From NCBI GenBank assembly GCA_041651115.1, contig JBAZJY010000003.1:3188-67187 (forward strand): DNA of 64,000 nt, written 5' to 3'. Below are positions 1-64,000 of this stretch, piece by piece (position 1 is the stretch's first letter; each line of letters begins with the position of its first letter). The notes beneath the pieces were generated by a model. The model made no database searches. It had not been told where the DNA came from and saw only the letters and a program-made list of their open reading frames with translations. Both the position numbers and the translations under genes were made by a program. Source of the DNA: Candidatus Omnitrophota bacterium. Its GTDB lineage: Bacteria; Omnitrophota; Gorgyraeia; Gygaellales; Profunditerraquicolaceae.

Positions 1-523
1 ACCTCAAAAACTTCCAGCGCCCGGACGATCCTGCGCGTGTCATTAGGGTGGATTTTTTGCGCCGCTTCAGGATCAATTTTTGCCAGCCGCTGATGAAGAA
101 AATTACTGCCGTGCATTTTGGCTTCTTTATAAAGCTGCTTACGCAGCCGGCTGTCTTGCGCCTTAACATTAAATATACCGTCAACCACGATTGACATATA
201 CAAGCCTGTCCCCCCGACAAACAGCGGGATCCTGCCGCGGCCGATGATCTCTTTGATCTTTTTTATGGCGCTGCGGCGATAATCGGATACGTTGTATTCT
301 TTTGAAGGAGCGGCTATAGCAATAAGATGATGCGGGATCTTCTTTCTTAAATTTGCCGATGGCTGCGAAGAAATTATCTCCAAGCCCTTGTAAACCTGCA
401 TAGAATCACAAGAGATTATCTCGGCATTGATTTTTTTCGCCAGGCAGGCGGCAATTTCGGTTTTTCCTACGGCAGTTGGGCCGGTAAGAAAAATAATTCT
501 ATTTTTTCGTTTGTGATCTGTCA
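1..523 (-). CDS. miaA: tRNA dimethylallyltransferase MiaA (N-terminal part; C-terminus lies beyond window start)
   Basis: Reverse-complement translation from ATG at 523 gives MTDHKRKNRIIFLTGPTAVGKTEIAACLAKKINAEIISCDSMQVYKGLEIISSQP... The P-loop GPTAVGKT and DSMQVY motif are typical of MiaA. Not in the supplied ORF track because it runs off the window edge. Confidence 0.85.
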
Positions 524-1306
524 TTAAGGAAAGATTTTTGTGGGGTAGCCTTCCGCGGAAAGCCTGGCTTCCAATTCCAAAGCCTCTTGCCGGCTGGCCA
601 GCTTGCCTGATCTTACCCGGTAAACCGGCGCTCCCTGTGAAACCGCTTCTTCAATAAAAGCAGAATAGCCGCTGCGTTCCAGCCGGCGAATGAGATTTTC
701 AGCATTAGCCTTGCTGGCAAAAGAGCCCACCTGCACGGAATAATAGAAGTCATTATTTACCAATAAAAAAGCCTCCCAGCCGGGTTCAACATTCAAGGGA
801 AATTCCCGGCTAAGCCGGTCAAGATAATCCTTGGCAGCAGCGGTATTGCCAAGCTTGGCTTCGCATTGGCTTAAACGGGAATAAACAACCGCTTTTAAAT
901 TTAGCGCATCCTGCCCTGCCAACAGCTCAAGATAACCGTTCTTTGCTTTTTGGAAATCTCCCCGGAAAAAATATGTATCGCTAAGCCCCAGCCGCGCCTG
1001 GGGCGCGTAGCGGCTGGACTTAAGCTCATTAATGATTATTTCAAAAATATCCGACGCGCGCAGGAAATTGCCGTCTTTAAGATAGCTCAAACCGAGAATA
1101 TAATACAGCGCGTCCGCGTCTCTGTCGTTTCCTGCGGAGGCAAGCATCTTTTCGCCTCTGGTTATGGCTGCTCTGTAATCGCCGCTCATCAGATCGGCCT
1201 TAAGCGGATCAAGGTCTAATGCGTAAGCGGGCGTAGAAATCATAAATAATAAGAGCGCCAAATATAAAAAAACATTATCATTGCGAGCGAAGCGAAACAA
1301 TCTCAC
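524..1306 (-). CDS. TPR-repeat protein with C-terminal SPOR (peptidoglycan-binding) domain, signal peptide
   Basis: N-terminal hydrophobic signal (LYLALLLFMISTPAYA). Several TPR-like helical repeats. C-terminal YYSVQVGSF..A..L...L...GY..FI......YRVRSG segment is typical of SPOR domains. Confidence 0.65.
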   Translation of the reverse strand: MRLFRFARNDNVFLYLALLLFMISTPAYALDLDPLKADLMSGDYRAAITRGEKMLASAGNDRDADALYYILGLSYLKDGNFLRASDIFEIIINELKSSRYAPQARLGLSDTYFFRGDFQKAKNGYLELLAGQDALNLKAVVYSRLSQCEAKLGNTAAAKDYLDRLSREFPLNVEPGWEAFLLVNNDFYYSVQVGSFASKANAENLIRRLERSGYSAFIEEAVSQGAPVYRVRSGKLASRQEALELEARLSAEGYPTKIFP

Positions 1307-2445
1307 TTTTTCCCTCTTGATATTTTTTTCTGCAGCTCCAGTATCAACGCGTGCCTTCTTTCCTTTTCCTGCTTCGGCACATCATCTCCCAGCTTAAGGC
1401 TTGCGGTATTCGGCCGGGGTGAATATTTAAAGATGTATGCCGTGTCAAAGCCAACGCCCTTTACAAGATTATAGGTATGCTTAAAATCCGCTTCTGTTTC
1501 TGTCGGAAAACCTACGATGATGTCGGTTGTCAACTTAGGGCTATCTACGATTTTACGATAATTATCCGCCAATGCCAAATAGAATTTTGCCGTATAGCCG
1601 CGGTTCATCAATTTAAGTATCTTGTCCGACCCTGACTGCGCCGGAAGATGCAAATATTTTTTCAGCTTATCGCAAGCTGCCATTGCCTTGAATAATTCAA
1701 CGTCCGCGTCTTTCGGATGAGAGGTGATAAAACTGAATTCCTTCAGCCCCGCAATGGAATTAACGCGCTCAAGCAGCTTAATAAAATCAATATTCCCGTC
1801 TTGATAGGCATTAACGTTTTGGCCTAAAAGAGTGACCTTAACAATACCTTTATCCAGCGCAAGTTTTATTTCATCCAGGATATCTGCGTGCTTACGGTGC
1901 CTTAACCTGCCGCGCGTATAAGGCACAACGCAGTAAGAGCAGAAATTCGAGCAGCCTTCTGAAATAACCACAAAGGAATGCTCTTTATCTTCGTAAAAAC
2001 CCGTATGATAAATTTCCTCTGGCCTGTTCCCGCCTTCCGTTTCCCAGATTTTTACCTCATATAGGCTTTTACCTGTCGCCTGACACCTGTCGCCTGACAC
2101 CTTCTTTATGATTCCCGGGATCTTATGAATATCGGATGGCCCAACTACAAAATCCACGGCTGGACAACGCTCGAAAACCCTATCCTGATAATTCTGCGCC
2201 ATGCAACCAATGAGCCCGATAACCGGGATTCCCTGTTTCTTGAACCTTCCGATCTCGCTCCAAACCTTATCCTCGGCATGTTGCCGGACTGCGCAGGTGT
2301 TAAAGATAAGAATATCCGCCTTTTCCGGGACGCCTGCCAGTTGAAAACCGGAATCCTTCAGCAATCCGGCAACCACTTCCGAATCGCGTAGATTCATTTG
2401 ACAGCCAAAACTGCGAAGATAAACCTTTTTCTTATCTTCTTTCAT
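1303..2445 (-). CDS. radical SAM methylthiotransferase, MiaB/RimO/MtaB family (UPF0004 MTTase domain + radical SAM; TRAM domain apparently absent)
   Basis: N-terminal YLRSFGCQMNLRDSEV...NTCAVRQHAEDK (MTTase domain). CSNFCSYC radical SAM CxxxCxxC. 380 aa ends with a 4-nt ATGA overlap onto the next gene, so it is short rather than frameshifted. Adjacent to miaA. Contains an in-frame 2x14-nt repeat insert (VSGDRCQATGKS) at 2071-2103. Confidence 0.75.
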   Translation of the reverse strand: MKEDKKKVYLRSFGCQMNLRDSEVVAGLLKDSGFQLAGVPEKADILIFNTCAVRQHAEDKVWSEIGRFKKQGIPVIGLIGCMAQNYQDRVFERCPAVDFVVGPSDIHKIPGIIKKVSGDRCQATGKSLYEVKIWETEGGNRPEEIYHTGFYEDKEHSFVVISEGCSNFCSYCVVPYTRGRLRHRKHADILDEIKLALDKGIVKVTLLGQNVNAYQDGNIDFIKLLERVNSIAGLKEFSFITSHPKDADVELFKAMAACDKLKKYLHLPAQSGSDKILKLMNRGYTAKFYLALADNYRKIVDSPKLTTDIIVGFPTETEADFKHTYNLVKGVGFDTAYIFKYSPRPNTASLKLGDDVPKQEKERRHALILELQKKISRGKK

Positions 2446-5188
2446 GTTTATTCTTTTTTAAAAACCAACTGCGGCCCCACTTCTCAATTTCCACAATAAT
2501 GTAAATAAACAAGCCTATCAAAAAAATCCGCGCCCAAGCACTCAGCGAAATCGGAGCGCTATGAAAAAAACGATTCATAGCAGGAGTATACGTAAAAAGC
2601 GTCTGTAAACCGACCATAGTTAAAACACCGAAGACCAGCCAGCGGTTCGAAAATACCCCCAAAGCAAACATTGACTTCGACAGTGACCGACAGTTAAAAA
2701 GATAAAAAAGCTCTCCTATAACCAAAACACCAACGGCTGCGGTGCGCGCTTCTTCAATACTGAATCCGTTATTTCTTTCGTAGAAAAATAGCCCAAAAAC
2801 GCCAAGAGCTAAAAGCACGCCAACAGAGATTGTCCGCGTAATAAGATCCCCGGTCATAATCGGCGTTTTAGGATCACGGGGTAGACGTTGCATCAGATCA
2901 GGTTCCTTGGACTCAAAAGCTAACATCATGCCCAAACATAAAGCGGTAGTCATATTTATCCAAAGTAACTGCACCGGCGCGACAGGAAGCACCATACCTG
3001 CAAAAATGGCAACCATGATAGCAAGGGCTTCGCCTAAATTCGTCGGCAATGTCCAGACAATGAACTTTTTTAAATTATCAAAGACACATCGCCCTTCTTC
3101 GACCGCGGCTTCAATGGAAGCGAAATTATCATCAGTTAAAACCATATCCGCCGCTTCTTTTGCGACCTCTGTACCTGTGCGCCCCATGGCAATGCCTATA
3201 TTAGCTTGTTTAAGCGCCGGAGCATCATTGACGCCGTCTCCGGTCATAGCTACAATAAAACCTCTTGCTTGGATCGCTTTAACAAGCCGCAATTTTTGTT
3301 CCGGAGTCACGCGGGCAAAAACGCTGACCCGATCAACAGATTCCTGTAATTGCTTGTCATCCATATTTTCAAGTTCGCTTCCGCTCAGCGCTGCGAGGTC
3401 TTTAATTAATTCTTCTTCTCCAAGCCGACTTTTAAGGTTTAATTGTTCAGCAATGGCTTTGGCCGTCAGAATATGGTCTCCGGTTATCATCTTAACCAAT
3501 ATCCCGGCCGAATGACAACGTCGTACAGCCTCAATCGCTTCCTTGCGCGGAGGATCTATCATTCCCTGTAATCCTAAAAATGTCAGAGATTCAGTAATAT
3601 CACCGTGATCAATACTATCTTTCTGCGAAGAAATACTGCCACGGGCAAAAGCAAGCACCCTCAAGCCCTTTGCTGCCATAATTTCAACCTGACGCTCAAT
3701 AAGGGCGCGTTTTAAAGGACGGATTTCGCCATTTCCATCGAGATAATTAACGCATTTGGCTAAAATCTTTTCTACCGAACCTTTTAAATAAACAAGCCTA
3801 TTCCCGTTGGGTAAAATATGAAAAGTTACCATATATTGGTATTCCGATTCAAACGGAATAGAATCCTTGCGTGGCAACGAAGGCATGCCCTCGGGAAACA
3901 AGCGTTTGCCTTTATTCGCAGAAACAATAAGAGCCGCCTCTGTCGGGTCACCTTCCACCTGGAATAATCCTTGCCGTTCCACAATCCTGCTGTCGTTGCA
4001 CAATAAGCCTGCACTCAAGCATTCCTTCAGAGCTACATAAGCGGTGGCATCGGAGTTACGCGAAAGCTCTTGAATAGAACCTTCAAAACTATATCCCACC
4101 CCTGAAACTTGATAAGTTTTCCCTGCGCTAAAAATTTCCTGCACAGTCATTTGATTCTCAGTCAGTGTTCCGGTTTTATCAGAACAAATAACTCCGGTAC
4201 TGCCAAGTGTCTCCACTGCCGGTAGCTTACGAATGATAGCGCGGCGCTTAGCCATTCTTGCCACACCTATCGCAAGAGTTATTGTTACAGCTGCAGGCAG
4301 CCCTTCAGGGATAGCCCCTACCGCAAGCGCGACTGCGGCCATAAACATTTCCGCGGCCGATTCCCCTCTAAGGACGCCCACAACAAAAGTAAGTACAGCC
4401 AAGCCCATAATAACGAATAAAAGGTAATGGCTAAAGTGGGCTATTTTAGCGGTAAGGGGCGTCTCTAAATTTTCAGCCGTACTAACCAATTCTGAAATCC
4501 GTCCGACTTCGGTTGAGTCTCCGGTGGCGGTAACAACAGCTTTACCCCGGCCATAGGTAACAAAGGTTGAGGCATAAAGCATATTTAATCTATCCGCTAA
4601 AACAGTTTTTGAATCCAAAGGATTAATTTGCTTCTCAACTGGGACAGATTCACCGGTAAGAGGAGATTCGTTAGTTTGCAGGTCCCTCATAGAAATAAGA
4701 CGCATATCGGCTGATACCTTATCGCCAGATGCAATCATAACAACGTCTCCGGGTACCAACTCGGTAGATGCAATATGCTGTTCCTCACCGTCTCTTAATA
4801 CGGAAACAGAAGATGTCATAAAACGAGAAAGGGCTTCAAGGGCTTTTAAAGCCTTGGATTCCTGCAGAAAACCAACGATGGCATTAATAAGAACAACTCC
4901 AAAGATTACTGAAGCCTCAACCCATTCTTTTAAAAAAAGCGTAGTCACTACCGCCGCCAGAAGAATGTACACAAGGGGCTGATGGAATTGTATTAGAAAA
5001 CGTAGCCACAATGGCATGCCTTTTTTGGGGGTGATTTGATTTAAACCAAAACGTTCCATGCGCCTCTTAACCTCACCCAAGGATAAACCAACAGAAACAT
5101 CAACTTCAAGCCGTTTGATAACTTCATCAGCTGACAATGAATGCCAGGATTCTTTAGTAAGGCTTGAAATTTCACTAATCATAAACAA
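2432..5188 (-). CDS. cation-transporting P-type ATPase (type II, Ca2+/Mg2+-ATPase-like)
   Basis: 918 aa. CSDKTGTLT phosphorylation motif, TGDGVNDAPALKQANIGIAMG hinge motif, 10 predicted TM segments, N-terminal cation ATPase domain. Confidence 0.85.
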   Translation of the reverse strand: MFMISEISSLTKESWHSLSADEVIKRLEVDVSVGLSLGEVKRRMERFGLNQITPKKGMPLWLRFLIQFHQPLVYILLAAVVTTLFLKEWVEASVIFGVVLINAIVGFLQESKALKALEALSRFMTSSVSVLRDGEEQHIASTELVPGDVVMIASGDKVSADMRLISMRDLQTNESPLTGESVPVEKQINPLDSKTVLADRLNMLYASTFVTYGRGKAVVTATGDSTEVGRISELVSTAENLETPLTAKIAHFSHYLLFVIMGLAVLTFVVGVLRGESAAEMFMAAVALAVGAIPEGLPAAVTITLAIGVARMAKRRAIIRKLPAVETLGSTGVICSDKTGTLTENQMTVQEIFSAGKTYQVSGVGYSFEGSIQELSRNSDATAYVALKECLSAGLLCNDSRIVERQGLFQVEGDPTEAALIVSANKGKRLFPEGMPSLPRKDSIPFESEYQYMVTFHILPNGNRLVYLKGSVEKILAKCVNYLDGNGEIRPLKRALIERQVEIMAAKGLRVLAFARGSISSQKDSIDHGDITESLTFLGLQGMIDPPRKEAIEAVRRCHSAGILVKMITGDHILTAKAIAEQLNLKSRLGEEELIKDLAALSGSELENMDDKQLQESVDRVSVFARVTPEQKLRLVKAIQARGFIVAMTGDGVNDAPALKQANIGIAMGRTGTEVAKEAADMVLTDDNFASIEAAVEEGRCVFDNLKKFIVWTLPTNLGEALAIMVAIFAGMVLPVAPVQLLWINMTTALCLGMMLAFESKEPDLMQRLPRDPKTPIMTGDLITRTISVGVLLALGVFGLFFYERNNGFSIEEARTAAVGVLVIGELFYLFNCRSLSKSMFALGVFSNRWLVFGVLTMVGLQTLFTYTPAMNRFFHSAPISLSAWARIFLIGLFIYIIVEIEKWGRSWFLKKNKHERR

Positions 5189-5207
5189 TCCCCTATTCCT
5201 TTTACGT

Positions 5208-6686
5208 TCAGGTCTTTACCACTGATAATGTTTTTTGCAATCTCTTAAGATCATTATCATTTGCAAGCACCAATAAGACGTCGCCCCCTTCGATTACCGT
5301 AGAGCCGTTCGGGACAATAAAGGTATCTTCGCGTGAAATAATAACGACAAGGGCCTTAGGAGGAATATTGATTGCGGCGATAGATTTTCCGACAACATGC
5401 GAATTATACGGCACGATCATGTCGGTAAGCGAAGCATCAATGGCCTCCGAATATTCAAACTCAATAGGGTATTTCTTCTTTGGGTCAAACGGAGCATTAA
5501 CTTTAAGTATTTTTGATATACCCGGTATAGATGTTCCCTGAAGCAGCACAGAGGTTAAAACAACGAAAAACACTATATTAAATATCGCATGCGCCTGCGC
5601 TATCCCGGCCAGAAGCGGGAATGTCGCTAAAATAATCGGCACAGCGCCACGTAATCCTACCCAGGATATCATTGCCTTTTCCGCAAAATTGAATTTAAAC
5701 GGCAACAGGCATAAGAATACGCTGACCGGCCGCGCAAAAAGAATAAGTATAGCGGCTACCAGCAAACCGCTTACAATGATCGGCACTATCCGGGAAGGGA
5801 AAACAAGCAGGCCCAGCGTCAAAAACATCGCAATCTGCATTAACCAGGCAATCCCTTCATAAAAACGGACGATTGACCGCTTATTGACAAAATCACTCCT
5901 ACTCATCATTAACCCCAGCAGATAAACCGCGAGAAATCCGTTTCCCTTGATTAAAGTAGTAAGGGCGTAGGTAAAAACTACTAAGGCAATGGTCAAAACC
6001 GGGTATAATCCCTCATATTCAAGCTTACTCTTATTAATAAGGAAAATGCTTACCCGGGACATAAAATATCCCATCAACAGCCCGACACCCATATTAAGAA
6101 CAAAAAACGGGATCAAATTCAACACGGGAGAGCCAGGATTAATCAAAAGCCCGATACAGCCGATGGTAAGAAAAACAGCCATCGGGTCATTGCTGCCTGA
6201 TTCAAGCTCCAGGAGAGGCTTTAAGTTACCTTTAAGGGATATTTTCCGTGATCTGAGAACGCTGAAAACCGCCGCGGCATCAGTTGAGGATACAATTGAA
6301 CCAAGCAATAGCCCTTCAAGCAGTGAAAATTTAAGGATCAAAACCGCGGAAAAGCCGACAATTACAGCCGTAATAAGCACTCCGGCAGTTGATAAAATTA
6401 AACCCGGGGCGAGCAGCGGCTTAACGGATTTCCATGGCGTGTCCAAACCTCCGGAATAAATAATAAAGATCAGCGCGACGATACCGATTGATTTTGCGAT
6501 ACCATAATCGTTAAAATATATCCTGCCGATCCCCTCAGAACCTGCCAGCATTCCGATAACAAGAAACAGCAATAAGGCAGGCAGAGCAAACCTATCGGAT
6601 ATTTTACTTGCCAATACGCTGATAAGCGTTAAGACTGCAGCCCACAATATAATTGTTTCCATCGTCATGGTAATCGTTATTCCCAC
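5208..6686 (-). CDS. K+/H+ antiporter, CPA1 family with C-terminal TrkA_C/RCK_C domain (NhaP2/CvrA-like)
   Basis: About 12 TM helices followed by a soluble C-terminal domain (VVGKSIAAINIPPKALVVIISREDTFIVPNGSTVIEGGDVLLVLANDNDL) typical of TrkA_C. Confidence 0.7.
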   Translation of the reverse strand: MGITITMTMETIILWAAVLTLISVLASKISDRFALPALLLFLVIGMLAGSEGIGRIYFNDYGIAKSIGIVALIFIIYSGGLDTPWKSVKPLLAPGLILSTAGVLITAVIVGFSAVLILKFSLLEGLLLGSIVSSTDAAAVFSVLRSRKISLKGNLKPLLELESGSNDPMAVFLTIGCIGLLINPGSPVLNLIPFFVLNMGVGLLMGYFMSRVSIFLINKSKLEYEGLYPVLTIALVVFTYALTTLIKGNGFLAVYLLGLMMSRSDFVNKRSIVRFYEGIAWLMQIAMFLTLGLLVFPSRIVPIIVSGLLVAAILILFARPVSVFLCLLPFKFNFAEKAMISWVGLRGAVPIILATFPLLAGIAQAHAIFNIVFFVVLTSVLLQGTSIPGISKILKVNAPFDPKKKYPIEFEYSEAIDASLTDMIVPYNSHVVGKSIAAINIPPKALVVIISREDTFIVPNGSTVIEGGDVLLVLANDNDLKRLQKTLSVVKT

Positions 6687-7858
6687 ATCTCAAATATGTT
6701 TTTGAAAATTCCCCGTACAGCGCTCCGGGGGCTAGACTTAAATGCGTTCTTAAAACTATTGATCCTTGCCCTTATGAACTTTAATCGTAAAATATAGTCC
6801 GCTCTAACATTTAATACATAATGCCCGCATTTATCACAATCTGTCTTTTCGATCACGGTGCCTGTTTTATGTATGTTTTTAGATATCCTGCGAAACTCTC
6901 TGTACATATCCGAGAACCATATTTTACTGAACTTAGATAAACAGTTATCCCCCATCACCAAACCGGAGCCGCAACACGGAAATACCAAACCTGATGAATC
7001 TATCCTGGTAAATAGCCACCCTATGTAACATGGAGTGCTGATTGTTGTTTTCCCCCCGGCAAGGTCTTTATCTTCCTGATTGCCACAATTAAAATAATGC
7101 GATTTTAAAAGTTCGGGAATTGAATTATTGATAAAGTATTTTGCGGCTAATTTTTCCGCCTCCAAAAGGTCTTTCTGAAGATGCGAATGTTGTTCGCTAT
7201 TTAATCTCAAAGATGAGAGCTCTGAATTTAACCATATCGGGCGGATATTGATATTTTTAACTCCGGTATCAACGGCAAAGCGCACCATATTAGTCGTTTC
7301 CGAATAATTAATATTGTTTATCACGGAATGCAGCGTAATCTTGGCTTTCTTTGATTTAGAAAGGATGGAGATACGCCGTTTCAGCCGGTAAAAATCTTCA
7401 GCGGAATGCCGCGGGTGGACCTTGCACCAAACATCGGGTGTCCCCGCGTGCAAGCTTATCCAGAATCGTACGTTTGGCATAGCTAGTTCATCAATCATCC
7501 CTTCCGTAAGGTGTATGCCGCTTGTTACTAAAATACACTCCATCCCGAGAGAAACAACGAATTTTATCATCTTCCCGATTTCCGGGTTTAGGAGCGGCTC
7601 CCCCTTCCCTACTATCTGTATTTTTTTCGTGCCAAGCATGTGCAATTCCCATGCCAATTTCTTAAAAGTTTCAAAAGAGAGGAATGCCTGGCCATTAGCT
7701 TGGTTGTTCCGGCTTGGGAGCAAGGGAGAAAAATTATAGCATAGCATACAGCCAACGTCACATAGCTCCGAAACCTCAATCTGCGCGCTTCTGGGGCCGC
7801 AGAATGCTGAATTGTTGCTTACCATCCCCATAAATGTTTTTAATTTTGTAAACCGCAT
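6677..7858 (-). CDS. radical SAM / SPASM-domain protein (peptide- or protein-modifying maturase-like)
   Basis: CDVGCMLC (CxxxCxxC) near N-terminus. C-terminal Cys-rich region CYIGW...PCCGSG...CDKCGHY consistent with SPASM auxiliary clusters. No adjacent small precursor ORF seen. Confidence 0.6.
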   Translation of the reverse strand: MRFTKLKTFMGMVSNNSAFCGPRSAQIEVSELCDVGCMLCYNFSPLLPSRNNQANGQAFLSFETFKKLAWELHMLGTKKIQIVGKGEPLLNPEIGKMIKFVVSLGMECILVTSGIHLTEGMIDELAMPNVRFWISLHAGTPDVWCKVHPRHSAEDFYRLKRRISILSKSKKAKITLHSVINNINYSETTNMVRFAVDTGVKNINIRPIWLNSELSSLRLNSEQHSHLQKDLLEAEKLAAKYFINNSIPELLKSHYFNCGNQEDKDLAGGKTTISTPCYIGWLFTRIDSSGLVFPCCGSGLVMGDNCLSKFSKIWFSDMYREFRRISKNIHKTGTVIEKTDCDKCGHYVLNVRADYILRLKFIRARINSFKNAFKSSPRSAVRGIFKNIFEMWE

Positions 7859-7865
7859 AATTTTC

Positions 7866-9758
7866 TTATATTTTTCCCTGTTTCCCGGTTGAACGCGAAG
7901 CAGCTTCTATTTGACGATTAATCTCGGAGACTCTGCCCGCATAATCGCCATATTCCGTTAAAAGCTCTTTATATATCTTTAACGCCTCCGTCGGCTCGCC
8001 TTCCTGACGATAAATATCAGCCAGGCTCATGCTGGAATGATATACCCGCCCGCGGTCAGCAGGGTCTTTTTCAAGGCTGATGAGAAATGCCTCCCTTGCT
8101 TCTTTTAATTTACCGATTTCCCGGTAAGCCTGGCCGATATTTATATAGATGTCAGCGGTTTTTTGCGGATCATCATTATATTCTACCAGGAGCTTCCCGT
8201 ATATTTTCAATGCTTCCATTTGCTTATTTTCCTGGCGATCAATTCCGGCCATGGCCAGCTTAGGCCAATAGAGTTTCTCGCGGGTCCCAGGGCCTTTGGC
8301 AATACTCAAGCGAAACGCATCCCTTGCTTCTTTTAATTTACCCATGTCTATATGGACATAACCGATGCTCAAATAAGTATCTGCGATTTTATCCGATAAA
8401 CCGCTATATTCGCTTAAAAATCCTTCATAGACCTGTAAGGCTTCCGCCAATTTACCTTCGCGGCGATAGATATCGGCCAGGCACATCCTTACCCAATATA
8501 CCCGCTCACGATCATTAACGTCATTATCAATACTAAGAAGGAATGCGTCCCTTGCCTCTTTTAACCTATCCATTTCCAGGTAAATCTGCCCGATTGCGGC
8601 ATAAGCGTCTGCCAGCTTGCGCGGAGCATCTTTATATTCGGTCAATATCCGGCCGTAAGTTTTTAATGCCTCCTGCCAGTTTCCCTGCCGTAGGCGGATA
8701 TCAGCCAATGTCATTTTTATCCTATATGCCCATTCGGGATCGCCGGGTTGCATCTCTAAACTTAGCTGGAATTCCTTAGCTGATTTTTCTAATTCGCCTC
8801 CGGCTAAATATACCTGCGCAAGCTCCTCATGTAACCAGGCAAGCTGGTCTTTAGGCAAATGCTTATTTTCCAGGAGCCCGGACAATACGTCCGCTGCTGC
8901 CTTAAAATCTTTATCCAGGCGATAGATCGCGGCAATCTTAACATAAGGAAAGAGGTCGTTTATGCCGTCACGGATATAGCGGGCAGCCAATAACCGATAG
9001 ATCTCTATTGCTTTCGCGGAATTGCCGCGCATATACTCTCTTTCCGCAAGCTGCGGCAAAACGTAAGTGCTCCTGTTCTTCGGGTCGGAAAAATGCACAA
9101 TACCTGACCAAACAGGCAATGCGGCAAGAATAAATAATACCGCCTGAAGAATCCTGTTTGCCTTGAGTACAGCCGCGGCTTTTTTTAATAATACTTTTCC
9201 CCTCGTATAAATCAAACCGTTGTTTTCCTCTATGTACCTCCTCTGCGCATCCGTCAGCCCTGAAGCATAAAAAAACAGCGCGCCCTGCACCTTGGCTTTG
9301 CTAAAGTTAACGCCTGCAACATTCGCGCCTGTCAGGTCAGCCCCGGAAAAATCCGCTCCGTCAACAACGGCATTTGCCAGGTCCGCATCGCGTAAGTCTG
9401 CGCCTGAAAAATCCGCTTCCCATGCGTTTATGCCGGCAAGAGAAGCTGCGCGCAGCATGCATCCGGCAAAACTTGTCTGCAGCGCGCGGCAGCCGGATAA
9501 TCTTGCTTCTTCCAGGATCACGCCGTACAGCCTTGCCCTACTCAAGTCCGCTTCCCGCAGGTCTGCGCCGCGCATAGTTACTCCCGATAGTATCGCCGAC
9601 TCAAAATTAGAGCCGGTAAGAGTAGCGGCGTCCATATCTACCCTTAACAAGCTTACCCTGCTAAAAACCATGCCCGCGAGCTTTGCCTTACGCAAATCAA
9701 CGCCAACCATCCGGGCTGCGCCACTGTGTTTATTTAGAGGATCAATGTTTATTCTCAT
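7866..9758 (-). CDS. pentapeptide-repeat / transmembrane / TPR-repeat protein
   Basis: N-terminal tandem A(D/N)LxxA pentapeptide repeats (ADLREADLSRARL...ADFSGADLRDADLANAVVDGADFSGADLTGANVAGVNFSKA). One TM helix (ILQAVLFILAALPVWSGIV). About 10 TPR repeats (repeated EAL.IY..LL.EY, DKIADTYLSIG, KLKEARDAF). Confidence 0.6.
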   Translation of the reverse strand: MRINIDPLNKHSGAARMVGVDLRKAKLAGMVFSRVSLLRVDMDAATLTGSNFESAILSGVTMRGADLREADLSRARLYGVILEEARLSGCRALQTSFAGCMLRAASLAGINAWEADFSGADLRDADLANAVVDGADFSGADLTGANVAGVNFSKAKVQGALFFYASGLTDAQRRYIEENNGLIYTRGKVLLKKAAAVLKANRILQAVLFILAALPVWSGIVHFSDPKNRSTYVLPQLAEREYMRGNSAKAIEIYRLLAARYIRDGINDLFPYVKIAAIYRLDKDFKAAADVLSGLLENKHLPKDQLAWLHEELAQVYLAGGELEKSAKEFQLSLEMQPGDPEWAYRIKMTLADIRLRQGNWQEALKTYGRILTEYKDAPRKLADAYAAIGQIYLEMDRLKEARDAFLLSIDNDVNDRERVYWVRMCLADIYRREGKLAEALQVYEGFLSEYSGLSDKIADTYLSIGYVHIDMGKLKEARDAFRLSIAKGPGTREKLYWPKLAMAGIDRQENKQMEALKIYGKLLVEYNDDPQKTADIYINIGQAYREIGKLKEAREAFLISLEKDPADRGRVYHSSMSLADIYRQEGEPTEALKIYKELLTEYGDYAGRVSEINRQIEAASRSTGKQGKI

Positions 9759-11442
9759 TTTTATAAACCAGAATTTCTTTATCGTCCGATCTTATTTTCT
9801 GCACTAATCTGATTTTAGGAAAGATGCCGATCAAAACATCTATATGGTTTTTCTTCAACCGATAGGCAGCCGGCATTTCTTTGTCCGGATAAGATCCATC
9901 AATCACCGCAAAATATTCCGCGCAATGAAAGTCAGCCCTATTTGCCTCGTTTAGATCACGCAAAAATTCGTCATACTCCAGCCATTTATTGCCGCGGCCT
10001 ACGGAGCGCACAAACAGGTAAAAATCGCAGTTGGAAATATTTATATTATCACGATAACGGATCAAATCTACCACTTTAGATTTATTATTATATGCCTGGA
10101 GCAGCATGCTTAAATAAGCGCCGCACTCCGGGGGGTTATCATCGGTAATGTAATAGACTACTCCGGCCCTGTATCTTTTCCCCCGGTTGGCCTGATTAAG
10201 GTATTCTGCGGCAGAATACCAGGGGCGCCACTGTTTCAGCGGAAAAGGCATACATTCAACGAACGTATATCTATCTATTGCCCGCGCCAAACCCGATCGT
10301 TCAAAAAACGGCGCTGCCGCAGGAAGCAAGACCGGAGTGAAACGCAGGAACGTAAATATGCTGAAAAATAAAAAAACAACGGCCAATGCCGATCTTAAGG
10401 CCTTCGGCCGCACGTAAGACAGCCCCAATCCGCTGATAATGCCGAAAAAAGGCACATAAGGAACGGCGTATTGGAAGAATCTGGCTGTCATAATGGTCAG
10501 GATGCAAAAAGGCACGATAAACCATACAAGCAGAAGCAATTTATGCCATTTATTTTTATGCTCCCGGAAAAAATAAAAAGCGCCGGTGACGAACAAAATA
10601 ACATTTATAAGGCCAAGATGGTAATTCTTTATCGCGGTCAAATGGTATGCCAGAAAAGAGAGTTGATACGGATGGCTGACTCTCACCCCGTCCTGATTGC
10701 TCAAGAACAGGCGCGCTATACCGTCTCGATCCATACACGAAGGATGGATCAGATAATTCTTATAGTATACCAGCAAAACCAGCAGAAAGCTTAACAGCAA
10801 CGCGATAATCAGGTTGTTGCGGCCGGCTTTGTTGGCTGTTACCGGGATAAACAGATAAAAGAATACCGCGCACAACGGCCCGACAATAAAAAAGATTATG
10901 CTTTGTTTTATCAGCAGGCCTGCCGCAAGCAAAATACCGAACCAAAGCGAATATACAAGGCTGTTAAATCCGCTTGTCCTGATTAAAAAATAGAATATCC
11001 ATACGGACATCGCCGCCTGCGCCAGCTCCAGATCAAAAACCCGCGAGGCTGCATAGATAACCGGATAGAACCCAAGGATCACCGCGCTCAATAAGCCGGC
11101 TGTCCGGTCTTTAATATATTCGCCGATCTTATAGGCGCCGCATAGTAACAGGGCAAGGAACAGGCTTGAAGTCAGAAAAAAATATTTATACCCAAAGACG
11201 ATCCGGATCAAGGCGGAAATTAAATAATAAAGCGGCGGATAGCTGGGCTCAGCGGTTAAGGCGTCCAGAAAACTGTCCTGATGGTTGCCGGTCAGGACCT
11301 TGTACATGCGCGCCCCCTGGCTGGCATGGTAAGCAGTATCCTTCCACGCAAATACGTCGTAATACTGCATAAATATATAATTGGAAAAAACAAAAAAACC
11401 GATAATGGAAAACAATAATACCAGTGCGAGTTTTCTGCTCAT
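9742..11442 (-). CDS. GT-C fold membrane glycosyltransferase, ArnT/PMT-like (COG1807; GT39/GT83)
   Basis: Multi-pass membrane protein. N-terminal periplasmic loop with HASQGARM...EPSYPPLYYLISAL, like the ArnT/PMT DE...YPPL signature region. C-terminal soluble domain. Confidence 0.55.
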   Translation of the reverse strand: MSRKLALVLLFSIIGFFVFSNYIFMQYYDVFAWKDTAYHASQGARMYKVLTGNHQDSFLDALTAEPSYPPLYYLISALIRIVFGYKYFFLTSSLFLALLLCGAYKIGEYIKDRTAGLLSAVILGFYPVIYAASRVFDLELAQAAMSVWIFYFLIRTSGFNSLVYSLWFGILLAAGLLIKQSIIFFIVGPLCAVFFYLFIPVTANKAGRNNLIIALLLSFLLVLLVYYKNYLIHPSCMDRDGIARLFLSNQDGVRVSHPYQLSFLAYHLTAIKNYHLGLINVILFVTGAFYFFREHKNKWHKLLLLVWFIVPFCILTIMTARFFQYAVPYVPFFGIISGLGLSYVRPKALRSALAVVFLFFSIFTFLRFTPVLLPAAAPFFERSGLARAIDRYTFVECMPFPLKQWRPWYSAAEYLNQANRGKRYRAGVVYYITDDNPPECGAYLSMLLQAYNNKSKVVDLIRYRDNINISNCDFYLFVRSVGRGNKWLEYDEFLRDLNEANRADFHCAEYFAVIDGSYPDKEMPAAYRLKKNHIDVLIGIFPKIRLVQKIRSDDKEILVYKNENKH

Positions 11443-11490
11443 TCCTGCCCCTTAAGGTAAGCGTAACTGCCCATACAGCGCCCGAGCCGG

Positions 11491-13140
11491 TCAATAAACC
11501 CGGAAAACAATATTCTCTTCGTCTTCATATATAAGCCGGTAATTTTCTTTATAGAGTCTGATGCGGCCGCGCGCCTCTAAAGGAATAAGGTATTTATGTA
11601 TCACGATATATTTGACTTTATTGACGGACAACTGCAGCTTCTGCAGGCTTAAGTCGTTTAATTCCAGGCGGCTGATAAGCGGTTTGCCTACCCGGCGCGA
11701 AATATAGCCCTGGACTATCGGGAGAGCGTGAAAAGTCTGATACATCATATATCTTGCCGCATACATATAATTATAAGCGGGTAAATCCAAAATGCCGAAT
11801 TTTTCAGTATCCTTGCCGATCGTTTTATAGGCAGGCGGACAATATACCGGCGTTATTGCCGCGCATACCGAGTAATAATCGCAGAATAATAACAGGCTAA
11901 CCAGAAAAAATGCCAGACCCCTCCTTATCAACTTAAAGCCATAAGCCCGATACAGGTATTTTATGGCAAAAGAAACTATGACCGCCCAAAACAGATAAAC
12001 GTAAACTATGGCCCGTGACGGTGTATGCATTACCGATAACAGGGGGATGTGTTTCATCAGCGCGTAAGGAAGCGGTATAGAGCTTTGCCAGCCAAATATA
12101 TGCACGGAAGTACCCATGGACAAGGCTAAAAACGGCAGAGCGGCAAGAAAATATTTTGCGGCTTGCTTTTTTATTCCTTTAAACGCCAGAATAACAAGAA
12201 CAATGCTTATAATGCCCAGATAACCGGTCTGTTCCCACGGATTGCCGGTAAACCTGGTGTTTATGTATTGAAATATACTACTGTCGGCAAGCGCATGGTA
12301 CGGATGCGGCACTATCAAGGCCAAAAGGTCAATTACAAATATATCCGGATTACGCAAGCCGGCTGTCTCAGGGTGGTTCAGGCCTACTTTCGCCATCTTA
12401 AACAGCCACGGCCCAAGAATTAATACGGCAGGCAAAAGAGTTAAAACGGATTTTTTTAAGGCATCGGGAAGGAAAAATCTTCTTCTCCTAAAAACCAGGT
12501 ACACATAACCAAGGCAGACAAAGATAACGCCCAAAACAAAATAATAAAGACTGCTGACGCTGTTTAATGCGAAAAACAGGCCGGCAAGAAATAAATCTTT
12601 TTTGGAATTATAACGCAAGGCCTTTATGAAATACAGGACAAAAAACGGTATGAATTGGATCGTTGCCAGCTCTATGTGGTGCAGGGAATGCGCAAAATGC
12701 GAAGGGTTAAAAGCAAAAATAAAGCCCCCGACCGCGGCCGCAAACGGATCCTTTGTCAAATACCTGACTAAAAGGAAAGCGCCGATACCGGAAAGCACGA
12801 ACGTTGACAATATCAGCAGATTATAGGCAAATACCGGGCTTATGAATTGCTTTAATATTACGGCGATAAAAAGGTTATAAAAAGAAAATGCCTGGAATAA
12901 CAATGAACTGCCTTCCGGATAAAATATATAATTTGAAAAGGCCATGCTCCCGGAATGCCCTACAAACACCTTATTCGCCCACCATATATCCCAGAAATGC
13001 GACAGATTGTCTTCCGCAGGCCCGATCAGCGAAAGTGCGATCTCCTTAAGGCAGGGAGAAAAAAAGACCGCAGTAAAAAAACAATATGCCAGGATAGCGG
13101 CTAAAAAAACGTATCTACTGCTGACGGATTTTTTGGGCAT
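11491..13140 (-). CDS. polytopic membrane protein, probable GT-C type glycosyltransferase (YfhO/ArnT-like)
   Basis: More than 10 TM segments plus a ~120 aa C-terminal soluble domain. Sits between a GT-C and a GT2 gene. No sharp motif recognised. Confidence 0.35.
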   Translation of the reverse strand: MPKKSVSSRYVFLAAILAYCFFTAVFFSPCLKEIALSLIGPAEDNLSHFWDIWWANKVFVGHSGSMAFSNYIFYPEGSSLLFQAFSFYNLFIAVILKQFISPVFAYNLLILSTFVLSGIGAFLLVRYLTKDPFAAAVGGFIFAFNPSHFAHSLHHIELATIQFIPFFVLYFIKALRYNSKKDLFLAGLFFALNSVSSLYYFVLGVIFVCLGYVYLVFRRRRFFLPDALKKSVLTLLPAVLILGPWLFKMAKVGLNHPETAGLRNPDIFVIDLLALIVPHPYHALADSSIFQYINTRFTGNPWEQTGYLGIISIVLVILAFKGIKKQAAKYFLAALPFLALSMGTSVHIFGWQSSIPLPYALMKHIPLLSVMHTPSRAIVYVYLFWAVIVSFAIKYLYRAYGFKLIRRGLAFFLVSLLLFCDYYSVCAAITPVYCPPAYKTIGKDTEKFGILDLPAYNYMYAARYMMYQTFHALPIVQGYISRRVGKPLISRLELNDLSLQKLQLSVNKVKYIVIHKYLIPLEARGRIRLYKENYRLIYEDEENIVFRVY

Positions 13141-14416
13141 CTATTTTTTCCCTGTTAAAAACTCTGATAAAATCAAGAATATAGCGGGCAGCAAGAATCT
13201 CCCGTTTAAAATATAACTTACTTTCATATCTCTCGCTCCACCATATCGGGATCTCTTTTATCTTGTAGCCATGCCTGATCGCCCTTAATAATAATTCCGT
13301 ATCCCAAAATACCCCTCTTCTTAACGACCGGTCGTAACCCATTTCTTCAACCAGCGCCAGGATAACTTCTTTTTTGAAAGCCTTAAAGCCGCACATATGG
13401 TCGGCTATTCCGGTATGAAACATCAGCCGGATAAAAAAATTATATGCGCGGCTGATCGACAGCCTGAAAAGGCTCCTTTTCCTTTTTGCACCGGCAAGAT
13501 ACCTGCTTCCGGTAACAATATCATATCCGCAAACCACCTGGTCAATCAGGTCTTTCAGGAATCTTAGGCTCCTTACGGCATCTACATCAACAAACGCGAT
13601 AATATCGCCACCGGCTTTTTTAAACGACTGCGCCAGATTTTCCCTGCGCGTCGGCCCGATATCGTAATTAAGCAGGCTGACCTTGCGGTTAGAGCGCTCA
13701 ATAGCGCGGCTGATCAGTTCGGTCTGGTCCCTTGAAGCGTCATTTACGATAAATATCTCGTAATCAACGGGGATCTTCCTTATTATATATTCCAACGTAT
13801 GGATCGATCGCTTAAGCGTGCTTTCTTCGTTGAATATGGGGACAAACACGGATACGTGGTGTTTTTCGCCCGACCTGTAATCAACTTTATGTTTTACCGC
13901 TAAAATGGTCGTGCCGAAATTAAGGCGCAGGCCGGACATCCGGAAAAATAATTTATCCAGCCAGCCTGGCAATGGCCGGTGTTTCAAGCCGAAAATTTTC
14001 CGTAAGGATAAGACCGGGACCAGGAACCAAAATAGATGCGTTATTTCAAAGCCGGAAAAATCATTGGCGCTGTACCTGCGGCGGTGGCCGAGAAGCCTGT
14101 CATATTTTCCGTAAAGCCACTTATAGGCAGGGACCGTAATCACGATCTTTTTCCTTGCGACCCTGAGCAGCTCGTTTATGGCCTGCTTATGCGGCCCGAT
14201 GAACTCAAGCGCATCGGAACAAATAACGGTATCAAATGAATCATCGCCAAAGGGCAGCTTTGAAAATTCTCCGCCGATATTTACCGCGTTATCTATAATG
14301 CATCCGTATCCGACACTTAGACAGGAACCCTCAACCATTGATTCCAGGAGTTTGCGCTTATACGTGAAATAAAAATTGGGGCGGCCTTTCAGCCATTCGG
14401 CGTTAAGCTTGTCCAA
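13115..14416 (-). CDS. family 2 glycosyltransferase (polyprenyl-phosphate sugar synthase / Dpm1-ArnC-like) with degenerate N-terminal methyltransferase-like segment
   Basis: VSVFVPIFNEESTLKRSI...YEIFIVNDASRDQT...GSRYLAG is a GT2 Rossmann with DxD. N-terminal KLPFGDDSFDTVICSDALEFI resembles Methyltransf_11 motifs II/III but the GxGxG motif I is missing. Confidence 0.6.
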   Translation of the reverse strand: MDKLNAEWLKGRPNFYFTYKRKLLESMVEGSCLSVGYGCIIDNAVNIGGEFSKLPFGDDSFDTVICSDALEFIGPHKQAINELLRVARKKIVITVPAYKWLYGKYDRLLGHRRRYSANDFSGFEITHLFWFLVPVLSLRKIFGLKHRPLPGWLDKLFFRMSGLRLNFGTTILAVKHKVDYRSGEKHHVSVFVPIFNEESTLKRSIHTLEYIIRKIPVDYEIFIVNDASRDQTELISRAIERSNRKVSLLNYDIGPTRRENLAQSFKKAGGDIIAFVDVDAVRSLRFLKDLIDQVVCGYDIVTGSRYLAGAKRKRSLFRLSISRAYNFFIRLMFHTGIADHMCGFKAFKKEVILALVEEMGYDRSLRRGVFWDTELLLRAIRHGYKIKEIPIWWSERYESKLYFKREILAARYILDFIRVFNREKIDAQKIRQQ

Positions 14417-14446
14417 CGAAGGCTCCTTAAGCGGGTTTTATATAAA

Positions 14447-14488
14447 GAATAACCCCGCACTCAATTTTCTAAAGGAGTGCGGGGTTAT
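14447..14488 (-). terminator. hairpin terminator downstream of the 14514..15191 gene
   Basis: Perfect 15-bp inverted repeat AATAACCCCGCACTC / GAGTGCGGGGTTATT with a 12-nt loop, followed on the minus strand by a T-rich stretch. Confidence 0.5.
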
Positions 14489-14513
14489 TGTGAAGTATCC
14501 TGTAAATATCAAA

Positions 14514-15191
14514 TTATTTTTTCTTTACCTTATCAATAAGCTCTGATACGGCTTTCCCGGCGATATCCTTGCATCCGAGGCCGAATGCCAAAGCAGACCC
14601 AAGGCCAAGAGCGCCAAGGACGATGCTTAAGATCAGCTGCAGGGTGCGCGCGCCGATATTCAATTGCTCAAGCGCCATAATAATGGCAAAGATCATTACT
14701 ATCGCTTCCACGACCTTGCCTAAGAGCTTTTCTTCTGAAAGCCCGGCGTTCGTGGCGATAGTCACGACGATGTTCTTTAAAAGCGTGGCTATGAACATAC
14801 CAAGGATCAAAATGAACACCGCTGCGATGATGCTGGGCACGTAAAGCACAATCCGGTTCAAGAGGTCAGCGGCAATGGTCAGGCCAACAGCGTTGACAGC
14901 AACCATAAAGGTAATCAACATCGTCAGCCAATAGACTATTACCCCCAACATCTCGGAAAGCGAATACTTTATCCCGCCTTTAGCAAGCAGGCTTTCCAGC
15001 TCAATACGGTCAGAGAGGTCGTCAAGCTTGACTACTCTCAGGATCCTCGTGACGACGGTCTTTAAGACTTTTGCCACCAACCAGCCGATAACGAGAATTA
15101 CAAGCACCAGCAAAACGTTAATCATGAACTGCCCGATCTGTTCCAACATCAGCTTGGCGGGTTCAAGTAACACAATTTGCCAAGTACTCAT
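14514..15191 (-). CDS. small membrane protein with conserved TM-helix repeats (MscS-associated TM_helix family)
   Basis: Four or five TM helices with repeated LL...A.L......I....L...I pattern. Strong SD (GGAGGTGGAGG) 5 nt upstream of the ATG at 15191. Confidence 0.45.
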   Translation of the reverse strand: MSTWQIVLLEPAKLMLEQIGQFMINVLLVLVILVIGWLVAKVLKTVVTRILRVVKLDDLSDRIELESLLAKGGIKYSLSEMLGVIVYWLTMLITFMVAVNAVGLTIAADLLNRIVLYVPSIIAAVFILILGMFIATLLKNIVVTIATNAGLSEEKLLGKVVEAIVMIFAIIMALEQLNIGARTLQLILSIVLGALGLGSALAFGLGCKDIAGKAVSELIDKVKKK

Positions 15192-15270
15192 CCTCCACCT
15201 CCTTTGGTTTTATTAAAACGCCATCGGGTTAACTCTATCATAATCATCAAGTTATGTCAAGAAAAATCGG

Positions 15271-16236
15271 TTATCTGCGATAAAAAATCAGGCAGGATTT
15301 CTTTTTAACTGCGGATACGCCTTTAGGCAGGTCTACGACCGAGCCATCGGGCCGGCTTAAAATCAAATCATTTATTTCTTCGGTATGTTTAAAAGTGAGC
15401 CTGCGCGTGTCGCCGCTTACGCGGCTGAAACTGCGGCGCAGGATGAGATTTTGCATTGCCGGATGCAGCTTGAGGAACCGGGGCAGCCGGATTTTTGTTC
15501 CTAATCGCTTTAGCGCCTTTTGCGCGGCTGCGAAAAGATAATCATAATCATATCCGGCGCTTAAAGCAGTGCTGCTGAGGACTTCCTTGATATTTGCATT
15601 ATATTCTTTTTCCAATAAAGGCAGGAGCCGGTTGCGCAGCCTATTCCTTAAATAAATATCTTCCTTATTTGTTTCGTCAATGCGGAAGCTGATCTTATTT
15701 TTTTTCAGGAATGCTTCTATTTCTTTGCGCTTTACTTCCAAAAGCGGCCGGATAAGCGTAAACCCGGAGAATTTCCTTTTCGGCAGGATCGCTGATAATC
15801 CATAGAGCCCGCTGCCCCGGATCAGCCGCATCAAAACGGTTTCTGCCTGGTCATCAAGGTTATGCCCAAGGCAGATCTTCCTTGCCTTTACCTTGCCGGC
15901 TGCTTCAAATAGGAATTCCAGCCTTGCCTTACGGCAGGCTTCTTCTAACGAAACATTTTTTAGCGTCTTTTTTACATCAAATTTGGCAATTATAGCCGGA
16001 ATGCCAAGCTTTATTGCCAACGCCTTGACAAACTCCGCGTCTTTATGGGAATTCCTGCGCAGCATATGGTCCAAATGCGCAATATACAGCTTAATACACA
16101 GCTCATCCTCAAGGCCCTTAAGCAAATAAAGCATGGCCACAGAATCCGGGCCGCCGGAAACCGCGACAATCACCTTTTCCTTTTTATCGATAAGCCGGTA
16201 TTTTTTTATAGTGTTTCTGACTTTACCGGTGAGCAT
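15271..16236 (-). CDS. tilS: tRNA(Ile)-lysidine synthetase TilS
   Basis: PP-loop VAVSGGPDSVAMLYLL (SGGxDS). CLGHNLDDQAETVLMRLIRG. About 320 aa. Confidence 0.8.
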   Translation of the reverse strand: MLTGKVRNTIKKYRLIDKKEKVIVAVSGGPDSVAMLYLLKGLEDELCIKLYIAHLDHMLRRNSHKDAEFVKALAIKLGIPAIIAKFDVKKTLKNVSLEEACRKARLEFLFEAAGKVKARKICLGHNLDDQAETVLMRLIRGSGLYGLSAILPKRKFSGFTLIRPLLEVKRKEIEAFLKKNKISFRIDETNKEDIYLRNRLRNRLLPLLEKEYNANIKEVLSSTALSAGYDYDYLFAAAQKALKRLGTKIRLPRFLKLHPAMQNLILRRSFSRVSGDTRRLTFKHTEEINDLILSRPDGSVVDLPKGVSAVKKKSCLIFYRR

Positions 16237-16238
16237 AA

Positions 16239-17024
16239 TTACCTGGCAGCGAACATATCTTCAAGCTTGGCTTGGGGATGCCTGTAGCGCTTCCTGCCCG
16301 TAGTATTCTTACCGTATTGGATCGCCTGCTCCGGGCACCAGTGAAGGCAGGCAAGGCATTGCTCGCATTTATGCAGCCATACCGGTTTTCCATCAATCAT
16401 CGTGATGTTGTTTACCGGGCAAACTTTGGCGCAAATAGCGCAGCTGGTGCATTTTTCATTCGCCCAAAAACCCTTGTCCATTGCCGGTATTTTCGGGGAC
16501 ATCAATCTATACAAAATTCCGGAAAAGATCAAGTTAAACAATAACGGGCCTTTTTCAATCAGGCCTTTCTTCCTCTGCCTGACTGCCTCGGCAATTACCT
16601 TGATCTTTTCTTTCTCTTTCTCAAACATACCTTCCTGTTGCTCTGCCGGTATGGCTTCATAAAGCGGCGTATAGTTGCCGGGCATGCGGATACCGTACCC
16701 CAAAGCTAATTCCATTCCAACCGCCTTAAGCGCCTTTGCAGTCTGGATAAGCGAGCCGGCAGCAGTGCCGCCGTAAGTAGCCACGCTAAAAATATACTTA
16801 TTCTTATCGGCGACTAATGTATCGATGAATCGTTTTACGATCAGCGGCATACCGAACATATAAACGGGATAGACAATACCGATGCAATCAGCGTTCACGG
16901 CAGCCTTGCTGTTGATTGCCCTGGCAATACTCACTGCCTCTGCCTGGCCCAATTCGTTAGCCAGATCGCGGGCTACTTTAAGGCAATTTCCGGTCCCTGT
17001 AAAATAAAAAATGGTTGTATTCAT
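16239..17024 (-). CDS. flavodoxin-like / 4Fe-4S ferredoxin fusion protein (EFR1-like)
   Basis: N-terminal FYFTGTGNCLKVARDLANEL flavodoxin fold motif. C-terminal CTSCAICAKVCP and CEQCLACLHWCP are two CxxCxxCxxxCP ferredoxin motifs. Confidence 0.6.
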   Translation of the reverse strand: MNTTIFYFTGTGNCLKVARDLANELGQAEAVSIARAINSKAAVNADCIGIVYPVYMFGMPLIVKRFIDTLVADKNKYIFSVATYGGTAAGSLIQTAKALKAVGMELALGYGIRMPGNYTPLYEAIPAEQQEGMFEKEKEKIKVIAEAVRQRKKGLIEKGPLLFNLIFSGILYRLMSPKIPAMDKGFWANEKCTSCAICAKVCPVNNITMIDGKPVWLHKCEQCLACLHWCPEQAIQYGKNTTGRKRYRHPQAKLEDMFAAR

Positions 17025-17030
17025 AAGTTC

Positions 17031-17125
17031 GTTATTAAGTGGCGGAGAGTGGCCCCGCTTGCGCGGGGCTGCCGTTACTATACGACGCCACTTGTTGCGT
17101 TATTAAGTGGCGGAGAGTGGATTTC
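17031..17125. repeat. two tandem copies (17030-17052 and 17097-17119) of a 23-nt repeat CGTTATTAAGTGGCGGAGAGTGG, each with downstream hairpins. Resemble tRNA 3'-end/att-like fragments.
   Basis: Identical 23-mers at 17030 and 17097. On the minus strand they read ...CCACTCTCCGCCACTTAATAACG, similar to the tRNA 3' end CCTCTCGCCGCCACTAAT at 17200. The CTCCGCC part is complementary to the GGCGGAG 5' end of the partial tRNA at 17388-17426. Confidence 0.5.
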
Positions 17126-17199
17126 CAGCCGCCGTTATTTTAACGTCCGGCGGCGCAGTCCCCTGCTTCTTAGGGGAAAACCACCGGATAACAAATTAG

Positions 17200-17273
17200 T
17201 GGCGGCGAGAGGATTTAAACCTCTGACTTATCGGGTATGAGCCGACTACTCTATCGGGCTGAGTTACGCCGCC
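17200..17273 (-). tRNA. tRNA with CAT anticodon (elongator Met or Ile2/lysidine type). No encoded CCA.
   Basis: Minus strand: GGCGGCG-TA-ACTC-AGCCCGATA-GAGT-A-GTCGG-CTCATAC-CCGAT-AAGTC-AGAGG-TTTAAAT-CCTCT-CGCCGCC-A. It folds as a cloverleaf with a 7/4/5/5 bp stem pattern. The D-loop has GA instead of GG18-19 and the T-loop has U56 instead of C56, an apparent A19-U56 covariation. About 125 nt upstream of tilS in the same orientation. Confidence 0.75.
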
Positions 17274-17387
17274 AAAATCTACTATTATAATCCAGGCGCA
17301 TGTCCTTGCTCGCTTTGCTCGCAAGGATTAATTCGGCCAGCAAACTTATGTTTGCTATCGCTCCACAAGTTTGGGCCTCATTTAAGT

Positions 17388-17426
17388 ATGAGCCGCGTGC
17401 TCTATCAGGCTGAGCTACTCCGCCAA
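17388..17426 (-). pseudogene. tRNA(CAT)-like 5' half fragment (acceptor, D-arm, anticodon stem 5' strand and loop only)
   Basis: Minus strand: GGCGGAG-TA-GCTC-AGCCTGATA-GAGC-A-CGCGG-CTCATAC, then no complementary CCGCG or T-arm. About 80% identical to the 5' half of the intact tRNA 115 nt downstream. Confidence 0.45.
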
Positions 17427-17429
17427 ATT

Positions 17430-18026
17430 TTATTTTTTCTTGCGCAGCTGGTATTCTACATAACCGGCAAGGACTTCCGCTACCTTTATCGGAGGCTGCA
17501 CAACAAAATAACGGCTCATTATCGCGTGGGCGATCTCATGGCCAAGCACTTCTTTTGTAAAATTATCCGGAGAAGTATAAATCGTGTTTAAGTCGGCAAC
17601 AAAAAGCGTATGGTTTTCCGGTTCCCTGCCGAAAAACTCCTTATAAAGGTTGCTCAATTGCGCTTCATTGCGGCAAACCTTGATATTGCCGTGAAAACTG
17701 TAAATATGCATATCCAATATATCGGATACCCTTAAAAAAAGCGTATCGACCATATCGGCAAGGCTATCAGCAGAACCACCCGCATAATCAGAGCCCCATT
17801 TTTCAGTAGAGCCGCCGGTAAGGACTCTATCCTCTACTCCGATGTTCAGCTTTTGGCTAAGCTCCGCAGGGTCAACCTGTGAAGCGTAATACACGGTAAA
17901 ATATTTGCCCTCTACGCGGCGCGCCGAACCAAAACCGTCATCAAAACCATAAACCATTCCGGCTGCGGCAGGCACGAGCAGCAAAACGAGGCATATTATA
18001 CAATAAAACCGGGATTTCGGCATCAA
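17430..18026 (-). CDS. secreted protein with HExxH motif (putative small zincin-like metallopeptidase)
   Basis: Signal peptide (CIICLVLLLVPAAAG). HEIAHAIM motif near C-terminus. Otherwise unrecognised. Confidence 0.4.
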   Translation of the reverse strand: MMPKSRFYCIICLVLLLVPAAAGMVYGFDDGFGSARRVEGKYFTVYYASQVDPAELSQKLNIGVEDRVLTGGSTEKWGSDYAGGSADSLADMVDTLFLRVSDILDMHIYSFHGNIKVCRNEAQLSNLYKEFFGREPENHTLFVADLNTIYTSPDNFTKEVLGHEIAHAIMSRYFVVQPPIKVAEVLAGYVEYQLRKKK

Positions 18027-18736
18027 GATTTAAAATACCGGATTATTCTGTCTAATTCGTCGGATATCCTTTTAATATCGGTTAAGTGGCTACGCTTGTG
18101 CTCCGGAAGCTCACCCTCGGAAAGCTTATCCATTTTTTCTTTCAAAGAACCGAAATTAAGCTTAAGCAAATTGATCTGCTCCCTGTTCTTTGCGATCATG
18201 CTATTGAATGCGTTTGTCACGTCCTGCAGCTGGTCAAGCTTGCGGGTCTGGAATTCCGAACAATAATCGCCTCCCTCTACTGCCTTTAGCACTTTTTTAA
18301 ACCGAAAAAGCGGGCCGGCGATCTTATGCGAAATAAACAATGTCACGGCGATCGTAGCAATGCCGACAATTATCCCTACCACCACTACCGTTTGAACCAG
18401 CACCGGCAGGATAAAGTCTGCGGTGGAACGCACCAGCACGCGCGAATGCACAACCGAAACCGTGGTAGAGCGCATTGCCAGGAGGTAAACGCCGCCTACG
18501 GTAAGGATACCTCCCAAGAAAACCAGGGAGCAGAACTTTAAAATAAAATCCGTCTGGAATTTTTTACCGATAAAATAATTCCCGCGCTTGTAAGTTTTGG
18601 CTGCTTCCGCCATCTTAGTCTCCCTCTGCACAGAAAGTGCGCACCAAACCATTCCAGCAGTAAGCGACACTTGCCCATCCTCTAGGGCAAGGTGCCTATT
18701 GGTTTGGGTGTTATTTATTATCTGCTTTAAGGTCAA
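18023..18736 (-). CDS. two-TM membrane protein with HAMP domain and C-terminal coiled coil (real start probably internal ATG near 18613)
   Basis: TM1, periplasmic segment, TM2 (VVVVGIIVGIATIAVTLFISHKIAGPL), then an LFRFKKVLKAVEGGDY...NAFNSMIAKNRE HAMP-like amphipathic helices. No kinase or MCP output domain. The first 41 codons overlap the upstream gene. Confidence 0.45.
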   Translation of the reverse strand: MTLKQIINNTQTNRHLALEDGQVSLTAGMVWCALSVQRETKMAEAAKTYKRGNYFIGKKFQTDFILKFCSLVFLGGILTVGGVYLLAMRSTTVSVVHSRVLVRSTADFILPVLVQTVVVVGIIVGIATIAVTLFISHKIAGPLFRFKKVLKAVEGGDYCSEFQTRKLDQLQDVTNAFNSMIAKNREQINLLKLNFGSLKEKMDKLSEGELPEHKRSHLTDIKRISDELDRIIRYFKS

Positions 18737-19313
18737 GCAGGTTCAAGTTCAGCTTGGTGTCGGCTTGGCTGCGCAACGAAGCCATCCAATCACCCAGTAT
18801 ACGGCTCTCTTTTACGCGGGTAAGCTCCCATTTGATCTGATTATAGAGCTGATCATAGGGCTTATCGGTTTTCCCCTCTTCTTTTAACTTATTATATACT
18901 GCTTCGATCTCTTTATCCGTAACAACTACCGCTCCGGCAACCTCTTTTGCTTTCCTGTCCAGGGTCAATTTTAAAAGCGACTGCTCCCAGAAGCGCTCCA
19001 CCATTTTAAGGAAGTCCTTATCCCTGTCAATGCCCTTTGCCTCGGCATCCTGGAGGATAACCTTGCGGTTGATCAGCATATTCAGGAATTCCTTCCGGGA
19101 ATCGGGAGTATCGATCCTGCCGTAGGCTGAAAGCTTGAATTCTTCGTCAAATTCTTCCTTTGTAATTTCATAATTATTGATCTTGGCAAGGATCTCTTTG
19201 TTTTTAGGCGCTTGCTTTGCGCATCCGCAGATAACAAATACTACCAATAATAAAAAGGCAATTAATCTCTTCATTGCCGGCTCCTTTCCTGGTAAATTTA
19301 CATCATTATACAA
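18711..19313 (-). CDS. lipoprotein with SurA N-terminal-like chaperone domain
   Basis: MKRLIAFLLLVVFVICGC lipobox-like signal. KINNYEITKEEFDEE...RKVILQDAEAKGI resembles the SurA_N / PpiD N-terminal chaperone module. Confidence 0.45.
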   Translation of the reverse strand: MYNDVNLPGKEPAMKRLIAFLLLVVFVICGCAKQAPKNKEILAKINNYEITKEEFDEEFKLSAYGRIDTPDSRKEFLNMLINRKVILQDAEAKGIDRDKDFLKMVERFWEQSLLKLTLDRKAKEVAGAVVVTDKEIEAVYNKLKEEGKTDKPYDQLYNQIKWELTRVKESRILGDWMASLRSQADTKLNLNLLDLKADNK

Positions 19314-19352
19314 TACCTCGCTAGAATTTACTATTAAAAAATCATGCGGGTT

Positions 19353-22300
19353 TTACTTCAAAAACGGCAGCAAGCCTTCATGGCCGAGGATGTTTATCCG
19401 GCCGTCAATAAACTCATAGGCGTCTTCTTCAAGTATGAACTGATCAAAAGCAGAATAATCAGCGCTTACCAGAGGATGATAGAAATAAACCACCGGCATA
19501 AGGGTAAAAGTATTTATCCGGTATAAAGCCATATCTGTCTCGCTAAGCACCGGCTTAAGCAGCGCGTCAGCAGTTGCCAATTGAGAGATAACCGCAGGTA
19601 ATGATCCGGTAATATTAAAATTACCCGATGTTATAGCACTTAAACCTGCCGCAGAAGCAGTCAGCGCATAGCCGGTACCTGGCAGGTTAATGAATAAGTC
19701 GCCAAAAGTAACTACTCCGCCTGAAGCAGTGTGGGTGAGCGTTCCGGAAAGAGCTGCTCCGGAAGGATTAATGCCAAGTGCAATACTCACGGAAGTCGCA
19801 TTATCCGTGCTGGCAGTATTGCCGAATTGATCTCTAAGCGTAATGGTTATTGCCGGCGCGATCAACGTATTAAAATCAACGCTGGACGGCTGCTGGCTAA
19901 ATACCATTATAGCCGCAGCAGCAGGGTTCACGGTTACTGCCAAAGGAACCGATGTAGTAACCGCACCCTGCGTTGCGGAGATCGCGGCGCTTTCCGCGTT
20001 ATATAATACTGCGCTGCCTCCGCTGGTTGAAACGCCGTTAGTAAAAGTAACCACGGTATTTGCGCCAAAACTTATTGCTGCGCCGTTCTTATCCGTGACC
20101 GTAGGAACGAAGCTGCCAATAGAATTTGCTCCGCTAAAGACCAGGGTTTTGTCTCCGGAGTAAGACAAGGCTGTGCCGCCGACCCCGTCAATTGCCGTGA
20201 TCGTCAGGAGATTGGCTGCCCCGGCATTCTGTGAGCCGGAGCCGGAGACTACGAAATGGTCCACCAGGTTCCAGTTAGTATTATTGCCGCTGTCTTTTGA
20301 GCTTGTTGCCGTTATCACAGAAGCGTTGATATTATTTGAATCTTTTACATCTACAAAAGAAACACTGCGGCTTCCTTGCGGATCGATCAGCCATTGCGAG
20401 CCGCTTACTGAACTGCGCAGGATGATCAGGTTACCCGATGTGCCGGTAAGTGTCAACGCTCCGTTAATAGTCAGCGTTGTGCCTGCGGTAAAGGTAACCT
20501 GATTACCCGCGGATACGGTAAAGCTTCCGGTAACAAGCTTATCGCTTAACGAGGCAAACGTCGCCTTGTTGGTATTGGTATCATTAATGCTCAAATTAAA
20601 GTAGTCCGTTGCCCCGAAATCTTTGATCGTAATGGTTTCCGCGATATTCCTGCCTACATATTCCCAGGTTCCGGAGTCAGTATCATTCACTGTCCAGGAT
20701 ACGGTTTCTATTCCCTGCAGCCGCAAGGTACCGTTATTCACGAAAGAAGTGGTAGTGGTAATATTAAATCCGTTAAGATAAAGCACCCCCGAGCTGATCG
20801 TCAGGGTGCCGTTTATATCCAGGTTATTATTGATCAGCGTAACTACCGCTCCGCCGGATTTATTAATCACTAAATCCTGGAAATCGTCGCCTGCAGCAAC
20901 GCCGCCTGAATCAAGCGTAGAATTAATTGAACCGTCAAACGTAACTATGCTATCCTGGGAATTAAACGTTGCGGAATTTGACCAATTACCGGCAACGTTA
21001 ATACTAAAATCGGACGCACTTGTATTAAGTGTGCCGCCTGAGATCGTCAAATTGCCGTCTACATCAAGATTACCGGCAAGGGTTGAGGTACCACCGGTGA
21101 ATTCAATATTATCAAATGCCATAGTGGTTGAGGTCCCCTGTCCGTCTATAGTATTCGCGCCGTTAAAGACCACAAGCGAATTATTGGTAGTAGCGTCCAC
21201 TGTTCCCGCGATATAAGTCCAGGCTCCTGCGCCTGCCCCATTTATGCGGATCGTACCTGCCAGCGTTAAAGTGCCTGCGCTCTTATTAATCGTCAAATCA
21301 GGCAGCTCGCCGGCGCTGACCGTAGCATTGCCGGTAAAAAGCTGGTTGGCAGATCCCGTGATCTGAAGCAGCGCAGAGCCGCCATCAGTCAAACTTCCCT
21401 GGATCAGATCTCCCTGCACATTAATAGTTCCGGTATTGATCGTTCCATCGGTATAGGTAAAAGTACCGGTTATAGTAAGCGTAGTGCCGCTTGCGATTAC
21501 CCTGGTCCCGGCATTATTGAAAGTCACATTATTCAGGGTATGCGAACCCGTAATAGTCATACCGCCGTCAAATACCAGCGTGCTTGAGCCGGTATTCAGC
21601 GTCCCTGCCGTATATGTCCAGGCATTCGCGCCCTGCCCATTGGTACGGATAGTGCCGGCGAGGAAAAGCGTACCGCTGGCCTTGTTGATCGTAACATCGG
21701 GTAATTCGCCTGCCGTTGTAGTGGCGCTGCCGGTAAAAGTCTGATCAGAAGCGCCGTCAATAATCAGCGTAGCTGTGCCTCCGTCAAACGTGGATAATTG
21801 AACAATATTCCCGCGCGCGGAAACTGTGCCGGAATTAATACCGCCGTCGGTCAACGTAAGAGTTCCCATAATAATAATCGTATCTGCTGCAGCTACTGTC
21901 TTGTTTGCGGTAGAATTAAAATTTACATTGTGGAATGTTTCGGTGGTAAGCACATTGATCGTGGCGCCTGCGCCGCTAAAAGTAACGCTGCTGGTACCCT
22001 CGTTAAACGCGCCTGCGCCGGAAATAGTAAAATTATTGGCAATGTCAAGATTAGCTGAACCCGCGTTAAATATGCCTGTGCCTGAAGCAGCAAAGTTATT
22101 CGCTATGTTTATATTGCCGGTACCTGCATTGAAAGTGCCGCCGGAAACGCTAAAATTACGGCTTACTGTCAAAGTTTGACCGCCTAAATTAACCGTACCT
22201 CCTGCCTGGCTGAAATCCCTGACTGAAAGCGAACGCTCAAAAGTAATAGTGCCTGTATAACCCGAACCGATCAACAGGTCGCGGATCGTGCCGGCAAAGG

Positions 22301-24035
22301 CTGCGTCTACAATAGAATCTTTGGTTGAGGTAGCGTCAAAGGTCGCGTCAGTAGTAGAGATTGGCAGGGTATTGCCTGACCAGTTATCCGCGTCAGACCA
22401 GTTATTGGTAGTACCGCCGCCGTCCCAGGTAGGGTCAATTTCAAAATTAACGTTGTTTCCCGCGTCAACGCCGATCGGGATAATAACGGTATTTAACGCG
22501 TAGGCATCACGGATATTCACTCTTTCAAGGAGATATCCTGCAGCCTGAAGGTCCAGATACCAATATTCGCCTGCCTGGCTTGAACGCAGTTTAATGAAAA
22601 ATTCTTCAGGGCCGATATCAACAGCGCCGATTATACTCAAGCTTCCTTTAAAAGTATATGTCTTTCCCGCTTCAAAATATATTTCTTTATCGGGGATCGC
22701 TAAATTGAGATTATAAAAAGTAATATTTCCGTAAAGATATACGGGTTCATTTCCTAAAAAGCTTACTTCTGCTGCCTCTAATGTAAGGCTTGAGCCTTTA
22801 TCATAGAGGATCGCGCCGAATCCATCCGGAGGACCGCGCAGCAACACACTTGTGCCGATGCCTAAGCTTTCCAATATATCTATGTTGCCTAATGACCGGA
22901 TAAAATGAATATGCTCCGCGTCAATTGCGATAGGAAAACCTGCTGCGCCAAGGCTCCTGGCAGTGATATTTACTTCACTTGCCCGGATAACCACAGCTAA
23001 AGTTGCCACGTCAGCTAAAGGATCGCTGTTTAAAGTCGTCTTTATGTTTTCAGCTTCAATAACTACTTCTCCGCCAACAGCTTCTATTAAGCCATCCTGG
23101 ATTACGTCTGCTGCCTTTATATAAACCGCTCCGGCCCCTGCTTCTAACGCCCCGGCATTAATCACCGGAGCGCCTTCGGCTACCAGCTCAATTATCCCAT
23201 TATTGCTTACAAGGTTAGTTGCCTGGATTATACCTGAATTATTGATCGCGTGATCAAAGATATGATTCAAAGCTTTGACGGCTAAAATTACTTTGCCTCC
23301 CGGATTAAGGATTGTCCCGCTATTGCGAACGGCCGAGCTTAATTTTTCGCCGTCAAAGCCAAATATTTCTTCTTTTACAGCTTCATCGATCACTACGGAA
23401 ATCATGCCGGCAGTATCAAGATTAAGGGTGATCTTCTCTCCGGCTGCCAGGACTACCGAGCCTAATGTCGTTTCAATGGTGCCGGCATTAGCTACCGCAG
23501 AGCCCAATAAAACCGCCTGTCCGCCTTCCCTTATTTTTATGTAGCCGTTATTTATTACCGGCTTGCCTACTTTATCTACCCATTTAGTAAAAATATAATT
23601 TGAAGAAAGGAAATCGCTGTTTTGTATATTTAATGTGGAAGCGATAATGCCTGCGGCATCTATCCTTGCCAATGGGCCGATATTTATGCCGTTGGGATTG
23701 ATCAGATAAATTATGCCGTTTGCGCTAAGCGTGCCGAATATGCCGCTTATTTGGTCGCCCAAAACGCGGTTCAAGGCAGCAGAGGTTGCGGACGGCTGAT
23801 AAAAATAAACCGATTCGCCGGCTGCAATGCTAAAACTGTTATAATCAATGATTAATTTATCGGAAGGAGTGGTGATCTTAAGGATGTTCGGTTCGGAGCG
23901 GTCAAAACTGGCGCTACCCTCAATTATGCTTTCTCCTTCAGGAAGGGCAAAAGCAGAATTCAGGCTGATAAGCCAAAGGCTTACCAGTGCCAGTATCCAT
24001 ACGCTTATCTTTTTAACTCTATGCACCCTCAACAT
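19353..24035 (-). CDS. two-partner secretion exoprotein TpsA (filamentous-haemagglutinin family), 1560 aa, beta-helical with internal tandem repeats
   Basis: Signal peptide. N-terminal TPS domain (IIDYNSFSIAAGESVYFYQPSATSAALNRVLGDQISGIFGTLSANGIIYLINPNGINIG) with the NPNGI motif. Long Gly/Thr/Asn-rich beta-helix region with two ~133-aa tandem repeats. C-terminal 50 aa shared with the 24980..26581 protein. Confidence 0.8.
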   Translation of the reverse strand: MLRVHRVKKISVWILALVSLWLISLNSAFALPEGESIIEGSASFDRSEPNILKITTPSDKLIIDYNSFSIAAGESVYFYQPSATSAALNRVLGDQISGIFGTLSANGIIYLINPNGINIGPLARIDAAGIIASTLNIQNSDFLSSNYIFTKWVDKVGKPVINNGYIKIREGGQAVLLGSAVANAGTIETTLGSVVLAAGEKITLNLDTAGMISVVIDEAVKEEIFGFDGEKLSSAVRNSGTILNPGGKVILAVKALNHIFDHAINNSGIIQATNLVSNNGIIELVAEGAPVINAGALEAGAGAVYIKAADVIQDGLIEAVGGEVVIEAENIKTTLNSDPLADVATLAVVIRASEVNITARSLGAAGFPIAIDAEHIHFIRSLGNIDILESLGIGTSVLLRGPPDGFGAILYDKGSSLTLEAAEVSFLGNEPVYLYGNITFYNLNLAIPDKEIYFEAGKTYTFKGSLSIIGAVDIGPEEFFIKLRSSQAGEYWYLDLQAAGYLLERVNIRDAYALNTVIIPIGVDAGNNVNFEIDPTWDGGGTTNNWSDADNWSGNTLPISTTDATFDATSTKDSIVDAAFAGTIRDLLIGSGYTGTITFERSLSVRDFSQAGGTVNLGGQTLTVSRNFSVSGGTFNAGTGNINIANNFAASGTGIFNAGSANLDIANNFTISGAGAFNEGTSSVTFSGAGATINVLTTETFHNVNFNSTANKTVAAADTIIIMGTLTLTDGGINSGTVSARGNIVQLSTFDGGTATLIIDGASDQTFTGSATTTAGELPDVTINKASGTLFLAGTIRTNGQGANAWTYTAGTLNTGSSTLVFDGGMTITGSHTLNNVTFNNAGTRVIASGTTLTITGTFTYTDGTINTGTINVQGDLIQGSLTDGGSALLQITGSANQLFTGNATVSAGELPDLTINKSAGTLTLAGTIRINGAGAGAWTYIAGTVDATTNNSLVVFNGANTIDGQGTSTTMAFDNIEFTGGTSTLAGNLDVDGNLTISGGTLNTSASDFSINVAGNWSNSATFNSQDSIVTFDGSINSTLDSGGVAAGDDFQDLVINKSGGAVVTLINNNLDINGTLTISSGVLYLNGFNITTTTSFVNNGTLRLQGIETVSWTVNDTDSGTWEYVGRNIAETITIKDFGATDYFNLSINDTNTNKATFASLSDKLVTGSFTVSAGNQVTFTAGTTLTINGALTLTGTSGNLIILRSSVSGSQWLIDPQGSRSVSFVDVKDSNNINASVITATSSKDSGNNTNWNLVDHFVVSGSGSQNAGAANLLTITAIDGVGGTALSYSGDKTLVFSGANSIGSFVPTVTDKNGAAISFGANTVVTFTNGVSTSGGSAVLYNAESAAISATQGAVTTSVPLAVTVNPAAAAIMVFSQQPSSVDFNTLIAPAITITLRDQFGNTASTDNATSVSIALGINPSGAALSGTLTHTASGGVVTFGDLFINLPGTGYALTASAAGLSAITSGNFNITGSLPAVISQLATADALLKPVLSETDMALYRINTFTLMPVVYFYHPLVSADYSAFDQFILEEDAYEFIDGRINILGHEGLLPFLK

Positions 24036-24103
24036 CTTAAGCTCCTGTCTGATTGTATCCCCTTTTTTCTACACTATTTAGATGCTTCAGGAGCTAAAAT
24101 GTT

Positions 24104-24886
24104 TCAGGATTTTTTGCGGATAAAATCCGCTATTTTCACCTCCAATTCAATCGGCAAGTCACGGCATTCCAAGAACTTAGCGACTTTGATCGCTTTAGAG
24201 TATTTGCTCAGGAATAATTTGCATGGCCGGCAGTCTTTAATATGCCTATCAAAGGCTTTTTTGCGGGTCTTGCCTAAAGAACCGCGGCTATAGTTATATA
24301 CGAACCCTTCCCAGATGCTGCAGCGGGGGTTTTCCTCTTCATTTTTCTCCAGTTTATCCTTAAAATAATCCTTTGTTTCCGCGGCAAGCATCATCTCTGC
24401 CCTGCGCAGCCTTGTCCTGAATGATGCTTCCTTAAGCTTTAAAACCGCAGCCGCGGCTTCACCCGGCATACGTTCAACATAGTGCAGCACCAAAGGCATA
24501 CGGTATTCAATCGGCAGCTGCTTGATCGCGTTATCAACCCGCTGCCGGAATTCGACATCAAGCGCCTGTTCATCAGGCATTTTTGACCAGTTAACGAACA
24601 GCCCGGAAAGCTCCTTCTTTGTCCCGTCTTTAAAACCGTCAATCAGCTTGAAGCGGCTTGAACGCTTTCGCAGATACATCAACGCTTCATTATAGGCGAT
24701 CTTATATATCCAGGTAGAAAGGTATTCGCGGTTCTTCAGCTCTTTAATGTTATCAATGATCTTCACGAATACGGACTGCACCACGTCTTCAGCATCAGTC
24801 TGATTCCTGGTAATGCTCAAGGCAAGGCCGTAGATCTTATTTTTATAGTTCTTGAAGATCTCTTCTATTTTGATTCGTGGCTTCAT
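24104..24886 (-). CDS. ECF-type sigma-70 factor fused to a C-terminal zf-HC2 anti-sigma domain
   Basis: Region 2 (DAEDVVQSVFVKIIDNIKELKNREYLSTWIYKIAYNEALMYLRKR). Region 4 (LPIEYRMPLVLHYVERMPGEAAAAVLKLKEASFRTRL). Then FDRHIKDCRPCKLF, the HxxxCxxC anti-sigma zinc finger. No TM segment. Confidence 0.7.
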   Translation of the reverse strand: MKPRIKIEEIFKNYKNKIYGLALSITRNQTDAEDVVQSVFVKIIDNIKELKNREYLSTWIYKIAYNEALMYLRKRSSRFKLIDGFKDGTKKELSGLFVNWSKMPDEQALDVEFRQRVDNAIKQLPIEYRMPLVLHYVERMPGEAAAAVLKLKEASFRTRLRRAEMMLAAETKDYFKDKLEKNEEENPRCSIWEGFVYNYSRGSLGKTRKKAFDRHIKDCRPCKLFLSKYSKAIKVAKFLECRDLPIELEVKIADFIRKKS

Positions 24887-24929
24887 AATACCTAATTATA
24901 TACCGCGTTAAAGAAAATGCTACAAAAAA

Positions 24930-24975
24930 AAGAGGGGACGTTTCTAAGGAAACGTCCCCTCTTTTTTAAGAGCTT
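24930..24975 (-). terminator. rho-independent terminator after the 533-aa tpsA gene
   Basis: Perfect hairpin AGAGGGGACGTTTC-(loop)-GAAACGTCCCCTCT flanked by an A-tract on one side and a T-tract on the other. On the minus strand it is followed by TTTTTTTT. Confidence 0.65.
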
Positions 24976-24979
24976 AGTT

Positions 24980-26581
24980 TTACTTTATGCCTTCAAGGAT
25001 CGGAAGCAAGCCCTGATGGCCTTTGATGTTGAGCGAACCTTCAATGAAGTCATAGGCGCCTTCTTCAAGGACAAATTCATCAAACCCGTTCATTGCCGAA
25101 GCAGTGATCGGATGATAGAAATATACCAATCTCGGGTCAACCGCATTATACTGCCAAACGGCAAACTGCTCGTTATAAGGCAAGCCTTCCTTGCCCCACA
25201 AATCGCTCGCAGAAACCCGGGGAGTAGGATCCGGCTCAGGCGGTAAATCCGGGTAGGTGGCAAAGCTTGAGGCAAAACGTATTACAGCATCATCAAAATC
25301 CTGATCCCCGCCGTTGGGATAATCCTCAAACCCATATATGACTCCAGTCTCTTTTACATGATCCTGTTTTGAACCGCTGTTAAGGGAAGATTCTTCATAC
25401 CAGATATAATCATTCTTCCCGTTCTGGAAAATACAATACAGCTTAAACTCAGTGGCATCTAAAGAAGTCTGACCTGTTCCAGAACCACTCTTGATATCTT
25501 TTCCCGGAAGAGCCTGAGCAAAAGGCACGCGCGTAAGCACACCATTATCATAATAGTAATAGCCGAGTTCAATCAATTTAAAACCCCTTGAACCGCTCAA
25601 ATACTCCCATGAAAACACGCCTAAGCTATCTATCTCGCTGCTGTTAAAGCCGGAAACCAGCATGCCGGTATTTGTGACGTCATCAATTATCGGGTCGCCT
25701 TCTGCCACCAACTCGATCACGCCGTTATGATTTACAAGGTTGATTGCCTGAATAACTCCGGTGTTATTAATCGCATAATCAAAAATACCATTAAGGATCT
25801 CAGCATTTAAAATAACTTTCCCGCCGTCAGCACGGATCACACCGGAATTTTTTATCGCACATTTCATACCCAGTACGTCATTCTTCACCACATCATCGAT
25901 GACTACGGATATCGTGCCCGCAGGATCAAGGTTAAGGGTCATTTTTTCTCCTGCTGCCAAAACTACGGTGCCGAGATCAGCAATGATCACCCCGCGGTTT
26001 TCAACTGCCTGCGACAAAAGGCAGACATAACCGCCGTTATTAACATTAATATTGCCTTCGTTAATAATGGAGCCGTCTACTCCGACCTTTTTTAAAAAAT
26101 TATACGCCCCAAGACGGAAATCCGCATCGCTAATCTCAAGGGTAGAAGCAACTAATGCGGGGGCGTCAACGCGTGAACCTGCGCCAAAGATTACACCATT
26201 AGGATTAACTACAAAGATCTTTGCGGTTTCAGAATAGAGCGTACCGAGGAAATTCGTAGGGCTGCCGTTTGCAATACGGTTTAAAACTGTTGAGCCTCCG
26301 TAAAAATTTACCGCTTGGCCTGAATCAGTATCAAAGGTACCCCAATTAATAATTGCGTTGGCTGAAGGATTAGTAATCACGACATCAACTTTAGTATCGG
26401 GAACAGTAGTGACAACAGCTAAACCACTGGTAATATCATCTCCACTTGCCCCGGACGGCAAACAAAACGCCAATGCAGGAGTAATTAAAGTAAGGATTAT
26501 TGCAGCTAAGATTCTTTTATGACGGGCCATTTTGAAGGTCTCCTTATAGTTATGAAAACGCTTTCTTTTTAGCACGAACAA
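24980..26581 (-). CDS. second TpsA-family exoprotein, 533 aa (TPS domain + distinct middle + shared C-terminal tail)
   Basis: Signal peptide. TPS domain (IINWGTFDTDSGQAVNFYGGSTVLNRIANGSPTNFLGTLYSETAKIFVVNPNGVIFG). Region through NHNGVIELVAEG collinear with the large TpsA. Last ~50 aa (VYFYHP...FDEFVLEEGAYDFIEGSLNIKGHQGLLP) about 60% identical to the large TpsA C-terminus. Confidence 0.75.
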   Translation of the reverse strand: MFVLKRKRFHNYKETFKMARHKRILAAIILTLITPALAFCLPSGASGDDITSGLAVVTTVPDTKVDVVITNPSANAIINWGTFDTDSGQAVNFYGGSTVLNRIANGSPTNFLGTLYSETAKIFVVNPNGVIFGAGSRVDAPALVASTLEISDADFRLGAYNFLKKVGVDGSIINEGNINVNNGGYVCLLSQAVENRGVIIADLGTVVLAAGEKMTLNLDPAGTISVVIDDVVKNDVLGMKCAIKNSGVIRADGGKVILNAEILNGIFDYAINNTGVIQAINLVNHNGVIELVAEGDPIIDDVTNTGMLVSGFNSSEIDSLGVFSWEYLSGSRGFKLIELGYYYYDNGVLTRVPFAQALPGKDIKSGSGTGQTSLDATEFKLYCIFQNGKNDYIWYEESSLNSGSKQDHVKETGVIYGFEDYPNGGDQDFDDAVIRFASSFATYPDLPPEPDPTPRVSASDLWGKEGLPYNEQFAVWQYNAVDPRLVYFYHPITASAMNGFDEFVLEEGAYDFIEGSLNIKGHQGLLPILEGIK

Positions 26582-26776
26582 AAGAAAGTTTACCCAATGG
26601 AAACGGCTTTGTCAAGGCGATATTTTAATGAGGCCATGGCTTATTGAGCGAATAAAAACGAGCGAAAATAAGCCATTGGGCCGAATTGAGATCCTTAAGT
26701 TTTGATTTAGCGAAATCCCGCAGCTGCGAGTAGATTTCTACAAAATCTACGAGCTGCTTGCTGTCGGGATCTATCC

Positions 26777-28480
26777 CTAGAACGTTTTGGAAACTTCCGC
26801 CCAGGTTTGCACGCCTTTTCCGTCAGACGGCTTCTGGTCCAGAGGCCAGGCAAATTCTACGCGCGCGCTGAAATCTTCCGGTAAATTAATGCGCAAACCG
26901 CATCCCGCGCCTCTTAAGGTCTTATTCTTCTGTTCTCCTGCCTGCGGCCTTCTTAACCTGACATTTGCCCAGTCATAAAAAGTAACGATCCTTACCGCAT
27001 CATAGATTTTTGCCTTTGAAAGCGGGAATCCGATGGACTTCGGCACAAAATACGGCGGGATTGACCATTCCCAGGTCATGGAATAACCATTATCGCCTAC
27101 TGCTTCCGCAGCCGGATAACCGCGCACGTTGACAATGCTGCCGATCTGAAACTGTTCTGTAGAAGTAAGGATATTGGGGGTAAGCTGTATCTGGTTTTTC
27201 CAGTATATGGAAGAATCAAACGGCAGTTTCTGGCGATGTAAAAGGTTTATTATCTCTTTGGTAAACTCCCCGCCTGCGCCGTCGCGGGACGCGCGGGTAT
27301 CGCGCTTCTTCAAGCCTGCCATAATATCCGGGATGCCATAATCAAATTCTGCCATAAGCAGCGTGCGGCTTAACCTGGTGGTAACATCCCAGTCAAAGCC
27401 TATGCGGCTGATGCGCAGCCGGTCGCGGCTGGTTTCCTCTCCTGCCTGGAAATTAAAAACATCCTTGTAATCAAAACCAAGGTTTAAGACTAAATTGCTA
27501 TTCTCGTTATTGACTAATATCTGCTGGGCATAAACGCCATAGATCCGGCTCTTGCCGCGGACATTCAGGTCCTCAAATTCTTTTTGCAGCTTGATCCGTG
27601 AGTTTGCGGCTACAAAGCCGATATTCAGGTCTCTGGTTACCGGCAGGATATAACGGCCGCTCAACAAAACATAATTTTCGCCTTCCGAGCCCTGATAATT
27701 AACCTCCAGGCTGTCGTCAAAGCCTAAAAGGTTATTATGCGTAAGCGTAGTTTTAAAACGATTGTAATTAATATAGCGCGAGCCAAAATTATCCCAGGCA
27801 AGGCCCAAATGTATGGGCAGGCGGTCCTTTACCTCTACCAGCACATCGGTTGTCCCGGGGTCTTTGCCCGGAGCAATGACTGCCTTAGCGTTACGGTCTG
27901 CCTGTTCATTGATCAGGCTTAAGCCTTCGCGCAATTTTTCGTAATTAAAAGGCTGCCCCTTTTTAAGCGCGATCTTACGCTGATACAGGGAAGATTTAAA
28001 GAACCGGTTACCTTTTATTTCTACGTCGCCGGTAATTCCTTCCAGGACTTTTACTTCAAGGTTTCCGCTTTCAATTTTTTGCGGGGGCAGGTAGGCGCGG
28101 GAAGTAACAAAGCCTTTCCTGCGGTAGATATCGGTGATCATGTCTACCATCTTCTGCATATCCTTAAGCATAAGCTCTTTGTTTTTGAATTCCGCGGTAA
28201 CCGCATTGATCTCGTCTTCCGTAATAAGCGTAGCGCCGGTTACGGTAATACTCGTAACCATGACTTTTTCGGTTGACTCCGGGAGCCGGGGCTGCGCAGC
28301 CTGAGGCTCTTCCTCAATTTCCGCCTTTGGGCTGGGCTTATCAAACTTTTCCTGCAACCGTATTTCCTTGTCAATCTTACGCTGGGACGTAGAAATCGTG
28401 CCCGCCTCGTCAGCGGCATATACAAAACCAAACGCAAAGATAAAAACTAAACCTAAAAGAATCGCGGGCGCCTTTTTCAT
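26777..28480 (-). CDS. TpsB outer-membrane transporter (ShlB/FhaC family; POTRA domains + 16-strand beta-barrel)
   Basis: Start assigned to the internal ATG at 28480 (MKKAPAILLGLVFIFAFGFVYA signal peptide; AGGAGG SD 8 nt upstream; ATGA overlap with the upstream stop). POTRA-like VTSITVTGATLITEDEI...DIYRRKGFVTSRAYLPPQKIESGNLEVKVLEG. Ends ...WAEVSKTF with the aromatic terminal residue typical of OMPs. Confidence 0.8.
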   Translation of the reverse strand: MKKAPAILLGLVFIFAFGFVYAADEAGTISTSQRKIDKEIRLQEKFDKPSPKAEIEEEPQAAQPRLPESTEKVMVTSITVTGATLITEDEINAVTAEFKNKELMLKDMQKMVDMITDIYRRKGFVTSRAYLPPQKIESGNLEVKVLEGITGDVEIKGNRFFKSSLYQRKIALKKGQPFNYEKLREGLSLINEQADRNAKAVIAPGKDPGTTDVLVEVKDRLPIHLGLAWDNFGSRYINYNRFKTTLTHNNLLGFDDSLEVNYQGSEGENYVLLSGRYILPVTRDLNIGFVAANSRIKLQKEFEDLNVRGKSRIYGVYAQQILVNNENSNLVLNLGFDYKDVFNFQAGEETSRDRLRISRIGFDWDVTTRLSRTLLMAEFDYGIPDIMAGLKKRDTRASRDGAGGEFTKEIINLLHRQKLPFDSSIYWKNQIQLTPNILTSTEQFQIGSIVNVRGYPAAEAVGDNGYSMTWEWSIPPYFVPKSIGFPLSKAKIYDAVRIVTFYDWANVRLRRPQAGEQKNKTLRGAGCGLRINLPEDFSARVEFAWPLDQKPSDGKGVQTWAEVSKTF

Positions 28481-29238
28481 CGCTGTCCCTCCTTTTTGTC
28501 TAAACTTGTAATTTCGCTTTTTATGCAAACTTCAAGAATGTCACCTTTAATTTCTGTTGTTATTTCATCGGCTGCCAGCTTAACGCCTTTTTTCTCATAA
28601 GCCTGCGTAAGCGCGCCGGCTATCTGGTTGATATCGTCTTCAGTCAGCCAGTGCCCTTCAAGCGGCGGAATGATCTCCCCGATTTCTTTTTCATTGAGCA
28701 ATTCGGCGCCTTTTATGCTGATTTTTTTAACGAATACTTTGTCCGGGCTATTGATCTTTTGCCTTAGCGCCGCCTCTTCTTCAAGCAACTCCTCAAACCG
28801 CGCTATTTCGCCGGCGGTTTTTTGCGCAAAGCAAAGAGGTATACCGCCATCGATAATATTGGCAATCCTTTTTGCAAATAAAGCATAACCTACGGCAAGC
28901 GCGTTCAGGCAGGCGATCAAAGAAACTGCCGCGGCAATGTCTTTAACCAGCTTTATCAGGATATGATACTTGCGGGTAGTCATATCAATCATCATTTCAA
29001 TTGCCGTATTGAAGATCTCCGCCATAAATACGAGAGTGATGGTAATGCATAGCGCGATCAATTCAAGGCCGTTTAATCCAAAATAGACGCCCAAAAGGAA
29101 TGCCGCGACCCCGAGCATGAACATGATGCGCATATTGCGGTGATAAAGGAACAGATAGCCGACGCCTTGCGCTGCCAGCCGCATGCTTTGAAAAAATCCC
29201 GTGAAACGGAAGATATGCTTAAGTACCCGCTTTTTCAT
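28477..29238 (-). CDS. prokaryotic diacylglycerol/undecaprenol kinase (DgkA) fused to a C-terminal POTRA-like periplasmic domain
   Basis: N-terminal 125 aa has three TM helices and the DgkA signature EIFNTAIEMMID plus KDIAAAVSLIACLNALAVGY. C-terminal 125 aa (VFVKKISIKGAELLNEKEIGEII...DDINQIAGALTQAYEKKGVKLA...GDILEVCI) is collinear with the POTRA_2 region of the adjacent TpsB. Start TAATG overlaps the acsE stop. Stop overlaps the tpsB start. Confidence 0.6.
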   Translation of the reverse strand: MKKRVLKHIFRFTGFFQSMRLAAQGVGYLFLYHRNMRIMFMLGVAAFLLGVYFGLNGLELIALCITITLVFMAEIFNTAIEMMIDMTTRKYHILIKLVKDIAAAVSLIACLNALAVGYALFAKRIANIIDGGIPLCFAQKTAGEIARFEELLEEEAALRQKINSPDKVFVKKISIKGAELLNEKEIGEIIPPLEGHWLTEDDINQIAGALTQAYEKKGVKLAADEITTEIKGDILEVCIKSEITSLDKKEGQR

Positions 29239-30026
29239 TATTTTTTTCTATACGCGTCCAAATAAGAATCGCAATAAATATGCTTATTGAGGATCAATTC
29301 CGCGGTTATCGCTGAATCTACAAGCTCTTTATCTTTAGGATCCATTATAGCAGCATCTAAGCCATAAGCAACTGCCATTGTTAAGAACGTGCGGTTGATC
29401 AAACCACGCACACAGCTGCCCTGCGATACGTTGCTTAAGCCCAGGATTGTCTTGGGCGAAGGCTCGGAGATAATCTTAAATTCACGGATAGATTCCAGAA
29501 TGTCTAGCATCTGCGGCTGGGCAACGTTCACCGGCAGCACGATCGGATCAAGAAAAAGGTCATCAATAGCAAAACCCTGGTCAACGCAGGTAGAGACAAT
29601 AGTTGCTGCCAGTTCCAGGCGCTGGTCTTTATTCTGCGGAATGCCTTTTGCGCTTATGGTGATGCCGATCAGCCTGGCCTTATATTGCTTTGCCAACCCT
29701 ACCAAAACCTCTAATTTGTCCGGATCAGCAGTAGTAGAATTGATGATCGGCCTGCTCTTTATCACTTTTAAGCCGGACTCAATGACTTTAGGCTTGCTGG
29801 AATCAAGCGCCAGCGGCTTATCGGTTACTTCCTGTATGGTTTCCACCAGCCACTGAATATCGGAAACCGGGTCGCGCGACACCGGGCCGCAATTCACATC
29901 TAAAGCGTCTGCGCCTGCCTCAACCTGTTCAAGCGCGCATTTTTGTATGGCTGACTTATCGTGCTCCTTGATCGCTTTGCCGATATTCTGATACATCCCA
30001 TTGATCAGCTCGCCGATTATGAACAT
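29238..30026 (-). CDS. acsE: methyltetrahydrofolate:corrinoid/iron-sulfur protein methyltransferase AcsE (pterin-binding MeTr)
   Basis: MFIIGELINGM...DVNCGP...INSTTAD...LGLSNVSQ...IYCDSYL matches AcsE/MeTr. Start placed at ATG 30026 (AAGGAG SD 7 nt upstream) rather than the TTG at 30056, which lies inside a palindromic repeat. Confidence 0.75.
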   Translation of the reverse strand: MFIIGELINGMYQNIGKAIKEHDKSAIQKCALEQVEAGADALDVNCGPVSRDPVSDIQWLVETIQEVTDKPLALDSSKPKVIESGLKVIKSRPIINSTTADPDKLEVLVGLAKQYKARLIGITISAKGIPQNKDQRLELAATIVSTCVDQGFAIDDLFLDPIVLPVNVAQPQMLDILESIREFKIISEPSPKTILGLSNVSQGSCVRGLINRTFLTMAVAYGLDAAIMDPKDKELVDSAITAELILNKHIYCDSYLDAYRKK

Positions 30027-30040
30027 ATAGCTCCTTAGAT

Positions 30041-30117
30041 TAGGGACGGTTCTCAACTCAAAGCTAAAGTGTCCCCCCTACGGGGACACTTTACGATTGG
30101 CTTGAGAACCGTCCCTA
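30041..30117. repeat. ~76-bp nested palindromic intergenic element, copy 1 (REP/MITE-like)
   Basis: TAGGGACGGTTCTCA...GTGTCCCC-CCTAC-GGGGACAC...TGAGAACCGTCCCTA. 15-bp perfect terminal inverted repeats plus an inner 8-bp hairpin. A second copy with identical termini is at 61018-61093. Confidence 0.6.
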
Positions 30118-31073
30118 AACAGGTTATCGATATATTTTTTTATTTTCTCAATTGCGACCGGATGTCTCATCACCAGGATATCCGCGCCTGCCTGGACCAG
30201 CGCGGCTGCGGTTACAGCTTCCCAGGTCACGCCCCGCTCCATTTCCGGGCCCCATGCCGGCATTTCTGCAACAGGCAATTTCGCTTCTTTTGCCCGCCAT
30301 GATTCCTGACCCACAAAACAGATAAACGGGCTGGCAACGGTTTTATCTCCGGCTAAAGCTGCCAGACGGCTGCGTTCCATAATTGAATAAGCATACTCAA
30401 GCCCATACCCCAGGGCGCCGATCGTCGGGTTGATCACGATCCGCTCTAAGGGCAATCCCATATCTGAAATCAAGATATTCAACTGCTTGGCAATATTTAT
30501 GTCTATGGGCGATTCGGCAATAATGCTGTGGCCGTCAGCCAGGACCGCGGCTGCCAGCGTTTTATAATTATCCTGCACAGCGCTCCCGATCAAGCAGCGT
30601 TCACCTTTGGCAGCTTCACAACAGGCAGGCAAAACCTGATTATCTTTGGCATCATCCCCGCATCCGGTGATCACCAGCGGCACAGTTATCTTTTTCAATA
30701 GTTTTTTAATAAAGTCTGCTGCCTCGGCAGGCCCCTTATTGCCGGATTCAGGATGCGTTCCCTGTAATTTTACGCAAAGCAGCTCGGCCTTATATTCGCG
30801 CACGCATTTCTCCGCCCAGGCAAAGGGATCCTTTAGAACTTTTCCGTAGGCACAAGCTAATGCTTCCGGCCAGTCATTCGGAAGTATATCCCAAACCTCA
30901 TAAGCGATCACCGGCTTATTGGGGATCGCGCCTTCTGCGAATAAATACGGTAAGGCTTTTTGGCCGCCGACCTTGACCTGCCGGCTGCGTGAACCGCCCT
31001 CTTGCTTTGTCGCTCCGATAGTTACCGTAAAAACTTCACCCGACCATTTTTCCAGCATCAACTCAGTTGCCAT
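30078..31073 (-). CDS. acsD: corrinoid iron-sulfur protein small subunit AcsD (CdhD-like, TIM-barrel)
   Basis: 331 aa. WSGEVFTVTIGAT...VITGCGDDAKDNQVLPACCEAA... Collinear with CFeSP small subunits. The last ~13 codons overlap the palindromic element. Confidence 0.7.
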   Translation of the reverse strand: MATELMLEKWSGEVFTVTIGATKQEGGSRSRQVKVGGQKALPYLFAEGAIPNKPVIAYEVWDILPNDWPEALACAYGKVLKDPFAWAEKCVREYKAELLCVKLQGTHPESGNKGPAEAADFIKKLLKKITVPLVITGCGDDAKDNQVLPACCEAAKGERCLIGSAVQDNYKTLAAAVLADGHSIIAESPIDINIAKQLNILISDMGLPLERIVINPTIGALGYGLEYAYSIMERSRLAALAGDKTVASPFICFVGQESWRAKEAKLPVAEMPAWGPEMERGVTWEAVTAAALVQAGADILVMRHPVAIEKIKKYIDNLFRDGSQANRKVSP

Positions 31074-31815
31074 TCTTAATTTCCCCCCATATCTTGTTTA
31101 ACGCGCGCAAGCTTAAACTATCGGTTTCCAATTTCCATAACGAAGTTCCGTTAAGGCTGATTTTAGCAATCTCCTCATCCAAAGGCAGGTTACCTATATA
31201 TTGCAGGCCTAAGGCTTCAAGTTTTTCTTTTTCCATTTTGCCGTTCCAGCGGTTTATGATCAGCTGCTTGGCCCTAGCCTTAATGCCTAACTGCCCTACT
31301 AAAAGCGCGATCCTTGCCGCAGCCTTCAGCCCTACTCCGGTTGCGTCTGAAATCACCAACAGCACATCCGCGCTTCTTGTGGTGCGCCGCGAGAGATGTT
31401 CCAGGCCCGCCTCGTTATCCATAACCACAAAATCATAATCATCCGTCAGCTTGCTCATTACCGACCTTAAAATGTTATTCACGTAACAATAACAACCCGG
31501 GCCTTCGGGCTTGCCCATTGTAATAATATCAAAGCCGTCTTCTTCCTGAACTGCCGATTGCACGCGGTATTCAACAAAGCGATCCTTGGTCCATCCTTGC
31601 GGTATTTTATCCGGATGCGCCGCGACTTGATCAAGAATATCCCCGATGGTTTCTTTTACTTCCACGCCGAGGCTTTCCGCCAGGTTTGAATTCGGGTCGG
31701 CATCCACTGCCAAAACCGAACCCAAACCAGCCTCCTTGATTAACCTGACAAGAAGGGCAGCAATCGTAGTTTTACCCGTACCGCCTTTACCGGCAAGGGC
31801 GATCGTATAGCTCAT
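31063..31815 (-). CDS. CooC/AcsF-type P-loop ATPase (Ni-insertion accessory protein of CODH/ACS; MinD/ParA fold)
   Basis: IALAGKGGTGKTTIAALL deviant Walker A. 250 aa. Located inside the acs cluster. Confidence 0.7.
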   Translation of the reverse strand: MSYTIALAGKGGTGKTTIAALLVRLIKEAGLGSVLAVDADPNSNLAESLGVEVKETIGDILDQVAAHPDKIPQGWTKDRFVEYRVQSAVQEEDGFDIITMGKPEGPGCYCYVNNILRSVMSKLTDDYDFVVMDNEAGLEHLSRRTTRSADVLLVISDATGVGLKAAARIALLVGQLGIKARAKQLIINRWNGKMEKEKLEALGLQYIGNLPLDEEIAKISLNGTSLWKLETDSLSLRALNKIWGEIKNGN

Positions 31816-33731
31816 AATTTAACACTGGGGAATCTGGCCAGGTCCGTATGCGGAAAAAATAAAGCCGCCACATATTCATCCATATACGCCGGTTCAGTGG
31901 ATAATTCCAGGTAAGTCATTTTCCGGGCGATTTCTTCTGCCTGCCTCATTGCTTCATAAGATAAAATTATTGCCCTGGCCCCGGAAAGCGAGCTATTGCC
32001 GACAAAAACGATCCGGCTGCGCTGGATATCCGGCAGTAATCCGATGTTTATGGCGTTATTGATGTCAACTGAAGTGCCAAAGCCTCCGGCAATGAATAAT
32101 TTCTTCACGTCATTAAGGTCAATGTCCATGCGCCGCAGCAACACCAGCATAGCCGAATAGATCGCGGCCTTGGCGCGCTTAAGATTATCTATATCAACTT
32201 CCGTAATTACTATATCTGAAGTTGAATCCGCGTCTTCCTTAAATACCACGACGAATTCCCTGCCCATTTCCGACTGGCGGATACGCTTATGTTTAAGATC
32301 CTTGATCTTACCGCCCTTATCCAATATTCCGGCAGCCAGCATTTCCGCGATCAAGTCAATATAGCCTGAGCCGCAGATACCTTTGGCTTTCATCCCGCCG
32401 ATCGTCTCATAAGAAATGTTAAAATCTTTACCGGAAATCTTTACTTTTTGCACCGCGCCTTTTGTCGCGCGCATGCCGCAGCTAACACCGCTTCCTTCAA
32501 ACGCCGGCCCGGCAGACGCAGCACAACTGACCATAAAATCCCTATCTCCCAGGACGATCTCTCCGTTGGTGCCGATATCAATAAGGATGCTTAAATCATC
32601 CGCCTTATCTATGCCGCAGGACAATACTCCGCTGGTTACGTCTCCGCCCACATAACTTGCCACGCCCGGCACGCAGGTTAACAAGCCGCGCGGGTTTATT
32701 TTTACGCCGGCTTCTGTGGCGCGCAAAGGCGGGATAAAATTCGCTGCCGGCACATACGGCTCTTTCCTGATATAGGTCGGGTCAATGCGTAAAAGCAGAT
32801 GCATCATTGTGGTATTACCGGCGCACAACACGCAGGTAACGTCGTTTAAGTCTATGCTATGCTCGGCGATCAACTCCTGGCTCATACGGTTCATTTCTTC
32901 TGCCACGGCGCAATGCAGCTTTTCCAGGCCGTCCGGCTCGCGGGCATAGATTATGCGCGTGATCACATCGCTGCCAAAAGTCGCCTGCTTGTTATAAGCT
33001 ACCTTGGTGCCCAGGACCTTGCTTTTATTTAAATCCACAAGCTGGCCGGTAACCGTAGTTGTGCCGATATCAAAACACATCCCAAAATTCCTCTGTGAAG
33101 TATCTCCCGGCTCGATCTGAATGATCTCTGTCACGCCGTTACGCCTGGCAAGGGTTACCGTAATCTTCCATCCGGAAGAACGCAGCAACTCACTTAAATT
33201 GCGAATACTGACAATGCCGGTCTGGATGATCAAGGCATTGGGAAGCATTTTATTTATCTGCCGGTACAACCGCTCCAGATCGCTGACCTTATCATCCAGG
33301 TCAGGAGCCGGAAGCTCAAGATAGAACTTTGAAGTAAACGGAAGATTGCTAAATGCCTGCTCTGCCAGCCCGGGCTTTACCGGTTCAATATCCTCAATAT
33401 CGGAATAAGTATTTTTCAGCTCTTGATCGCTGACTTTTTCAAAATCCGCTGCCGATTCCGGAGGGATTTCAACTTCCAGATCGCCCTGGACTTCAGAAAG
33501 GCAGGCAAGATATACGCCCCTTGCTTTTTCTTCGCTGCTTAAAAGACCGGTTGCCTGCATCAGGACACTGCCTTTTTTCAAAACTACTTTGCAGCGGCCG
33601 CATACGCCGTCTCCGCCGCAGACTGAATTAAGCGGCACTCCCGCGGAAACCGCCGCGGAAAGAATGGTAGTATCCTTTTCCACTTCCACGGTTTTGTTAT
33701 AAGGATAGAATGTAACTTTGAATTTACTCAT
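31812..33731 (-). CDS. reductive activator of corrinoid Fe-S protein (RACo): N-terminal [2Fe-2S] ferredoxin + ASKHA-type ATPase
   Basis: Start assigned to ATG at 33731 (MSKFKVTFYPYNKTVEV...). CGGDGVCGRCKV plant-type ferredoxin cysteines. About 600 aa ATPase body. Gene order acsC-RACo-cooC-acsD-acsE. Confidence 0.7.
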   Translation of the reverse strand: MSKFKVTFYPYNKTVEVEKDTTILSAAVSAGVPLNSVCGGDGVCGRCKVVLKKGSVLMQATGLLSSEEKARGVYLACLSEVQGDLEVEIPPESAADFEKVSDQELKNTYSDIEDIEPVKPGLAEQAFSNLPFTSKFYLELPAPDLDDKVSDLERLYRQINKMLPNALIIQTGIVSIRNLSELLRSSGWKITVTLARRNGVTEIIQIEPGDTSQRNFGMCFDIGTTTVTGQLVDLNKSKVLGTKVAYNKQATFGSDVITRIIYAREPDGLEKLHCAVAEEMNRMSQELIAEHSIDLNDVTCVLCAGNTTMMHLLLRIDPTYIRKEPYVPAANFIPPLRATEAGVKINPRGLLTCVPGVASYVGGDVTSGVLSCGIDKADDLSILIDIGTNGEIVLGDRDFMVSCAASAGPAFEGSGVSCGMRATKGAVQKVKISGKDFNISYETIGGMKAKGICGSGYIDLIAEMLAAGILDKGGKIKDLKHKRIRQSEMGREFVVVFKEDADSTSDIVITEVDIDNLKRAKAAIYSAMLVLLRRMDIDLNDVKKLFIAGGFGTSVDINNAINIGLLPDIQRSRIVFVGNSSLSGARAIILSYEAMRQAEEIARKMTYLELSTEPAYMDEYVAALFFPHTDLARFPSVKL

Positions 33732-35065
33732 GCCATATTCTTTAAAAATGACGGCAGACCGGCAGCTTCCTTTGGCCCGACAATGATCTCCCATCCGGAT
33801 TTATCCTCCAGCTCGCCGCTCATCATTGCTACGTAACCGGGGATGATCAACCGTTTATGGGAAACCGTATCCTTGATCCCGAATTTATTCATTGAATCGG
33901 CGATCTTTTCAGGAGTGAATTTTTCCGCTGCCCAGGCAGTTAAAACCGACATGCCCTCCGTATCCACGCTAATGATATACGACGGGATCTTGCTGGCTTC
34001 AACTTCGCCTAAGACTGTAAAATAGGAAAGCGAAAAGTTAGTAGTCACTAAAACCGGAGATTTATCGTTTACGCTGCCTACCGGATAAACCTTGGGCTCG
34101 ATCTGCAGAGGTTTTTGCGGGTCAGTGTAGATATTCTGGCGTAAAGTTAAAAGCGCCAGCGCCTGCTGGGGCTCTGCGCCTTTAAGCAGCACAATACCGG
34201 CGTACTTAGCAATATAACCGGATGCTTCTATCGCCTCTTCATACGGGTCAACGGATGAAGTCATTGTCATTACCGGATACCCTAAACTGCGATTGGATTT
34301 TTTTAAGGCCTGCCTTCTTATTTGCGTCAGGTCCCAGATCTTTTCTGCCGGAGATTTTATGCCGGTATCTAAAACCAGTTCACTTACGCCCTGGTTATTC
34401 AATTCTTTTGTAATCGCGGTTAAACTATCCAGGTCATGGGCGCTTACCGCAAGCGCGGTATTGAATTCTTTGGCGAGCTTCCCCATTTCCGCGGCATTAG
34501 AGGCATTCGCATAACAAACCAGCGGCTTTCGCGCTTTAGACAATTCAAGCGCAGGCCGCAACGCGCTCAGATCTCCGGAGATCAGGGCAATGTTCAGCTT
34601 GGTCGCCTTTAAAACCAGCTCCGCTGCTTTAACAAACCTGTCTTTAGTGCTATTTTGCTTTATCGCCACGAGGTTCACATCCAGCTTCTGGCCCACGCGC
34701 TCAAATGCCAGGCGGTTTATCTTTTCCAGCTTCTTGCTGATCTCTCCGTCCGTTAAGCTGTCGTCAATGATAAAGCCAATGCCGCATGGCCGGTGGAATT
34801 TTTCTTCGTGCCGGAAAAGCACTGATTCATTGCCGATCTCAAGTTTGTTTTCGCCCTCGCCGACAGTAACCAACTTGATCGGCGGCTGCGAAGATGCCTC
34901 AAGGACTTTTTTTGCCTCTGCGCTTAAAAACGGGCATTTATCAATGCTCACTGCTTTTTTGGCAAGCTGCATTGCAAAGGCAAGGCAAGTGACAAAGCCG
35001 CATTCGCGGCAGTTGGTTTTCGGCAATAACTTGTAGATGTCCAATCCGGAAAGAGCCATGCGCAA
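33728..35065 (-). CDS. acsC: corrinoid iron-sulfur protein large subunit AcsC ([4Fe-4S] domain + TIM barrel + B12-binding Rossmann domain)
   Basis: MALSGLDIYKLLPKTNCRECGFVTCLAFAMQLAKKAVSIDKCP is the N-terminal CxxCxxxxC...C cluster motif of CFeSP large subunits. 445 aa. Confidence 0.8.
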   Translation of the reverse strand: MRMALSGLDIYKLLPKTNCRECGFVTCLAFAMQLAKKAVSIDKCPFLSAEAKKVLEASSQPPIKLVTVGEGENKLEIGNESVLFRHEEKFHRPCGIGFIIDDSLTDGEISKKLEKINRLAFERVGQKLDVNLVAIKQNSTKDRFVKAAELVLKATKLNIALISGDLSALRPALELSKARKPLVCYANASNAAEMGKLAKEFNTALAVSAHDLDSLTAITKELNNQGVSELVLDTGIKSPAEKIWDLTQIRRQALKKSNRSLGYPVMTMTSSVDPYEEAIEASGYIAKYAGIVLLKGAEPQQALALLTLRQNIYTDPQKPLQIEPKVYPVGSVNDKSPVLVTTNFSLSYFTVLGEVEASKIPSYIISVDTEGMSVLTAWAAEKFTPEKIADSMNKFGIKDTVSHKRLIIPGYVAMMSGELEDKSGWEIIVGPKEAAGLPSFLKNMA

Positions 35066-35076
35066 TCCTCCTAAGA

Positions 35077-35742
35077 TTACTTATTAATCAAGCTCGCAAA
35101 ATACCCCGCGCCAAATCCATTATCTATGTTGACTACCGTAACTCCCGGAGAGCAGCCGTTAAGCATTGAAAGCAATGCCGCAAGCCCCCCGAAACTCGCT
35201 CCATAACCGCAGCTCGTCGGAACGGCGATCACCGGCGAACTTACCAGGCCGCTGACTAAACTTGCCAGCGCGCCTTCCATACCGGCGACCACGACGATCA
35301 CCTTGGCCTTCTTTAAATAGTCCAGATTATGCATCAGCCTGTGCACGCCGGCAACCCCGACATCATAAAGCTTGACCGCGCGGTTACCCATTACTTCAAG
35401 CGTGACAAAGGCTTCATCGGCTATGGGAATGTCGGAAGTGCCCGCGGAAATAACTACCGCCAACCCCTTAGCGGGCCTTTTAACTGCGACAGAATATCCC
35501 AACCTGGCGGAAATATTATATTTTAGGCGAGGAAAACTTTTTTTCAGGTAAGCGTAAACCGGCTTATCCAGCCGGGTAAGTAACAAATCCTGCTTATTGG
35601 CAATAAGCTTGCGGCAAATTTCCCTGATATGCTCTCTTGTCTTACCAGCGCAATATATGACTTCAGGAAAACCCCTGCGCCTATGCCGGTCAATATCCAC
35701 TTTGGCAAAGCCAAGGTCGCAGAAACCAGTTTCAGAAACCAT
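35077..35742 (-). CDS. larB: LarB-like PurE-fold carboxylase (pyridinium-3,5-biscarboxylic acid mononucleotide synthase family)
   Basis: DLGFAKVDIDRHRRRGFPEVIYCAGKT N-terminal motif. Flavodoxin-like PurE fold (VVISAGTSDIP...VVAGMEGALASLV). 11 nt upstream of acsC. Confidence 0.55.
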   Translation of the reverse strand: MVSETGFCDLGFAKVDIDRHRRRGFPEVIYCAGKTREHIREICRKLIANKQDLLLTRLDKPVYAYLKKSFPRLKYNISARLGYSVAVKRPAKGLAVVISAGTSDIPIADEAFVTLEVMGNRAVKLYDVGVAGVHRLMHNLDYLKKAKVIVVVAGMEGALASLVSGLVSSPVIAVPTSCGYGASFGGLAALLSMLNGCSPGVTVVNIDNGFGAGYFASLINK

Positions 35743-36053
35743 TAAAATCCCCGGAAAATGATCACCAGTATTGCCGCGATGATTAAAGCGGACAGGATAT
35801 AAAAATCGTTAAAATAGAAGAAATCCCCGACCTTTTCTCCGAAACTCGCCTTCAGGAGAGCGCTACTCTTCTGCGCATGCGGTTTGGAATTCTTTTTGAA
35901 CTCTTCAACCTGATAGCGCTTGAACCTTAAATATACGCCGCCGATCTTATAGGCAGGCAAGATCTGGCTTTCAGCCAAGTCAATGACTTCCTTTTCCGAT
36001 ATATCAAGGAATAGCGACACTTCCCTTATAGTCAAAAGTTTTTCTTCAGACAT
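35742..36053 (-). CDS. small protein: N-terminal excisionase-type HTH (HTH_17) + C-terminal TM helix
   Basis: LLTIREVSLFLDISEKEVIDLAESQILPAYKIGGVYLRFKRYQVEEF HTH. C-terminal FYILSALIIAAILVIIF membrane anchor. Stop/start overlap with larB. Confidence 0.45.
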   Translation of the reverse strand: MSEEKLLTIREVSLFLDISEKEVIDLAESQILPAYKIGGVYLRFKRYQVEEFKKNSKPHAQKSSALLKASFGEKVGDFFYFNDFYILSALIIAAILVIIFRGF

Positions 36054-36089
36054 ATTAATAGTAAATAATCGCGGCGTTTATGAGTTAAT

Positions 36090-36179
36090 CCCGTAGCTAT
36101 TTCGAAAAATACCTGTATGCTACGGGATAAGTTCGGACATATAAGTTATGTTCGCTTCGCTCCATAACTTCTTATGTCC
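36090..36179. promoter_or_regulatory. two intergenic palindromes (CCCGTAGC...GCTACGGG and GGACATATAAGTTATG...CATAACTTCTTATGTCC), candidate operator sites
   Basis: Inverted repeats between the bactofilin-HTH gene stop and the HTH-TM gene start. No U-tract after either, so not classical terminators. Confidence 0.3.
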
Positions 36180-36183
36180 TTAC

Positions 36184-36696
36184 TTATTTTCCTACTTTTC
36201 CCGAAGCGACCCACGAATCAATCGCCTTCCTCTCGAATTTCCAGTTCTCGCCTTCCTTGAACCCGGGGACTTTACCGGAATTGGCCCATTCAAACACCGA
36301 ATTCAGGTCCACTTCAAGGTAGCGCGCCAGTTCTTCGGAGTTCAGGAAATCGTGCAGCATCAAACAGCGGCCTTCAAGTATTGCGCCTTCTGCGACGTTG
36401 AGTTTCGCCGGGTATATGTCTCCCTCAACGATCGCGCTGGGCAAGAGGGTCAATCTTTCTTTCGCGGTGATCTTACCTTTTACCCTGCCGCCGATAACGA
36501 TGTTGTCGCCGATAATGTCGGCGAAAACTATCGCCGAATTCCCGACGGTAAGGTTGCCTTTAGTATCAAGGTTGCCTTCAAACTTGCCGTTGATACGCAG
36601 GTTAACCGGGTCCTTAAAACTTAAGGTGCCCTGCATTGCCGCGTCTACATCAAGGACTTTCTCTTCCGGTTTCTTATTAAACGCCATTGCCCTCAC
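36184..36696 (-). CDS. bactofilin (DUF583) polymer-forming protein fused to a C-terminal excisionase-type HTH (HTH_17) domain
   Basis: Bactofilin beta-helix repeats (GNLTVGNSAIVFADIIGDNIVIGGRVKGKITAKERLTLLPSAIVEGDIYPAKLNVAEGAILEG). C-terminal LNSEELARYLEVDLNSVFEWANSGKVPGFKEG.NWKFERKAIDSWV HTH. Confidence 0.6.
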   Translation of the reverse strand: MRAMAFNKKPEEKVLDVDAAMQGTLSFKDPVNLRINGKFEGNLDTKGNLTVGNSAIVFADIIGDNIVIGGRVKGKITAKERLTLLPSAIVEGDIYPAKLNVAEGAILEGRCLMLHDFLNSEELARYLEVDLNSVFEWANSGKVPGFKEGENWKFERKAIDSWVASGKVGK

Positions 36697-37144
36697 CTCC
36701 TTTAATTTTTTCTTCTTTTCCGAGTATCATGCCGTCAACATAACGTAGAAAGAAAAGAACCATAAGCGTAAGGATGGTAGTAACAATAGCCGCGCTGTAG
36801 AAACCGCAGCCCACGGCAAGGCCGATGCCGGCAACCGTCCAAAGGCTGGCAGCCGTGGTCAGGCCTTTTACGCCCTGCCCCTGCGTGATTATTGCGCCTG
36901 CGCCCAGGAATCCTACTCCGGTAATCACTCCGGCGGCAATGCGCGCCGGGTCAAGCGCTACTATATTTTTATATATATCAAAAATATACAGCGATGTCAA
37001 CATTATAAGGCAAGAGCCGAGGCATACCAAAATATGCGTGCGCAATCCGGCTGTGCGGCGGTGTAACTGCCGCTCAAGGCCGATCAGGCCGCTCAATGCC
37101 ACTGACATGACTAACCGCGCTGTGACCTGAAAATCCGTAAGCAT
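36677..37144 (-). CDS. MgtC/SapB family membrane protein
   Basis: LIGLERQLHRRTAGLRTHILVCLGSCLIM...AAGVITGVGFLGAGAII is the MgtC signature. 155 aa. Confidence 0.7.
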   Translation of the reverse strand: MLTDFQVTARLVMSVALSGLIGLERQLHRRTAGLRTHILVCLGSCLIMLTSLYIFDIYKNIVALDPARIAAGVITGVGFLGAGAIITQGQGVKGLTTAASLWTVAGIGLAVGCGFYSAAIVTTILTLMVLFFLRYVDGMILGKEEKIKGGEGNGV

Positions 37145-37159
37145 AAGTACCTCGCTTTC

Positions 37160-38131
37160 TTAAAAGTCTAACTCCGATTTATGCCCTCTTTTAAATAACT
37201 GAAAACCCAAGCCGGCCACCATTGCCGCGTTATCCATGCATAACTGCCGGGAAGGAAAATGCAGGCTGACCTTGCGGCTTTGCGCATGCAGGGAAAATTT
37301 TTCCCTTAAGTAGCTGTTTGCCGCCACCCCGCCGCCAATCACCAACCGGTTAATTTTTTTCATCCTGCAGGCAAGCAGAGATTTTTCTACCAGCGTATCG
37401 GTTACTGCCTCCTGGAACGAAGCGGCAATATCACAGACAGTTTGCCGACTTAGGGTTTTTTCTGCCTTTACGCGGTAAAGAACCGCGGTTTTTATGCCGC
37501 TGAAACTAAAGTCAAGTTGGCCATGCGTGCCCGAACAACGGAATTTTATCTTTTTAGGGTTGCCTTTTTTTGCCAACTGCTCGATCAACGGGCCGCCGGG
37601 ATAACCCAATCCGAGGAGCTTGGCAATTTTGTCAAATGCTTCTCCGCAGGCGTCATCCTGCGTTGCGCCGAGTGTTTTGATATTGTCAAAATCCTTCACC
37701 AGAAAAAGGCTGGTGTGGCCGCCGGAAACGATCAGGGCAATAAATGGCAGCTGGATCGGTTTCCTGTCCAAGGCACTGGCATAGATATGCGCGTAAATAT
37801 GGTCAACAGCTAAAAGCGGCGCGCCTAAACTAAAAGCTATTGCCTTGGCAAATGATGTCCCCACCAAAAGCGACCCCGGCAAGCCCGGCCCTGCAGTTAC
37901 GCTAACCAGCCCGATATCTTTAAGTTTTATCCCTGCCTCTTCTACTGCCGAATCAACGACCTGGGTTATCGTCTCCAGCTGCATGCGTGAGGCGATCTCC
38001 GGGATAACGCCTCCATACTTGGCGTGAAATTTAATGCTTGAACTGACTACGTTAGAGAGGATGTCTCTGCCGTCTTTTACGATCGCCGCGGATGTTTCAT
38101 CGCAGGACGTCTCAATGCCTAATACGCGCAT
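37160..38131 (-). CDS. tsaD: tRNA N6-adenosine threonylcarbamoyltransferase TsaD (Kae1/YgjD)
   Basis: MRVLGIETSCDETSAAIV...SGGHTSL...GGVAAN. ASKHA fold. 323 aa. Confidence 0.85.
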   Translation of the reverse strand: MRVLGIETSCDETSAAIVKDGRDILSNVVSSSIKFHAKYGGVIPEIASRMQLETITQVVDSAVEEAGIKLKDIGLVSVTAGPGLPGSLLVGTSFAKAIAFSLGAPLLAVDHIYAHIYASALDRKPIQLPFIALIVSGGHTSLFLVKDFDNIKTLGATQDDACGEAFDKIAKLLGLGYPGGPLIEQLAKKGNPKKIKFRCSGTHGQLDFSFSGIKTAVLYRVKAEKTLSRQTVCDIAASFQEAVTDTLVEKSLLACRMKKINRLVIGGGVAANSYLREKFSLHAQSRKVSLHFPSRQLCMDNAAMVAGLGFQLFKRGHKSELDF

Positions 38132-38934
38132 TATTTTATCAGCTCCGATACAAAAACGAACCTGTAGCCTTCTTTTTCCATCTGCGGCATTAACTCCTTC
38201 AAAACCTGCAAGGTAAGCCTGCGGTCATGGCCAATGCCGATTGCCTTGCCATAGAGGCGCGCTTTCTTTTTTAGTTGGTTAACCTGATTTTTTATATATT
38301 CGGCGTCTTCTTTATTATCAAGGAACACGTTCCTGCGCGCATAGCCTACCTCCATCGTGCCAGCCAGGCCAGCAGCAACATTTCCTGAAGTAACATAGCT
38401 ATCAAGGAAATATAAGCCGCGCCTCTTTAATTCGGCGAAAATAACGGTCATTGTCCGCATATCACTTACCGCTGCGGAACCCATATGATTGGAAATGCCC
38501 CTGGCGGAATTCACACTGTCAAGGTCTAAGGCAAGGATCTGCCTGATCGTCGGCTCATCCATTCCTGTCATGATCGTGTTCTGCTCAAGATGGGATTTTT
38601 CCTGCGGTTCCATCGGGAAATGCAGGATCACCTCCTGGCCCAAGGCCCGCGCTTCCTGGCTGATCTTGACGGAATAGGGCAGATTCGGCAGTATTGCCAA
38701 TGTGACGCGCTGCTTGATCTGCTTTAATAAGGCTAAATTATTCTGATTATACCCCCAATCGTCTATGACAATGGCGATCTTGCCGATTTGCGCGGCAGGC
38801 GCAGGACGCCGCTTTACTTTCATTATCTTTTTTTTCGGCCGGGAAAAAAGCAGCGCGAAAATCGCGATTGCTTCAATGACAACAACCAGCGCCAGGATAA
38901 CAACCAGTTTTTTATATTTATTACGATGCGCCAT
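38131..38934 (-). CDS. divergent polysaccharide deacetylase (YibQ family) with N-terminal membrane anchor
   Basis: IAIVIDDWGYN...LPNLPYS...ILHFPMEP is the YibQ-like motif series. Confidence 0.55.
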   Translation of the reverse strand: MAHRNKYKKLVVILALVVVIEAIAIFALLFSRPKKKIMKVKRRPAPAAQIGKIAIVIDDWGYNQNNLALLKQIKQRVTLAILPNLPYSVKISQEARALGQEVILHFPMEPQEKSHLEQNTIMTGMDEPTIRQILALDLDSVNSARGISNHMGSAAVSDMRTMTVIFAELKRRGLYFLDSYVTSGNVAAGLAGTMEVGYARRNVFLDNKEDAEYIKNQVNQLKKKARLYGKAIGIGHDRRLTLQVLKELMPQMEKEGYRFVFVSELIK

Positions 38935-40216
38935 GTGCCTTATCGCCGGTGTCTTGCTGATAGACCTTTATTGCTTTCAACGCGTCTATCGCAGCCATAA
39001 GCTGCTTATCGGACTTATAATCCATAACAGGCGCGGCTTCTTTTTCTTCAGGCTTGGCTTCAAGTTGTTCAAAGACGTCTTCGGTCTTAACAGCCGGCTG
39101 TTCCTGTTTCTCTTCTTTTTTTAGCGGCTCGCTCTCTACCTCGATATCCGGCATTATGCCGATACCCTGTATCGGCCTGTCTAAAGGAGTAAAATAACGG
39201 CTGGTAGTAAGTTTTATTGCTGACCCGTCGCCCAGCGGGATCACCGTCTGCACAAAACCCTTGCCGAAGGATTTTTTCCCCAGGATCACTGCGCGCTTAT
39301 AGTCCTGAAAACATCCGGCAACGATTTCGCTTCCGGAAGCAGAGCCCTCGTTGATCAATACGGCAATGGGAATATCCTGGTATATCCGGCGGCCATGAGC
39401 AAAAAACTGCAGGTTCTGCGAATCCTTACGGCCTTTAGTGGAAACGATGAGCTTGCCTTCCGGTATGAATTTTTCGCTGACCTTCGCGGCAATATCCAAC
39501 AGCCCTCCGGGGTTATTGCGCAGGTCAAGCACCAGCGCGCTCATTCCTTCTTTGCTCAATCTATCCAGTACTTTATCCATATCCCCGGGAGTATTTTCCC
39601 GGAATTCAATTAATCGGATATAGGCAATGCCGTCCTCAAGTATCCTGGCATCTTTAATATCCCGGATCTTGATGATGTCGCGGACAATCCTGAATTCCAA
39701 AACCTTTTTTTCCGATTCACGCCAGATCGCCAGGTCAACCGCCTCTCCGGGCTTGCCGCGCATTTTTTTCACTGCGTCGGTAAGGGTAATGTCACGCGTC
39801 AACTCATTATTGATCTTAACGATCCGGTCTCCGGCTTTTATCCCGGCTTTCCACGCCGGCGTATCTTCAATCGGCGTGATTATCGTCAGCAACCCGTCTT
39901 TAATGGAAATCTCAATGCCCAGCCCGCCGAATTGCCCCTCTGTATCAATCTTAAGTTCGTTATAGTCATTCGGGTCAAGGAACTGGCTGTGCGGGTCAAG
40001 CGCAGAAAGCATTCCTTTTAACGCGCCGTAGATCAGGTCTTTGCCGGATACATTGTCTACATATTCATCCTCAACGATCACCAGCGCATTAGAAAAAAGC
40101 TCAACCTGCTTAAGCATGTCGTCTTTCTTCTTTTTATCTATCCCGGAAACCGCAAAAGACGTCGCGACGAGGATAGCGCTGCAAAGCGCCGCTGCGCCAA
40201 GGATCTTTTTAAACAC
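38921..40216 (-). CDS. ctpA: carboxyl-terminal processing protease (S41 family, PDZ domain), secreted
   Basis: Signal peptide. PDZ (GIKAGDRIVKINNE). S41 catalytic region (VLINEGSASGSEIVAG..., KSFGKG). Confidence 0.8.
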   Translation of the reverse strand: MFKKILGAAALCSAILVATSFAVSGIDKKKKDDMLKQVELFSNALVIVEDEYVDNVSGKDLIYGALKGMLSALDPHSQFLDPNDYNELKIDTEGQFGGLGIEISIKDGLLTIITPIEDTPAWKAGIKAGDRIVKINNELTRDITLTDAVKKMRGKPGEAVDLAIWRESEKKVLEFRIVRDIIKIRDIKDARILEDGIAYIRLIEFRENTPGDMDKVLDRLSKEGMSALVLDLRNNPGGLLDIAAKVSEKFIPEGKLIVSTKGRKDSQNLQFFAHGRRIYQDIPIAVLINEGSASGSEIVAGCFQDYKRAVILGKKSFGKGFVQTVIPLGDGSAIKLTTSRYFTPLDRPIQGIGIMPDIEVESEPLKKEEKQEQPAVKTEDVFEQLEAKPEEKEAAPVMDYKSDKQLMAAIDALKAIKVYQQDTGDKAHGAS

Positions 40217-41639
40217 TTTCCAGCCTCCGCTTTAGCATTTCCTGCACTACCTTTGGGTTTGCCTTGCCGCCGGTCTTTTTCATCACTTGCCCGACAAGGA
40301 ACATCAAGGCATTGGCTTTTCCCGAACGGTAATCCGCAACTGACTTGGCGTTCTCAGAGATCGCTGCCTCCATCTCTTTCTCTAGTGCGCCTTCGTCAGA
40401 AATCTGCGCCAGGTTCTTTTCCTGAATAATAAGCGCCGGCGGCTTACCAGTAGCAGCCATTTCAGCCAACACTTCTTTTCCTTTAAGATTAGAGATTACC
40501 TGCTTATTCTCCACAAGGTCGATCAATTCCAGAAAGTCACCTGTAGAAATTTTAATTTCCGAAATTTCAATGTTATTGCTGCCGGCTATTCCGGCCAATG
40601 GCCCGATTAACCAATTGGCTACCGATTTCTTATTTTTACCTTGCCTAAGGCGATCTTCGGCATAATCAGCGTTGTCTTTAGTTGAAACTAAAATCCCGGC
40701 ATCATATTCGGAAAGGCCGTATTCTTTCATAAAGCGCAATGCCTTTGCCTTAGGCAACTCCGGGATCTGTTTACGAATTGCCTCGATCTGATCCTTGGCG
40801 ATGATAAACGGCGGCAGGTCAGGTTCCGGAAAATAACGGTAATCCTTTGCCTCTTCCTTTGTGCGCATAGGGAATGTTTTCATTGCCTTGACATCCCAGA
40901 GCCTTGTCTCCTGGATGATCGTTTCCCCGTTTTCCAGCGCATGCTCCTGCCTTTCTATCTCATAAGCAAGCGCATCCTTAACACCCTTAAAAGAATTCAT
41001 ATTTTTCAGCTCGGCCTTTGTGCCTAACCGTGTCTGGCCTTTTTTCCTGATGGAAATATTGGCATCGCAGCGCAAAGACCCCTTTTCCATATCGCAGTCG
41101 GAAACGTCAAGGTACTCAATAATACTCTTTAACGCAGAAAGATATTCGTACGCTTCCTGCGCCGAGTTGATATCCGGCTCAGTAACGATCTCCAAGAGCG
41201 GTATGCCGGCGCGGTTTAAGTCAACCTGGCTTGAATTTGCAGCGTGGATAAGCTTGCCTGCGTCTTCTTCCAGATGCGCGCGCTTGATGCGGATGCGCTT
41301 AGGCGTATTGCCAACGTTAATATCTAAAAATCCGTCTTTAGAAACCGGCAGGTCATACTGCGAGATCTGATAATTTTTCGGAAGGTCAGGATAGTAATAA
41401 TGCTTGCGGTCAAATTTAGTATATTCCTGCACGCTGCAGCCTAATGCCAATCCGACTTTAATGGCGTATTCCAACGCGGTCTTATTTAATACCGGTAGCG
41501 ACCCCGGAAATCCCAGGCAAACCGGGCAAACCTGAGAGTTGGGCTCAGCGCCGAATTCAGTGGAACAGCCGCAAAAAGCCTTGGTCTTAGTACTTAGATG
41601 AATATGGACCTCAAGTCCGATTACTGCTTCGTATTCCAT
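40209..41639 (-). CDS. gatB: Asp-tRNA(Asn)/Glu-tRNA(Gln) amidotransferase subunit B
   Basis: MEYEAVIGLEVHIHL...CGCSTEFGAEPNSQVCPVCLGFPGSLPVLN is the canonical GatB N-terminus. C-terminal GatB/YqeY domain. Confidence 0.9.
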   Translation of the reverse strand: MEYEAVIGLEVHIHLSTKTKAFCGCSTEFGAEPNSQVCPVCLGFPGSLPVLNKTALEYAIKVGLALGCSVQEYTKFDRKHYYYPDLPKNYQISQYDLPVSKDGFLDINVGNTPKRIRIKRAHLEEDAGKLIHAANSSQVDLNRAGIPLLEIVTEPDINSAQEAYEYLSALKSIIEYLDVSDCDMEKGSLRCDANISIRKKGQTRLGTKAELKNMNSFKGVKDALAYEIERQEHALENGETIIQETRLWDVKAMKTFPMRTKEEAKDYRYFPEPDLPPFIIAKDQIEAIRKQIPELPKAKALRFMKEYGLSEYDAGILVSTKDNADYAEDRLRQGKNKKSVANWLIGPLAGIAGSNNIEISEIKISTGDFLELIDLVENKQVISNLKGKEVLAEMAATGKPPALIIQEKNLAQISDEGALEKEMEAAISENAKSVADYRSGKANALMFLVGQVMKKTGGKANPKVVQEMLKRRLESV

Positions 41640-41642
41640 ATT

Positions 41643-43103
41643 TTATAACTTTGGTTTTTGCAAATGCCACGCCGTGCCTTGTTCATAAGCATGGGCCGCG
41701 CGTAAAATGGCCTCTTCGTTAAAAGGCCTGGCCAAGATCTGCAAGCCGACAGGCAGCCCGGCCTTCGTAAAGCCGCATGGTAGGGATATTGCCGGAATAC
41801 CTGCCAGGTTCACGGATATCGTATAGATATCCGACAAATACATACTTAAAGGGTCTTGCGCCTTCTCCCCGATCTTAAACGCCGGAGTAGGTGAAGTAGG
41901 GGTAATAATACAGTCAAAATCAGCGAACACAGCGTCAAAATCCTGTTTGATCAGAGTCCTCACCTTTAATGCGCGTAAATAGTAAGCATCGTAATAGCCG
42001 TGTGAAAGCGCGAATGTTCCCAAAAGAATCCTGCGTTTTGCCTCTTCGCCAAAACCCTGGCCGCGCGTTCTTTTATACATCTCAATCATGCTCTGGCCAT
42101 GCGCAGCAGTATTTTTGGCGCGATAGCCGTATTGCACGCCGTCAAAACGGGCGAGATTAGAGCTCGCCTCGGCAGTGGCAATAATATAATAAACCGGAAC
42201 AGCATATTCGGTATGGGGCAAAGACACCTGCTTGCAAGAAGCGCCCAAACTTTTTAATTTTTCAACTGCTTCTTCAACAATGCTCCTTACTTCCGGGTCC
42301 ATTCCATCAATAAAATATTCTTTAGGCAATGCGATCTTCATTCCCTTAATATCATTGGTCAGCGATCTTGTGTAATCCGGCACCGGCAGGTCGACAGAAG
42401 TAGAATCGTTTGTATCATGGCCGGAAATAACATTCATTAGCAGCGCCGAATCGCGCACATCTTTGGTGATCGGGCCGATCTGATCAAGGCTTGAGGCAAA
42501 TGCGATCAAGCCGTAACGGGAAACCCTGCCGTATGTCGGCTTCAACCCAACCACTCCGCAGAAGGCTGCCGGTTGGCGGATGGAACCGCCGGTATCAGAG
42601 CCTAATGCCATAATTGCTTCATCCGCGGCAATTGCCGCAGCAGATCCACCGGATGAGCCGCCGGGCACGCGCTCCAAATCCCAGGGGTTGCGCGTGGGGC
42701 CAAAACAGGAATTCTCCGTAGATGAACCAAACGCAAATTCATCCATATTTGCCTTGGCAGCTAAAACTACTGCTCCTGCACTTTTAAGTTTTTTTATGAC
42801 TGTCGCATCATAAGGAGGCTTAAATCCGGCAAGGATCTTTGAGCAGCATTCGGTATTCTGGCCGTCGGTGCAGATATTGTCCTTGATGGTAACGGGGATG
42901 CCGCTTAGGTGATAGGTGTCAGGTGTCAGGTGTTGGGCGTCAGGTGATAGGCCCAAGGGATCAGAAAGCCTGACATAGGCCTTAACCTTAGGATCGGTTT
43001 TTTTAATACATCGTTCTAAATCTGCAATAACATCCCGGGAGGTTATTTCTTTTTTCCCTAATTTCCCTAAAAATTCATGCGCAGTTAATCTATTTAGTTC
43101 CAT
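41643..43103 (-). CDS. gatA: Asp-tRNA(Asn)/Glu-tRNA(Gln) amidotransferase subunit A (amidase signature)
   Basis: [13 protein letters not shown] amidase signature. 486 aa. Contains an in-frame heptamer-repeat-derived insert ([13 protein letters not shown]) at 42908-42952. Confidence 0.9.
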
Positions 43104-43152
43104 TATATTCTTTCTAACCTGACACCTAACACCTAAGACCTAACACCTATCA
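43104..43152. repeat. tandem heptanucleotide repeats (mRNA strand GATAGGT GTTAGGT CTTAGGT GTTAGGT GTCAGGT) filling the gatC-gatA junction
   Basis: Five tandem GTYAGGT units on the minus (mRNA) strand between the gatC stop (43150) and the gatA start (43103). Each unit carries an SD-like AGGT(G). Confidence 0.65.
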
Positions 43153-43437
43153 TTCAATGACTTTCGGCACGATGAAAAACGTATCGCGTTTTTCCGGCGC
43201 GTTTGCCAGCGCCTTTTGGCTGGACAGGGAAATCCCCGGATGATCTTGCCGCAATACATTGCTTAACGGAAGGATATGGCTTGTCGCTGCGATATTATCC
43301 GTGTTTACGCCTTTTAGCTTATCAATAAAATCAAGTATACTGCTAAGCTGCCCGGAGATCTTCTCCAATTCCTGCGGCTCAAGCTCAATGCGGCTTAAAT
43401 GCGCGACATATTCAACTATTTCTTTATTTATTGCCAT
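43150..43437 (-). CDS. gatC: Asp-tRNA(Asn)/Glu-tRNA(Gln) amidotransferase subunit C
   Basis: 95 aa. IEYVAHLSRIELEPQELEKISGQLSSILDFIDKL is the typical GatC sequence. Confidence 0.8.
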   Translation of the reverse strand: MAINKEIVEYVAHLSRIELEPQELEKISGQLSSILDFIDKLKGVNTDNIAATSHILPLSNVLRQDHPGISLSSQKALANAPEKRDTFFIVPKVIE

Positions 43438-43473
43438 ATTTACCTCGGTTTTAAGCCTTTATAATACCATCAC

Positions 43474-45177
43474 TTGCTTAAAAAGTCTATACAAAAATGC
43501 TGCTTGGAAATAAGCCGGTTTGGTGGTAATATGTCCGGTAAGATGCTCTCTCGTGGCTCTAAAATATATCTTTTTGGTCTATTGGCGATTATAGCATTCT
43601 GCGGTATCAATAATTATATCTGGTTGAGCCTGAACCAGCACCCTCCTGTTGACGATGAAGCCTTCCACCTGATCGCCAGCCTGCGCTACATGGACATCTT
43701 ATCTAATTTGCCCGCGTATACATTTCGCGAATTTGTCCAGGTGGACCAACTTTACCCTCCGCTGACCCCGCTGGTTGCCAGCTTGTTCGGGTTGGCCTTC
43801 GGCAGGAACACTATTACCCTGATCATGTCTAACGTGTTCTTTCTCATAGGCACTCTTATATCTTTGTATCTTATCGGGATAAAGGCAGGAAACAGAAAAG
43901 CCGGCTTGCTGGCTGCCCTCTTGTTGTGTCTCTACCCCATGTTTTTCCATCTAAGCCGGATGTTCATGTTTAGCGCGACGTTCTGTTTTACGGTAACTGC
44001 CGGCATTACTGCTTTATATTATTCCGAAGGCTTCAGAAAAACAGGCGCGAGCCTCTTATTCGGCTTATTCCTGGGCCTCGGCCTGCTTACAAAACAAACC
44101 TACCTGGTATTTATAGCCGGGCCGCTGCTTTTTTTAGTATCGGGGTCTTTCCCTAACGCGAATACCGTCGTAAGAAAAAAGATAGTCGGAAATCTGATAC
44201 TTTCTATTATCATCGGGGCTATCATGGCCTCCTGGTGGTACATCCCAAATCTAACAAACATGCTGCCGCTGGCGATAGACTCGGCTACAGACCCATTATT
44301 AGTGCCGCACGACATACCGATATTTTCATTTCGTTCGCTTTTCTTTTATCTTCGCGTATTGATCACCGAACAGATATTATTGTTTTTCTTTGCGTTGTTT
44401 GTGATATCCCTTTATTCGCTTTCTAAAAAGAAAAAGACTGAATTATTTTTCCTGTGCCTGGCATGGATTATTGTTCCTTACATCTTTTTTACCTTTGTCA
44501 AAAACAAATTCTGGTATTACACATTGCCGTATTTGCCGGCCATTGCCCTGATTTCCGCTTACGGCGTCACGAAGATAAAAAGGGCTATTTTTAAAAAAAT
44601 AACTGTTTTTTTAATACTCGCGATCGGCCTTTTCCAGTTCTTTATTATTTCTTATACCAAATATAAGCATACGCGGCTGCATCTTAATCTTTACGGGTAC
44701 AGGTTCAATATCTTGCTTGTTCCCACCGCGGATATCCTGGGCGGGGTGAAGTATTTTCCCCGCAAGGGCAAATGGAAACAAAAAGCCATAATTGAGTGCA
44801 TATTAAAGGAAACTACCAAGGCAAAGCCACTGGTAGGAGTCATTAGCTTTGACCCGAACCTGGAAGAAAGAAAAGATCCGCAAAAATCTATTATTATGAG
44901 CAGGTTGAGCAGTTACACCGGCACTGATTTTGAGAGCTTACGCTACCATTTGCTGCTAAGCAATATTCCTTTAAAGATCATCCATCTCCATGATATTTTA
45001 CCGGCAGAGAAAAGGAAAAAACTGGATTTCATAGTCAGCCCCATAGAATTAAAACACGCGCCTGACTACGGGATCCGGGCAGAAGATTTCACGGTCGTAA
45101 GAGAATTTGTCATGCCGGACAAGAGCAAGGTCTATCTGTATAAATCAAAGAAAATAGCCAACGGAAGAAAAGCATAG
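43474..45177 (+). CDS. GT-C fold membrane glycosyltransferase, ArnT/PMT-like (COG1807). True start probably the internal Met near 43531.
   Basis: HPPVDDEAFHLIASLRYMD...VDQLYPPLTPLVASL is the DE/YPPL signature loop of ArnT/PMT-type enzymes. About 12 TM segments. One of only two plus-strand genes. Confidence 0.55.
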   Translation: MLKKSIQKCCLEISRFGGNMSGKMLSRGSKIYLFGLLAIIAFCGINNYIWLSLNQHPPVDDEAFHLIASLRYMDILSNLPAYTFREFVQVDQLYPPLTPLVASLFGLAFGRNTITLIMSNVFFLIGTLISLYLIGIKAGNRKAGLLAALLLCLYPMFFHLSRMFMFSATFCFTVTAGITALYYSEGFRKTGASLLFGLFLGLGLLTKQTYLVFIAGPLLFLVSGSFPNANTVVRKKIVGNLILSIIIGAIMASWWYIPNLTNMLPLAIDSATDPLLVPHDIPIFSFRSLFFYLRVLITEQILLFFFALFVISLYSLSKKKKTELFFLCLAWIIVPYIFFTFVKNKFWYYTLPYLPAIALISAYGVTKIKRAIFKKITVFLILAIGLFQFFIISYTKYKHTRLHLNLYGYRFNILLVPTADILGGVKYFPRKGKWKQKAIIECILKETTKAKPLVGVISFDPNLEERKDPQKSIIMSRLSSYTGTDFESLRYHLLLSNIPLKIIHLHDILPAEKRKKLDFIVSPIELKHAPDYGIRAEDFTVVREFVMPDKSKVYLYKSKKIANGRKA

Positions 45178-45227
45178 ACAAAGCTGAAAAAATATGTAGA
45201 ATATCATCGTTAATATAACCCACTGCG

Positions 45228-48200
45228 ATGAAGACAAATACAGCAATAAGAAAACCTGAATACCAGCTTGATCCAAACGGCGAGTTTGTGATTGAAAACT
45301 TCAATTTTTCCAAGCCGTTTGCCAACTTTTTTCCCGGTATTGCCGGCCCATACGGCATACCGATTTGGGCGTTTTACGTTAACCGCGGCCAGGCAATCTC
45401 CAGTTTCGGCACAAAAGATAAAGATAACGCCTTTCTTGAATTCCAGCCGGCAAACAAGGCCTGGGAAACTACCCCCCTGCGCGGCTTTCGCACGTTCATC
45501 AAAACCTCAAACCGTAAAAACGAATACTTTTACGAGCCGTTTGCCAACGGGACGGTGAATCTTGGCTTTGCGCTGTCCAACCGCATGGCAATTACTTCCT
45601 GGAACTTGAAGCTTGAAGAGATCAACGCTACTTTAGGCTTAAAAATAAACGTTGAATACTTTACCATTCCCAATGATAATTTCGGCGCATTAGCCAGGGC
45701 CGTGACTATCACTAATACCGGTAAAAAAACAAAAAAAATCAGCCTGCTCGACGGACTGCCGCAGATAGTGCCGTTCGGAACAAATAATTTTTTCCTGAAG
45801 GAAATGAGCCGCACCATCGAAGCATGGATGAATATTTTAAACCTTGAAAACGGCGTGCCCTTCTATAAATTGGCAGTCGACCCGGTAGACAAGCCGGAAG
45901 TAGTCCACATTAGAGAAGGGAACTTTTATCTCGGGTTCCACTATCATAAAGGTAAGCCCGAGATCATAAAACCGATCGTAGATCCCCGCTCTATATTCGG
46001 CCCGGTAACCGACTTTACCTGCCCTTACTTATTCCTGCACGCGAAAAAGTTCCGCTATCCAGGCGAACAACTGATAAAAAGCCAGACGCCGTGCGCGTTC
46101 TCATTGCTGGACTTTGAATTGGCGGCAGGCGGACAAAAATCATTCTATGCTGCCGCAGGCTATATGCCCAGCGAGGCAACCCTGAATGCCGCCGCAAAAA
46201 AAATAATCGCAGCCGGATATCTGGCCGATAAATGCGAAGAAAATAAACAGCTTATCAATTCGCTTCAGGACAATATAAATACCGAAAGCAGCTTGCCTGA
46301 ATTTGACCTCTATGCCCGCCAGACCTATCTGGATAACCTGCTGCGCGGAGGCTATCCCGTAACTTTTAAGTCCAAATACGGCAGCGCGATATTCTACCTT
46401 TATTCACGCAAGCACGGCGACCTGGAGCGCGATTATAACAAATTCCAGCTCCAGCCTGCTTATTTTTCGCAAGGCAACGGTAACTACCGCGACGTTAACC
46501 AGAACCGGCGTTCTGACGTCTGGTTTAATCCTGAGATCAAAGACGAAAATATCGTCGGCTTCTTTAACCTTCTGCAACTCGACGGGTTTAACCCCCTGGT
46601 GGTCAAAGGCTCGACATTCATTGCCAGGAATGTGCAGGATATAAAAACAGCGTTAGCGAGGCTAACAAGCCAGGAAAATTTGAATAAGATCGCCGGCATT
46701 ATAAACAAGCCGTTCTCTCCCGGAGAACTGATACTCCACATTGAAGAAAGTAAAATAAAACTTAATCTCTCATATGATGAATTCCTTGATATCCTCCTTC
46801 CGCTCTGCGACAAAAATCAGGAGGCAGAGCACGGGGAGGGATTTTGGACAGACCATTGGACTTATAATTTAGACCTTCTGGAAAATTACCTGGGGGTTTA
46901 TCCGGAGAACTTGAAAGAGATTATTTTTGAGAAAAAAGACTTCACCTTCTACGATAACGCCGAGGTCGTACGGCCGCGGAATAAAAAATACGTTATTTAT
47001 AAAGGAAGCGTCAAGCAATTGCATTCTGTCGGGATCGACCCGGTAAAAAAAGAAATGATCCGCAAGCGCCACAGCCAGCCCAATACTGTCCGGGCGGGCT
47101 TCGGCGAAGGCCAGATCTACCGGACAACATTGATCAATAAATTATTAAGCCTGGCAGCGGTCAAGGCTGCTTCGCTTGACCCTTTTGGCGTGGGCGTAGA
47201 AATGGAAGCTAACAAGCCGAACTGGTACGACGCGCTTAACGGCCTTCCTGCGCTATGCGGCTCATCTGTTTGCGAAACCATGGAATTAAAACGCCTTGTC
47301 CTTTTTATTATCTCCGCTATAACGCAATCCGGAAAAAGTAAAATTACCGTTACGGAAGAGATTTACGGGTTGCTCAGCGCCATTGACGGATTGATCCGGG
47401 AATATTTCACTTCCGGCAGCCAAAATAAAGATTTTACCTTCTGGGATAAAAGCCATAGCCTGATGGAGGAATACCGGCTGAAAACGAAAACCGGATTAAG
47501 CGGCGCGGAAACAGAAATCCCTGCCGCCGGCCTTTCTTCCATTATGAAAGAGATCCTGAAAAAATTAAACGAAGGCATTGAGAAGGCGCTGGATAAAAAG
47601 ACAAATATTTACTGCGCCTATTTTATAAACGAAGTGGTTAAATACGAACTTACGGCGGATAATTTTGTAAGGCCGCTTGCGTTCAGGCAAAAAAGGCTGC
47701 CCCTGTTCCTGGAATCGCAAGTCCACGCTTTAAAACTGGCTAAAAATAGCGCTGCGGCAAAATTCCTTTATGAGCCGGTTAAGGCCAGCCCCCTCTATGA
47801 TAAAAAACTTAAGATGTATAAGGAAACCGCGGACTTAAGCCAAATGCCGGAAGAGATCGGCAGATGCCGGATATTCACTCCGGGATGGCTGGAAAATGAA
47901 TCTATCTGGCTGCATATGGAATACAAATATTTACTGGAGATTTTGCGCGCCGGGCTATATGAAGAATTCTATAAAGAATTCAGGAATATCCTTATCCCGT
48001 TCATGGACCCGCAAATTTACGGCCGCAGCATCCTGGAAAATTCTTCGTTTATCGCAAGCAGCGCCTTTCCGGATAAAAATATACACGGGCAAGGCTTTGT
48101 TGCCAGGCTTTCCGGATCAACCGCGGAATTTCTAAGCATCTGGCTGGCGATGAACAGCGGCCTAAAACCGTTCTTCCTGAATGAGAACGGCGAATTAAAC

Positions 48201-48464
48201 CTGCGTTTTGCACCGGTACTGCCCGGCTGGTTATTTGATAAAAAAGGTGATTATAAATTCAATTTCTTCGGTAAAACCCTGGTGACTTATCACAATAAAA
48301 AAAGAAAGAATACTTTTGGCAAAGACTGCGCGCAGATCAAACGGATCAGCCTCACGGAAAACTCCGGGAAACTCACTGAGTTTGCCCAAAAGATCATCCC
48401 CGCCCCTTACGCTGAAAAAATCAGGAACCTGGAAGTAAAATCAATAGAGATATACTTGGAATAA
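45228..48464 (+). CDS. large cytoplasmic glycoside hydrolase/phosphorylase-like protein ((alpha/alpha)6-barrel; cellobiose-phosphorylase/GH94-like N-terminus). Tentative.
   Basis: 1078 aa, no signal peptide. N-terminal FVIENFNF..PFANFFPGIAGPYGIPIWAFYVNRGQ resembles the N-terminal beta-sandwich of GH94/GH65-type phosphorylases. Family assignment not secure. Confidence 0.3.
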   Translation: MKTNTAIRKPEYQLDPNGEFVIENFNFSKPFANFFPGIAGPYGIPIWAFYVNRGQAISSFGTKDKDNAFLEFQPANKAWETTPLRGFRTFIKTSNRKNEYFYEPFANGTVNLGFALSNRMAITSWNLKLEEINATLGLKINVEYFTIPNDNFGALARAVTITNTGKKTKKISLLDGLPQIVPFGTNNFFLKEMSRTIEAWMNILNLENGVPFYKLAVDPVDKPEVVHIREGNFYLGFHYHKGKPEIIKPIVDPRSIFGPVTDFTCPYLFLHAKKFRYPGEQLIKSQTPCAFSLLDFELAAGGQKSFYAAAGYMPSEATLNAAAKKIIAAGYLADKCEENKQLINSLQDNINTESSLPEFDLYARQTYLDNLLRGGYPVTFKSKYGSAIFYLYSRKHGDLERDYNKFQLQPAYFSQGNGNYRDVNQNRRSDVWFNPEIKDENIVGFFNLLQLDGFNPLVVKGSTFIARNVQDIKTALARLTSQENLNKIAGIINKPFSPGELILHIEESKIKLNLSYDEFLDILLPLCDKNQEAEHGEGFWTDHWTYNLDLLENYLGVYPENLKEIIFEKKDFTFYDNAEVVRPRNKKYVIYKGSVKQLHSVGIDPVKKEMIRKRHSQPNTVRAGFGEGQIYRTTLINKLLSLAAVKAASLDPFGVGVEMEANKPNWYDALNGLPALCGSSVCETMELKRLVLFIISAITQSGKSKITVTEEIYGLLSAIDGLIREYFTSGSQNKDFTFWDKSHSLMEEYRLKTKTGLSGAETEIPAAGLSSIMKEILKKLNEGIEKALDKKTNIYCAYFINEVVKYELTADNFVRPLAFRQKRLPLFLESQVHALKLAKNSAAAKFLYEPVKASPLYDKKLKMYKETADLSQMPEEIGRCRIFTPGWLENESIWLHMEYKYLLEILRAGLYEEFYKEFRNILIPFMDPQIYGRSILENSSFIASSAFPDKNIHGQGFVARLSGSTAEFLSIWLAMNSGLKPFFLNENGELNLRFAPVLPGWLFDKKGDYKFNFFGKTLVTYHNKKRKNTFGKDCAQIKRISLTENSGKLTEFAQKIIPAPYAEKIRNLEVKSIEIYLE

Positions 48465-48465
48465 G

Positions 48466-51243
48466 TTAGAACTTGCGGCGGTAATAAAGGCGGAAGATGT
48501 GCTCTGTGTCCAGGGTTTCTACGCTGCTGCCATAAGGATCCCATCCGACGTTAAGCAAACCTCCCTCATAGGGGTTACGGCTTGCTTCGCCGTATTGGAA
48601 AACAAAATTTTCCAATTCCGACTTACGGTACATCAGCTCAATGAACGCGTTGTGATGGCTGTATAATTTTGTGCTGCCGGCGATCAATTTATCAAGGTCC
48701 TGCCAACGGGAATAAATATATTTAAAGAAAATACCTAATTTCGGAGTAGGCGAATAAGAAACCTCCAGGCCGATATGGTTCAAGTTACCGTCTACCTGCC
48801 CTGCTTTTTCATATGAATTGCGCGTATAATCAAGGTAAAACTGCCATTTCTCCGAAGGAGTAAGAGTCAGGCCGGTGCGGAATATATTATAAAAATCATA
48901 GGGCGGCTTTGGAAAAAACTGCTGACTGTAAAGGAACGCGCGCTCTTGCCGGTATTGGTTATCGTATTCGGAAAATGTCGAGCCCATATCCGTACTTGAT
49001 AATATCGACCTTGGAAACCCGTCATAACCAAGGGTATAATCATTGGTATATTCCCAGATGCCGTTTACCGTCATCCAATCATTAAGGGCATATTCAAGCC
49101 CCAGGGAACCGGTTTTTAGCGTAGGATCCAGGCCGTCGGTAATTTCGGAATTGGCATAATACTGCCGCGTCAGCGGATCAAAAAGGAACGGATCAAGGCC
49201 TGCCGTTGTCCTCGGCAGCTTATTATAAATACCTAACATCTTCGTCGTCAATTTTTCGTTTGCCTGCCATGTCAATTCATCCCGCACGACATTCTCAATA
49301 AATTTCCCGTTTGTCCCATGGACATTGCGCACGTCAAAGAGATTATCCACCTGCTTATCCCATAACTGAGATTCTATGCGCAGGCCAATAGTGTTACGGC
49401 CGATATCAATGCCGTTACCGACTTTGCGATTCTTTACATCATCCCAAGTCAATAGTTTGCCTTCCCCCTGGTCTCCTTCATAGAAAAACCGGAACGGCTG
49501 CCGGAAATTCAAGTGCCTTCCCCACCATTCGTCATCGCGCGTTTCCACATAAGAAGACAGGGACTGATCAAAAGACTCATCCATGCGGGATACGAAGAAC
49601 CGGAATTTGTTAAAGAAGCGGTCTTTCTCATCCGGCTGTATTCCGTCATAACCATATTTAGTGTTAATAACGCTGGCAAAGGGAAATCTTCCGATAAGCG
49701 AAAAATAGTACGCATTGCCGCCTTTTTCGGATTTGAATTGGTCGTCGCTCAAGTCATAGTATGATTTTGATGCGGCAACTTCTGCGCTGGCCATGATGCC
49801 GTTAATCGGCTCATAGTTTATGTCTCCGCCGGCAACGTAATTCTTTGCATCGGTCCGGTACTCTTTCTCCGTCTCAAATCCTAAGCGGGCGGTATAAGTG
49901 GCGCCGATATTAAGGCTATCCCAGATTCGGTGTTTTAGCCGCGTAGCGGAAATAATATTATCTGCATCCGAATAATCCTGCCAAAGGTCCTTTGGGGTCG
50001 CAAAATTGGAAACTATGGACGTCCCTTCCCACGGGGTCAGCTGAAGATCCAAACCCCGCAGTCCGGTCAGGCGTTGGCCCTCGCTGTCGCGCGTATAAAA
50101 AGAAAGTGTATTGTCCCAGTAGCCCCTGGTGAAATCAACCGGCGTAAGCCCGGAATTCCTTCTGCCCGGAGTCCACCTGCGTATCCACGGGCTGTCTTCC
50201 CACCACTGCCGGTTATTGGACAGCCTTAAAGGATCGTCAAACGTCGAAGCCTGGTTCTCGTAGGCAAGCGGATAAAATTTGGCGCTAAAAATATCGCTAT
50301 TATAACCAGCCCATAATTCGCGTACCGGCTGGAATTGATAATAGATTTTCGTTGCGGGAATGGTAAAACTGTCGGAAACAGGAATAGTATAATCACCGGC
50401 CTTGGTAAACGCGTCTGTACGTCCGTCTTTAACTTTTATTTCGGGGAGGTTAAATGAATTACCCAGGCTGGTTGTATAGGCTTTCTCATTAATCGTATAA
50501 CCCGTATTGGACCAATATTTTAATTCTACTTCGGCGGTATCGCCAAATGCGCTGGAGACAGTGGTCTTAGCGCTCTTACCAGTAAAGCTCCAGGGATCGA
50601 CGACCACATTACTATAAAAACTAAGGCCTTCTTCGTTATTTCCTTTTTCCAGCTTTACCGCCATACGGTCGTATATCCGCGGATCGTATGTATTTTCCTT
50701 ATTATCGAAAGCAGAATCTGAATTCCTGCGGTAATTACGCTCATTCAAATCCCAGTTCGCCCTCTTCCATACGGCATCGCCGGAATCCATACCAACCCTT
50801 ATCTGCGCTTCTCCGGTAACCTTTACGCCGGCGATCTCTAAAGCTTCGTCAACTGCCTCATCTTTGGCAGCGGGCTTAACAACGGGAGCTGCCGGTTTAG
50901 CTTGAGCCTTGGGAGCCTCTTTATAATTATTCAACGCCTGTTCCATAGCGTCGTATTTATCGGCTTTGAATTGCGCGGGAACTGCTTCCAGCTGCTGCGC
51001 AGGTTCAGATGATGCGGAAAAAATATCGTTTATGTATCTTAAAGCAGTCTTATTGGAAGAGTCTAGACTAAGCGCTTTTTTAAACTCGGTAAGCGCGTCA
51101 TCGTATCTTCCTTGACGGTAGAATTGAATGCCTAATTCGCAGAGATATTCTACCGTAGCGGGGGCACTATGGGCGGGCTCGATACAGATAAAACCTGATA
51201 TCCAAATTACTACTAAAGCTAGGGAAAATAATTTCTTGAGCAT
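48466..51243 (-). CDS. large outer-membrane beta-barrel protein with N-terminal TPR module (BcsC/PgaA-like exopolysaccharide export porin architecture)
   Basis: Signal peptide. N-terminal TPR-like helices (YLCELGIQFYRQGRYDDALTEFKKALSLD). Long region of alternating amphipathic beta-strands ending ...HIFRLYYRRKF (terminal Phe). Converges stop-to-stop (1 nt gap) with the plus-strand gene. Confidence 0.5.
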   Translation of the reverse strand: MLKKLFSLALVVIWISGFICIEPAHSAPATVEYLCELGIQFYRQGRYDDALTEFKKALSLDSSNKTALRYINDIFSASSEPAQQLEAVPAQFKADKYDAMEQALNNYKEAPKAQAKPAAPVVKPAAKDEAVDEALEIAGVKVTGEAQIRVGMDSGDAVWKRANWDLNERNYRRNSDSAFDNKENTYDPRIYDRMAVKLEKGNNEEGLSFYSNVVVDPWSFTGKSAKTTVSSAFGDTAEVELKYWSNTGYTINEKAYTTSLGNSFNLPEIKVKDGRTDAFTKAGDYTIPVSDSFTIPATKIYYQFQPVRELWAGYNSDIFSAKFYPLAYENQASTFDDPLRLSNNRQWWEDSPWIRRWTPGRRNSGLTPVDFTRGYWDNTLSFYTRDSEGQRLTGLRGLDLQLTPWEGTSIVSNFATPKDLWQDYSDADNIISATRLKHRIWDSLNIGATYTARLGFETEKEYRTDAKNYVAGGDINYEPINGIMASAEVAASKSYYDLSDDQFKSEKGGNAYYFSLIGRFPFASVINTKYGYDGIQPDEKDRFFNKFRFFVSRMDESFDQSLSSYVETRDDEWWGRHLNFRQPFRFFYEGDQGEGKLLTWDDVKNRKVGNGIDIGRNTIGLRIESQLWDKQVDNLFDVRNVHGTNGKFIENVVRDELTWQANEKLTTKMLGIYNKLPRTTAGLDPFLFDPLTRQYYANSEITDGLDPTLKTGSLGLEYALNDWMTVNGIWEYTNDYTLGYDGFPRSILSSTDMGSTFSEYDNQYRQERAFLYSQQFFPKPPYDFYNIFRTGLTLTPSEKWQFYLDYTRNSYEKAGQVDGNLNHIGLEVSYSPTPKLGIFFKYIYSRWQDLDKLIAGSTKLYSHHNAFIELMYRKSELENFVFQYGEASRNPYEGGLLNVGWDPYGSSVETLDTEHIFRLYYRRKF

Positions 51244-51285
51244 ATTTGCTATATATTATAGCGGCTGCTCCAATATGTCAAGAAA

Positions 51286-51335
51286 AAAATAGGGACAGAG
51301 ACTACTTTTCCGTACGAAAAGTAGTCTCTGTCCCT
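51286..51335 (-). terminator. rho-independent terminator
   Basis: 19-bp perfect hairpin AGGGACAGAGACTACTTTT-CCGTACG-AAAAGTAGTCTCTGTCCCT. Flanked by an A-run upstream and a T-run downstream, so it could terminate in both directions. Lies after the 51345..51677 ORF. Confidence 0.65.
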
Positions 51336-51344
51336 ATTTTTATT

Positions 51345-51677
51345 CTATTTTATCAGCCCTTGCTGCGCTGCGAAAAGGCTGATCTTAAGCGAATGCACAA
51401 AAAGTATAAGGAACAACTTGCCGTTACTGACTGCGCAGACGCTCCCTTTTATCTTACAAAAAAACTTCTCTTTCTGCTCCCGGCTGTTATGCTCTTTTAC
51501 CACATGTACATATGGCTGAGGCCGCGAAACATCGGAGTCCGGGATCTCTTTTACCATGCACACAAAGTGCCGGTTAATCACGCTGCGCACACCTTCCCTG
51601 TCTACGACCTCAGAGCTGGTGATGATCTTGCGCCGCTTGTCATCCGAAGTTAAATTTTTGAATAATAGATTTCTCAC
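51345..51677 (-). CDS. hypothetical small protein (110 aa)
   Basis: ORF on the dominant coding strand followed by a strong terminator. Mixed charged composition. No motif recognised. The overlapping plus-strand ORF 51246..51653 has unprotein-like composition. Confidence 0.35.
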   Translation of the reverse strand: MRNLLFKNLTSDDKRRKIITSSEVVDREGVRSVINRHFVCMVKEIPDSDVSRPQPYVHVVKEHNSREQKEKFFCKIKGSVCAVSNGKLFLILFVHSLKISLFAAQQGLIK

Positions 51678-51829
51678 TTTGCGCCTCTTTTCTTAAGCTG
51701 ACTATTATAATCCTTAAGAGAAGTATAGCTTCGCAACCTGGCGCAAACAAGGCAATAACGCGGATTTTAGAAAGCGCTTCCAAATCTTAATGTTTGATGC
51801 TGAAGTTTAACTTTATTATTTACAACGAG

Positions 51830-52432
51830 TTACACGAGGCGGGATTCCTTGCCTTGCGACAGCCTTTTAATATTAGGTTTATGCCGCAAGATCACTAATA
51901 GCGAGAGCACAACACTAAGAGAAACTACAATAACGGATTGTTTGAATGACAACGCCAGTACCGGAAGGGCAATTACGCTGACTATCGAAGCCAGGGAAAC
52001 AATACGAGAAACTATAAAGGTAAGCAGCCATACAAGCAGGGTTATCCCTAAAACAATCCTTAGTCCGGGTATTTTAAGGGCAAGCCCGATCAAGACTCCC
52101 AAGGTAGTAGCCATGCCCTTCCCGCCCTTAAACCCTAAGAAAACAGTCCAGATATGCCCGACTACGCAGCTTAGGCCAAAACTTATCCACAACAATTCTC
52201 CGGAAAAATATCCGCCCACAAACGCCACAGCCGCAACGCCCTTAAGCGCATCCAGAATTAAAACAAGTATGCCCGGGCCTTTGCCTAATACGCGAAATGC
52301 ATTGGTCGCCCCGATATTCCCGGAACCGAACTTGCGGATATCGATCCCTTTTAATACCCTGCCGAAAATATAAGCAGTAGGTATTGAGCCGATAAGATAA
52401 CTAATGAGTATTCCGGTGATTATCCGCAGCAT
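51830..52432 (-). CDS. plsY: glycerol-3-phosphate acyltransferase PlsY (acyl-phosphate dependent)
   Basis: LIGSIPTAYIFGRVLKGIDIRKFGSGNIGATNAFRVLG is the PlsY signature. 200 aa. Confidence 0.85.
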   Translation of the reverse strand: MLRIITGILISYLIGSIPTAYIFGRVLKGIDIRKFGSGNIGATNAFRVLGKGPGILVLILDALKGVAAVAFVGGYFSGELLWISFGLSCVVGHIWTVFLGFKGGKGMATTLGVLIGLALKIPGLRIVLGITLLVWLLTFIVSRIVSLASIVSVIALPVLALSFKQSVIVVSLSVVLSLLVILRHKPNIKRLSQGKESRLV

Positions 52433-52964
52433 AGAGAATTTTAAACCCCCTCATCACGTAATCAATCCCTGAAATAAGCGTTAAACCCGCTGCCAGCCAC
52501 CAAAAGATATAAGCTGAATTCCATTGCAACAGGACCACAAGCACTGCCGACATCTGAAAAGTAGTGGTAAGTTTTCCCCAGCGCGTGGGAAAGATCGCGA
52601 TATTCTGTTTCACAAGATAAATCACCAGCGCGCCGATAAGAATGATCGTATCGCGGCTGATTACGATCAATACCACCCACAAAGGAAACCTGATCGCAAA
52701 GTTTTCAATAAAAGCTAAACTTATGAATGCGGTCATCAACAGCAGCTTATCGCCTAATGGATCAAGGATCAGCCCGGCCTTTGACTGCTGGCCGGACTTG
52801 CGGGCAATATAGCCGTCTGCCGCATCGGAGATCACCCCTAAAATAAAGATCGCCAGGGCGACAAATCTTAAGTATGGCCTTTCCGGAGAATAATAGATCA
52901 GGCTGGCAAAGAAAAACGGAACGCTTAAAATACGGAACGTGGAAATCTTATTGGCAAAATTCAC
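52401..52964 (-). CDS. pgsA: CDP-diacylglycerol--glycerol-3-phosphate 3-phosphatidyltransferase (CDP-alcohol phosphatidyltransferase family)
   Basis: DAADGYIARKSGQQSKAGLILDPLGDKLL matches the CDP-OH transferase motif D..DG....(8)G..LD...D. Start assigned to the GTG at 52964, which overlaps the lepB stop as GTGA. The upstream 27 codons of the tracked ORF lie inside lepB. Confidence 0.75.
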   Translation of the reverse strand: MNFANKISTFRILSVPFFFASLIYYSPERPYLRFVALAIFILGVISDAADGYIARKSGQQSKAGLILDPLGDKLLLMTAFISLAFIENFAIRFPLWVVLIVISRDTIILIGALVIYLVKQNIAIFPTRWGKLTTTFQMSAVLVVLLQWNSAYIFWWLAAGLTLISGIDYVMRGFKILYAADNHRNTH

Positions 52965-53566
52965 TTTATTATCCTTACCCTTTGCGGCGGCCAATATACT
53001 ACCATTGCCTGCCCCAGGATATTCTCCGCCGGAACAAACCCCCAATAACGGCTGTCTTGCGAAGAAGCAGAGTTATCACCCAAAACAAAATAGCTGTCCT
53101 TCGGGACAGCGATCTTTACCCCTTCCGGCGCGAAATCACCCCGGTTATAGTAATACCTCTGGCTAAAGCCATAATCAATAAGCGGATGGTTATTGATATA
53201 TATGGTGCCGTTCTTGATCTCAACCGTATCTCCGGGCAAACCCACCAGCCGTTTTATGAAATCTTTTTTCGGGTCGTCAGGATAAATAAAAACTACGATA
53301 TCCCCTCTTTTCGGTATGCGTACTTTCGGTATCCTGAAGTTGATAAAAGGTACCTTTGCCCCGTAAATGAATTTATTGACCAGGATAATATCTCCCTCTA
53401 AAAGCGTCGGCCGCATTGAACCGGTGGGTATCTTAAAAGCCTGCACTACGAACGTGCGGATGAACATCGCCAAAATAAAAGCGATAAGAATAGACTCTGC
53501 CCATTCACGGACAACCGATTTCTTTTTTATGCCTGCGCTTTCATGCCCTGTAGCTTTGTCGCTCAT
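52961..53566 (-). CDS. lepB: signal peptidase I (S26)
   Basis: SMRPTLLEGDIILVNK (catalytic Ser box) and GDNSASSQDSRYWGFVPAENILGQA (box E). Confidence 0.85.
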   Translation of the reverse strand: MSDKATGHESAGIKKKSVVREWAESILIAFILAMFIRTFVVQAFKIPTGSMRPTLLEGDIILVNKFIYGAKVPFINFRIPKVRIPKRGDIVVFIYPDDPKKDFIKRLVGLPGDTVEIKNGTIYINNHPLIDYGFSQRYYYNRGDFAPEGVKIAVPKDSYFVLGDNSASSQDSRYWGFVPAENILGQAMVVYWPPQRVRIIK

Positions 53567-55359
53567 ATTTTTAATACCTCCAAAAATGCCTCTTGCGGGA
53601 TTTCTACCCTGCCGAATTGCTTAAGCCGCTTCTTGCCTTCCTTCTGCTTATCCCAAAGTTTACGTTTACGGGTGATATCCCCGCCGTAGCATTTGCTGGT
53701 TACTGCCTTTGCCAGCGCCCGGATCTTCTGCGAAGCAATAATCTGGCTGCCTACCGCTGCCTGGATCACAACTTCAAATACCTGCCGCGGGATCAACTCT
53801 CTAAGCTTGTCAACTAAGGCATGCGCCTTATGCGCAGCCTTATCCTTATGCATTAAAGAAGAAAACGCGTCGCAAACAATGCCGTTTAAAAGAATATCCA
53901 GTTTTACCAGCTTAGTCGGCAGATAATCGCTGAATTCATAATCAATAGAACCGTAGCCCTTGGTCAGTGATTTCATCCGGTCATAAAAATCCACGATGAT
54001 CTCCGAAAGCGGGATCTCAAATACCACCTTCACCCTATCCTCTCCCAGATAATCGCTGGAACGGAATGTCCCCCGCCGCGATTTAGCCAGTTCGCATACC
54101 AGGTCAATGGTATCCACGGGAATGATCATCAATAAATTCACATAAGGCTCATACGCCTCTAAAACGTCCTGCGGCGAGAATTTTGCCGGGGTATCTACCT
54201 CAATGACCGCGCCGTCCCTGCCTTTTACTTTATAGACTACATTCGGGACAGTAAGTATCAAATTTAAATTATATTCCCGCTCTAATCGTTCCTGCACGAT
54301 CTCCATATGCAAAAGGCCTAAGAATCCGCAGCGGAAACCAAAACCGAATGACTGTGAATTTTCCGGCTCAAATACGAACGAGGCGTCGGATAATTTCAGC
54401 TTATCCATTGCCTCGCGCAGGTCGGGAAAATCCGCGGCATTCACCGGATAGATGCCGCAGAAAACCAAAGGCTTAAGGATTTTGTAACCGGGTAGAACAC
54501 CGTCGCAAGGATTGCGGTTATCGGCGATCGTGTCGCCGATGATGATCTCGCGCGCGTCGCGGATATTGGCGGTAAAATAACCTACTTCGCCTGCGGTCAA
54601 ACTGCCGACTTTCGTATATTTGAGGTTTGCCAGAACGCCCAATTCTTCGATTTTATAAATCGTCCCGGAATGCATCATTTTAAGCGGGGTATTCGGCATA
54701 ACTTCTCCGTCCACTACCCTGACAAAAACTACCACTCCCTTAAAAGGATCATAACGGCAGTCAAAAACCAGCGCCTTCAAAGGCCGGCTGTTCTCCCCTG
54801 CCGGTTCAGGCACCACCTCAATGATCCGCTCTAAGATATCTTCAATGCCGATGCCTTCTTTGGCGGAAGCAAGAATAATCTCTTCTTCCTCAAACCCCAG
54901 GACAGTATTGATCTGCCGTTTTACACGCGGCAGATCAATGGCAGTCAAGTCGATCTTATTGATCACCGGGATTATTTTCAGGTTATTTTCCCGCGCCAGA
55001 TAATAATTCGCCACTGTCTGCGCTTCAATACCCTGGCCTGCATCCACGACCAGCACCGCGGCTTCGCAGGCAGCTAAAGATTTAGAAACTTCGTAAGTAA
55101 AATCTACGTGGCCGGGGGTATCAATGAGGTTCAGGATATAATCTTTACCGGTTTTTTTAGAACGATAGGCAAGCCTGACCATTGAGGCCTTAATGGTAAT
55201 GCCGCGCTCTCGCTCAAGGTCCATATCGTCTAAAAGCTGGGCGCGCGACGTCCGCTTATCTACCGCCCCGGTCAATTCAAGGATACGGTCGGCAAGTGTA
55301 GATTTGCCGTGGTCTATATGGGCGATTATTGAAAAATTACGGATCAAAGATTTATCCAT
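53563..55359 (-). CDS. lepA: translation elongation factor 4 (LepA/EF4)
   Basis: IRNFSIIAHIDHGKSTLADRIL G-domain plus the LepA-specific C-terminal domain. 598 aa. No SD visible upstream of the ATG. Confidence 0.9.
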   Translation of the reverse strand: MDKSLIRNFSIIAHIDHGKSTLADRILELTGAVDKRTSRAQLLDDMDLERERGITIKASMVRLAYRSKKTGKDYILNLIDTPGHVDFTYEVSKSLAACEAAVLVVDAGQGIEAQTVANYYLARENNLKIIPVINKIDLTAIDLPRVKRQINTVLGFEEEEIILASAKEGIGIEDILERIIEVVPEPAGENSRPLKALVFDCRYDPFKGVVVFVRVVDGEVMPNTPLKMMHSGTIYKIEELGVLANLKYTKVGSLTAGEVGYFTANIRDAREIIIGDTIADNRNPCDGVLPGYKILKPLVFCGIYPVNAADFPDLREAMDKLKLSDASFVFEPENSQSFGFGFRCGFLGLLHMEIVQERLEREYNLNLILTVPNVVYKVKGRDGAVIEVDTPAKFSPQDVLEAYEPYVNLLMIIPVDTIDLVCELAKSRRGTFRSSDYLGEDRVKVVFEIPLSEIIVDFYDRMKSLTKGYGSIDYEFSDYLPTKLVKLDILLNGIVCDAFSSLMHKDKAAHKAHALVDKLRELIPRQVFEVVIQAAVGSQIIASQKIRALAKAVTSKCYGGDITRKRKLWDKQKEGKKRLKQFGRVEIPQEAFLEVLKI

Positions 55360-55360
55360 A

Positions 55361-55500
55361 TGGTAATTTTAGGTTAAGTTATTAGGTTAAGGTTAAGAGG
55401 CCAGTATGGTAAATAGGTTAGGGTTAAGTATCAATGGCCTAAACTTAACCCTTAAACCATACCGGCTTCCTGCCCCTAACCCTAACCATAACCTACAGAT
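55361..55500. repeat. ~135-nt imperfect inverted repeat built from telomere-like heptamers (GGTTAAG/GGTTAGG ... CCCTAACC) between cmk and lepA
   Basis: Left arm GGTTAAGTTATTAGGTTAAGGTTAAG...GGTTAGGGTTAAGT. Right arm ACTTAACCCTTAAACC...CCCTAACCCTAACC is its approximate reverse complement. Immediately adjacent to the lepA start codon. Confidence 0.55.
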
Positions 55501-56146
55501 ATCCCGAAAGTGCTTTCACAACTTCTTCTATACTCATTTCCGTCGTATCTATGTAAATTGCGTCGTCTGCTTTCTTAAGCGGCGAATGCGAGCGCGTTGA
55601 ATCGATCGTGTCGCGGTTACACAGGTCAGCCTGAACGTCTTCTAAGGTAACGGCCTGGCCTGCGGCAATAAGTTCCTTATGCCGCCTTACTGCCCGCTCC
55701 TCAAACTGCGCGTCCACATAAAATTTCCTGTCTGCTGCGGGAAAAACCACGGTCCCGATATCGCGGCCGTCAAGCACGCTGTCTTTATAGGCCCCCAGCC
55801 GCCTTTGCAGCTTAACAAGGATCTCCCGCACTTCTTTTATCTTGGCTACGTCAGAAACAACGGCAGTAACCCGCGGCTCTCTGATCTCCTGCGAAACGTC
55901 GCGGCCGTCTAAAAATACTTTTAGCGGGCCTGCGCCGGGGTCATTTACCAGGTCGATATCGCTGGCTGATGCCATTTTCACTACCGCGGCAGCATCTTTA
56001 ATGTCAATCCCGGATTCAATCGCCTTTAATGCCAGGGCGCGGTACATTGCCCCGGTGTCAATATAAAGAAAGCCCAGTTTCTGGGCCAATAATTTCGCGA
56101 CTGTGCTCTTGCCCGCGCCTGCCGGGCCGTCAATGGCAATGATCAC
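55493..56146 (-). CDS. cmk: cytidylate kinase
   Basis: IIAIDGPAGAGKSTVAKLLAQKLGFLYIDTGAMYRA is the canonical Cmk N-terminus. Confidence 0.85.
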   Translation of the reverse strand: MIIAIDGPAGAGKSTVAKLLAQKLGFLYIDTGAMYRALALKAIESGIDIKDAAAVVKMASASDIDLVNDPGAGPLKVFLDGRDVSQEIREPRVTAVVSDVAKIKEVREILVKLQRRLGAYKDSVLDGRDIGTVVFPAADRKFYVDAQFEERAVRRHKELIAAGQAVTLEDVQADLCNRDTIDSTRSHSPLKKADDAIYIDTTEMSIEEVVKALSGYL

Positions 56147-56970
56147 AAATTGTCCCTTTTTTTCTTTGCCGATTTAAGGATTTTATTCAGGTTATTGATA
56201 TCTTTTGCCGCGATTGCTTTTTTTATCGCCGCGATATTTTTTTCCAGCGACCTGACCGCAAAAAGCAGGTTCTTGCGGTTGCTCAAAAAAATACTGCTCC
56301 AGATCTCACTGTCAGATGCGGCGATGCGCGTAGTATCACGCAATCCGCTTGCGGCAAATTTAAAATATTGCTGCGGCACGCTGTTGATCAATGAAAACGC
56401 GGCAATATGGGGCAGGTGGCTGACAAAAGAAAGCGCGCGGTCATGGCTTGCGGAAGGCATGACAATGACCTTTGCTCCGAGGCAAACCCATAACTTTCTC
56501 ACCTTTAATAGGACCTTTTTATCTGTCTTTGGCGTAGGGGTCAATATGCAGGTTGAGCCTTTGAACATCCCGGGATCTGAATTAGTAATGCCGCGCTTCT
56601 CCGATCCGGCCATCGGGTGGCTGCCCACATACCGGGGAAAGACCCGGCTAAGCTTTGTTACGATCGCCTGTTTTGTGCTTGCCACATCAAAGACAATGCA
56701 TTCCGGGCCGATAAGTTTGGCGATCTGCGGAGCAAGCCTTAATACGCTGCCTACGGGCACAGCAATGATCACCAGGTCTGCGCCGCGGATAACACTTAGG
56801 TCCTGCGACCCCTTATCAATGGCCCTACGGCGTTTTGCCAGCAACAGATTCTTCTTATGACGGCTGGTGCCCACGACCGTACCCGCCAGATTATTTTTCT
56901 TTATTGCCGCAGCAATCGAACCGCCGATCAGGCCAACTCCGATAACCGCGACTTTTTTAAATAGTCTCAT
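56143..56970 (-). CDS. tyrA: prephenate/arogenate dehydrogenase
   Basis: VAVIGVGLIGGSIAAAIK Rossmann motif. GSHPMAG... consistent with the TyrA family. Confidence 0.7.
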   Translation of the reverse strand: MRLFKKVAVIGVGLIGGSIAAAIKKNNLAGTVVGTSRHKKNLLLAKRRRAIDKGSQDLSVIRGADLVIIAVPVGSVLRLAPQIAKLIGPECIVFDVASTKQAIVTKLSRVFPRYVGSHPMAGSEKRGITNSDPGMFKGSTCILTPTPKTDKKVLLKVRKLWVCLGAKVIVMPSASHDRALSFVSHLPHIAAFSLINSVPQQYFKFAASGLRDTTRIAASDSEIWSSIFLSNRKNLLFAVRSLEKNIAAIKKAIAAKDINNLNKILKSAKKKRDNL

Positions 56971-56972
56971 CT

Positions 56973-57989
56973 TTAAACTTCCCTACCTACTGCCCTTGCC
57001 ACGCTTTTCAAGCTTTCTACCAGCTGGGCAAAATTTGACGGGATCAATGACTGTACGCCGTCTGAAAGCGCGTCTTCCGGATGGCAATGCACTTCAATGA
57101 TCAAACCGTCTGCGCCGCAGGCGACTGCTGCCCTGGAAAGCGGGGCAACTAAACCCCATTTGCCTGCAGCGTGGCTCGGGTCAACGATGATCGGAAGATG
57201 CGAAAGTTGCTTGATCACCGGCACCGCGCTGATATCCAGGGTATTGCGCGTAGAATCTTCAAAGGTCCGGATGCCGCGCTCGCATAAAATAATATTAAAA
57301 TTCCCTCCGGCGGCAATATATTCCGCGGACATCAATAATTCCTTGATCGTTGAAGACAGGCCGCGCTTCAAGAGTACCGGCTTTTTCGTCTGGCCGATCT
57401 CTTTTAATAAATGGAAATTCTGCATATTGCGCGCGCCGACCTGCAGCACATCCACATAGCGCGAGACCAGGTCCACGTCTCCGGAATCCATCACCTCGCT
57501 TACCGTGACCATATCCAATTCATCGCCGGCTTTTTTCAAATACTCCAGGCCTTCTTTTCCCAGGCCCTGGAAGCTGTAAGGCGAGGAACGCGGCTTAAAT
57601 GCGCCGCCGCGCAGCACCTTTGCCCCGGCCTTTTTCACTTCTTTAGCAATATCAAAAAGGGTCTGATAATTTTCTATCGCGCAAGGCCCGGCCATCATCA
57701 CCAGCTTATTGCCGCCGATCTTTACCCCCTTACCAAGGTCAATGAGCGAACCTTCTTTGCGAAATTCCCGGGAAACCAGCTTATACGGGGCAAGCACCGG
57801 CATAACTTGTTCTACGCCGGGAAAAACTTCCAAAGGAGTAACGCGTAAAATATCCTCCGGCCCGATAACGCCGATTATCGTGCGCTCCGTGCCTTTGGAA
57901 ACATGCGGCTTAAGGCCGAGTTTCTGCACGCGCTCAATTATATGGTTTATCTGTTCATCTGTTGCGTCAGGCCTTAATACGATAATCAT
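56973..57989 (-). CDS. 3-deoxy-7-phosphoheptulonate (DAHP) synthase, type I-beta with N-terminal regulatory domain
   Basis: N-terminal ACT/ferredoxin-like domain (MIIVLRPDATDEQINHII...). Then MMAGPCAIE...KVLRGGAFKPRSSPYSFQGLG, the DAHPS/KDO8PS TIM-barrel motifs. Confidence 0.8.
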   Translation of the reverse strand: MIIVLRPDATDEQINHIIERVQKLGLKPHVSKGTERTIIGVIGPEDILRVTPLEVFPGVEQVMPVLAPYKLVSREFRKEGSLIDLGKGVKIGGNKLVMMAGPCAIENYQTLFDIAKEVKKAGAKVLRGGAFKPRSSPYSFQGLGKEGLEYLKKAGDELDMVTVSEVMDSGDVDLVSRYVDVLQVGARNMQNFHLLKEIGQTKKPVLLKRGLSSTIKELLMSAEYIAAGGNFNIILCERGIRTFEDSTRNTLDISAVPVIKQLSHLPIIVDPSHAAGKWGLVAPLSRAAVACGADGLIIEVHCHPEDALSDGVQSLIPSNFAQLVESLKSVARAVGREV

Positions 57990-58007
57990 AAATACCCCCT
58001 TATATCT

Positions 58008-58250
58008 TTACCAGACCTTCACCAAAAAAGCCATCAATGAAACTATCAAAAAGGCAATGCCAAGGCTTATCCTGCGCTTGGGATGGCCCATGAAAAATTT
58101 ATCCAGATCTATGGTCTTTGATAAAAAGTGGCTGATCGCGGAGGTTATGTGGGCGCCGAGCACGGCATCCAGGCCGAATACTAATCCGCCCAAGCCGATA
58201 AAGAAAGAAACCTTTTTGATCAAAAGCACCGTTGCTAAATTCTCATCCAT
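58008..58250 (-). CDS. hypothetical small membrane protein (80 aa, 2 TM)
   Basis: ORF on the coding strand between hisC and the DAHP synthase gene. Two hydrophobic helices. No motif recognised. Confidence 0.3.
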   Translation of the reverse strand: MDENLATVLLIKKVSFFIGLGGLVFGLDAVLGAHITSAISHFLSKTIDLDKFFMGHPKRRISLGIAFLIVSLMAFLVKVW

Positions 58251-58266
58251 TTCTTGCCCCCCCTCG

Positions 58267-59358
58267 TTATGAAATTTTCTTTAACGCCTCCACGAACTTC
58301 CGGTTTTCCTTTTTTGTACCGATGGTTACGCGGATAAAATTCTTTAAGCCGTATTGTTTCATGTCCCTGACAATCACTCCGCGCTTAAGCAGGTCCTTGA
58401 ATACAGCCGAGCCGTCCCTGCCTGTATCAACCAGTATAAAATTGGCTACTGACGGTACAAAGGCAAGCCCCATTTTCTTCAACTCCTCATAAAGGTAATT
58501 CTTACCTTCCAGTACTGCCCTGCGCGATTTCTGCAGGAATTTTTTATCGTCAAGGGCCGCTGCGGCAGCAGCCTGGGCCAAGCTATTCACGTTAAACGGC
58601 TGGCGCGCTTTTTCCATTGCCTGGATCAATTCCTGCTTGGCAACGGCATAACCAACGCGCAAGCCCGCAAGGCCGTAAACCTTAGAGAACGTCTTCAGAA
58701 TAATCACATTCCCGCCGCCAATGTGGCTGATGCTTGAAGGAAAATCATTCACGTCAATGAAAGTCTCATAAGCCTCATCAAGCACGAGTAAAACATCGTC
58801 CGGCAGGCTCTTAAGGAATTCCTGCACTTCATGGCGCGTAATATAGGTACCGGTCGGGTTATTGGGATTGGCGATAAATATTGTCTTTGTTTTCCTGTCA
58901 ATCTTTTTCCTGATCGCTTCAAGGTCAAATTTAAAATATTTCAGCGGCGCGGTGACCACCTTGCGGTTATTTACCTTGGCAATGATCGCGTATTCAAGGA
59001 ACGTGGTATCGGCGGTAACAATGTTCTCATCTTCCTCAACAAAGGTCTTGATGATAATATCGATGATCTCATCCGAGCCGTTACCCAGAAGGATATTTGC
59101 CGGTTTAAGGTTAAGGCAGCGCGCCAGCTTCTTCTTCAGGTAAAATCCTCCGGAATCCGGATAGCGGTTGATCTTACCGAGGCTTTTCCTTATTGCCTCG
59201 ATCGCCTTAGGGGGCGCCCCAAGCGGATTTTCATTAGAAGCAAGCTTGATCACGTCCTTAAGGCCGAACTCGCGCTTTGTCTCTTCAATCGGCTTTCCCG
59301 CGATATACGGAGTTATCTCAGCTATATTTTTTCTTACCAGATCTTTCATCATAATCAC
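58267..59358 (-). CDS. hisC: histidinol-phosphate/aromatic aminotransferase (class II PLP aminotransferase)
   Basis: KLASNENPLGAPPKA...YPD N-terminal motif. PLP-lysine region (TFSKVYGLAGLRVGY). GTG start at 59358 or ATG at 59352/59349. Confidence 0.75.
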   Translation of the reverse strand: MIMMKDLVRKNIAEITPYIAGKPIEETKREFGLKDVIKLASNENPLGAPPKAIEAIRKSLGKINRYPDSGGFYLKKKLARCLNLKPANILLGNGSDEIIDIIIKTFVEEDENIVTADTTFLEYAIIAKVNNRKVVTAPLKYFKFDLEAIRKKIDRKTKTIFIANPNNPTGTYITRHEVQEFLKSLPDDVLLVLDEAYETFIDVNDFPSSISHIGGGNVIILKTFSKVYGLAGLRVGYAVAKQELIQAMEKARQPFNVNSLAQAAAAAALDDKKFLQKSRRAVLEGKNYLYEELKKMGLAFVPSVANFILVDTGRDGSAVFKDLLKRGVIVRDMKQYGLKNFIRVTIGTKKENRKFVEALKKIS

Positions 59359-59386
59359 CTAATGCCTATCACCTAACACCTAATTA
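59355..59386. repeat. tandem heptanucleotide repeats (mRNA strand TTAGGTG TTAGGTG ATAGGCA TTAGGTG AT) at the pheA-hisC junction
   Basis: Same GTYAGGT family as at the gatC-gatA junction. Gives AGGTGAT SD-like motifs 4-8 nt before the hisC start codons. Confidence 0.65.
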
Positions 59387-60445
59387 TTCCCCCACCGGAT
59401 ATGATCCGAGGACCTTCATGAATTTACATTTTCCTTCCAGCTCTTGCAGCGCTTTTTTTACCCTGATTTCGCTTACATGCCCCTGAAGATCAACGTAGAA
59501 ATAATAGTCCCATGCCTTTTTCTTGGAAGGCCGTGACTCGATCTTTGTCAGGTTAAGCTTATATTTTTTAAAAGGTAAAAGCATGTCATGCAGCGCGCCG
59601 ACTTTGTCCTTAATAGAAAACATTATTGACGTGCGGTCATTGCCGGTTGCCGGGACGTCGGATTTTCCGATCACAAGGAACCGGGTGATGTTATGCGGAG
59701 AATCTTCTATGCCGGAAGCGATTACCTTGAGCTTATATATTTTTGCCGCCAAGAGCGAAGCAATACAGGCGCTGCCTTTTTCTTTCGCAGCGATCTGCGC
59801 GGCGCGAGTGGTACTGGAAACCTCTATTTTCTGCGCGCAGGCAAGGTTCTTCTCAAGCCACAGCCGGCATTGCCCGAATACGTTCGGATTGGAATACACT
59901 TTTTTAATTTTATTTTTTGGGCAATTCGCCAAAAGATTATGCGATATATCAAGGATTATCTGGCTGCAGATCTTTAGATCCGAGTCAATGAACATATCCA
60001 ACGTATAGCTGATCGCTCCTTCAATGGAATTTTCTATCGGCACCACACCGTAATCGGCATTACCTCTTTCCACTTCCAAAAATACCTCGCCGATAGAATC
60101 ACAGGCAAGATACTCTACCTGCGTGCCGAATCTTTTTATTGCCGCAAGATTGCTGAAAGATGCCTCGGGCCCCATATAAGCGACCTTCATCGCCTTACCT
60201 AGCGCAAGGCTGGACGACATGATCTCCCGGTATATTGCTTCCAAAGCCCCGGTGCCAAGCGGCCCCCTGCCAAGCGATGCTACTTTTTTCAAGACTTCTC
60301 TTTCGCGGTCAGGCGAATAAACGCTTTTTCCGGAGCTGATCTTTACCTTAGCAATGCCGGAGCTGACCTTGGCGCGCGCGTTCAAAAGCCCGATGATCTT
60401 TTTATCAATGCCGTCAATTTCCTTCCGTAGCTTTTGCAGGCTCAT
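59384..60445 (-). CDS. pheA: bifunctional chorismate mutase / prephenate dehydratase with ACT domain
   Basis: N-terminal chorismate-mutase helix (LRKEIDGIDKKIIGLLNARAKV). PDT domain. C-terminal ACT (IMFSIKDKVGALHDMLLPF). Confidence 0.8.
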   Translation of the reverse strand: MSLQKLRKEIDGIDKKIIGLLNARAKVSSGIAKVKISSGKSVYSPDREREVLKKVASLGRGPLGTGALEAIYREIMSSSLALGKAMKVAYMGPEASFSNLAAIKRFGTQVEYLACDSIGEVFLEVERGNADYGVVPIENSIEGAISYTLDMFIDSDLKICSQIILDISHNLLANCPKNKIKKVYSNPNVFGQCRLWLEKNLACAQKIEVSSTTRAAQIAAKEKGSACIASLLAAKIYKLKVIASGIEDSPHNITRFLVIGKSDVPATGNDRTSIMFSIKDKVGALHDMLLPFKKYKLNLTKIESRPSKKKAWDYYFYVDLQGHVSEIRVKKALQELEGKCKFMKVLGSYPVGE

Positions 60446-61010
60446 CTTTCTTCTCCTCTACCTTTTCTTCTGCCTTTTCCTCTATTATTTTTGGCTCGGA
60501 AAAATCTTCCATCTTAGGCAAGTCTTCCAGGGACTTTAAACCGAAATGTTCCAGGAATTGCCGTGTTGTCCCGTATACGATCGGCCGTCCGGGCGCGTTC
60601 TTTCTACCGGTGATACGGATCAACCCCTTTTCAAGCAGGCTGGACATTACGCCGTCAACGTTCACGTTCCTTAAAGATTCAATTTCAATCTTTGTCAACG
60701 GCTGTTTATAGGCAATGATCGCCAGTGTTTCAAGCGCCGGCTTGGAAAGTTTTTCTGCCCTGCGCTGTTTATACATTTTTCTTAAAAACGGCGCCAGCGC
60801 AGGCGGAGTGATCATCCTGAAACCCCCGGCAACCTCGGTAATGCGGATGCCGCGGTTTGATTCTTCATATCCGGCGTTGAGCTCGGCAACGACCTTGCGC
60901 ACCCCATTGGCGTCAAGGCCGTCAACAACGTCTTTTATCTGTTCGATAGTCAGCGGCTTTTCGCTGATAAAAAGCATTGCCTCAACTACAGCGTGCGTAT
61001 TTTCCAGCAT
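60414..61010 (-). CDS. scpB: segregation and condensation protein B
   Basis: VEAMLFISEKPLTIEQIKDV and two winged-helix repeats. 198 aa. Confidence 0.8.
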   Translation of the reverse strand: MLENTHAVVEAMLFISEKPLTIEQIKDVVDGLDANGVRKVVAELNAGYEESNRGIRITEVAGGFRMITPPALAPFLRKMYKQRRAEKLSKPALETLAIIAYKQPLTKIEIESLRNVNVDGVMSSLLEKGLIRITGRKNAPGRPIVYGTTRQFLEHFGLKSLEDLPKMEDFSEPKIIEEKAEEKVEEKKDEPAKATEGN

Positions 61011-61017
61011 ATCTCTT

Positions 61018-61093
61018 TAGGGACGGTTCTCAGACCAAGGGAAAAGTGTCCCCATTCGGGGACATTTTTCTCCTTGGCCGAGAACCGTCCCTA
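61018..61093. repeat. ~76-bp nested palindromic intergenic element, copy 2
   Basis: TAGGGACGGTTCTCA...GTGTCCCC-ATTC-GGGGACAT...GAGAACCGTCCCTA. Fills the gap between the ruvA stop (61091) and the scpB start (61010). Termini identical to copy 1 at 30041-30117. Confidence 0.6.
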
Positions 61094-61717
61094 TCCCATT
61101 TTCCTCTGTTTATATACCTCATTAAGCAGCTCTTCAGTGGTCTCGATATCCGGCGATCTTTCCAGCGCTTTCCTGACCATGGCCTGGGCTTCCGATTTCT
61201 TATATTCCAGCTGGGTCAATACTGCCATCGCTTCTTCCTGAATATCGCGGGTTTCCGCCCCCGGCTCTCTCCTGCCGGCATCCTGGATCAGGCCGAACTT
61301 GCCGACTTTATTTTGCAGCTTGGCAACGATCTCTTTTGCCCGCTGTTGGCCGATACCGGGTAAAGATTTCAGGAAGTCAATATTTGCTTCATCTATTGCC
61401 TGCGCAATCAATGATATCGGCTTATTAAGCGCCCTGACTGCCGCGCGCGGCCCGATGCCTGAAACCGTAATGAATGCTTCAAAAAATTCTTTTTCTATTT
61501 CATTTAAAAAACCTATCAATACCGGGATGCTGCGCGAAGGCTCGACCTGGTGATAATGGTAAGTAATCAGGCTTACCGGCCCCTCGCCCGGCACATTCTC
61601 GTCAATATTCTGCATCACTGCCTGCGGGATAAGCACCTCATAGCAGAACCCGCCGGCTTCAAGGATAAGAAAGCCGCTTCCCCTCTCGATTATTTTTCCC
61701 GAAATGCGCGCGATCAT
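61091..61717 (-). CDS. ruvA: Holliday junction branch-migration complex subunit RuvA
   Basis: MIARISGKIIERGSGFLILEAGGFCYEVLIP N-terminal OB fold. HhH motifs (LPGIGQQRAKEIV). Confidence 0.85.
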   Translation of the reverse strand: MIARISGKIIERGSGFLILEAGGFCYEVLIPQAVMQNIDENVPGEGPVSLITYHYHQVEPSRSIPVLIGFLNEIEKEFFEAFITVSGIGPRAAVRALNKPISLIAQAIDEANIDFLKSLPGIGQQRAKEIVAKLQNKVGKFGLIQDAGRREPGAETRDIQEEAMAVLTQLEYKKSEAQAMVRKALERSPDIETTEELLNEVYKQRKMG

Positions 61718-62196
61718 AGCTTAAATTTTATGATATTTGAATGCGCGATTGCCAGCGCCAGGGCATCGGTCACATCCAGGTATTCCGGCAGCTTCTTAAG
61801 ATTAAGCAAATTTGCCACCATTCTCTGGACCTGATACTTTGATGCCATGCCGTTTCCGGCAATTGCTTTTTTTATGCGCGTGGCCGCGTATTCAACTACC
61901 GGCACGCCTGCTTCAGCCGCTGCCAGGTATATTACGCCCCTGGCGTGGCCCAATAAATACGACGTAGTTGGATGATGATAATGCGCAAATAATTTTTCCA
62001 ACACCATCACATCCGGCTTGGTTTCCGAGATAAGGTCGGTTATGCCCCGGAATATTTTGCTTAAACGCTGCGATAAAAGCTGCTTGGCAGAAGTCTTGAT
62101 GATGCCTGCTTCAAGCAGCTGCGGGCTGCTACGCTGGAAATCCACAATGCCGTAGCCGGTGATTGTCAGCGCCGGGTCAACCCCTAATATCCTCAT
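61714..62196 (-). CDS. ruvC: Holliday junction resolvase RuvC
   Basis: MRILGVDPALTITGYGIV catalytic Asp motif. 160 aa. Confidence 0.85.
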   Translation of the reverse strand: MRILGVDPALTITGYGIVDFQRSSPQLLEAGIIKTSAKQLLSQRLSKIFRGITDLISETKPDVMVLEKLFAHYHHPTTSYLLGHARGVIYLAAAEAGVPVVEYAATRIKKAIAGNGMASKYQVQRMVANLLNLKKLPEYLDVTDALALAIAHSNIIKFKL

Positions 62197-62954
62197 TCTT
62201 CAGATGACGCAGCGATCTGCTCCATTATCTCATCCGGTATGTCAAAATTAGCATAGACCTGTTGGACATCATCATGCTCTTCCAGCGCGTCAATAAGCGT
62301 TAATACCTGCTTCGCTTCATTACCCGCGACCTTCACGCTTGAAGAAGGTATCATCGTCAGTTCTGCGTCCTGCCACTTTATGCCTTTATCCTGTATCGCC
62401 TTTTTTACATTTTCCAGGTCCTGCACGGCGGTAGTGATTTCATAATTCTTATCATCGGATTTGAAATCCTCTGCGCCTGCTTCAAGGGCGATATTCATCA
62501 GTTCGTCCTCTTTAGCCTGCGATTTCTCAATCAGGATATAACCTTTCTTGGCAAACATCCAGCTTACCGCGCCGGCGCCTGCCATATTCGCGCCTTTTTT
62601 GGACATTATGTTACGGATCTCCGCGGTGGTGCGATTCTTGTTATCGGTCAGCGCCTCGATCAATATTGCCACGCCGCCCGGGCCATAGGCTTCATACATA
62701 ACTGTCTCGTATACAACGCCGGGAAGCTCGCCGGTACCGCGCTTAATCGCCATTTTAACGTTGTCATTGGGCATATTAGCTTCTTTTGCCTTTTGCATGA
62801 CTGCGCGTAATTTAGGATTGGTATCGGGGTTACCGCCGCCTTCACGGGCAAGCACGGTAAGCTCTTTAATGATCTTCGTATAGGTTGCCCCTTTTTTGGC
62901 GTCAGCCGCCATTTTTTTACCCTTATTTGTTTTCCATTTAGAGTGACCTGACAT
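62193..62954 (-). CDS. yebC: YebC/PmpR family DNA-binding transcriptional regulator
   Basis: MSGHSKWKTNKGKK...AKKGATYTKIIKEL is the YebC signature. AGGAGG SD upstream. Confidence 0.85.
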   Translation of the reverse strand: MSGHSKWKTNKGKKMAADAKKGATYTKIIKELTVLAREGGGNPDTNPKLRAVMQKAKEANMPNDNVKMAIKRGTGELPGVVYETVMYEAYGPGGVAILIEALTDNKNRTTAEIRNIMSKKGANMAGAGAVSWMFAKKGYILIEKSQAKEDELMNIALEAGAEDFKSDDKNYEITTAVQDLENVKKAIQDKGIKWQDAELTMIPSSSVKVAGNEAKQVLTLIDALEEHDDVQQVYANFDIPDEIMEQIAASSEE

Positions 62955-62989
62955 CTGTTCCTCCTATTTTTTGTTTTTAATTAATAGAC

Positions 62990-63320
62990 AAGCAGGATAA
63001 GCCGGGTTCTGTGTGGGATGCGAATATCCGCTTCCTAAAGTGGCCATTCCTCTAAACCCCGGCGTTGCCGCCGGGATCAAGCAGCCTACCCGAGACTATT
63101 AACGGAGAGGCACTCCTCGTCTCTTATTCGGCCTTGCTCCTCGTAGAGATTGCTCGTTTCACCCCCGCCGTTTTGAGGCGGCGGGACTCGTCTCTGTAGC
63201 TCTGATCCTCACCCCGGCAATACTGCCTGAGCGGACGGGTGTTACCCGCTACGGTGCCTTCTGGAGCCCGGACTTTCCTCCCCCGCAGCTTAAACTGCGG
63301 GGGCAGCCACATCCTGCCTG
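62990..63320 (-). ncRNA. rnpB: RNase P RNA (bacterial type A)
   Basis: Minus strand contains GGAAAGTCCGGGCTCC (P4 5' strand), a P3 hairpin CCCGCAG..CTGCGGG, GGGTAGGCTGCTTGA and 3' ACAGAACCCGGCTTATC. The P1 strands GCAGGAT/ATCCTGC pair. The ORF 63124..63312 in the track is therefore spurious. Confidence 0.8.
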
Positions 63321-63321
63321 C

Positions 63322-63735
63322 CTAAACCTTTTTCCTTACGGCTTTTTTAACCGCTTCATTAGCCAATTTATCCGCGCCGCGGTTTTCCTCGCGCGGAATG
63401 TGTTTTATGGAAACCTTCTTGAATCCGGACAGCAAATGCACTGCCTGATTATACAAACCGATGATGCTTTGGCTTTTAACCTTATATTCTTTATTCAACT
63501 GGCGGCAAAGAAGCTGGCTGTCCGATTTGATATTTACCGCTTCCGCCTTGTTAACCAATGCTTCCTGCAGCGCGTAGATGAGCGCCGTATATTCGGCAAA
63601 ATTATTCGTTGCCTCTCCGATATATTCCGAAATGTTTTTTACGACTTCACCTTCCCGGCAGATGACTACGCCAATACCCGCAGGCCCCGGGTTATTCTTT
63701 GAAGCGCCGTCAATATAGATATCAAGCAGTTTCAT
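63322..63735 (-). CDS. rnhA: ribonuclease H (RNase HI-like)
   Basis: IYIDGASKNNPGPAGIGVV...NNFAEYTALIYAL...D are the DEDD RNase H catalytic motifs. 137 aa. Confidence 0.75.
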   Translation of the reverse strand: MKLLDIYIDGASKNNPGPAGIGVVICREGEVVKNISEYIGEATNNFAEYTALIYALQEALVNKAEAVNIKSDSQLLCRQLNKEYKVKSQSIIGLYNQAVHLLSGFKKVSIKHIPREENRGADKLANEAVKKAVRKKV

Positions 63736-64000
63736 CGTCTATATACAATATCCGGTTGCACATTTCGCAAGTAATAATATGGTCATACATTTTTATTAAA
63801 TTTATCACCTGCGGGGGCACGTACATATTGCATCCCTGGCAGGAATTATTTTTTGCCAGGACGATCGCCAAACCGTCACGATTGGCGAGGATCCTTTCAT
63901 ATTGAGTGATTATCTTTGGATCGATCGCCGGCGCGATCTGCTTGCGCTGGCCGTCTAAAACGCTGACCCGGTCGTCAATCTCTTTTACCCTTACCTGGAC
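63725..64000 (-). CDS. C-terminal part of a COG1579-type zinc-ribbon domain protein (partial; N-terminus beyond window end)
   Basis: Reverse-strand translation ...DGLAIVLAKNNSCQGCNMYVPPQVINLIKMYDHIITCEMCNRILYIDDETA has a CxxC...CxxC zinc ribbon. An 11-nt overlap with the rnhA start (ATGAAACTGCTTGA) suggests coupling. Confidence 0.5.

Follow-up and report, generated by a model that had tools for sequence, protein, structure and literature searches.

Tandem heptanucleotide arrays in an Omnitrophota genome and a predicted repeat-armed stem at the gatC-gatA junction

Results

Four arrays with a common unit

Judging by their sequence, the tandem tracts in the gatC-gatA and pheA-hisC spacers of this Omnitrophota MAG contig are heptanucleotide simple-sequence-repeat (SSR) arrays with the unit WYAGGYG, of a type that is frequent in Omnitrophota genomes. 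The array between gatC and gatA is the reverse complement of another lying in frame within gatA, and the two are predicted to be the 5' and 3' arms, respectively, of a long-range mRNA stem. The array between pheA and hisC, for which no such stem is predicted, probably provides at minimum, through its last unit, the Shine-Dalgarno (SD) sequence of hisC.

Four WYAGGYG arrays occur in the window, by which we mean the whole 64,000-nucleotide stretch of DNA that was analyzed. Two are in the spacers just named and two are in frame within genes, namely gatA, where the unit is in antisense orientation, and a MiaB-like gene, where it is sense. The arrays, their neighboring genes and one further hairpin are as follows.

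Array A, 42905..42951, minus strand: seven units in frame inside gatA; 6.7 copies by TRF.
Array B, 43116..43152, minus strand: units ATAGGTG TTAGGTC TTAGGTG TTAGGTG TCAGGTT in the gatC-gatA spacer; 4.7 copies at 88% match by TRF, also seen in a period-7 scan.
Array C, 59356..59383, minus strand: four units, TTAGGTG TTAGGTG ATAGGCA TTAGGTG, filling the pheA-hisC spacer; TRF.
Array D, 2071..2102, minus strand: 4.6 units, AGGTG TCAGGCG ACAGGTG TCAGGCG ACAGGT; TRF.
gatC, 43150..43437, minus strand: open reading frame of 95 aa; Pfam GatC (PF02686).
gatA, 41643..43103, minus strand: 486 aa; 100% identical to an NCBI Omnitrophota GatA.
hisC, 58267..59352, minus strand: 361 aa from the first ATG; P0121 is 100% identical over 361 aa; PF00155.
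pheA (chorismate mutase/prephenate dehydratase), 59384..60445, minus strand: open reading frame; Pfam CM_2, PDT and ACT, called on an orthologous gene and on the same contig.
MiaB/RimO-like open reading frame, 1303..2445, minus strand: UPF0004 domain; hosts array D.
cmk-lepA spacer hairpin, 55360..55492, minus strand: about 125 nt, with hexamer arms GGTTAG/GGTTAA against CTTAAC/CCTAAC.

The names gatC, gatA, pheA and hisC given in the initial annotation are borne out by Pfam and by homology (for GatA against Staphylococcus aureus GatA, PDB 2df4_A, E = 4e-164). The tandem heptamers it described in the two spacers are present and non-random, as evidenced by direct reading, TRF and shuffling. For instance, with one mismatch or fewer, the YAGGYGNYAGGYG pattern has 19 two-unit matches against 2.64 +/- 1.62 expected, and none of 100 shuffles reached 19. 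Its statement that every unit carries AGGTG does not hold, as this string is found in three of the five gatC-gatA units and three of the four pheA-hisC units. Its picture of a repeat family seated at operon junctions fits the two spacer arrays, but half of the window's members lie inside coding sequence, one of them antisense.

The four arrays and their common unit fall within about 77 kb of genome, and no extra WYAGGYG array was found in 13 kb of further contig sequence. Array D, sense and in frame, codes for VSGDRCQATG, within the linker that follows the UPF0004 domain. An inverted-repeat search of the window found no complementary partner for array C or array D. The cmk-lepA hairpin folds at -61.9 kcal/mol (z -5.4) and, on this predicted fold, is a related element, that is, another repeat-armed hairpin.

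Several other identities were considered for the arrays. Rfam 15, applied to the window at gathering score, places no family on any array, its matches being RNase P RNA and one tRNA elsewhere. REP/BIME elements combine one dispersed conserved palindrome with a RAYT transposase; the hairpins in relatives have units of their own, and no RAYT-like gene is among the Pfam calls for the window region. A G-quadruplex was rejected, WYAGGYG units offering GG runs only and never four runs of three or more G, and many orthologous array units have no GG at all. Over the gatC-gatA region, an ENA assembly, a Logan assembly of another run and the NCBI record agree at 100% identity; these three assemblies come from two samples and have intact open reading frames, and the region is therefore no assembly artifact. 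Analogous arrays in dozens of unrelated MAGs and one SAG also speak against an artifact.

A predicted stem between the gatC-gatA spacer and gatA

The gatC-gatA spacer (43104-43149, 46 nt, with both genes on the minus strand) starts after the gatC stop codon TGA and reads, on the mRNA, tgATAGGTG TTAGGTC TTAGGTG TTAGGTG TCAGGTT AGAAAGAATATA ATG, array B overlapping the stop codon. Array A reads CCTATCA CCTGACG CCCAACA CCTGACA CCTGACA CCTATCA CCTAA on the mRNA and codes for 18 residues, approximately 50-67 of GatA. Together they make up inverted repeat I1 (42910-42945 against 43117-43152), whose 36-nt arms are 86% complementary and 171 nt apart. The minimum free energy (MFE) of the 281-nt mRNA segment is -96.7 kcal/mol, compared with -64.2 +/- 4.8 in dinucleotide shuffles (z -6.8), and 0 of 200 shuffles were as stable. 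The predicted long-range stem comprises 34 bp (15 + 9 + 10 bp), begins directly after the gatC stop codon and takes in the whole of array B. The AUCACCU repeats of array A match a stretch of the generic 16S 3' tail letter for letter, and in the model SD-like and anti-SD-like arrays are literally paired in cis. The gatA ribosome must translate through the 3' arm of the predicted stem, and RNase III could cleave that stem within the gatA coding sequence.

In the window, the duplex energies of the sense and antisense strands are -56.7 and -50.4 kcal/mol. As energies and G-U counts are alike on both strands in all 8 loci compared, G-U asymmetry as a sign of RNA-level selection has no discriminating power, and nothing here favors RNA over DNA pairing, or selection over hairpin-templated correction. 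An invertible DNA segment was rejected, as the stretch between the arms includes the start of gatA, an essential gene, and 50 of its codons. An AlphaFold2 model of GatA from a 30-sequence alignment has a mean pLDDT of 51, which makes it unusable for judging whether array A codes for a disordered loop.

Complementary arrays at the gatC-gatA junction of relatives

Across 120 Omnitrophota homologues of 73-81% identity, the GatA segment 3' of KAYVRLS is hypervariable, with frequent 7- or 8-residue peptide periodicity. At exactly the position of array A, many species among 80 metagenome loci have tandem 7- or 8-mers, always with the C/A-rich strand sense, and with species-specific units (CAACACC, CGAACAC, CCTACAA, ACTYATA, GAACTTAC, GAACTCAA, CGAGAACC, ACGAACT and CCAATAC). 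In a subset of these species the gatC-gatA spacer is taken up by a G/T-rich array, reverse-complementary to the intragenic unit of that species. At least six relatives have such a complementary spacer array, the unit having changed in step on both arms; the majority of these units do not resemble an SD. The spacer unit is TAGGTNT in the window, L087, L089 and L118, TATRAGT in L091, and an 8-mer, TAAGTTC, in L093 and L098; in all of these 7 loci, full-context MFE folding pairs the spacer array with the intragenic one, over 19-31 bp each. Duplex energies are far better within loci than between them (permutation p = 0.00045), with three unit classes altered on both arms, and the spacer array co-occurs with the intragenic array (Fisher p = 0.014). 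Junctions that lack an intragenic array are mostly 0-2 nt long. An intragenic array is present with no spacer array in L083, L085, L092, L100, L117, L126 and L130, and L107 and L137 have both arrays in non-complementary form.

If the spacer arrays served as SD sequences, one would look for SD-likeness at orthologous junctions, and this is not found. The spacer units of L091, L093, L098 and L107 (the last being CAYRGTT) are devoid of AGG, and the nearest relatives of the window have no spacer array. As far as these sequences tell, the conserved feature at gatC-gatA is complementarity and not SD-likeness. In the nearest relatives, gatC and gatA overlap (L169 and P0003) or are 3 nt apart (L170), with core identity of 87% for L169 and L170; the 46-nt spacer array of the window is therefore, in all likelihood, a recent gain, as judged with a UPGMA tree whose resolution is low except around the window's nearest neighbors.

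Expansion of a Shine-Dalgarno-like unit at pheA-hisC

The pheA-hisC spacer (59353-59383, 31 nt) reads TTAGGTG TTAGGTG ATAGGCA TTAGGTG ATT ATGATG, with the last, SD-like unit of array C 3 nt 5' of the hisC ATG. The leader is predicted to be unstructured (z +0.99), and for the last unit, as AGGTGATT-ATG, pairing to the anti-SD tail GAUCACCUCCUUU comes to -10.1 kcal/mol, this tail being a generic one and the organism's own 16S lying outside the window. In the two closest relatives (L163 and L164, with HisC 85-88% identical), a 13-nt spacer holds one unit, TTAGGCGGTCGTG-ATG and TAGGTAAAAAAAT-ATG, respectively, and the four units of the window are therefore probably an expansion of an ancestral SD-like unit. 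L165 and L167 have no unit at all; at this junction a more distant relative has a canonical GGGAGAGG, and another a 3-nt spacer. Unit counts at orthologous junctions, a comparison that the initial annotation had proposed, thus do differ between relatives at pheA-hisC (4, 1, 1 and none), and this variation fits its suggestion of a slippage-prone tract.

Discussion

Proposed explanation

We propose that the arrays expand locally, presumably via replication slippage, and would survive only where they are tolerated, in short operon-internal spacers and in in-frame protein linkers or loops. Very often they come as inverted pairs with arms able to base-pair. At gatC-gatA, the ancestral junction would have been overlapping or 0-3 nt long, and the spacer array, reverse-complementary to an older array that lies in frame 150 nt into gatA, would be a recent insertion. 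The resulting stem would hide the whole spacer, including its AGGUG motifs, and leave the gatA AUG at the rim of a 170-nt loop. The spacer would then be closed to free ribosomes, and gatA initiation would require ribosomes that finish gatC and open the stem, such that stem-based translational coupling may have taken over from the lost stop/start overlap. At pheA-hisC, one ancestral SD-like unit would have grown four-fold, the array staying unpaired and its last unit acting as the hisC SD.

Taken as a whole (SSR arrays, a gatA stem with coupling, and SD expansion at hisC), we give this explanation an even chance of being right. Its descriptive part, comprising the repeat class, the inverted pair, the recent gain and the expansion at hisC, we regard as very probable. 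The translational-coupling function of the predicted gatC-gatA stem is put forward tentatively, with somewhat more doubt than belief. A broader version, in which Omnitrophota and some other lineages use self-extending repeat-armed hairpins as a general operon-junction device, with one arm, in cases such as gatC-gatA, drawn from an in-frame array of an essential gene, the gatA coding sequence serving as an anti-SD arm in a switch for translational coupling and both arms co-evolving by unit turnover, is speculative and, in our estimation, unlikely to be true.

By-products of slippage and template switching

The alternative that survives best, although we think it unlikely, is that the arrays are slippage junk, that their inverted partners came about via intrastrand template switching (quasi-palindrome correction), and that the hairpin has no regulatory role. 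Much of what is seen in related loci is in keeping with it. Period 7 is dominant in 1.9 Mb of these loci, with 118 arrays of at least three copies compared with 28 for period 6 and 31 for period 8, and this regardless of unit sequence, which fits polymerase slippage as described by Mrazek et al. (2007) in the account given in PMC4679880. Units vary between loci within one genome (for example L051, L087 and L093), so the arrays were presumably made locally and are not copies of one mobile element; they are also gained and lost among close relatives. The units are set head to tail beyond chance and copy number varies between related genomes, and on these sequence grounds the arrays qualify as heptanucleotide SSRs. 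Intragenic arrays are placed in variable regions, with two hot spots in gatA, one in tsaD, and the MiaB linker; their C/A-rich strand is sense in 47 cases and antisense in 12, probably because C/A-rich heptamers code for Pro, Thr, Asn, Gln and His. Partners are missing for many arrays, and where pairing occurs it lacks the strand asymmetry considered above. Omnitrophota-type loci contain 68-112 arrays per Mb and the other sampled phyla 30 per Mb, a comparison biased by the gatA-centered choice of loci.

Nevertheless, three points are awkward for a purely neutral origin. First, where the 123 arrays in 1.84 Mb of related loci have a partner within 300 nt, it is mostly inverted, 39 arrays having one of this kind and just 4 a direct one; with random flanks as a control, the counts were 2 and 5, respectively. 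An excess of ten to one implies that ordinary duplication is not the source. The examples that were folded are repeat-armed hairpins placed 3' of a stop codon and 5' of the start that follows, and the gatA-gatB junction has several of them. Second, spacer arrays appear specifically together with an intragenic array, in place of a tightly coupled junction. Third, placing 46 nt between the coupled cistrons of an enzyme with 1:1:1 subunits would probably have some effect.

Tandem Shine-Dalgarno or standby sites

In the initial annotation, the arrays were read as SD-like tandem tracts or ribosome standby sites serving re-initiation; on this model they would retain 30S subunits for the downstream cistron. 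AGGTG(A) can pair with the generic 16S 3' tail, and the organism does use SD sequences, e.g. AAAGGAGGTGGAGG-ATG and TAGGAGGAACAG-ATG. At hisC the idea is plausible, given an array predicted to be unpaired, a well-placed last unit (AGG-TGATT-ATG, an aligned spacing of approximately 5 nt) and relatives with a single SD-like unit in the same place. The start distance, described as ideal at both junctions, is so only there. At gatA the ATG is separated by 14 nt from the nearest AGG and by about 19 nt from the nearest complete AGGTG, the 22 nt before the start, which cover the usual SD region, pair with the anti-SD at only -3.7 kcal/mol, and the array is predicted to be fully base-paired, all of which leaves an SD role at gatA poorly supported. 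On these predictions, the SD reading is plausible at pheA-hisC only.

The wider set of arrays points the same way. Relaxed SD-like cores are found in 12 of 39 start-proximal arrays in the sense direction compared with 4 in antisense, which speaks for the idea, but strict cores (GGAG, GAGG or AGGA) occur in only 2 of the 39, orientation near starts is unbiased (17 G/T-rich versus 15 C/A-rich), and WYAGGYG units also lie in coding sequence in both orientations. Add to this the orthologous gatC-gatA spacer arrays that lack AGG, and standby sites become an improbable account of the arrays in general. With regard to random placement, which had been named as the observation to set against that account, the arrays are enriched in non-coding DNA (58 of 123 non-redundant 7/8-mer arrays, in a fraction that makes up 7.3% of bases), and their orientation near starts shows no bias.

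Protein-binding sites and phase variation

Both remaining models are less likely than the hairpin or the neutral reading. In one, the periodic units are read by an oligomeric DNA- or RNA-binding regulator. A single unit common to four arrays in about 77 kb would suit such a factor, as would the UAG-N4 pattern that array B shows four times, which we take to resemble a HutP-type motif; the published analogues, that is, the paired heptamers of Geobacter metallireducens and TAACTGA of Beggiatoaceae, have been interpreted in this way. The variation of the unit from locus to locus within one relative's genome argues against one sequence-specific factor, orthologous arrays vary freely in sequence, and no candidate binding protein was identified; we hold this model to be quite improbable. 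A phase-variable contingency locus, in which unit gain or loss would switch gatA or hisC expression, or the gatA frame, within populations, can draw on the slip-type repeat structure and on the differing unit number at pheA-hisC between species, but is very improbable indeed: imperfect units such as these slip less readily, both genes have housekeeping functions, a 7-nt slip within gatA would be a frameshift, and the three assemblies are 100% identical across the locus, albeit with little power, as they have no SNPs anywhere and near-identical locus pairs, differing by 0-3 SNPs, have none for copy-number polymorphism.

Significance

Start-adjacent heptanucleotide arrays have been reported from a few bacteria and have no established role. 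The gatC-gatA junction offers a concrete, testable structure, a predicted stem of 34 bp that joins a spacer array to one lying in frame within an essential gene, along with natural covariation across uncultured Omnitrophota, in which the unit sequence, and even the period, shifts on both arms. Housekeeping hot spots (two sites in gatA, and tsaD) repeatedly host in-frame 7-nt arrays, which is unexpected, as a slip of one unit is a frameshift. Should the stem act in the proposed way, this would account for a repeat insertion being tolerated at a tightly coupled junction without uncoupling GatCAB subunit synthesis; if it lacks that role, the locus is still a clean example for the origin of inverted arrays and their maintained complementarity. 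Should the general hairpin-device reading be true, heptamer arrays in coding regions would be kept for RNA pairing and not just tolerated. No paper on heptamer repeats in Omnitrophota turned up in a literature search. Three features appear to be new, namely a unit resembling an SD in Omnitrophota, the placing of one arm within an essential gene while units covary across species, and the recurrent in-frame array hot spots in gatA and tsaD.

Comparison with known repeat systems

Arrays of 2-6 tandem TAACTGA heptamers are found in marine Beggiatoaceae, and also in some cyanobacteria and Bacteroidetes (MacGregor 2015, PMC4679880). They usually have no canonical SD adjacent, and a role in translation has been proposed (PMC4679880). 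The layout is similar to that seen here, with forward arrays set against start codons and the preceding stop, like arrays B and C, and reverse copies in frame at tolerant positions of open reading frames, like array A. Array D, which is forward yet in frame in an open reading frame, is an exception to this layout. The unit is also different, WYAGGYG (reverse complement CRCCTRW) being SD-like whereas TAACTGA is not, and the phylum is another. In BOGUAY a single unit is used genome-wide and there is just one indirect repeat, whereas inverted pairs are common here and in relatives, and in relatives the unit varies by locus.

Similar in arrangement are the class 3 repeats of Geobacter metallireducens, which consist of five tandem MTYCTGA heptamers and form eight opposite-strand pairs, one of them between proB and proA (Aklujkar et al. 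2009, PMC2700814). The same genome has class 2 repeats, 3 x TCTCCGTS(Y), and 49 copies of 4 x GGGACCG (PMC2700814). Like arrays A and B, the class 3 repeats combine approximately five heptamers in opposite-strand pairs at variable distance, at an operon-internal junction and at intragenic sites, and MTYCTGA and the window's CACCTGA are alike at 5 of 7 positions. However, the window unit, CACCTGA/CACCTAA, deviates at position 2, and the Geobacter consensus is genome-wide whereas units are locus-specific in the relatives examined here. The Geobacter sites were interpreted as IHF/HU-like global-regulator binding sites and not as RNA stems, and the report has neither an arm in the coding sequence of an essential gene nor cross-species covariation.

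More generally, heptamers are the most common class of long-unit SSRs (units of 5-11 nt) in prokaryotes, according to Mrazek et al. (2007) as relayed in PMC4679880, and cyanobacterial heptamers, along with the GGGNATC repeats of Xanthomonas and Nostoc, have been described (Rehm et al. 2015, PMC4692102). The present arrays share with such long SSRs an excess in non-coding DNA between co-oriented open reading frames, typically about four units, and a variable copy number. GGGNATC repeats form G-quadruplexes, whereas WYAGGYG has GG runs only. The descriptions of those SSRs mention neither inverted pairing nor arrays in frame within housekeeping enzymes.

Long-range mRNA stems that sequester an SD are known to couple adjacent cistrons, as in the coat-dependent opening of the replicase start of RNA phage MS2. 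The predicted gatA stem is similar in that a distal complement pairs with the downstream initiation region and upstream translation would open it. It differs in that the predicted arms are tandem repeats, and in that the 3' arm lies inside the regulated gene itself.

Repeat arrays within coding sequences

In many relatives, a second hot spot for in-frame heptamer arrays lies approximately 975-1010 nt into gatA, its heptamer units being species-specific. The window gatA carries no array at this position, where residues ~326-340 are merely variable. An ORF of approximately 990 nt, situated about 5 kb downstream of gatA and, judging from position and length, probably tsaD, has a hot spot of its own, at which in-frame 7- or 8-mer arrays lie ~660-720 nt into the ORF. 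No in-frame 7/8-mer array occurs in the window tsaD (37160-38131).

Repeat tracts in gatA-centred loci of relatives (L-numbers; coordinates locus-internal)
gatA, second hot spot, arrays: L083 1163-1194; L084 1362-1388; L087 1579-1610; L089 6983-7014; L093 4138-4167; L126 6973-7002; L129 1525-1554; L167 19373-19401; L169 4983-5005
Probable tsaD, arrays: L086 6502-6532; L100 10156-10185; L119 11907-11940; L123 11670-11698; L126 11634-11660; L130 11783-11811
gatA-gatB junction, repeat-armed hairpins: L030 5204-5263; L051 11490-11569; L071 1475-1605; L093 4619-4691
gatA-gatB junction, solitary arrays: L087 2092-2126; L124 7433-7468; L134 7490-7524

In a MiaB/RimO-like ORF of the window (1303..2445), array D sits in the linker that joins the UPF0004 domain to the radical-SAM domain. 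A weak period-7 array in a YebC/TACO1-like ORF is probably a chance occurrence.

Features of the window
2071-2102, - strand: array D, in frame, sense orientation, encoding VSGDRCQATG
17200-17273, - strand: tRNA, Rfam match
55360-55492, - strand: ~125-nt hairpin, cmk-lepA spacer, hexamer-repeat arms, predicted fold
62376-62403: weak period-7 array (AAAGGCG ATACAGG ATAAAGG CATAAAG) within a YebC/TACO1-like ORF (62193..62954)
62985-63320, - strand: RNase P RNA, bacterial class A, Rfam match (195 bits)

Repeat-armed hairpins at gene junctions

Hairpins with tandem-repeat arms, or solitary arrays, often sit at the gatA-gatB junction in relatives; that of the window spans only 3 nt. A near-perfect hairpin of ~300 nt (-184 kcal/mol), with octamer repeats forming its outer arms, occurs in a Terriglobia MAG (L073 16384-16690), within a called ORF of 175 aa that is probably spurious.

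Rfam matches at gathering score in the window are limited to the RNase P RNA and the one tRNA. The cmk-lepA spacer is predicted to fold at -61.9 kcal/mol (z -5.4), pairing GGTTAG/GGTTAA hexamers in one arm with CTTAAC/CCTAAC in the other, an architecture identical to that of the repeat-armed junction hairpins of relatives.

What the first reader, a model, noticed from the sequence alone, without database searches (positions are those of the whole stretch)
55361..55500. 135-nt telomere-like inverted repeat abutting an SD-less lepA start
The left arm is rich in GGTTAAG/GGTTAGG units and the right arm in CCCTAACC units, including (CCCTAA)2. They are approximate reverse complements around a ~13-nt centre. 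On the mRNA the G-rich arm comes first and the C-rich arm ends 2 nt before the lepA ATG, which has no purine-rich SD.

The structure could occlude or present the start region (a translational switch or thermosensor for EF4). It could be a processing or termination element between cmk and lepA. It could also be another insertion of the heptamer family.
Basis: seen in the sequence. Interest (0 to 1): 0.5.

Follow-up and report, generated by a model that had tools for sequence, protein, structure and literature searches.

The report
Repeat-built hairpin inserted before lepA
A 130-base stretch of short repeats that folds back on itself was recently inserted between two housekeeping genes (cmk and lepA) of an uncultured Omnitrophota bacterium; it is one example of a repeat-hairpin habit common in this group, not a conserved switch controlling lepA.

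Summary
The 133-nt cmk-lepA spacer (55360-55492, genes on the minus strand) is an imperfect palindrome built from GGTTARG-type units. It folds at -60 kcal/mol (z = -5.2), and an independent assembly has the identical sequence. lepA has no Shine-Dalgarno sequence.

The regulatory reading does not hold:
- The closest relatives (LepA 94% identical) have cmk and lepA overlapping by 16 nt. Another relative has a 5-nt spacer.
- No relative has an SD before lepA, so the SD-less start is ancestral.
- The predicted stem stays folded from 4 to 75 C and does not cover the AUG.
- There is no U-tract terminator and no Rfam family.

Removing 130 nt bounded by a TATGG direct repeat restores the junction seen in a relative. 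More distant Omnitrophota carry unrelated repeat hairpins at the same junction, for example (GTGTAAT)n/(ATTACAC)n and (AAGTCACC)n. An Acidobacteriota genome has a heptamer hairpin 6 nt before lepA.

Best reading: a young, lineage-specific quasi-palindromic simple-sequence insert, probably made by slippage plus template switching. It is probably tolerated because it loops itself out, leaving the cmk stop and the lepA start about 10 nt apart. The gatC-gatA junction shows paired arrays that co-vary between genomes, so a selected role is not excluded.

The parts
55493..56146 (-). cmk (cytidylate kinase) coding sequence. Its stop codon TAG (55493-55495) forms the first three bases of the hairpin's 5' arm.
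   Evidence: P0001 100% identical, Pfam Cytidylate_kin. The C-terminus KALSGYL* matches relatives P0031 and P0043.
55361..55490 (-). The inserted segment: 125 nt plus one copy of TATGG (130 nt). Removing it restores a compact junction, TAG-GT-TATGG-ATAAA.
   Evidence: alignment of the window minus the insert with L203 and others; relatives without the insert.
55440..55495 (-). 5' arm on the mRNA. It is G-rich: GUAGGUUAUGGUUAGGGUUAGGGGCAGGAAGCCGGUAUGGUUUAAGGGUUAAGUUUA.
55427..55439 (-). 13-nt centre between the arms (apical loop region).
   Evidence: (I1).
55370..55426 (-). 3' arm on the mRNA. It is C-rich, made of CUUAACC and CCUAACC units. The predicted stem ends at 55370, 10 nt before the lepA AUG.
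55359..55404 (+). Module 1 of 4 (outer, + strand): TATGGTAATTTTAGGTTAAGTTATTAGGTTAAGGTTAAG plus a spacer.
   Evidence: four-module alignment, consensus TATGGT..AGGTTARGGTTARG; D1.
55405..55436 (+). Module 2 of 4 (inner, + strand): TATGGTAAATAGGTTAGGGTTAAG.
   Evidence: D1 (31-nt direct spacing).
55434..55462 (-). Module 3 of 4 (inner, - strand): GTATGGTTTAAGGGTTAAGTTTAGG.
55463..55490 (-). Module 4 of 4 (outer, - strand): TATGGTTAGGGTTAGGGGCAGGAAGCCG.
55486..55490 (-). Left copy of the 5-nt direct repeat TATGG. It is inferred to be the relic of the original lepA start region (TAG GT TATGG).
   Evidence: compare L203: TAG T TATGG ATAAA.
55356..55360 (-). Right copy of TATGG. It contains the working lepA ATG (55357-55359).
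55445..55489 (-). Relic upstream ORF starting at the left ATG copy (MVRVRGRKPVWFKG*). It runs through the 5' arm and stops near the apex.
   Evidence: Whether it is translated is unknown.
53563..55359 (-). lepA (EF4) coding sequence with an SD-less ATG start.
43117..43152 (-). Related object: a heptamer array (UNAGGUG)5 that fills the gatC-gatA spacer. It acts as the 5' arm of a long-range pair.
42905..42951 (-). Related object: the complementary heptamer array (CACCUNA)n inside gatA (codons about 51-66). It is the 3' arm, 36 nt and 86% complementary to 43117-43152.
59356..59383 (-). Related object: a 25-nt spacer made entirely of (UUAGGUG)-type heptamers directly before the next gene's start. 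It supplies AGGUGAU as the SD.

Best explanation
The element is a young, lineage-specific quasi-palindromic simple-sequence insert. A 125-nt block made of four copies of one about 25-nt module (TATGGT..AGGTTARGGTTARG, two copies per strand) was created inside an ancestrally 3-5-nt cmk-stop/lepA-start junction.

**Proposed mechanism of origin (inferred).** Replication slippage of 6-7-nt units combined with intramolecular template switching (quasipalindrome 'correction'). This leaves a 5-nt TATGG duplication and copies the target sequence into both arm ends.

**Behaviour on the RNA.**
- Inferred: it is transcribed inside the cmk-lepA mRNA.
- Computed: it folds into one very stable 51-bp stem-loop that is insensitive to temperature.
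- Shown from the sequence: the stem starts at cmk's UAG and ends 10 nt before lepA's AUG.
- Inferred: the insert therefore loops itself out, so stop and start stay close at the stem base.
- Computed: the A/U-rich start region lies outside the stem and is only partly paired (pairing probability about 0.4 at 37 C).
- Inferred: for these reasons the insert is tolerated.
- Inferred: any effect on cmk-lepA coupling, mRNA stability or RNase III cleavage is a by-product, not a conserved regulatory design.

**Wider context.** It belongs to a habit of this Omnitrophota clade, also seen in Acidobacteriota. Cistron junctions there acquire 6-8-nt tandem arrays, often as inverted pairs, with a different unit sequence at each locus and in each lineage.
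For: **Absent from close relatives.**
- cmk and lepA overlap by 16 nt in L081 (LepA 93.6% identical), L082 and the P0004 contigs.
- L203, which shares the Cmk C-terminus, has a 5-nt spacer.
- L002 has an 8-nt overlap and L003 a 17-nt spacer.

**Clean excision.** Deleting the 130 nt between the two TATGG copies gives TAG-GT-TATGG-ATAAA, which aligns with L203's TAG-T-TATGG-ATAAA.

**Modular and repetitive build**.

**Same junction, unrelated units elsewhere.**
- L001: (GTGTAAT)n/(ATTACAC)n, 150 nt, z = -5.9.
- L204: (AAGTCACC)4 with a complementary arm.
- L205: direct (AGAGCACA)3 (AAACTTG)2.
- 17 of 120 Cmk homologues are at least 223 aa against the usual 216-220. Several of these C-terminal tails read as short-unit repeats.
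- Copy number appears to vary: KSPECCL in P0019 and P0046 against KSPSHQVTKSPDSCL in P0028, inferred from the protein tails, since only P0028's DNA was read.

**Class-level census.**
- 6-9-nt arrays: 25 per 100 kb in Omnitrophota loci against 10 per 100 kb in other phyla.
- 17 of 30 arrays have an inverted partner within 350 nt.
- An Acidobacteriota heptamer hairpin ends 6 nt before an SD-less lepA ATG.

**No consistent strand preference of the folds.** Sense vs antisense energies are -60.1/-46.6 in the window, -44.6/-61.1 in L001 and -29.8/-36.7 in L204. This argues against selection on the sense RNA.

**Other points.**
- The stem is stable from 4 to 75 C and the AUG lies outside it.
- No terminator, no significant promoter, no Rfam family.
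- No relative has an SD before lepA, so the SD-less start predates the insert.
- Heptanucleotide SSR over-representation is attributed to slippage in PMC4679880 (citing Mrazek 2007). Template-switch mutagenesis in quasipalindromes is described in PMC7202029.
Against: - The origin mechanism is inferred from anatomy only. A 5-nt flanking direct repeat is equally what a transposition target-site duplication would look like.
- Only 64 kb of the genome could be searched for further copies.
- Recurrence of hairpins at this one junction in several lineages could instead reflect selection for a structured spacer.
- So could the co-varying paired arrays around the gatA start in three genomes.
- In the window element the sense strand is the more stable one, with 7 G-U pairs. 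That is what RNA-level selection would predict for this locus taken alone.
- No expression data exist.
Confidence: 0.57

Rival explanations
1. The hairpin is a selected intercistronic RNA device. It is kept because it manages expression of the SD-less downstream gene. It could do this in one of three ways:
- holding the cmk stop and lepA start together so terminating ribosomes can re-initiate (structure-bridged translational coupling);
- serving as an RNase III processing site;
- acting as a 3'-exonuclease barrier that uncouples cmk and lepA mRNA levels, as REP elements do in E. coli operons.
For: - The stem begins exactly at the UAG and ends 10 nt before the AUG.
- Hairpins of unrelated sequence occupy the same junction in L001 and L204, and lie before lepA in L029.
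- At gatC-gatA the arrangement 'spacer array plus complementary array about 170 nt downstream in gatA' is present in three genomes with three different unit sequences. The units are UNAGGUG/CACCUNA, GUUAUGA/UCAUAAC and AAGCUNU/ACAGCUU. This is whole-arm covariation.
- The window hairpin's sense strand is 13.5 kcal/mol more stable than the antisense strand.
Against: - The closest relatives manage without it and have the same lepA start.
- An insert that grows inside a 3-5-nt spacer necessarily fills the stop-to-start interval, so that geometry is not evidence of design.
- Strand preference is reversed in L001 and L204.
- The long-range gatA stems in L209 and L210 are present in the MFE, but their z-scores are only -1.4 and -0.9.
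- Arm-to-arm template switching can keep arms complementary without selection (PMC7202029).
Confidence: 0.25
2. The element is a small non-autonomous mobile element (MITE-, REP- or PATE-like hairpin) that transposed into the lepA start region and duplicated the target TATGG.
For: - A 5-nt direct repeat TATGG flanks the insert.
- The termini are inverted: TATGGTTA and TATGGTAA.
- The two-in-two module layout could be one copy nested in the loop of another.
- The same window does contain a genuine dispersed palindromic family, GGGACGGTTCTC...GAGAACCGTCCC, in two copies.
Against: - No second copy of this module exists in 64 kb. GGTTARGGTTA with one mismatch clusters only here.
- The terminal inverted repeats are copies of the target sequence itself (CCATA/TATGG). 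That fits fold-back copying better than a transposon end.
- The low-complexity tandem-unit interior is unlike known MITEs.
- Relatives carry different sequences at the same site, not the same element.
Confidence: 0.1
3. The element is an RNA thermometer or translational switch that occludes or exposes the lepA start.
For: - A very strong structure lies directly upstream of an SD-less start.
- The last CCAUA before the AUG can in principle pair with UAUGG at the 5' end (sequence).
Against: - The AUG and the 10 nt before it lie outside the predicted stem.
- Stem pairing probability is 0.79 at 4 C and 0.69 at 75 C.
- A -60 kcal/mol stem is far beyond the weak stems of known thermometers (established knowledge of the ROSE and fourU types).
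- It is absent from the closest relatives, whose start context is the same.
Confidence: 0.03
4. The element is an intrinsic terminator or attenuator ending the cmk transcript, with lepA transcribed from its own promoter.
For: - It is a long stem-loop at the end of cmk.
- One weak sigma-70-like match (TTGATA-17-TACCAT, 9 of 12) lies in the loop and 3' arm.
Against: - No U-run follows the stem (it is followed by AAAAUUACCAU), and there are 0 terminator-like hits.
- The single promoter-like hit is no more than the shuffles give (0.6 +/- 0.8).
- Genuine terminators in this window look different: GC-rich stems followed by T-runs at 14417-14513, 24887-24979 and 51290-51345.
Confidence: 0.03
5. The G-rich arm acts as a G-quadruplex (a telomere-like TTAGGG motif) on the DNA or the mRNA. 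This would make it like the GGGNATC heptamer repeats of Xanthomonas and Nostoc.
For: - GGUUAUGGUUAGGGUUAGGGGCAGG has five G-runs (sequence).
- G-rich heptamer repeats near ORF ends are known to form G4 structures in vitro (PMC4692102).
Against: - Only two runs have three or more G (GGG and GGGG), so only a weak two-tetrad G4 is possible.
- A fully complementary C-rich arm 13 nt away gives a -60 kcal/mol duplex that would out-compete it.
- The hairpins at this junction in relatives are not G-rich: GTGTAAT and AAGTCACC.
Confidence: 0.02

Closest known systems
Long simple sequence repeats with 5-11-nt (mostly heptanucleotide) units in bacteria, including cyanobacterial STRR sequences (Mrazek et al. 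2007 and Mazel et al. 1990, as summarised in PMC4679880 and PMC4692102)
   Same: - Tandem 6-8-nt units, mostly non-coding.
- Sporadic and lineage-specific.
- Copy number differs between relatives.
- Attributed to polymerase slippage.
- The window also has a classic dispersed heptamer family (TNAGGTG) at four loci.
   Different: - Here the arrays come as inverted pairs that form a long hairpin.
- The units are degenerate, with a 6/7-nt mix and a 31-nt higher-order repeat.
- This unit occurs at one locus only in the 64 kb examined.
TAACTGA heptamer repeats of marine Beggiatoaceae, some Cyanobacteria and Bacteroidetes (MacGregor 2015, PMC4679880)
   Same: - Arrays fill intergenic spacers and end a few nt before start codons.
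- Canonical SD sequences are rare in those spacers.
- Some arrays overlap the end of the upstream ORF or lie inside ORFs.
   Different: - One conserved heptamer is used genome-wide there.
- 169 of 170 sets are direct repeats with no predicted structure.
- Here the unit differs from locus to locus and the inverted arrangement dominates (17 of 30 arrays).
REP/BIME elements of enterobacteria
   Same: - Imperfect palindromes sitting between cistrons of one operon.
- Transcribed into stable stem-loops.
- Known there to stabilise upstream mRNA (established knowledge).
   Different: - REPs are 20-40-nt conserved-sequence families with hundreds of copies, mobilised by RAYT transposases.
- This element is 125 nt, low-complexity and unique in the window.
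- It is replaced by unrelated sequences in relatives.
Quasipalindrome-associated template-switch mutagenesis (PMC7202029)
   Same: - A mutational process that copies one arm of an imperfect inverted repeat onto the other.
- It would explain arms that stay complementary while the unit sequence drifts.
- It would also explain arm ends that copy the flanking target.
   Different: It is documented for point and short-patch changes in E. coli reporters. It has not been documented as a generator of 100-nt repeat hairpins.
RNA thermometers (ROSE, fourU)
   Same: A stem-loop in the leader of a gene.
   Different: - Those have weak stems that sequester the SD or AUG and melt at 30-42 C.
- This stem is -60 kcal/mol, does not include the AUG, and is predicted to stay folded to 75 C.

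Membership tests
RNA thermometer / SD-occluding translational switch | The SD and/or start codon are base-paired in the regulatory stem. | tested here: not met
   There is no SD. The AUG and the preceding 10 nt lie outside the stem in the MFE and centroid structures.
RNA thermometer / SD-occluding translational switch | The stem melts within the physiological temperature range. | tested here: not met
   Mean pairing probability of the stem is 0.79 at 4 C, 0.78 at 37 C and 0.69 at 75 C.
RNA thermometer / SD-occluding translational switch | The element is conserved in the leaders of orthologues. | tested here: not met
   It is absent in L081, L082, the P0004 contigs, L203, L002 and L003.
Intrinsic (Rho-independent) terminator | A G+C-rich stem followed directly by a U-tract. 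| tested here: not met
   0 terminator-like sites in 55200-55700. The stem is followed by AAAAUUACCAU (sequence).
REP / BIME | An imperfect extragenic palindrome inside an operon. | tested here: met
REP / BIME | Many dispersed copies of one conserved sequence. | tested here: not met
   GGTTARGGTTA with up to one mismatch clusters only at this locus in 64 kb. The rest of the genome could not be searched, because one search was uninformative.
REP / BIME | An associated RAYT (tnpA-REP) gene. | not tested
   No transposase search of the genome was possible or attempted.
MITE | A target-site duplication flanking the insert. | tested here: inconclusive
   A 5-nt TATGG direct repeat flanks the 125-nt insert. 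The same pattern is expected from microhomology-mediated copying.
MITE | Terminal inverted repeats distinct from the target, and multiple copies. | tested here: not met
   The termini TATGGTTA and TATGGTAA are copies of the target sequence itself. There is no second copy in the window.
Bacterial long SSR / STRR-type short-unit tandem repeats | Head-to-tail copies of a 5-11-nt unit, three or more copies. | tested here: met
   TRF: 55371-55397 has period 6 with 4.3 copies, and 55474-55493 has period 6 with 3.3 copies. The arrays are degenerate (72-92% matches).
Bacterial long SSR / STRR-type short-unit tandem repeats | Presence or absence and copy number vary between close relatives. | tested here: met
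   Junctions range from a 16-nt overlap to a 150-nt spacer with different units. Tails suggest 1 unit against 4 units (P0019 and P0046 against P0028, from protein tails; only P0028's DNA was read).
Bacterial long SSR / STRR-type short-unit tandem repeats | The same unit recurs at many loci of the genome. | tested here: not met
   Not met for GGTTARG in this window. It is met for the separate TNAGGTG family at 2071, 42905, 43117 and 59356.
Any curated RNA family (Rfam 15) | A match at the gathering score. | tested here: not met
   Only RNase P and one tRNA in the window reach the gathering score. At this locus there are only sub-threshold miRNA-precursor-like hairpin hits.
G-quadruplex-forming heptamer repeats (GGGNATC type) | Four consecutive G-tracts of three or more G. 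| tested here: not met
   Read directly from the sequence: only GGG and GGGG. The other runs are GG.

The most novel reading that the evidence does not exclude
Paired inverted arrays of 6-8-nt units at cistron junctions are a selected, so far undescribed post-transcriptional module of Omnitrophota and some Acidobacteriota. The module is a stem that bridges or encloses the stop/start junction of translationally coupled, SD-poor genes. Its pairing would be maintained by whole-arm covariation while the unit sequence turns over. Two sets of loci fit this picture:
- cmk-lepA hairpins with three unrelated units;
- gatC-gatA long-range stems with three unrelated units, one arm of which is even accommodated inside the gatA reading frame.

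Under this reading the lepA hairpin would gate or preserve re-initiation at the SD-less lepA AUG.
Probability: 0.2. Interest if true: 0.75.

Novelty: new variant of a known kind. Interest (0 to 1): 0.45.

Why it matters
- For annotation: this is not a lepA riboswitch or thermometer and should not be propagated as one.
- For genome biology: it gives a dated, clean example with an empty site in a relative whose LepA is 94% identical. It shows how short-unit repeats can build a 125-nt hairpin inside a 3-5-nt gene junction without breaking an essential-gene operon.
- It shows that such repeat hairpins are common and fast-evolving at operon junctions in Omnitrophota, a phylum with no cultured model.
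- If the paired arrays are under selection, they would be a new way of organising translational coupling. The gatC-gatA covariation hints at this.
- If the arrays are not under selection, they are a striking natural record of slippage plus template-switch mutagenesis, and a caution for RNA-structure screens that rely on fold stability alone.

Tried and rejected
- **Exact look-up of LepA: nothing found.** The other assembly calls lepA from a TTG 12 nt downstream. The source contig was reached through Cmk instead.
- **Metagenome DNA scan for TAGGTTARGGTTAAG: uninformative.**
  - It was meant to find paralogous copies.
- **P0004 contigs had no DNA.** Only the gene table could be used.
- **Literature searches for Omnitrophota plus heptamer or tandem repeats found nothing.** A first STRR/hairpin search returned only V(D)J and peptide papers.
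- **Sense versus antisense fold asymmetry as a test for RNA-level selection: rejected.** The direction is inconsistent between loci.
- **No covariance model was built.** The hairpins at this junction share no alignable sequence between genomes.
- **Telomere or linear-replicon end: rejected.** The element is internal to a 357-kb contig, between conserved genes.
- **Small RNA, tRNA-like or retron-like readings: rejected.** No Rfam or ARAGORN support.
- **Assembly artefact: rejected.** Two assemblies agree.
- **Membership in the window's other palindromic family (GGGACGGTTCTC...): rejected.** There is no sequence similarity.
Full report
**Where and what.**
- The window comes from an uncultured Candidatus Omnitrophota genome. 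The best LepA match in GTDB genomes is an Omnitrophota MAG at 77% identity.
- An identical Cmk lies on a 357-kb JGI/NCBI contig annotated as Omnitrophota.
- Almost all genes run on the minus strand. lepA is 53563-55359 (-) and cmk is 55493-56146 (-).
- The finding is the whole 133-nt spacer between these two genes.

**Observation.**
- The inverted repeat is real. Its arms are 55385-55426 and 55440-55481 (42 nt, 71% complementary, 13 nt apart), and outer arms extend to 55364-55495.
- As mRNA it folds into one stem-loop of 51 pairs at -60 to -62 kcal/mol. Shuffles give -40 +/- 4 (z = -5.2, 0 of 200 as good).
- As DNA the fold is -24.8 kcal/mol with z = -3.6.
- It is among the six or so strongest local folds in the 64 kb. 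The others are terminators, RNase P, a tRNA region and a different palindromic repeat.
- TRF sees period-6 arrays in both arms.
- An independent ENA assembly has the identical sequence.
- The stem starts with cmk's UAG and ends 10 nt before lepA's AUG.
- lepA's start is fixed by an in-frame TAA at -12 and by the conserved N-terminus. No SD-like motif lies in the 30 nt upstream.
- About half of the window's genes also lack an obvious SD, so this is not unusual in this genome.

**Anatomy.**
- The element consists of four copies of one module (consensus TATGGT, 2-4 A/T, AGGTTARGGTTARG). Two copies lie on each strand, head-to-head around the centre. Short spacers between them are also complementary.
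- A 5-nt direct repeat TATGG lies at 55486-55490 and at 55356-55360. The right copy contains the working ATG.
- Deleting the 130 nt between the two copies gives ...CTG TAG GT TATGG ATAAATC. This aligns with the uninterrupted junction of relative L203...TAA TAG T TATGG ATAAAAC.
- The left ATG copy now heads a 14-codon relic ORF that runs up the 5' arm.
- The arm ends (TATGG and CCATA) are copies of the target itself.

**Comparative evidence at the junction.**

| Genome | LepA identity to window | cmk-lepA junction |
|---|---|---|
| L081, L082, P0004 contigs | 93.6% (L081) | 16-nt overlap (ATGGATAAATCGCTGA) |
| L203 | 78% | 5-nt spacer; same Cmk C-terminus (KALQGYL*) |
| L002 | 59% | 8-nt overlap |
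| L003 | 59% | 17-nt spacer |
| L001 | 77% | 150-nt hairpin of (GTGTAAT)n/(ATTACAC)n, z = -5.9; first unit supplies cmk's stop; a TATG lies at both edges |
| L204 | not computed | (AAGTCACC)4 facing (GGTGAC/TGTGAC)3, read through by cmk |
| L205 | 86% | direct arrays (AGAGCACA)3 (AAACTTG)2 |
| L207, L208 | not computed | decayed versions that survive as Cmk tails |

- The Cmk C-terminus of the window (KALSGYL*) is the common Omnitrophota form. The insert therefore begins at or after the native stop.
- 17 of 120 Cmk homologues are at least 223 aa against the usual 216-220. Several of these tails read as short-unit repeats translated in three frames. One example is SHQVTKSP, encoded by (AGTCACCA)3.
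- Relatives appear to differ in unit number. KSPECCL (P0019, P0046) against KSPSHQVTKSPDSCL (P0028) suggests one unit against four, although only P0028's DNA was read.
- None of these genomes has an SD before lepA.
- I conclude three things. The SD-less start is ancestral and goes with overlapping or abutting cistrons. The hairpin is a recent insertion in the window's lineage. This junction has repeatedly acquired unrelated short-unit repeats.

**Tests of the proposed functions.**
- *Thermosensor or switch:* stem pairing probability is 0.79 at 4 C and 0.69 at 75 C, and the AUG is not in the stem. The element is absent from close relatives that have the same start context. Not supported.
- *Terminator:* there is no U-tract and there are 0 terminator-like hits. 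The single promoter-like hit is within the chance expectation.
- *Known RNA family:* none at gathering score. Only sub-threshold miRNA-precursor-like hairpin hits appear.
- *G-quadruplex:* only two runs of three or more G, and a complementary arm lies 13 nt away.
- *RNA-level selection:* the sense strand is more stable in the window (-60.1 against -46.6 kcal/mol, 7 G-U pairs). The antisense strand is more stable in L001 and L204. The evidence is not consistent.

**The wider class.**
- The window has a separate heptamer family, TNAGGTG on the mRNA, at four sites:
  - It fills the gatC-gatA spacer (43117-43152).
  - It fills the 25-nt spacer before the gene that starts near 59352. There AGGUGAU serves as the SD.
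  - It lies inside gatA (42905-42951).
  - It lies inside a MiaB-like gene (2071-2102).
- The gatC-gatA spacer array and the in-gatA array are 36 nt and 86% complementary, 171 nt apart. They are predicted to pair around the gatA start (z = -6.8).
- In two other Omnitrophota genomes the same arrangement exists with different units:
  - L209: (GTTATGA)n facing (AACTCAT)n.
  - L210: (AAGCTNT)4 facing (ACAGCTT)4.
  - Their folds include the long-range stem, but the z-scores are weak at -1.4 and -0.9.
- In 113 GatA homologues the corresponding linker shows a 7-residue periodicity. Identity is 13.5% at offset 7 against 6-9% at other offsets.
- Across the loci in hand, 6-9-nt arrays occur at 25 per 100 kb in Omnitrophota against 10 per 100 kb in 77 loci of other phyla.
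- 17 of 30 Omnitrophota arrays have an inverted partner within 350 nt, against 14 of 54 in the other phyla.
- An Acidobacteriota genome (L029) has a (GAGTGAC)n/(GTCACTC)n hairpin ending 6 nt before an SD-less lepA ATG, with z = -9.7.

**Interpretation.**
- *Shown:* the element is a lineage-specific insertion of short-unit repeats with palindromic organisation. It is not conserved, not temperature-responsive in silico, not a terminator and not a known RNA family.
- *Inferred:* it arose by slippage of 6-7-nt units together with intramolecular template switching. Slippage is the explanation given for heptanucleotide SSR excess in bacteria (PMC4679880, citing Mrazek 2007). Template switching makes quasipalindromes more perfect (PMC7202029).
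- *Inferred:* it is tolerated because it folds on itself. The cmk stop and the lepA start stay about 10 nt apart at the stem base, and the A/U-rich start region lies outside the stem.
- *Cannot be excluded:* a selected role such as structure-bridged coupling, RNase III processing or REP-like mRNA stabilisation. The gatC-gatA covariation hints at this. A mobile-element origin also remains possible, because only 64 kb could be searched for copies.

**Comparison with known systems.**
- The closest known kinds are bacterial long SSRs and cyanobacterial STRR heptamers, and the TAACTGA repeats that end just before start codons in Beggiatoaceae (PMC4679880).
- The G-rich GGGNATC repeats are also relevant (PMC4692102).
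- Those are direct arrays of one genome-wide unit. In BOGUAY only 1 of 170 sets is inverted, and no structure is predicted.
- The difference here is the dominance of inverted pairs that form long hairpins, with unit sequences specific to each locus and lineage.
- REP/BIME elements are functionally the nearest analogue for an intercistronic hairpin. This element fails their defining features, which are a conserved sequence and many copies.

**Verdict.**
- The 'heptamer-family insertion' reading is partly right.
- I class the element as a new variant of a known kind and give it moderate interest. That interest comes mainly from the class-level pattern rather than from lepA regulation.

Noticed in passing
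window 42905-42951 and 43117-43152; L209:782-839 and 998-1030; L210:1467-1494 and 1659-1689: The heptamer array in the gatC-gatA spacer is the reverse complement (36 nt, 86%) of a heptamer array inside gatA, 171 nt downstream, so the pair encloses the gatA start. Two other Omnitrophota genomes have the same layout with entirely different, mutually complementary units. The GatA linker is hypervariable with 7-residue periodicity across 113 homologues.
   Followed up: partly
window 59356-59383: The whole 25-nt spacer between two minus-strand genes consists of four heptamers, UUAGGUG UUAGGUG AUAGGCA UUAGGUG. The last one provides the SD-like AGGUGAU directly before the ATG at about 59352. The listed ORF starts at a GTG inside the repeat.
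   Followed up: partly
window 2071-2102: A 14-nt-period array (ACCTGTCGCCTGAC x 2.3, 100% matches; heptamer family ACCTGNC) lies inside a MiaB-like radical-SAM methylthiotransferase gene (1303-2445, minus strand). It encodes KVSGDRCQATGKS between the N-terminal and radical-SAM domains. No inverted partner lies within 500 nt.
   Followed up: partly
window 30043-30115 and 61020-61091: Two copies of a roughly 72-nt palindromic element have conserved ends GGGACGGTTCTC...GAGAACCGTCCC and a GTGTCCCC...GGGGACAC core. Both sit at gene junctions, and the second folds at -54 kcal/mol over 80 nt. This is a genuine dispersed REP- or MITE-like family, unrelated in sequence to the lepA hairpin.
   Followed up: partly
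window 17025-17429: Besides the tRNA-Met (17199-17273), this spacer holds a second tRNA-like 5' half (GGCGGAGTAGCTCAGCCTGATAGAGCACGCGGCTCATAC). It also holds two copies of a tRNA-like 3' end followed by the same flank (CCACTCTCCGCCACTTAATAACG). This could be an interrupted or duplicated tRNA-Met, or att-like remnants. There was no Rfam intron hit.
   Followed up: partly
L001:6495-6740: In the nearest GTDB relative, a non-coding stretch carries octamer arrays in inverted arrangement, (GGTATCAG)n facing (CTGATACC/CTGATATC)n. Further GTGTCCTT-type arrays lie alongside.
   Followed up: no
L003:5392-5613; L205:457-523 and 2390-2500 and 5009-5107; L210:2979-3036: More Omnitrophota junction hairpins are built from short units. 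Examples are (AAAGACC)12 facing (GTCTTTG)4, (TGTTTAA)4 facing (TTTAATG)4, a tyrA-cmk spacer hairpin of GTGTCAW units, and a gatA-gatB spacer pair.
   Followed up: partly
L029:2930-2995; also L022:1207-1287, L027:6415-6494, L033:851-952, L068:5374-5451: Acidobacteriota and other non-Omnitrophota lepA neighbourhoods also contain hairpins whose arms are heptamer or octamer arrays. In L029 the hairpin (-49.8 kcal/mol, z = -9.7) ends 6 nt before an SD-less lepA ATG. It is followed by UCUUUU, which makes it terminator-like.
   Followed up: partly
L012:2796-2936: In an Acidobacteriota genome, about 140 nt of heptamer arrays, (AATCCCG)13 then (CGAGCCG)6, lie 65 nt upstream of lepA.
   Followed up: no
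Cmk homologues P0015, P0016, P0028, P0053, P0089, P0090, P0099, P0102 and others: 17 of 120 Omnitrophota Cmk proteins are at least 223 aa against the usual 216-220. Several of the 6-15-residue C-terminal tails read as short DNA repeats translated in all three frames, for example SHQVTKSP and GHKVTRSPD. Repeat insertions at this junction are therefore often absorbed into the cmk reading frame.
   Followed up: partly
window 51290-51345: A perfect 23-bp hairpin flanked by A-runs and T-runs lies near the junction of genes 48466-51243 (-) and 51246-51653 (+). It looks like a bidirectional intrinsic terminator. This shows what genuine terminators look like in this genome.
   Followed up: no
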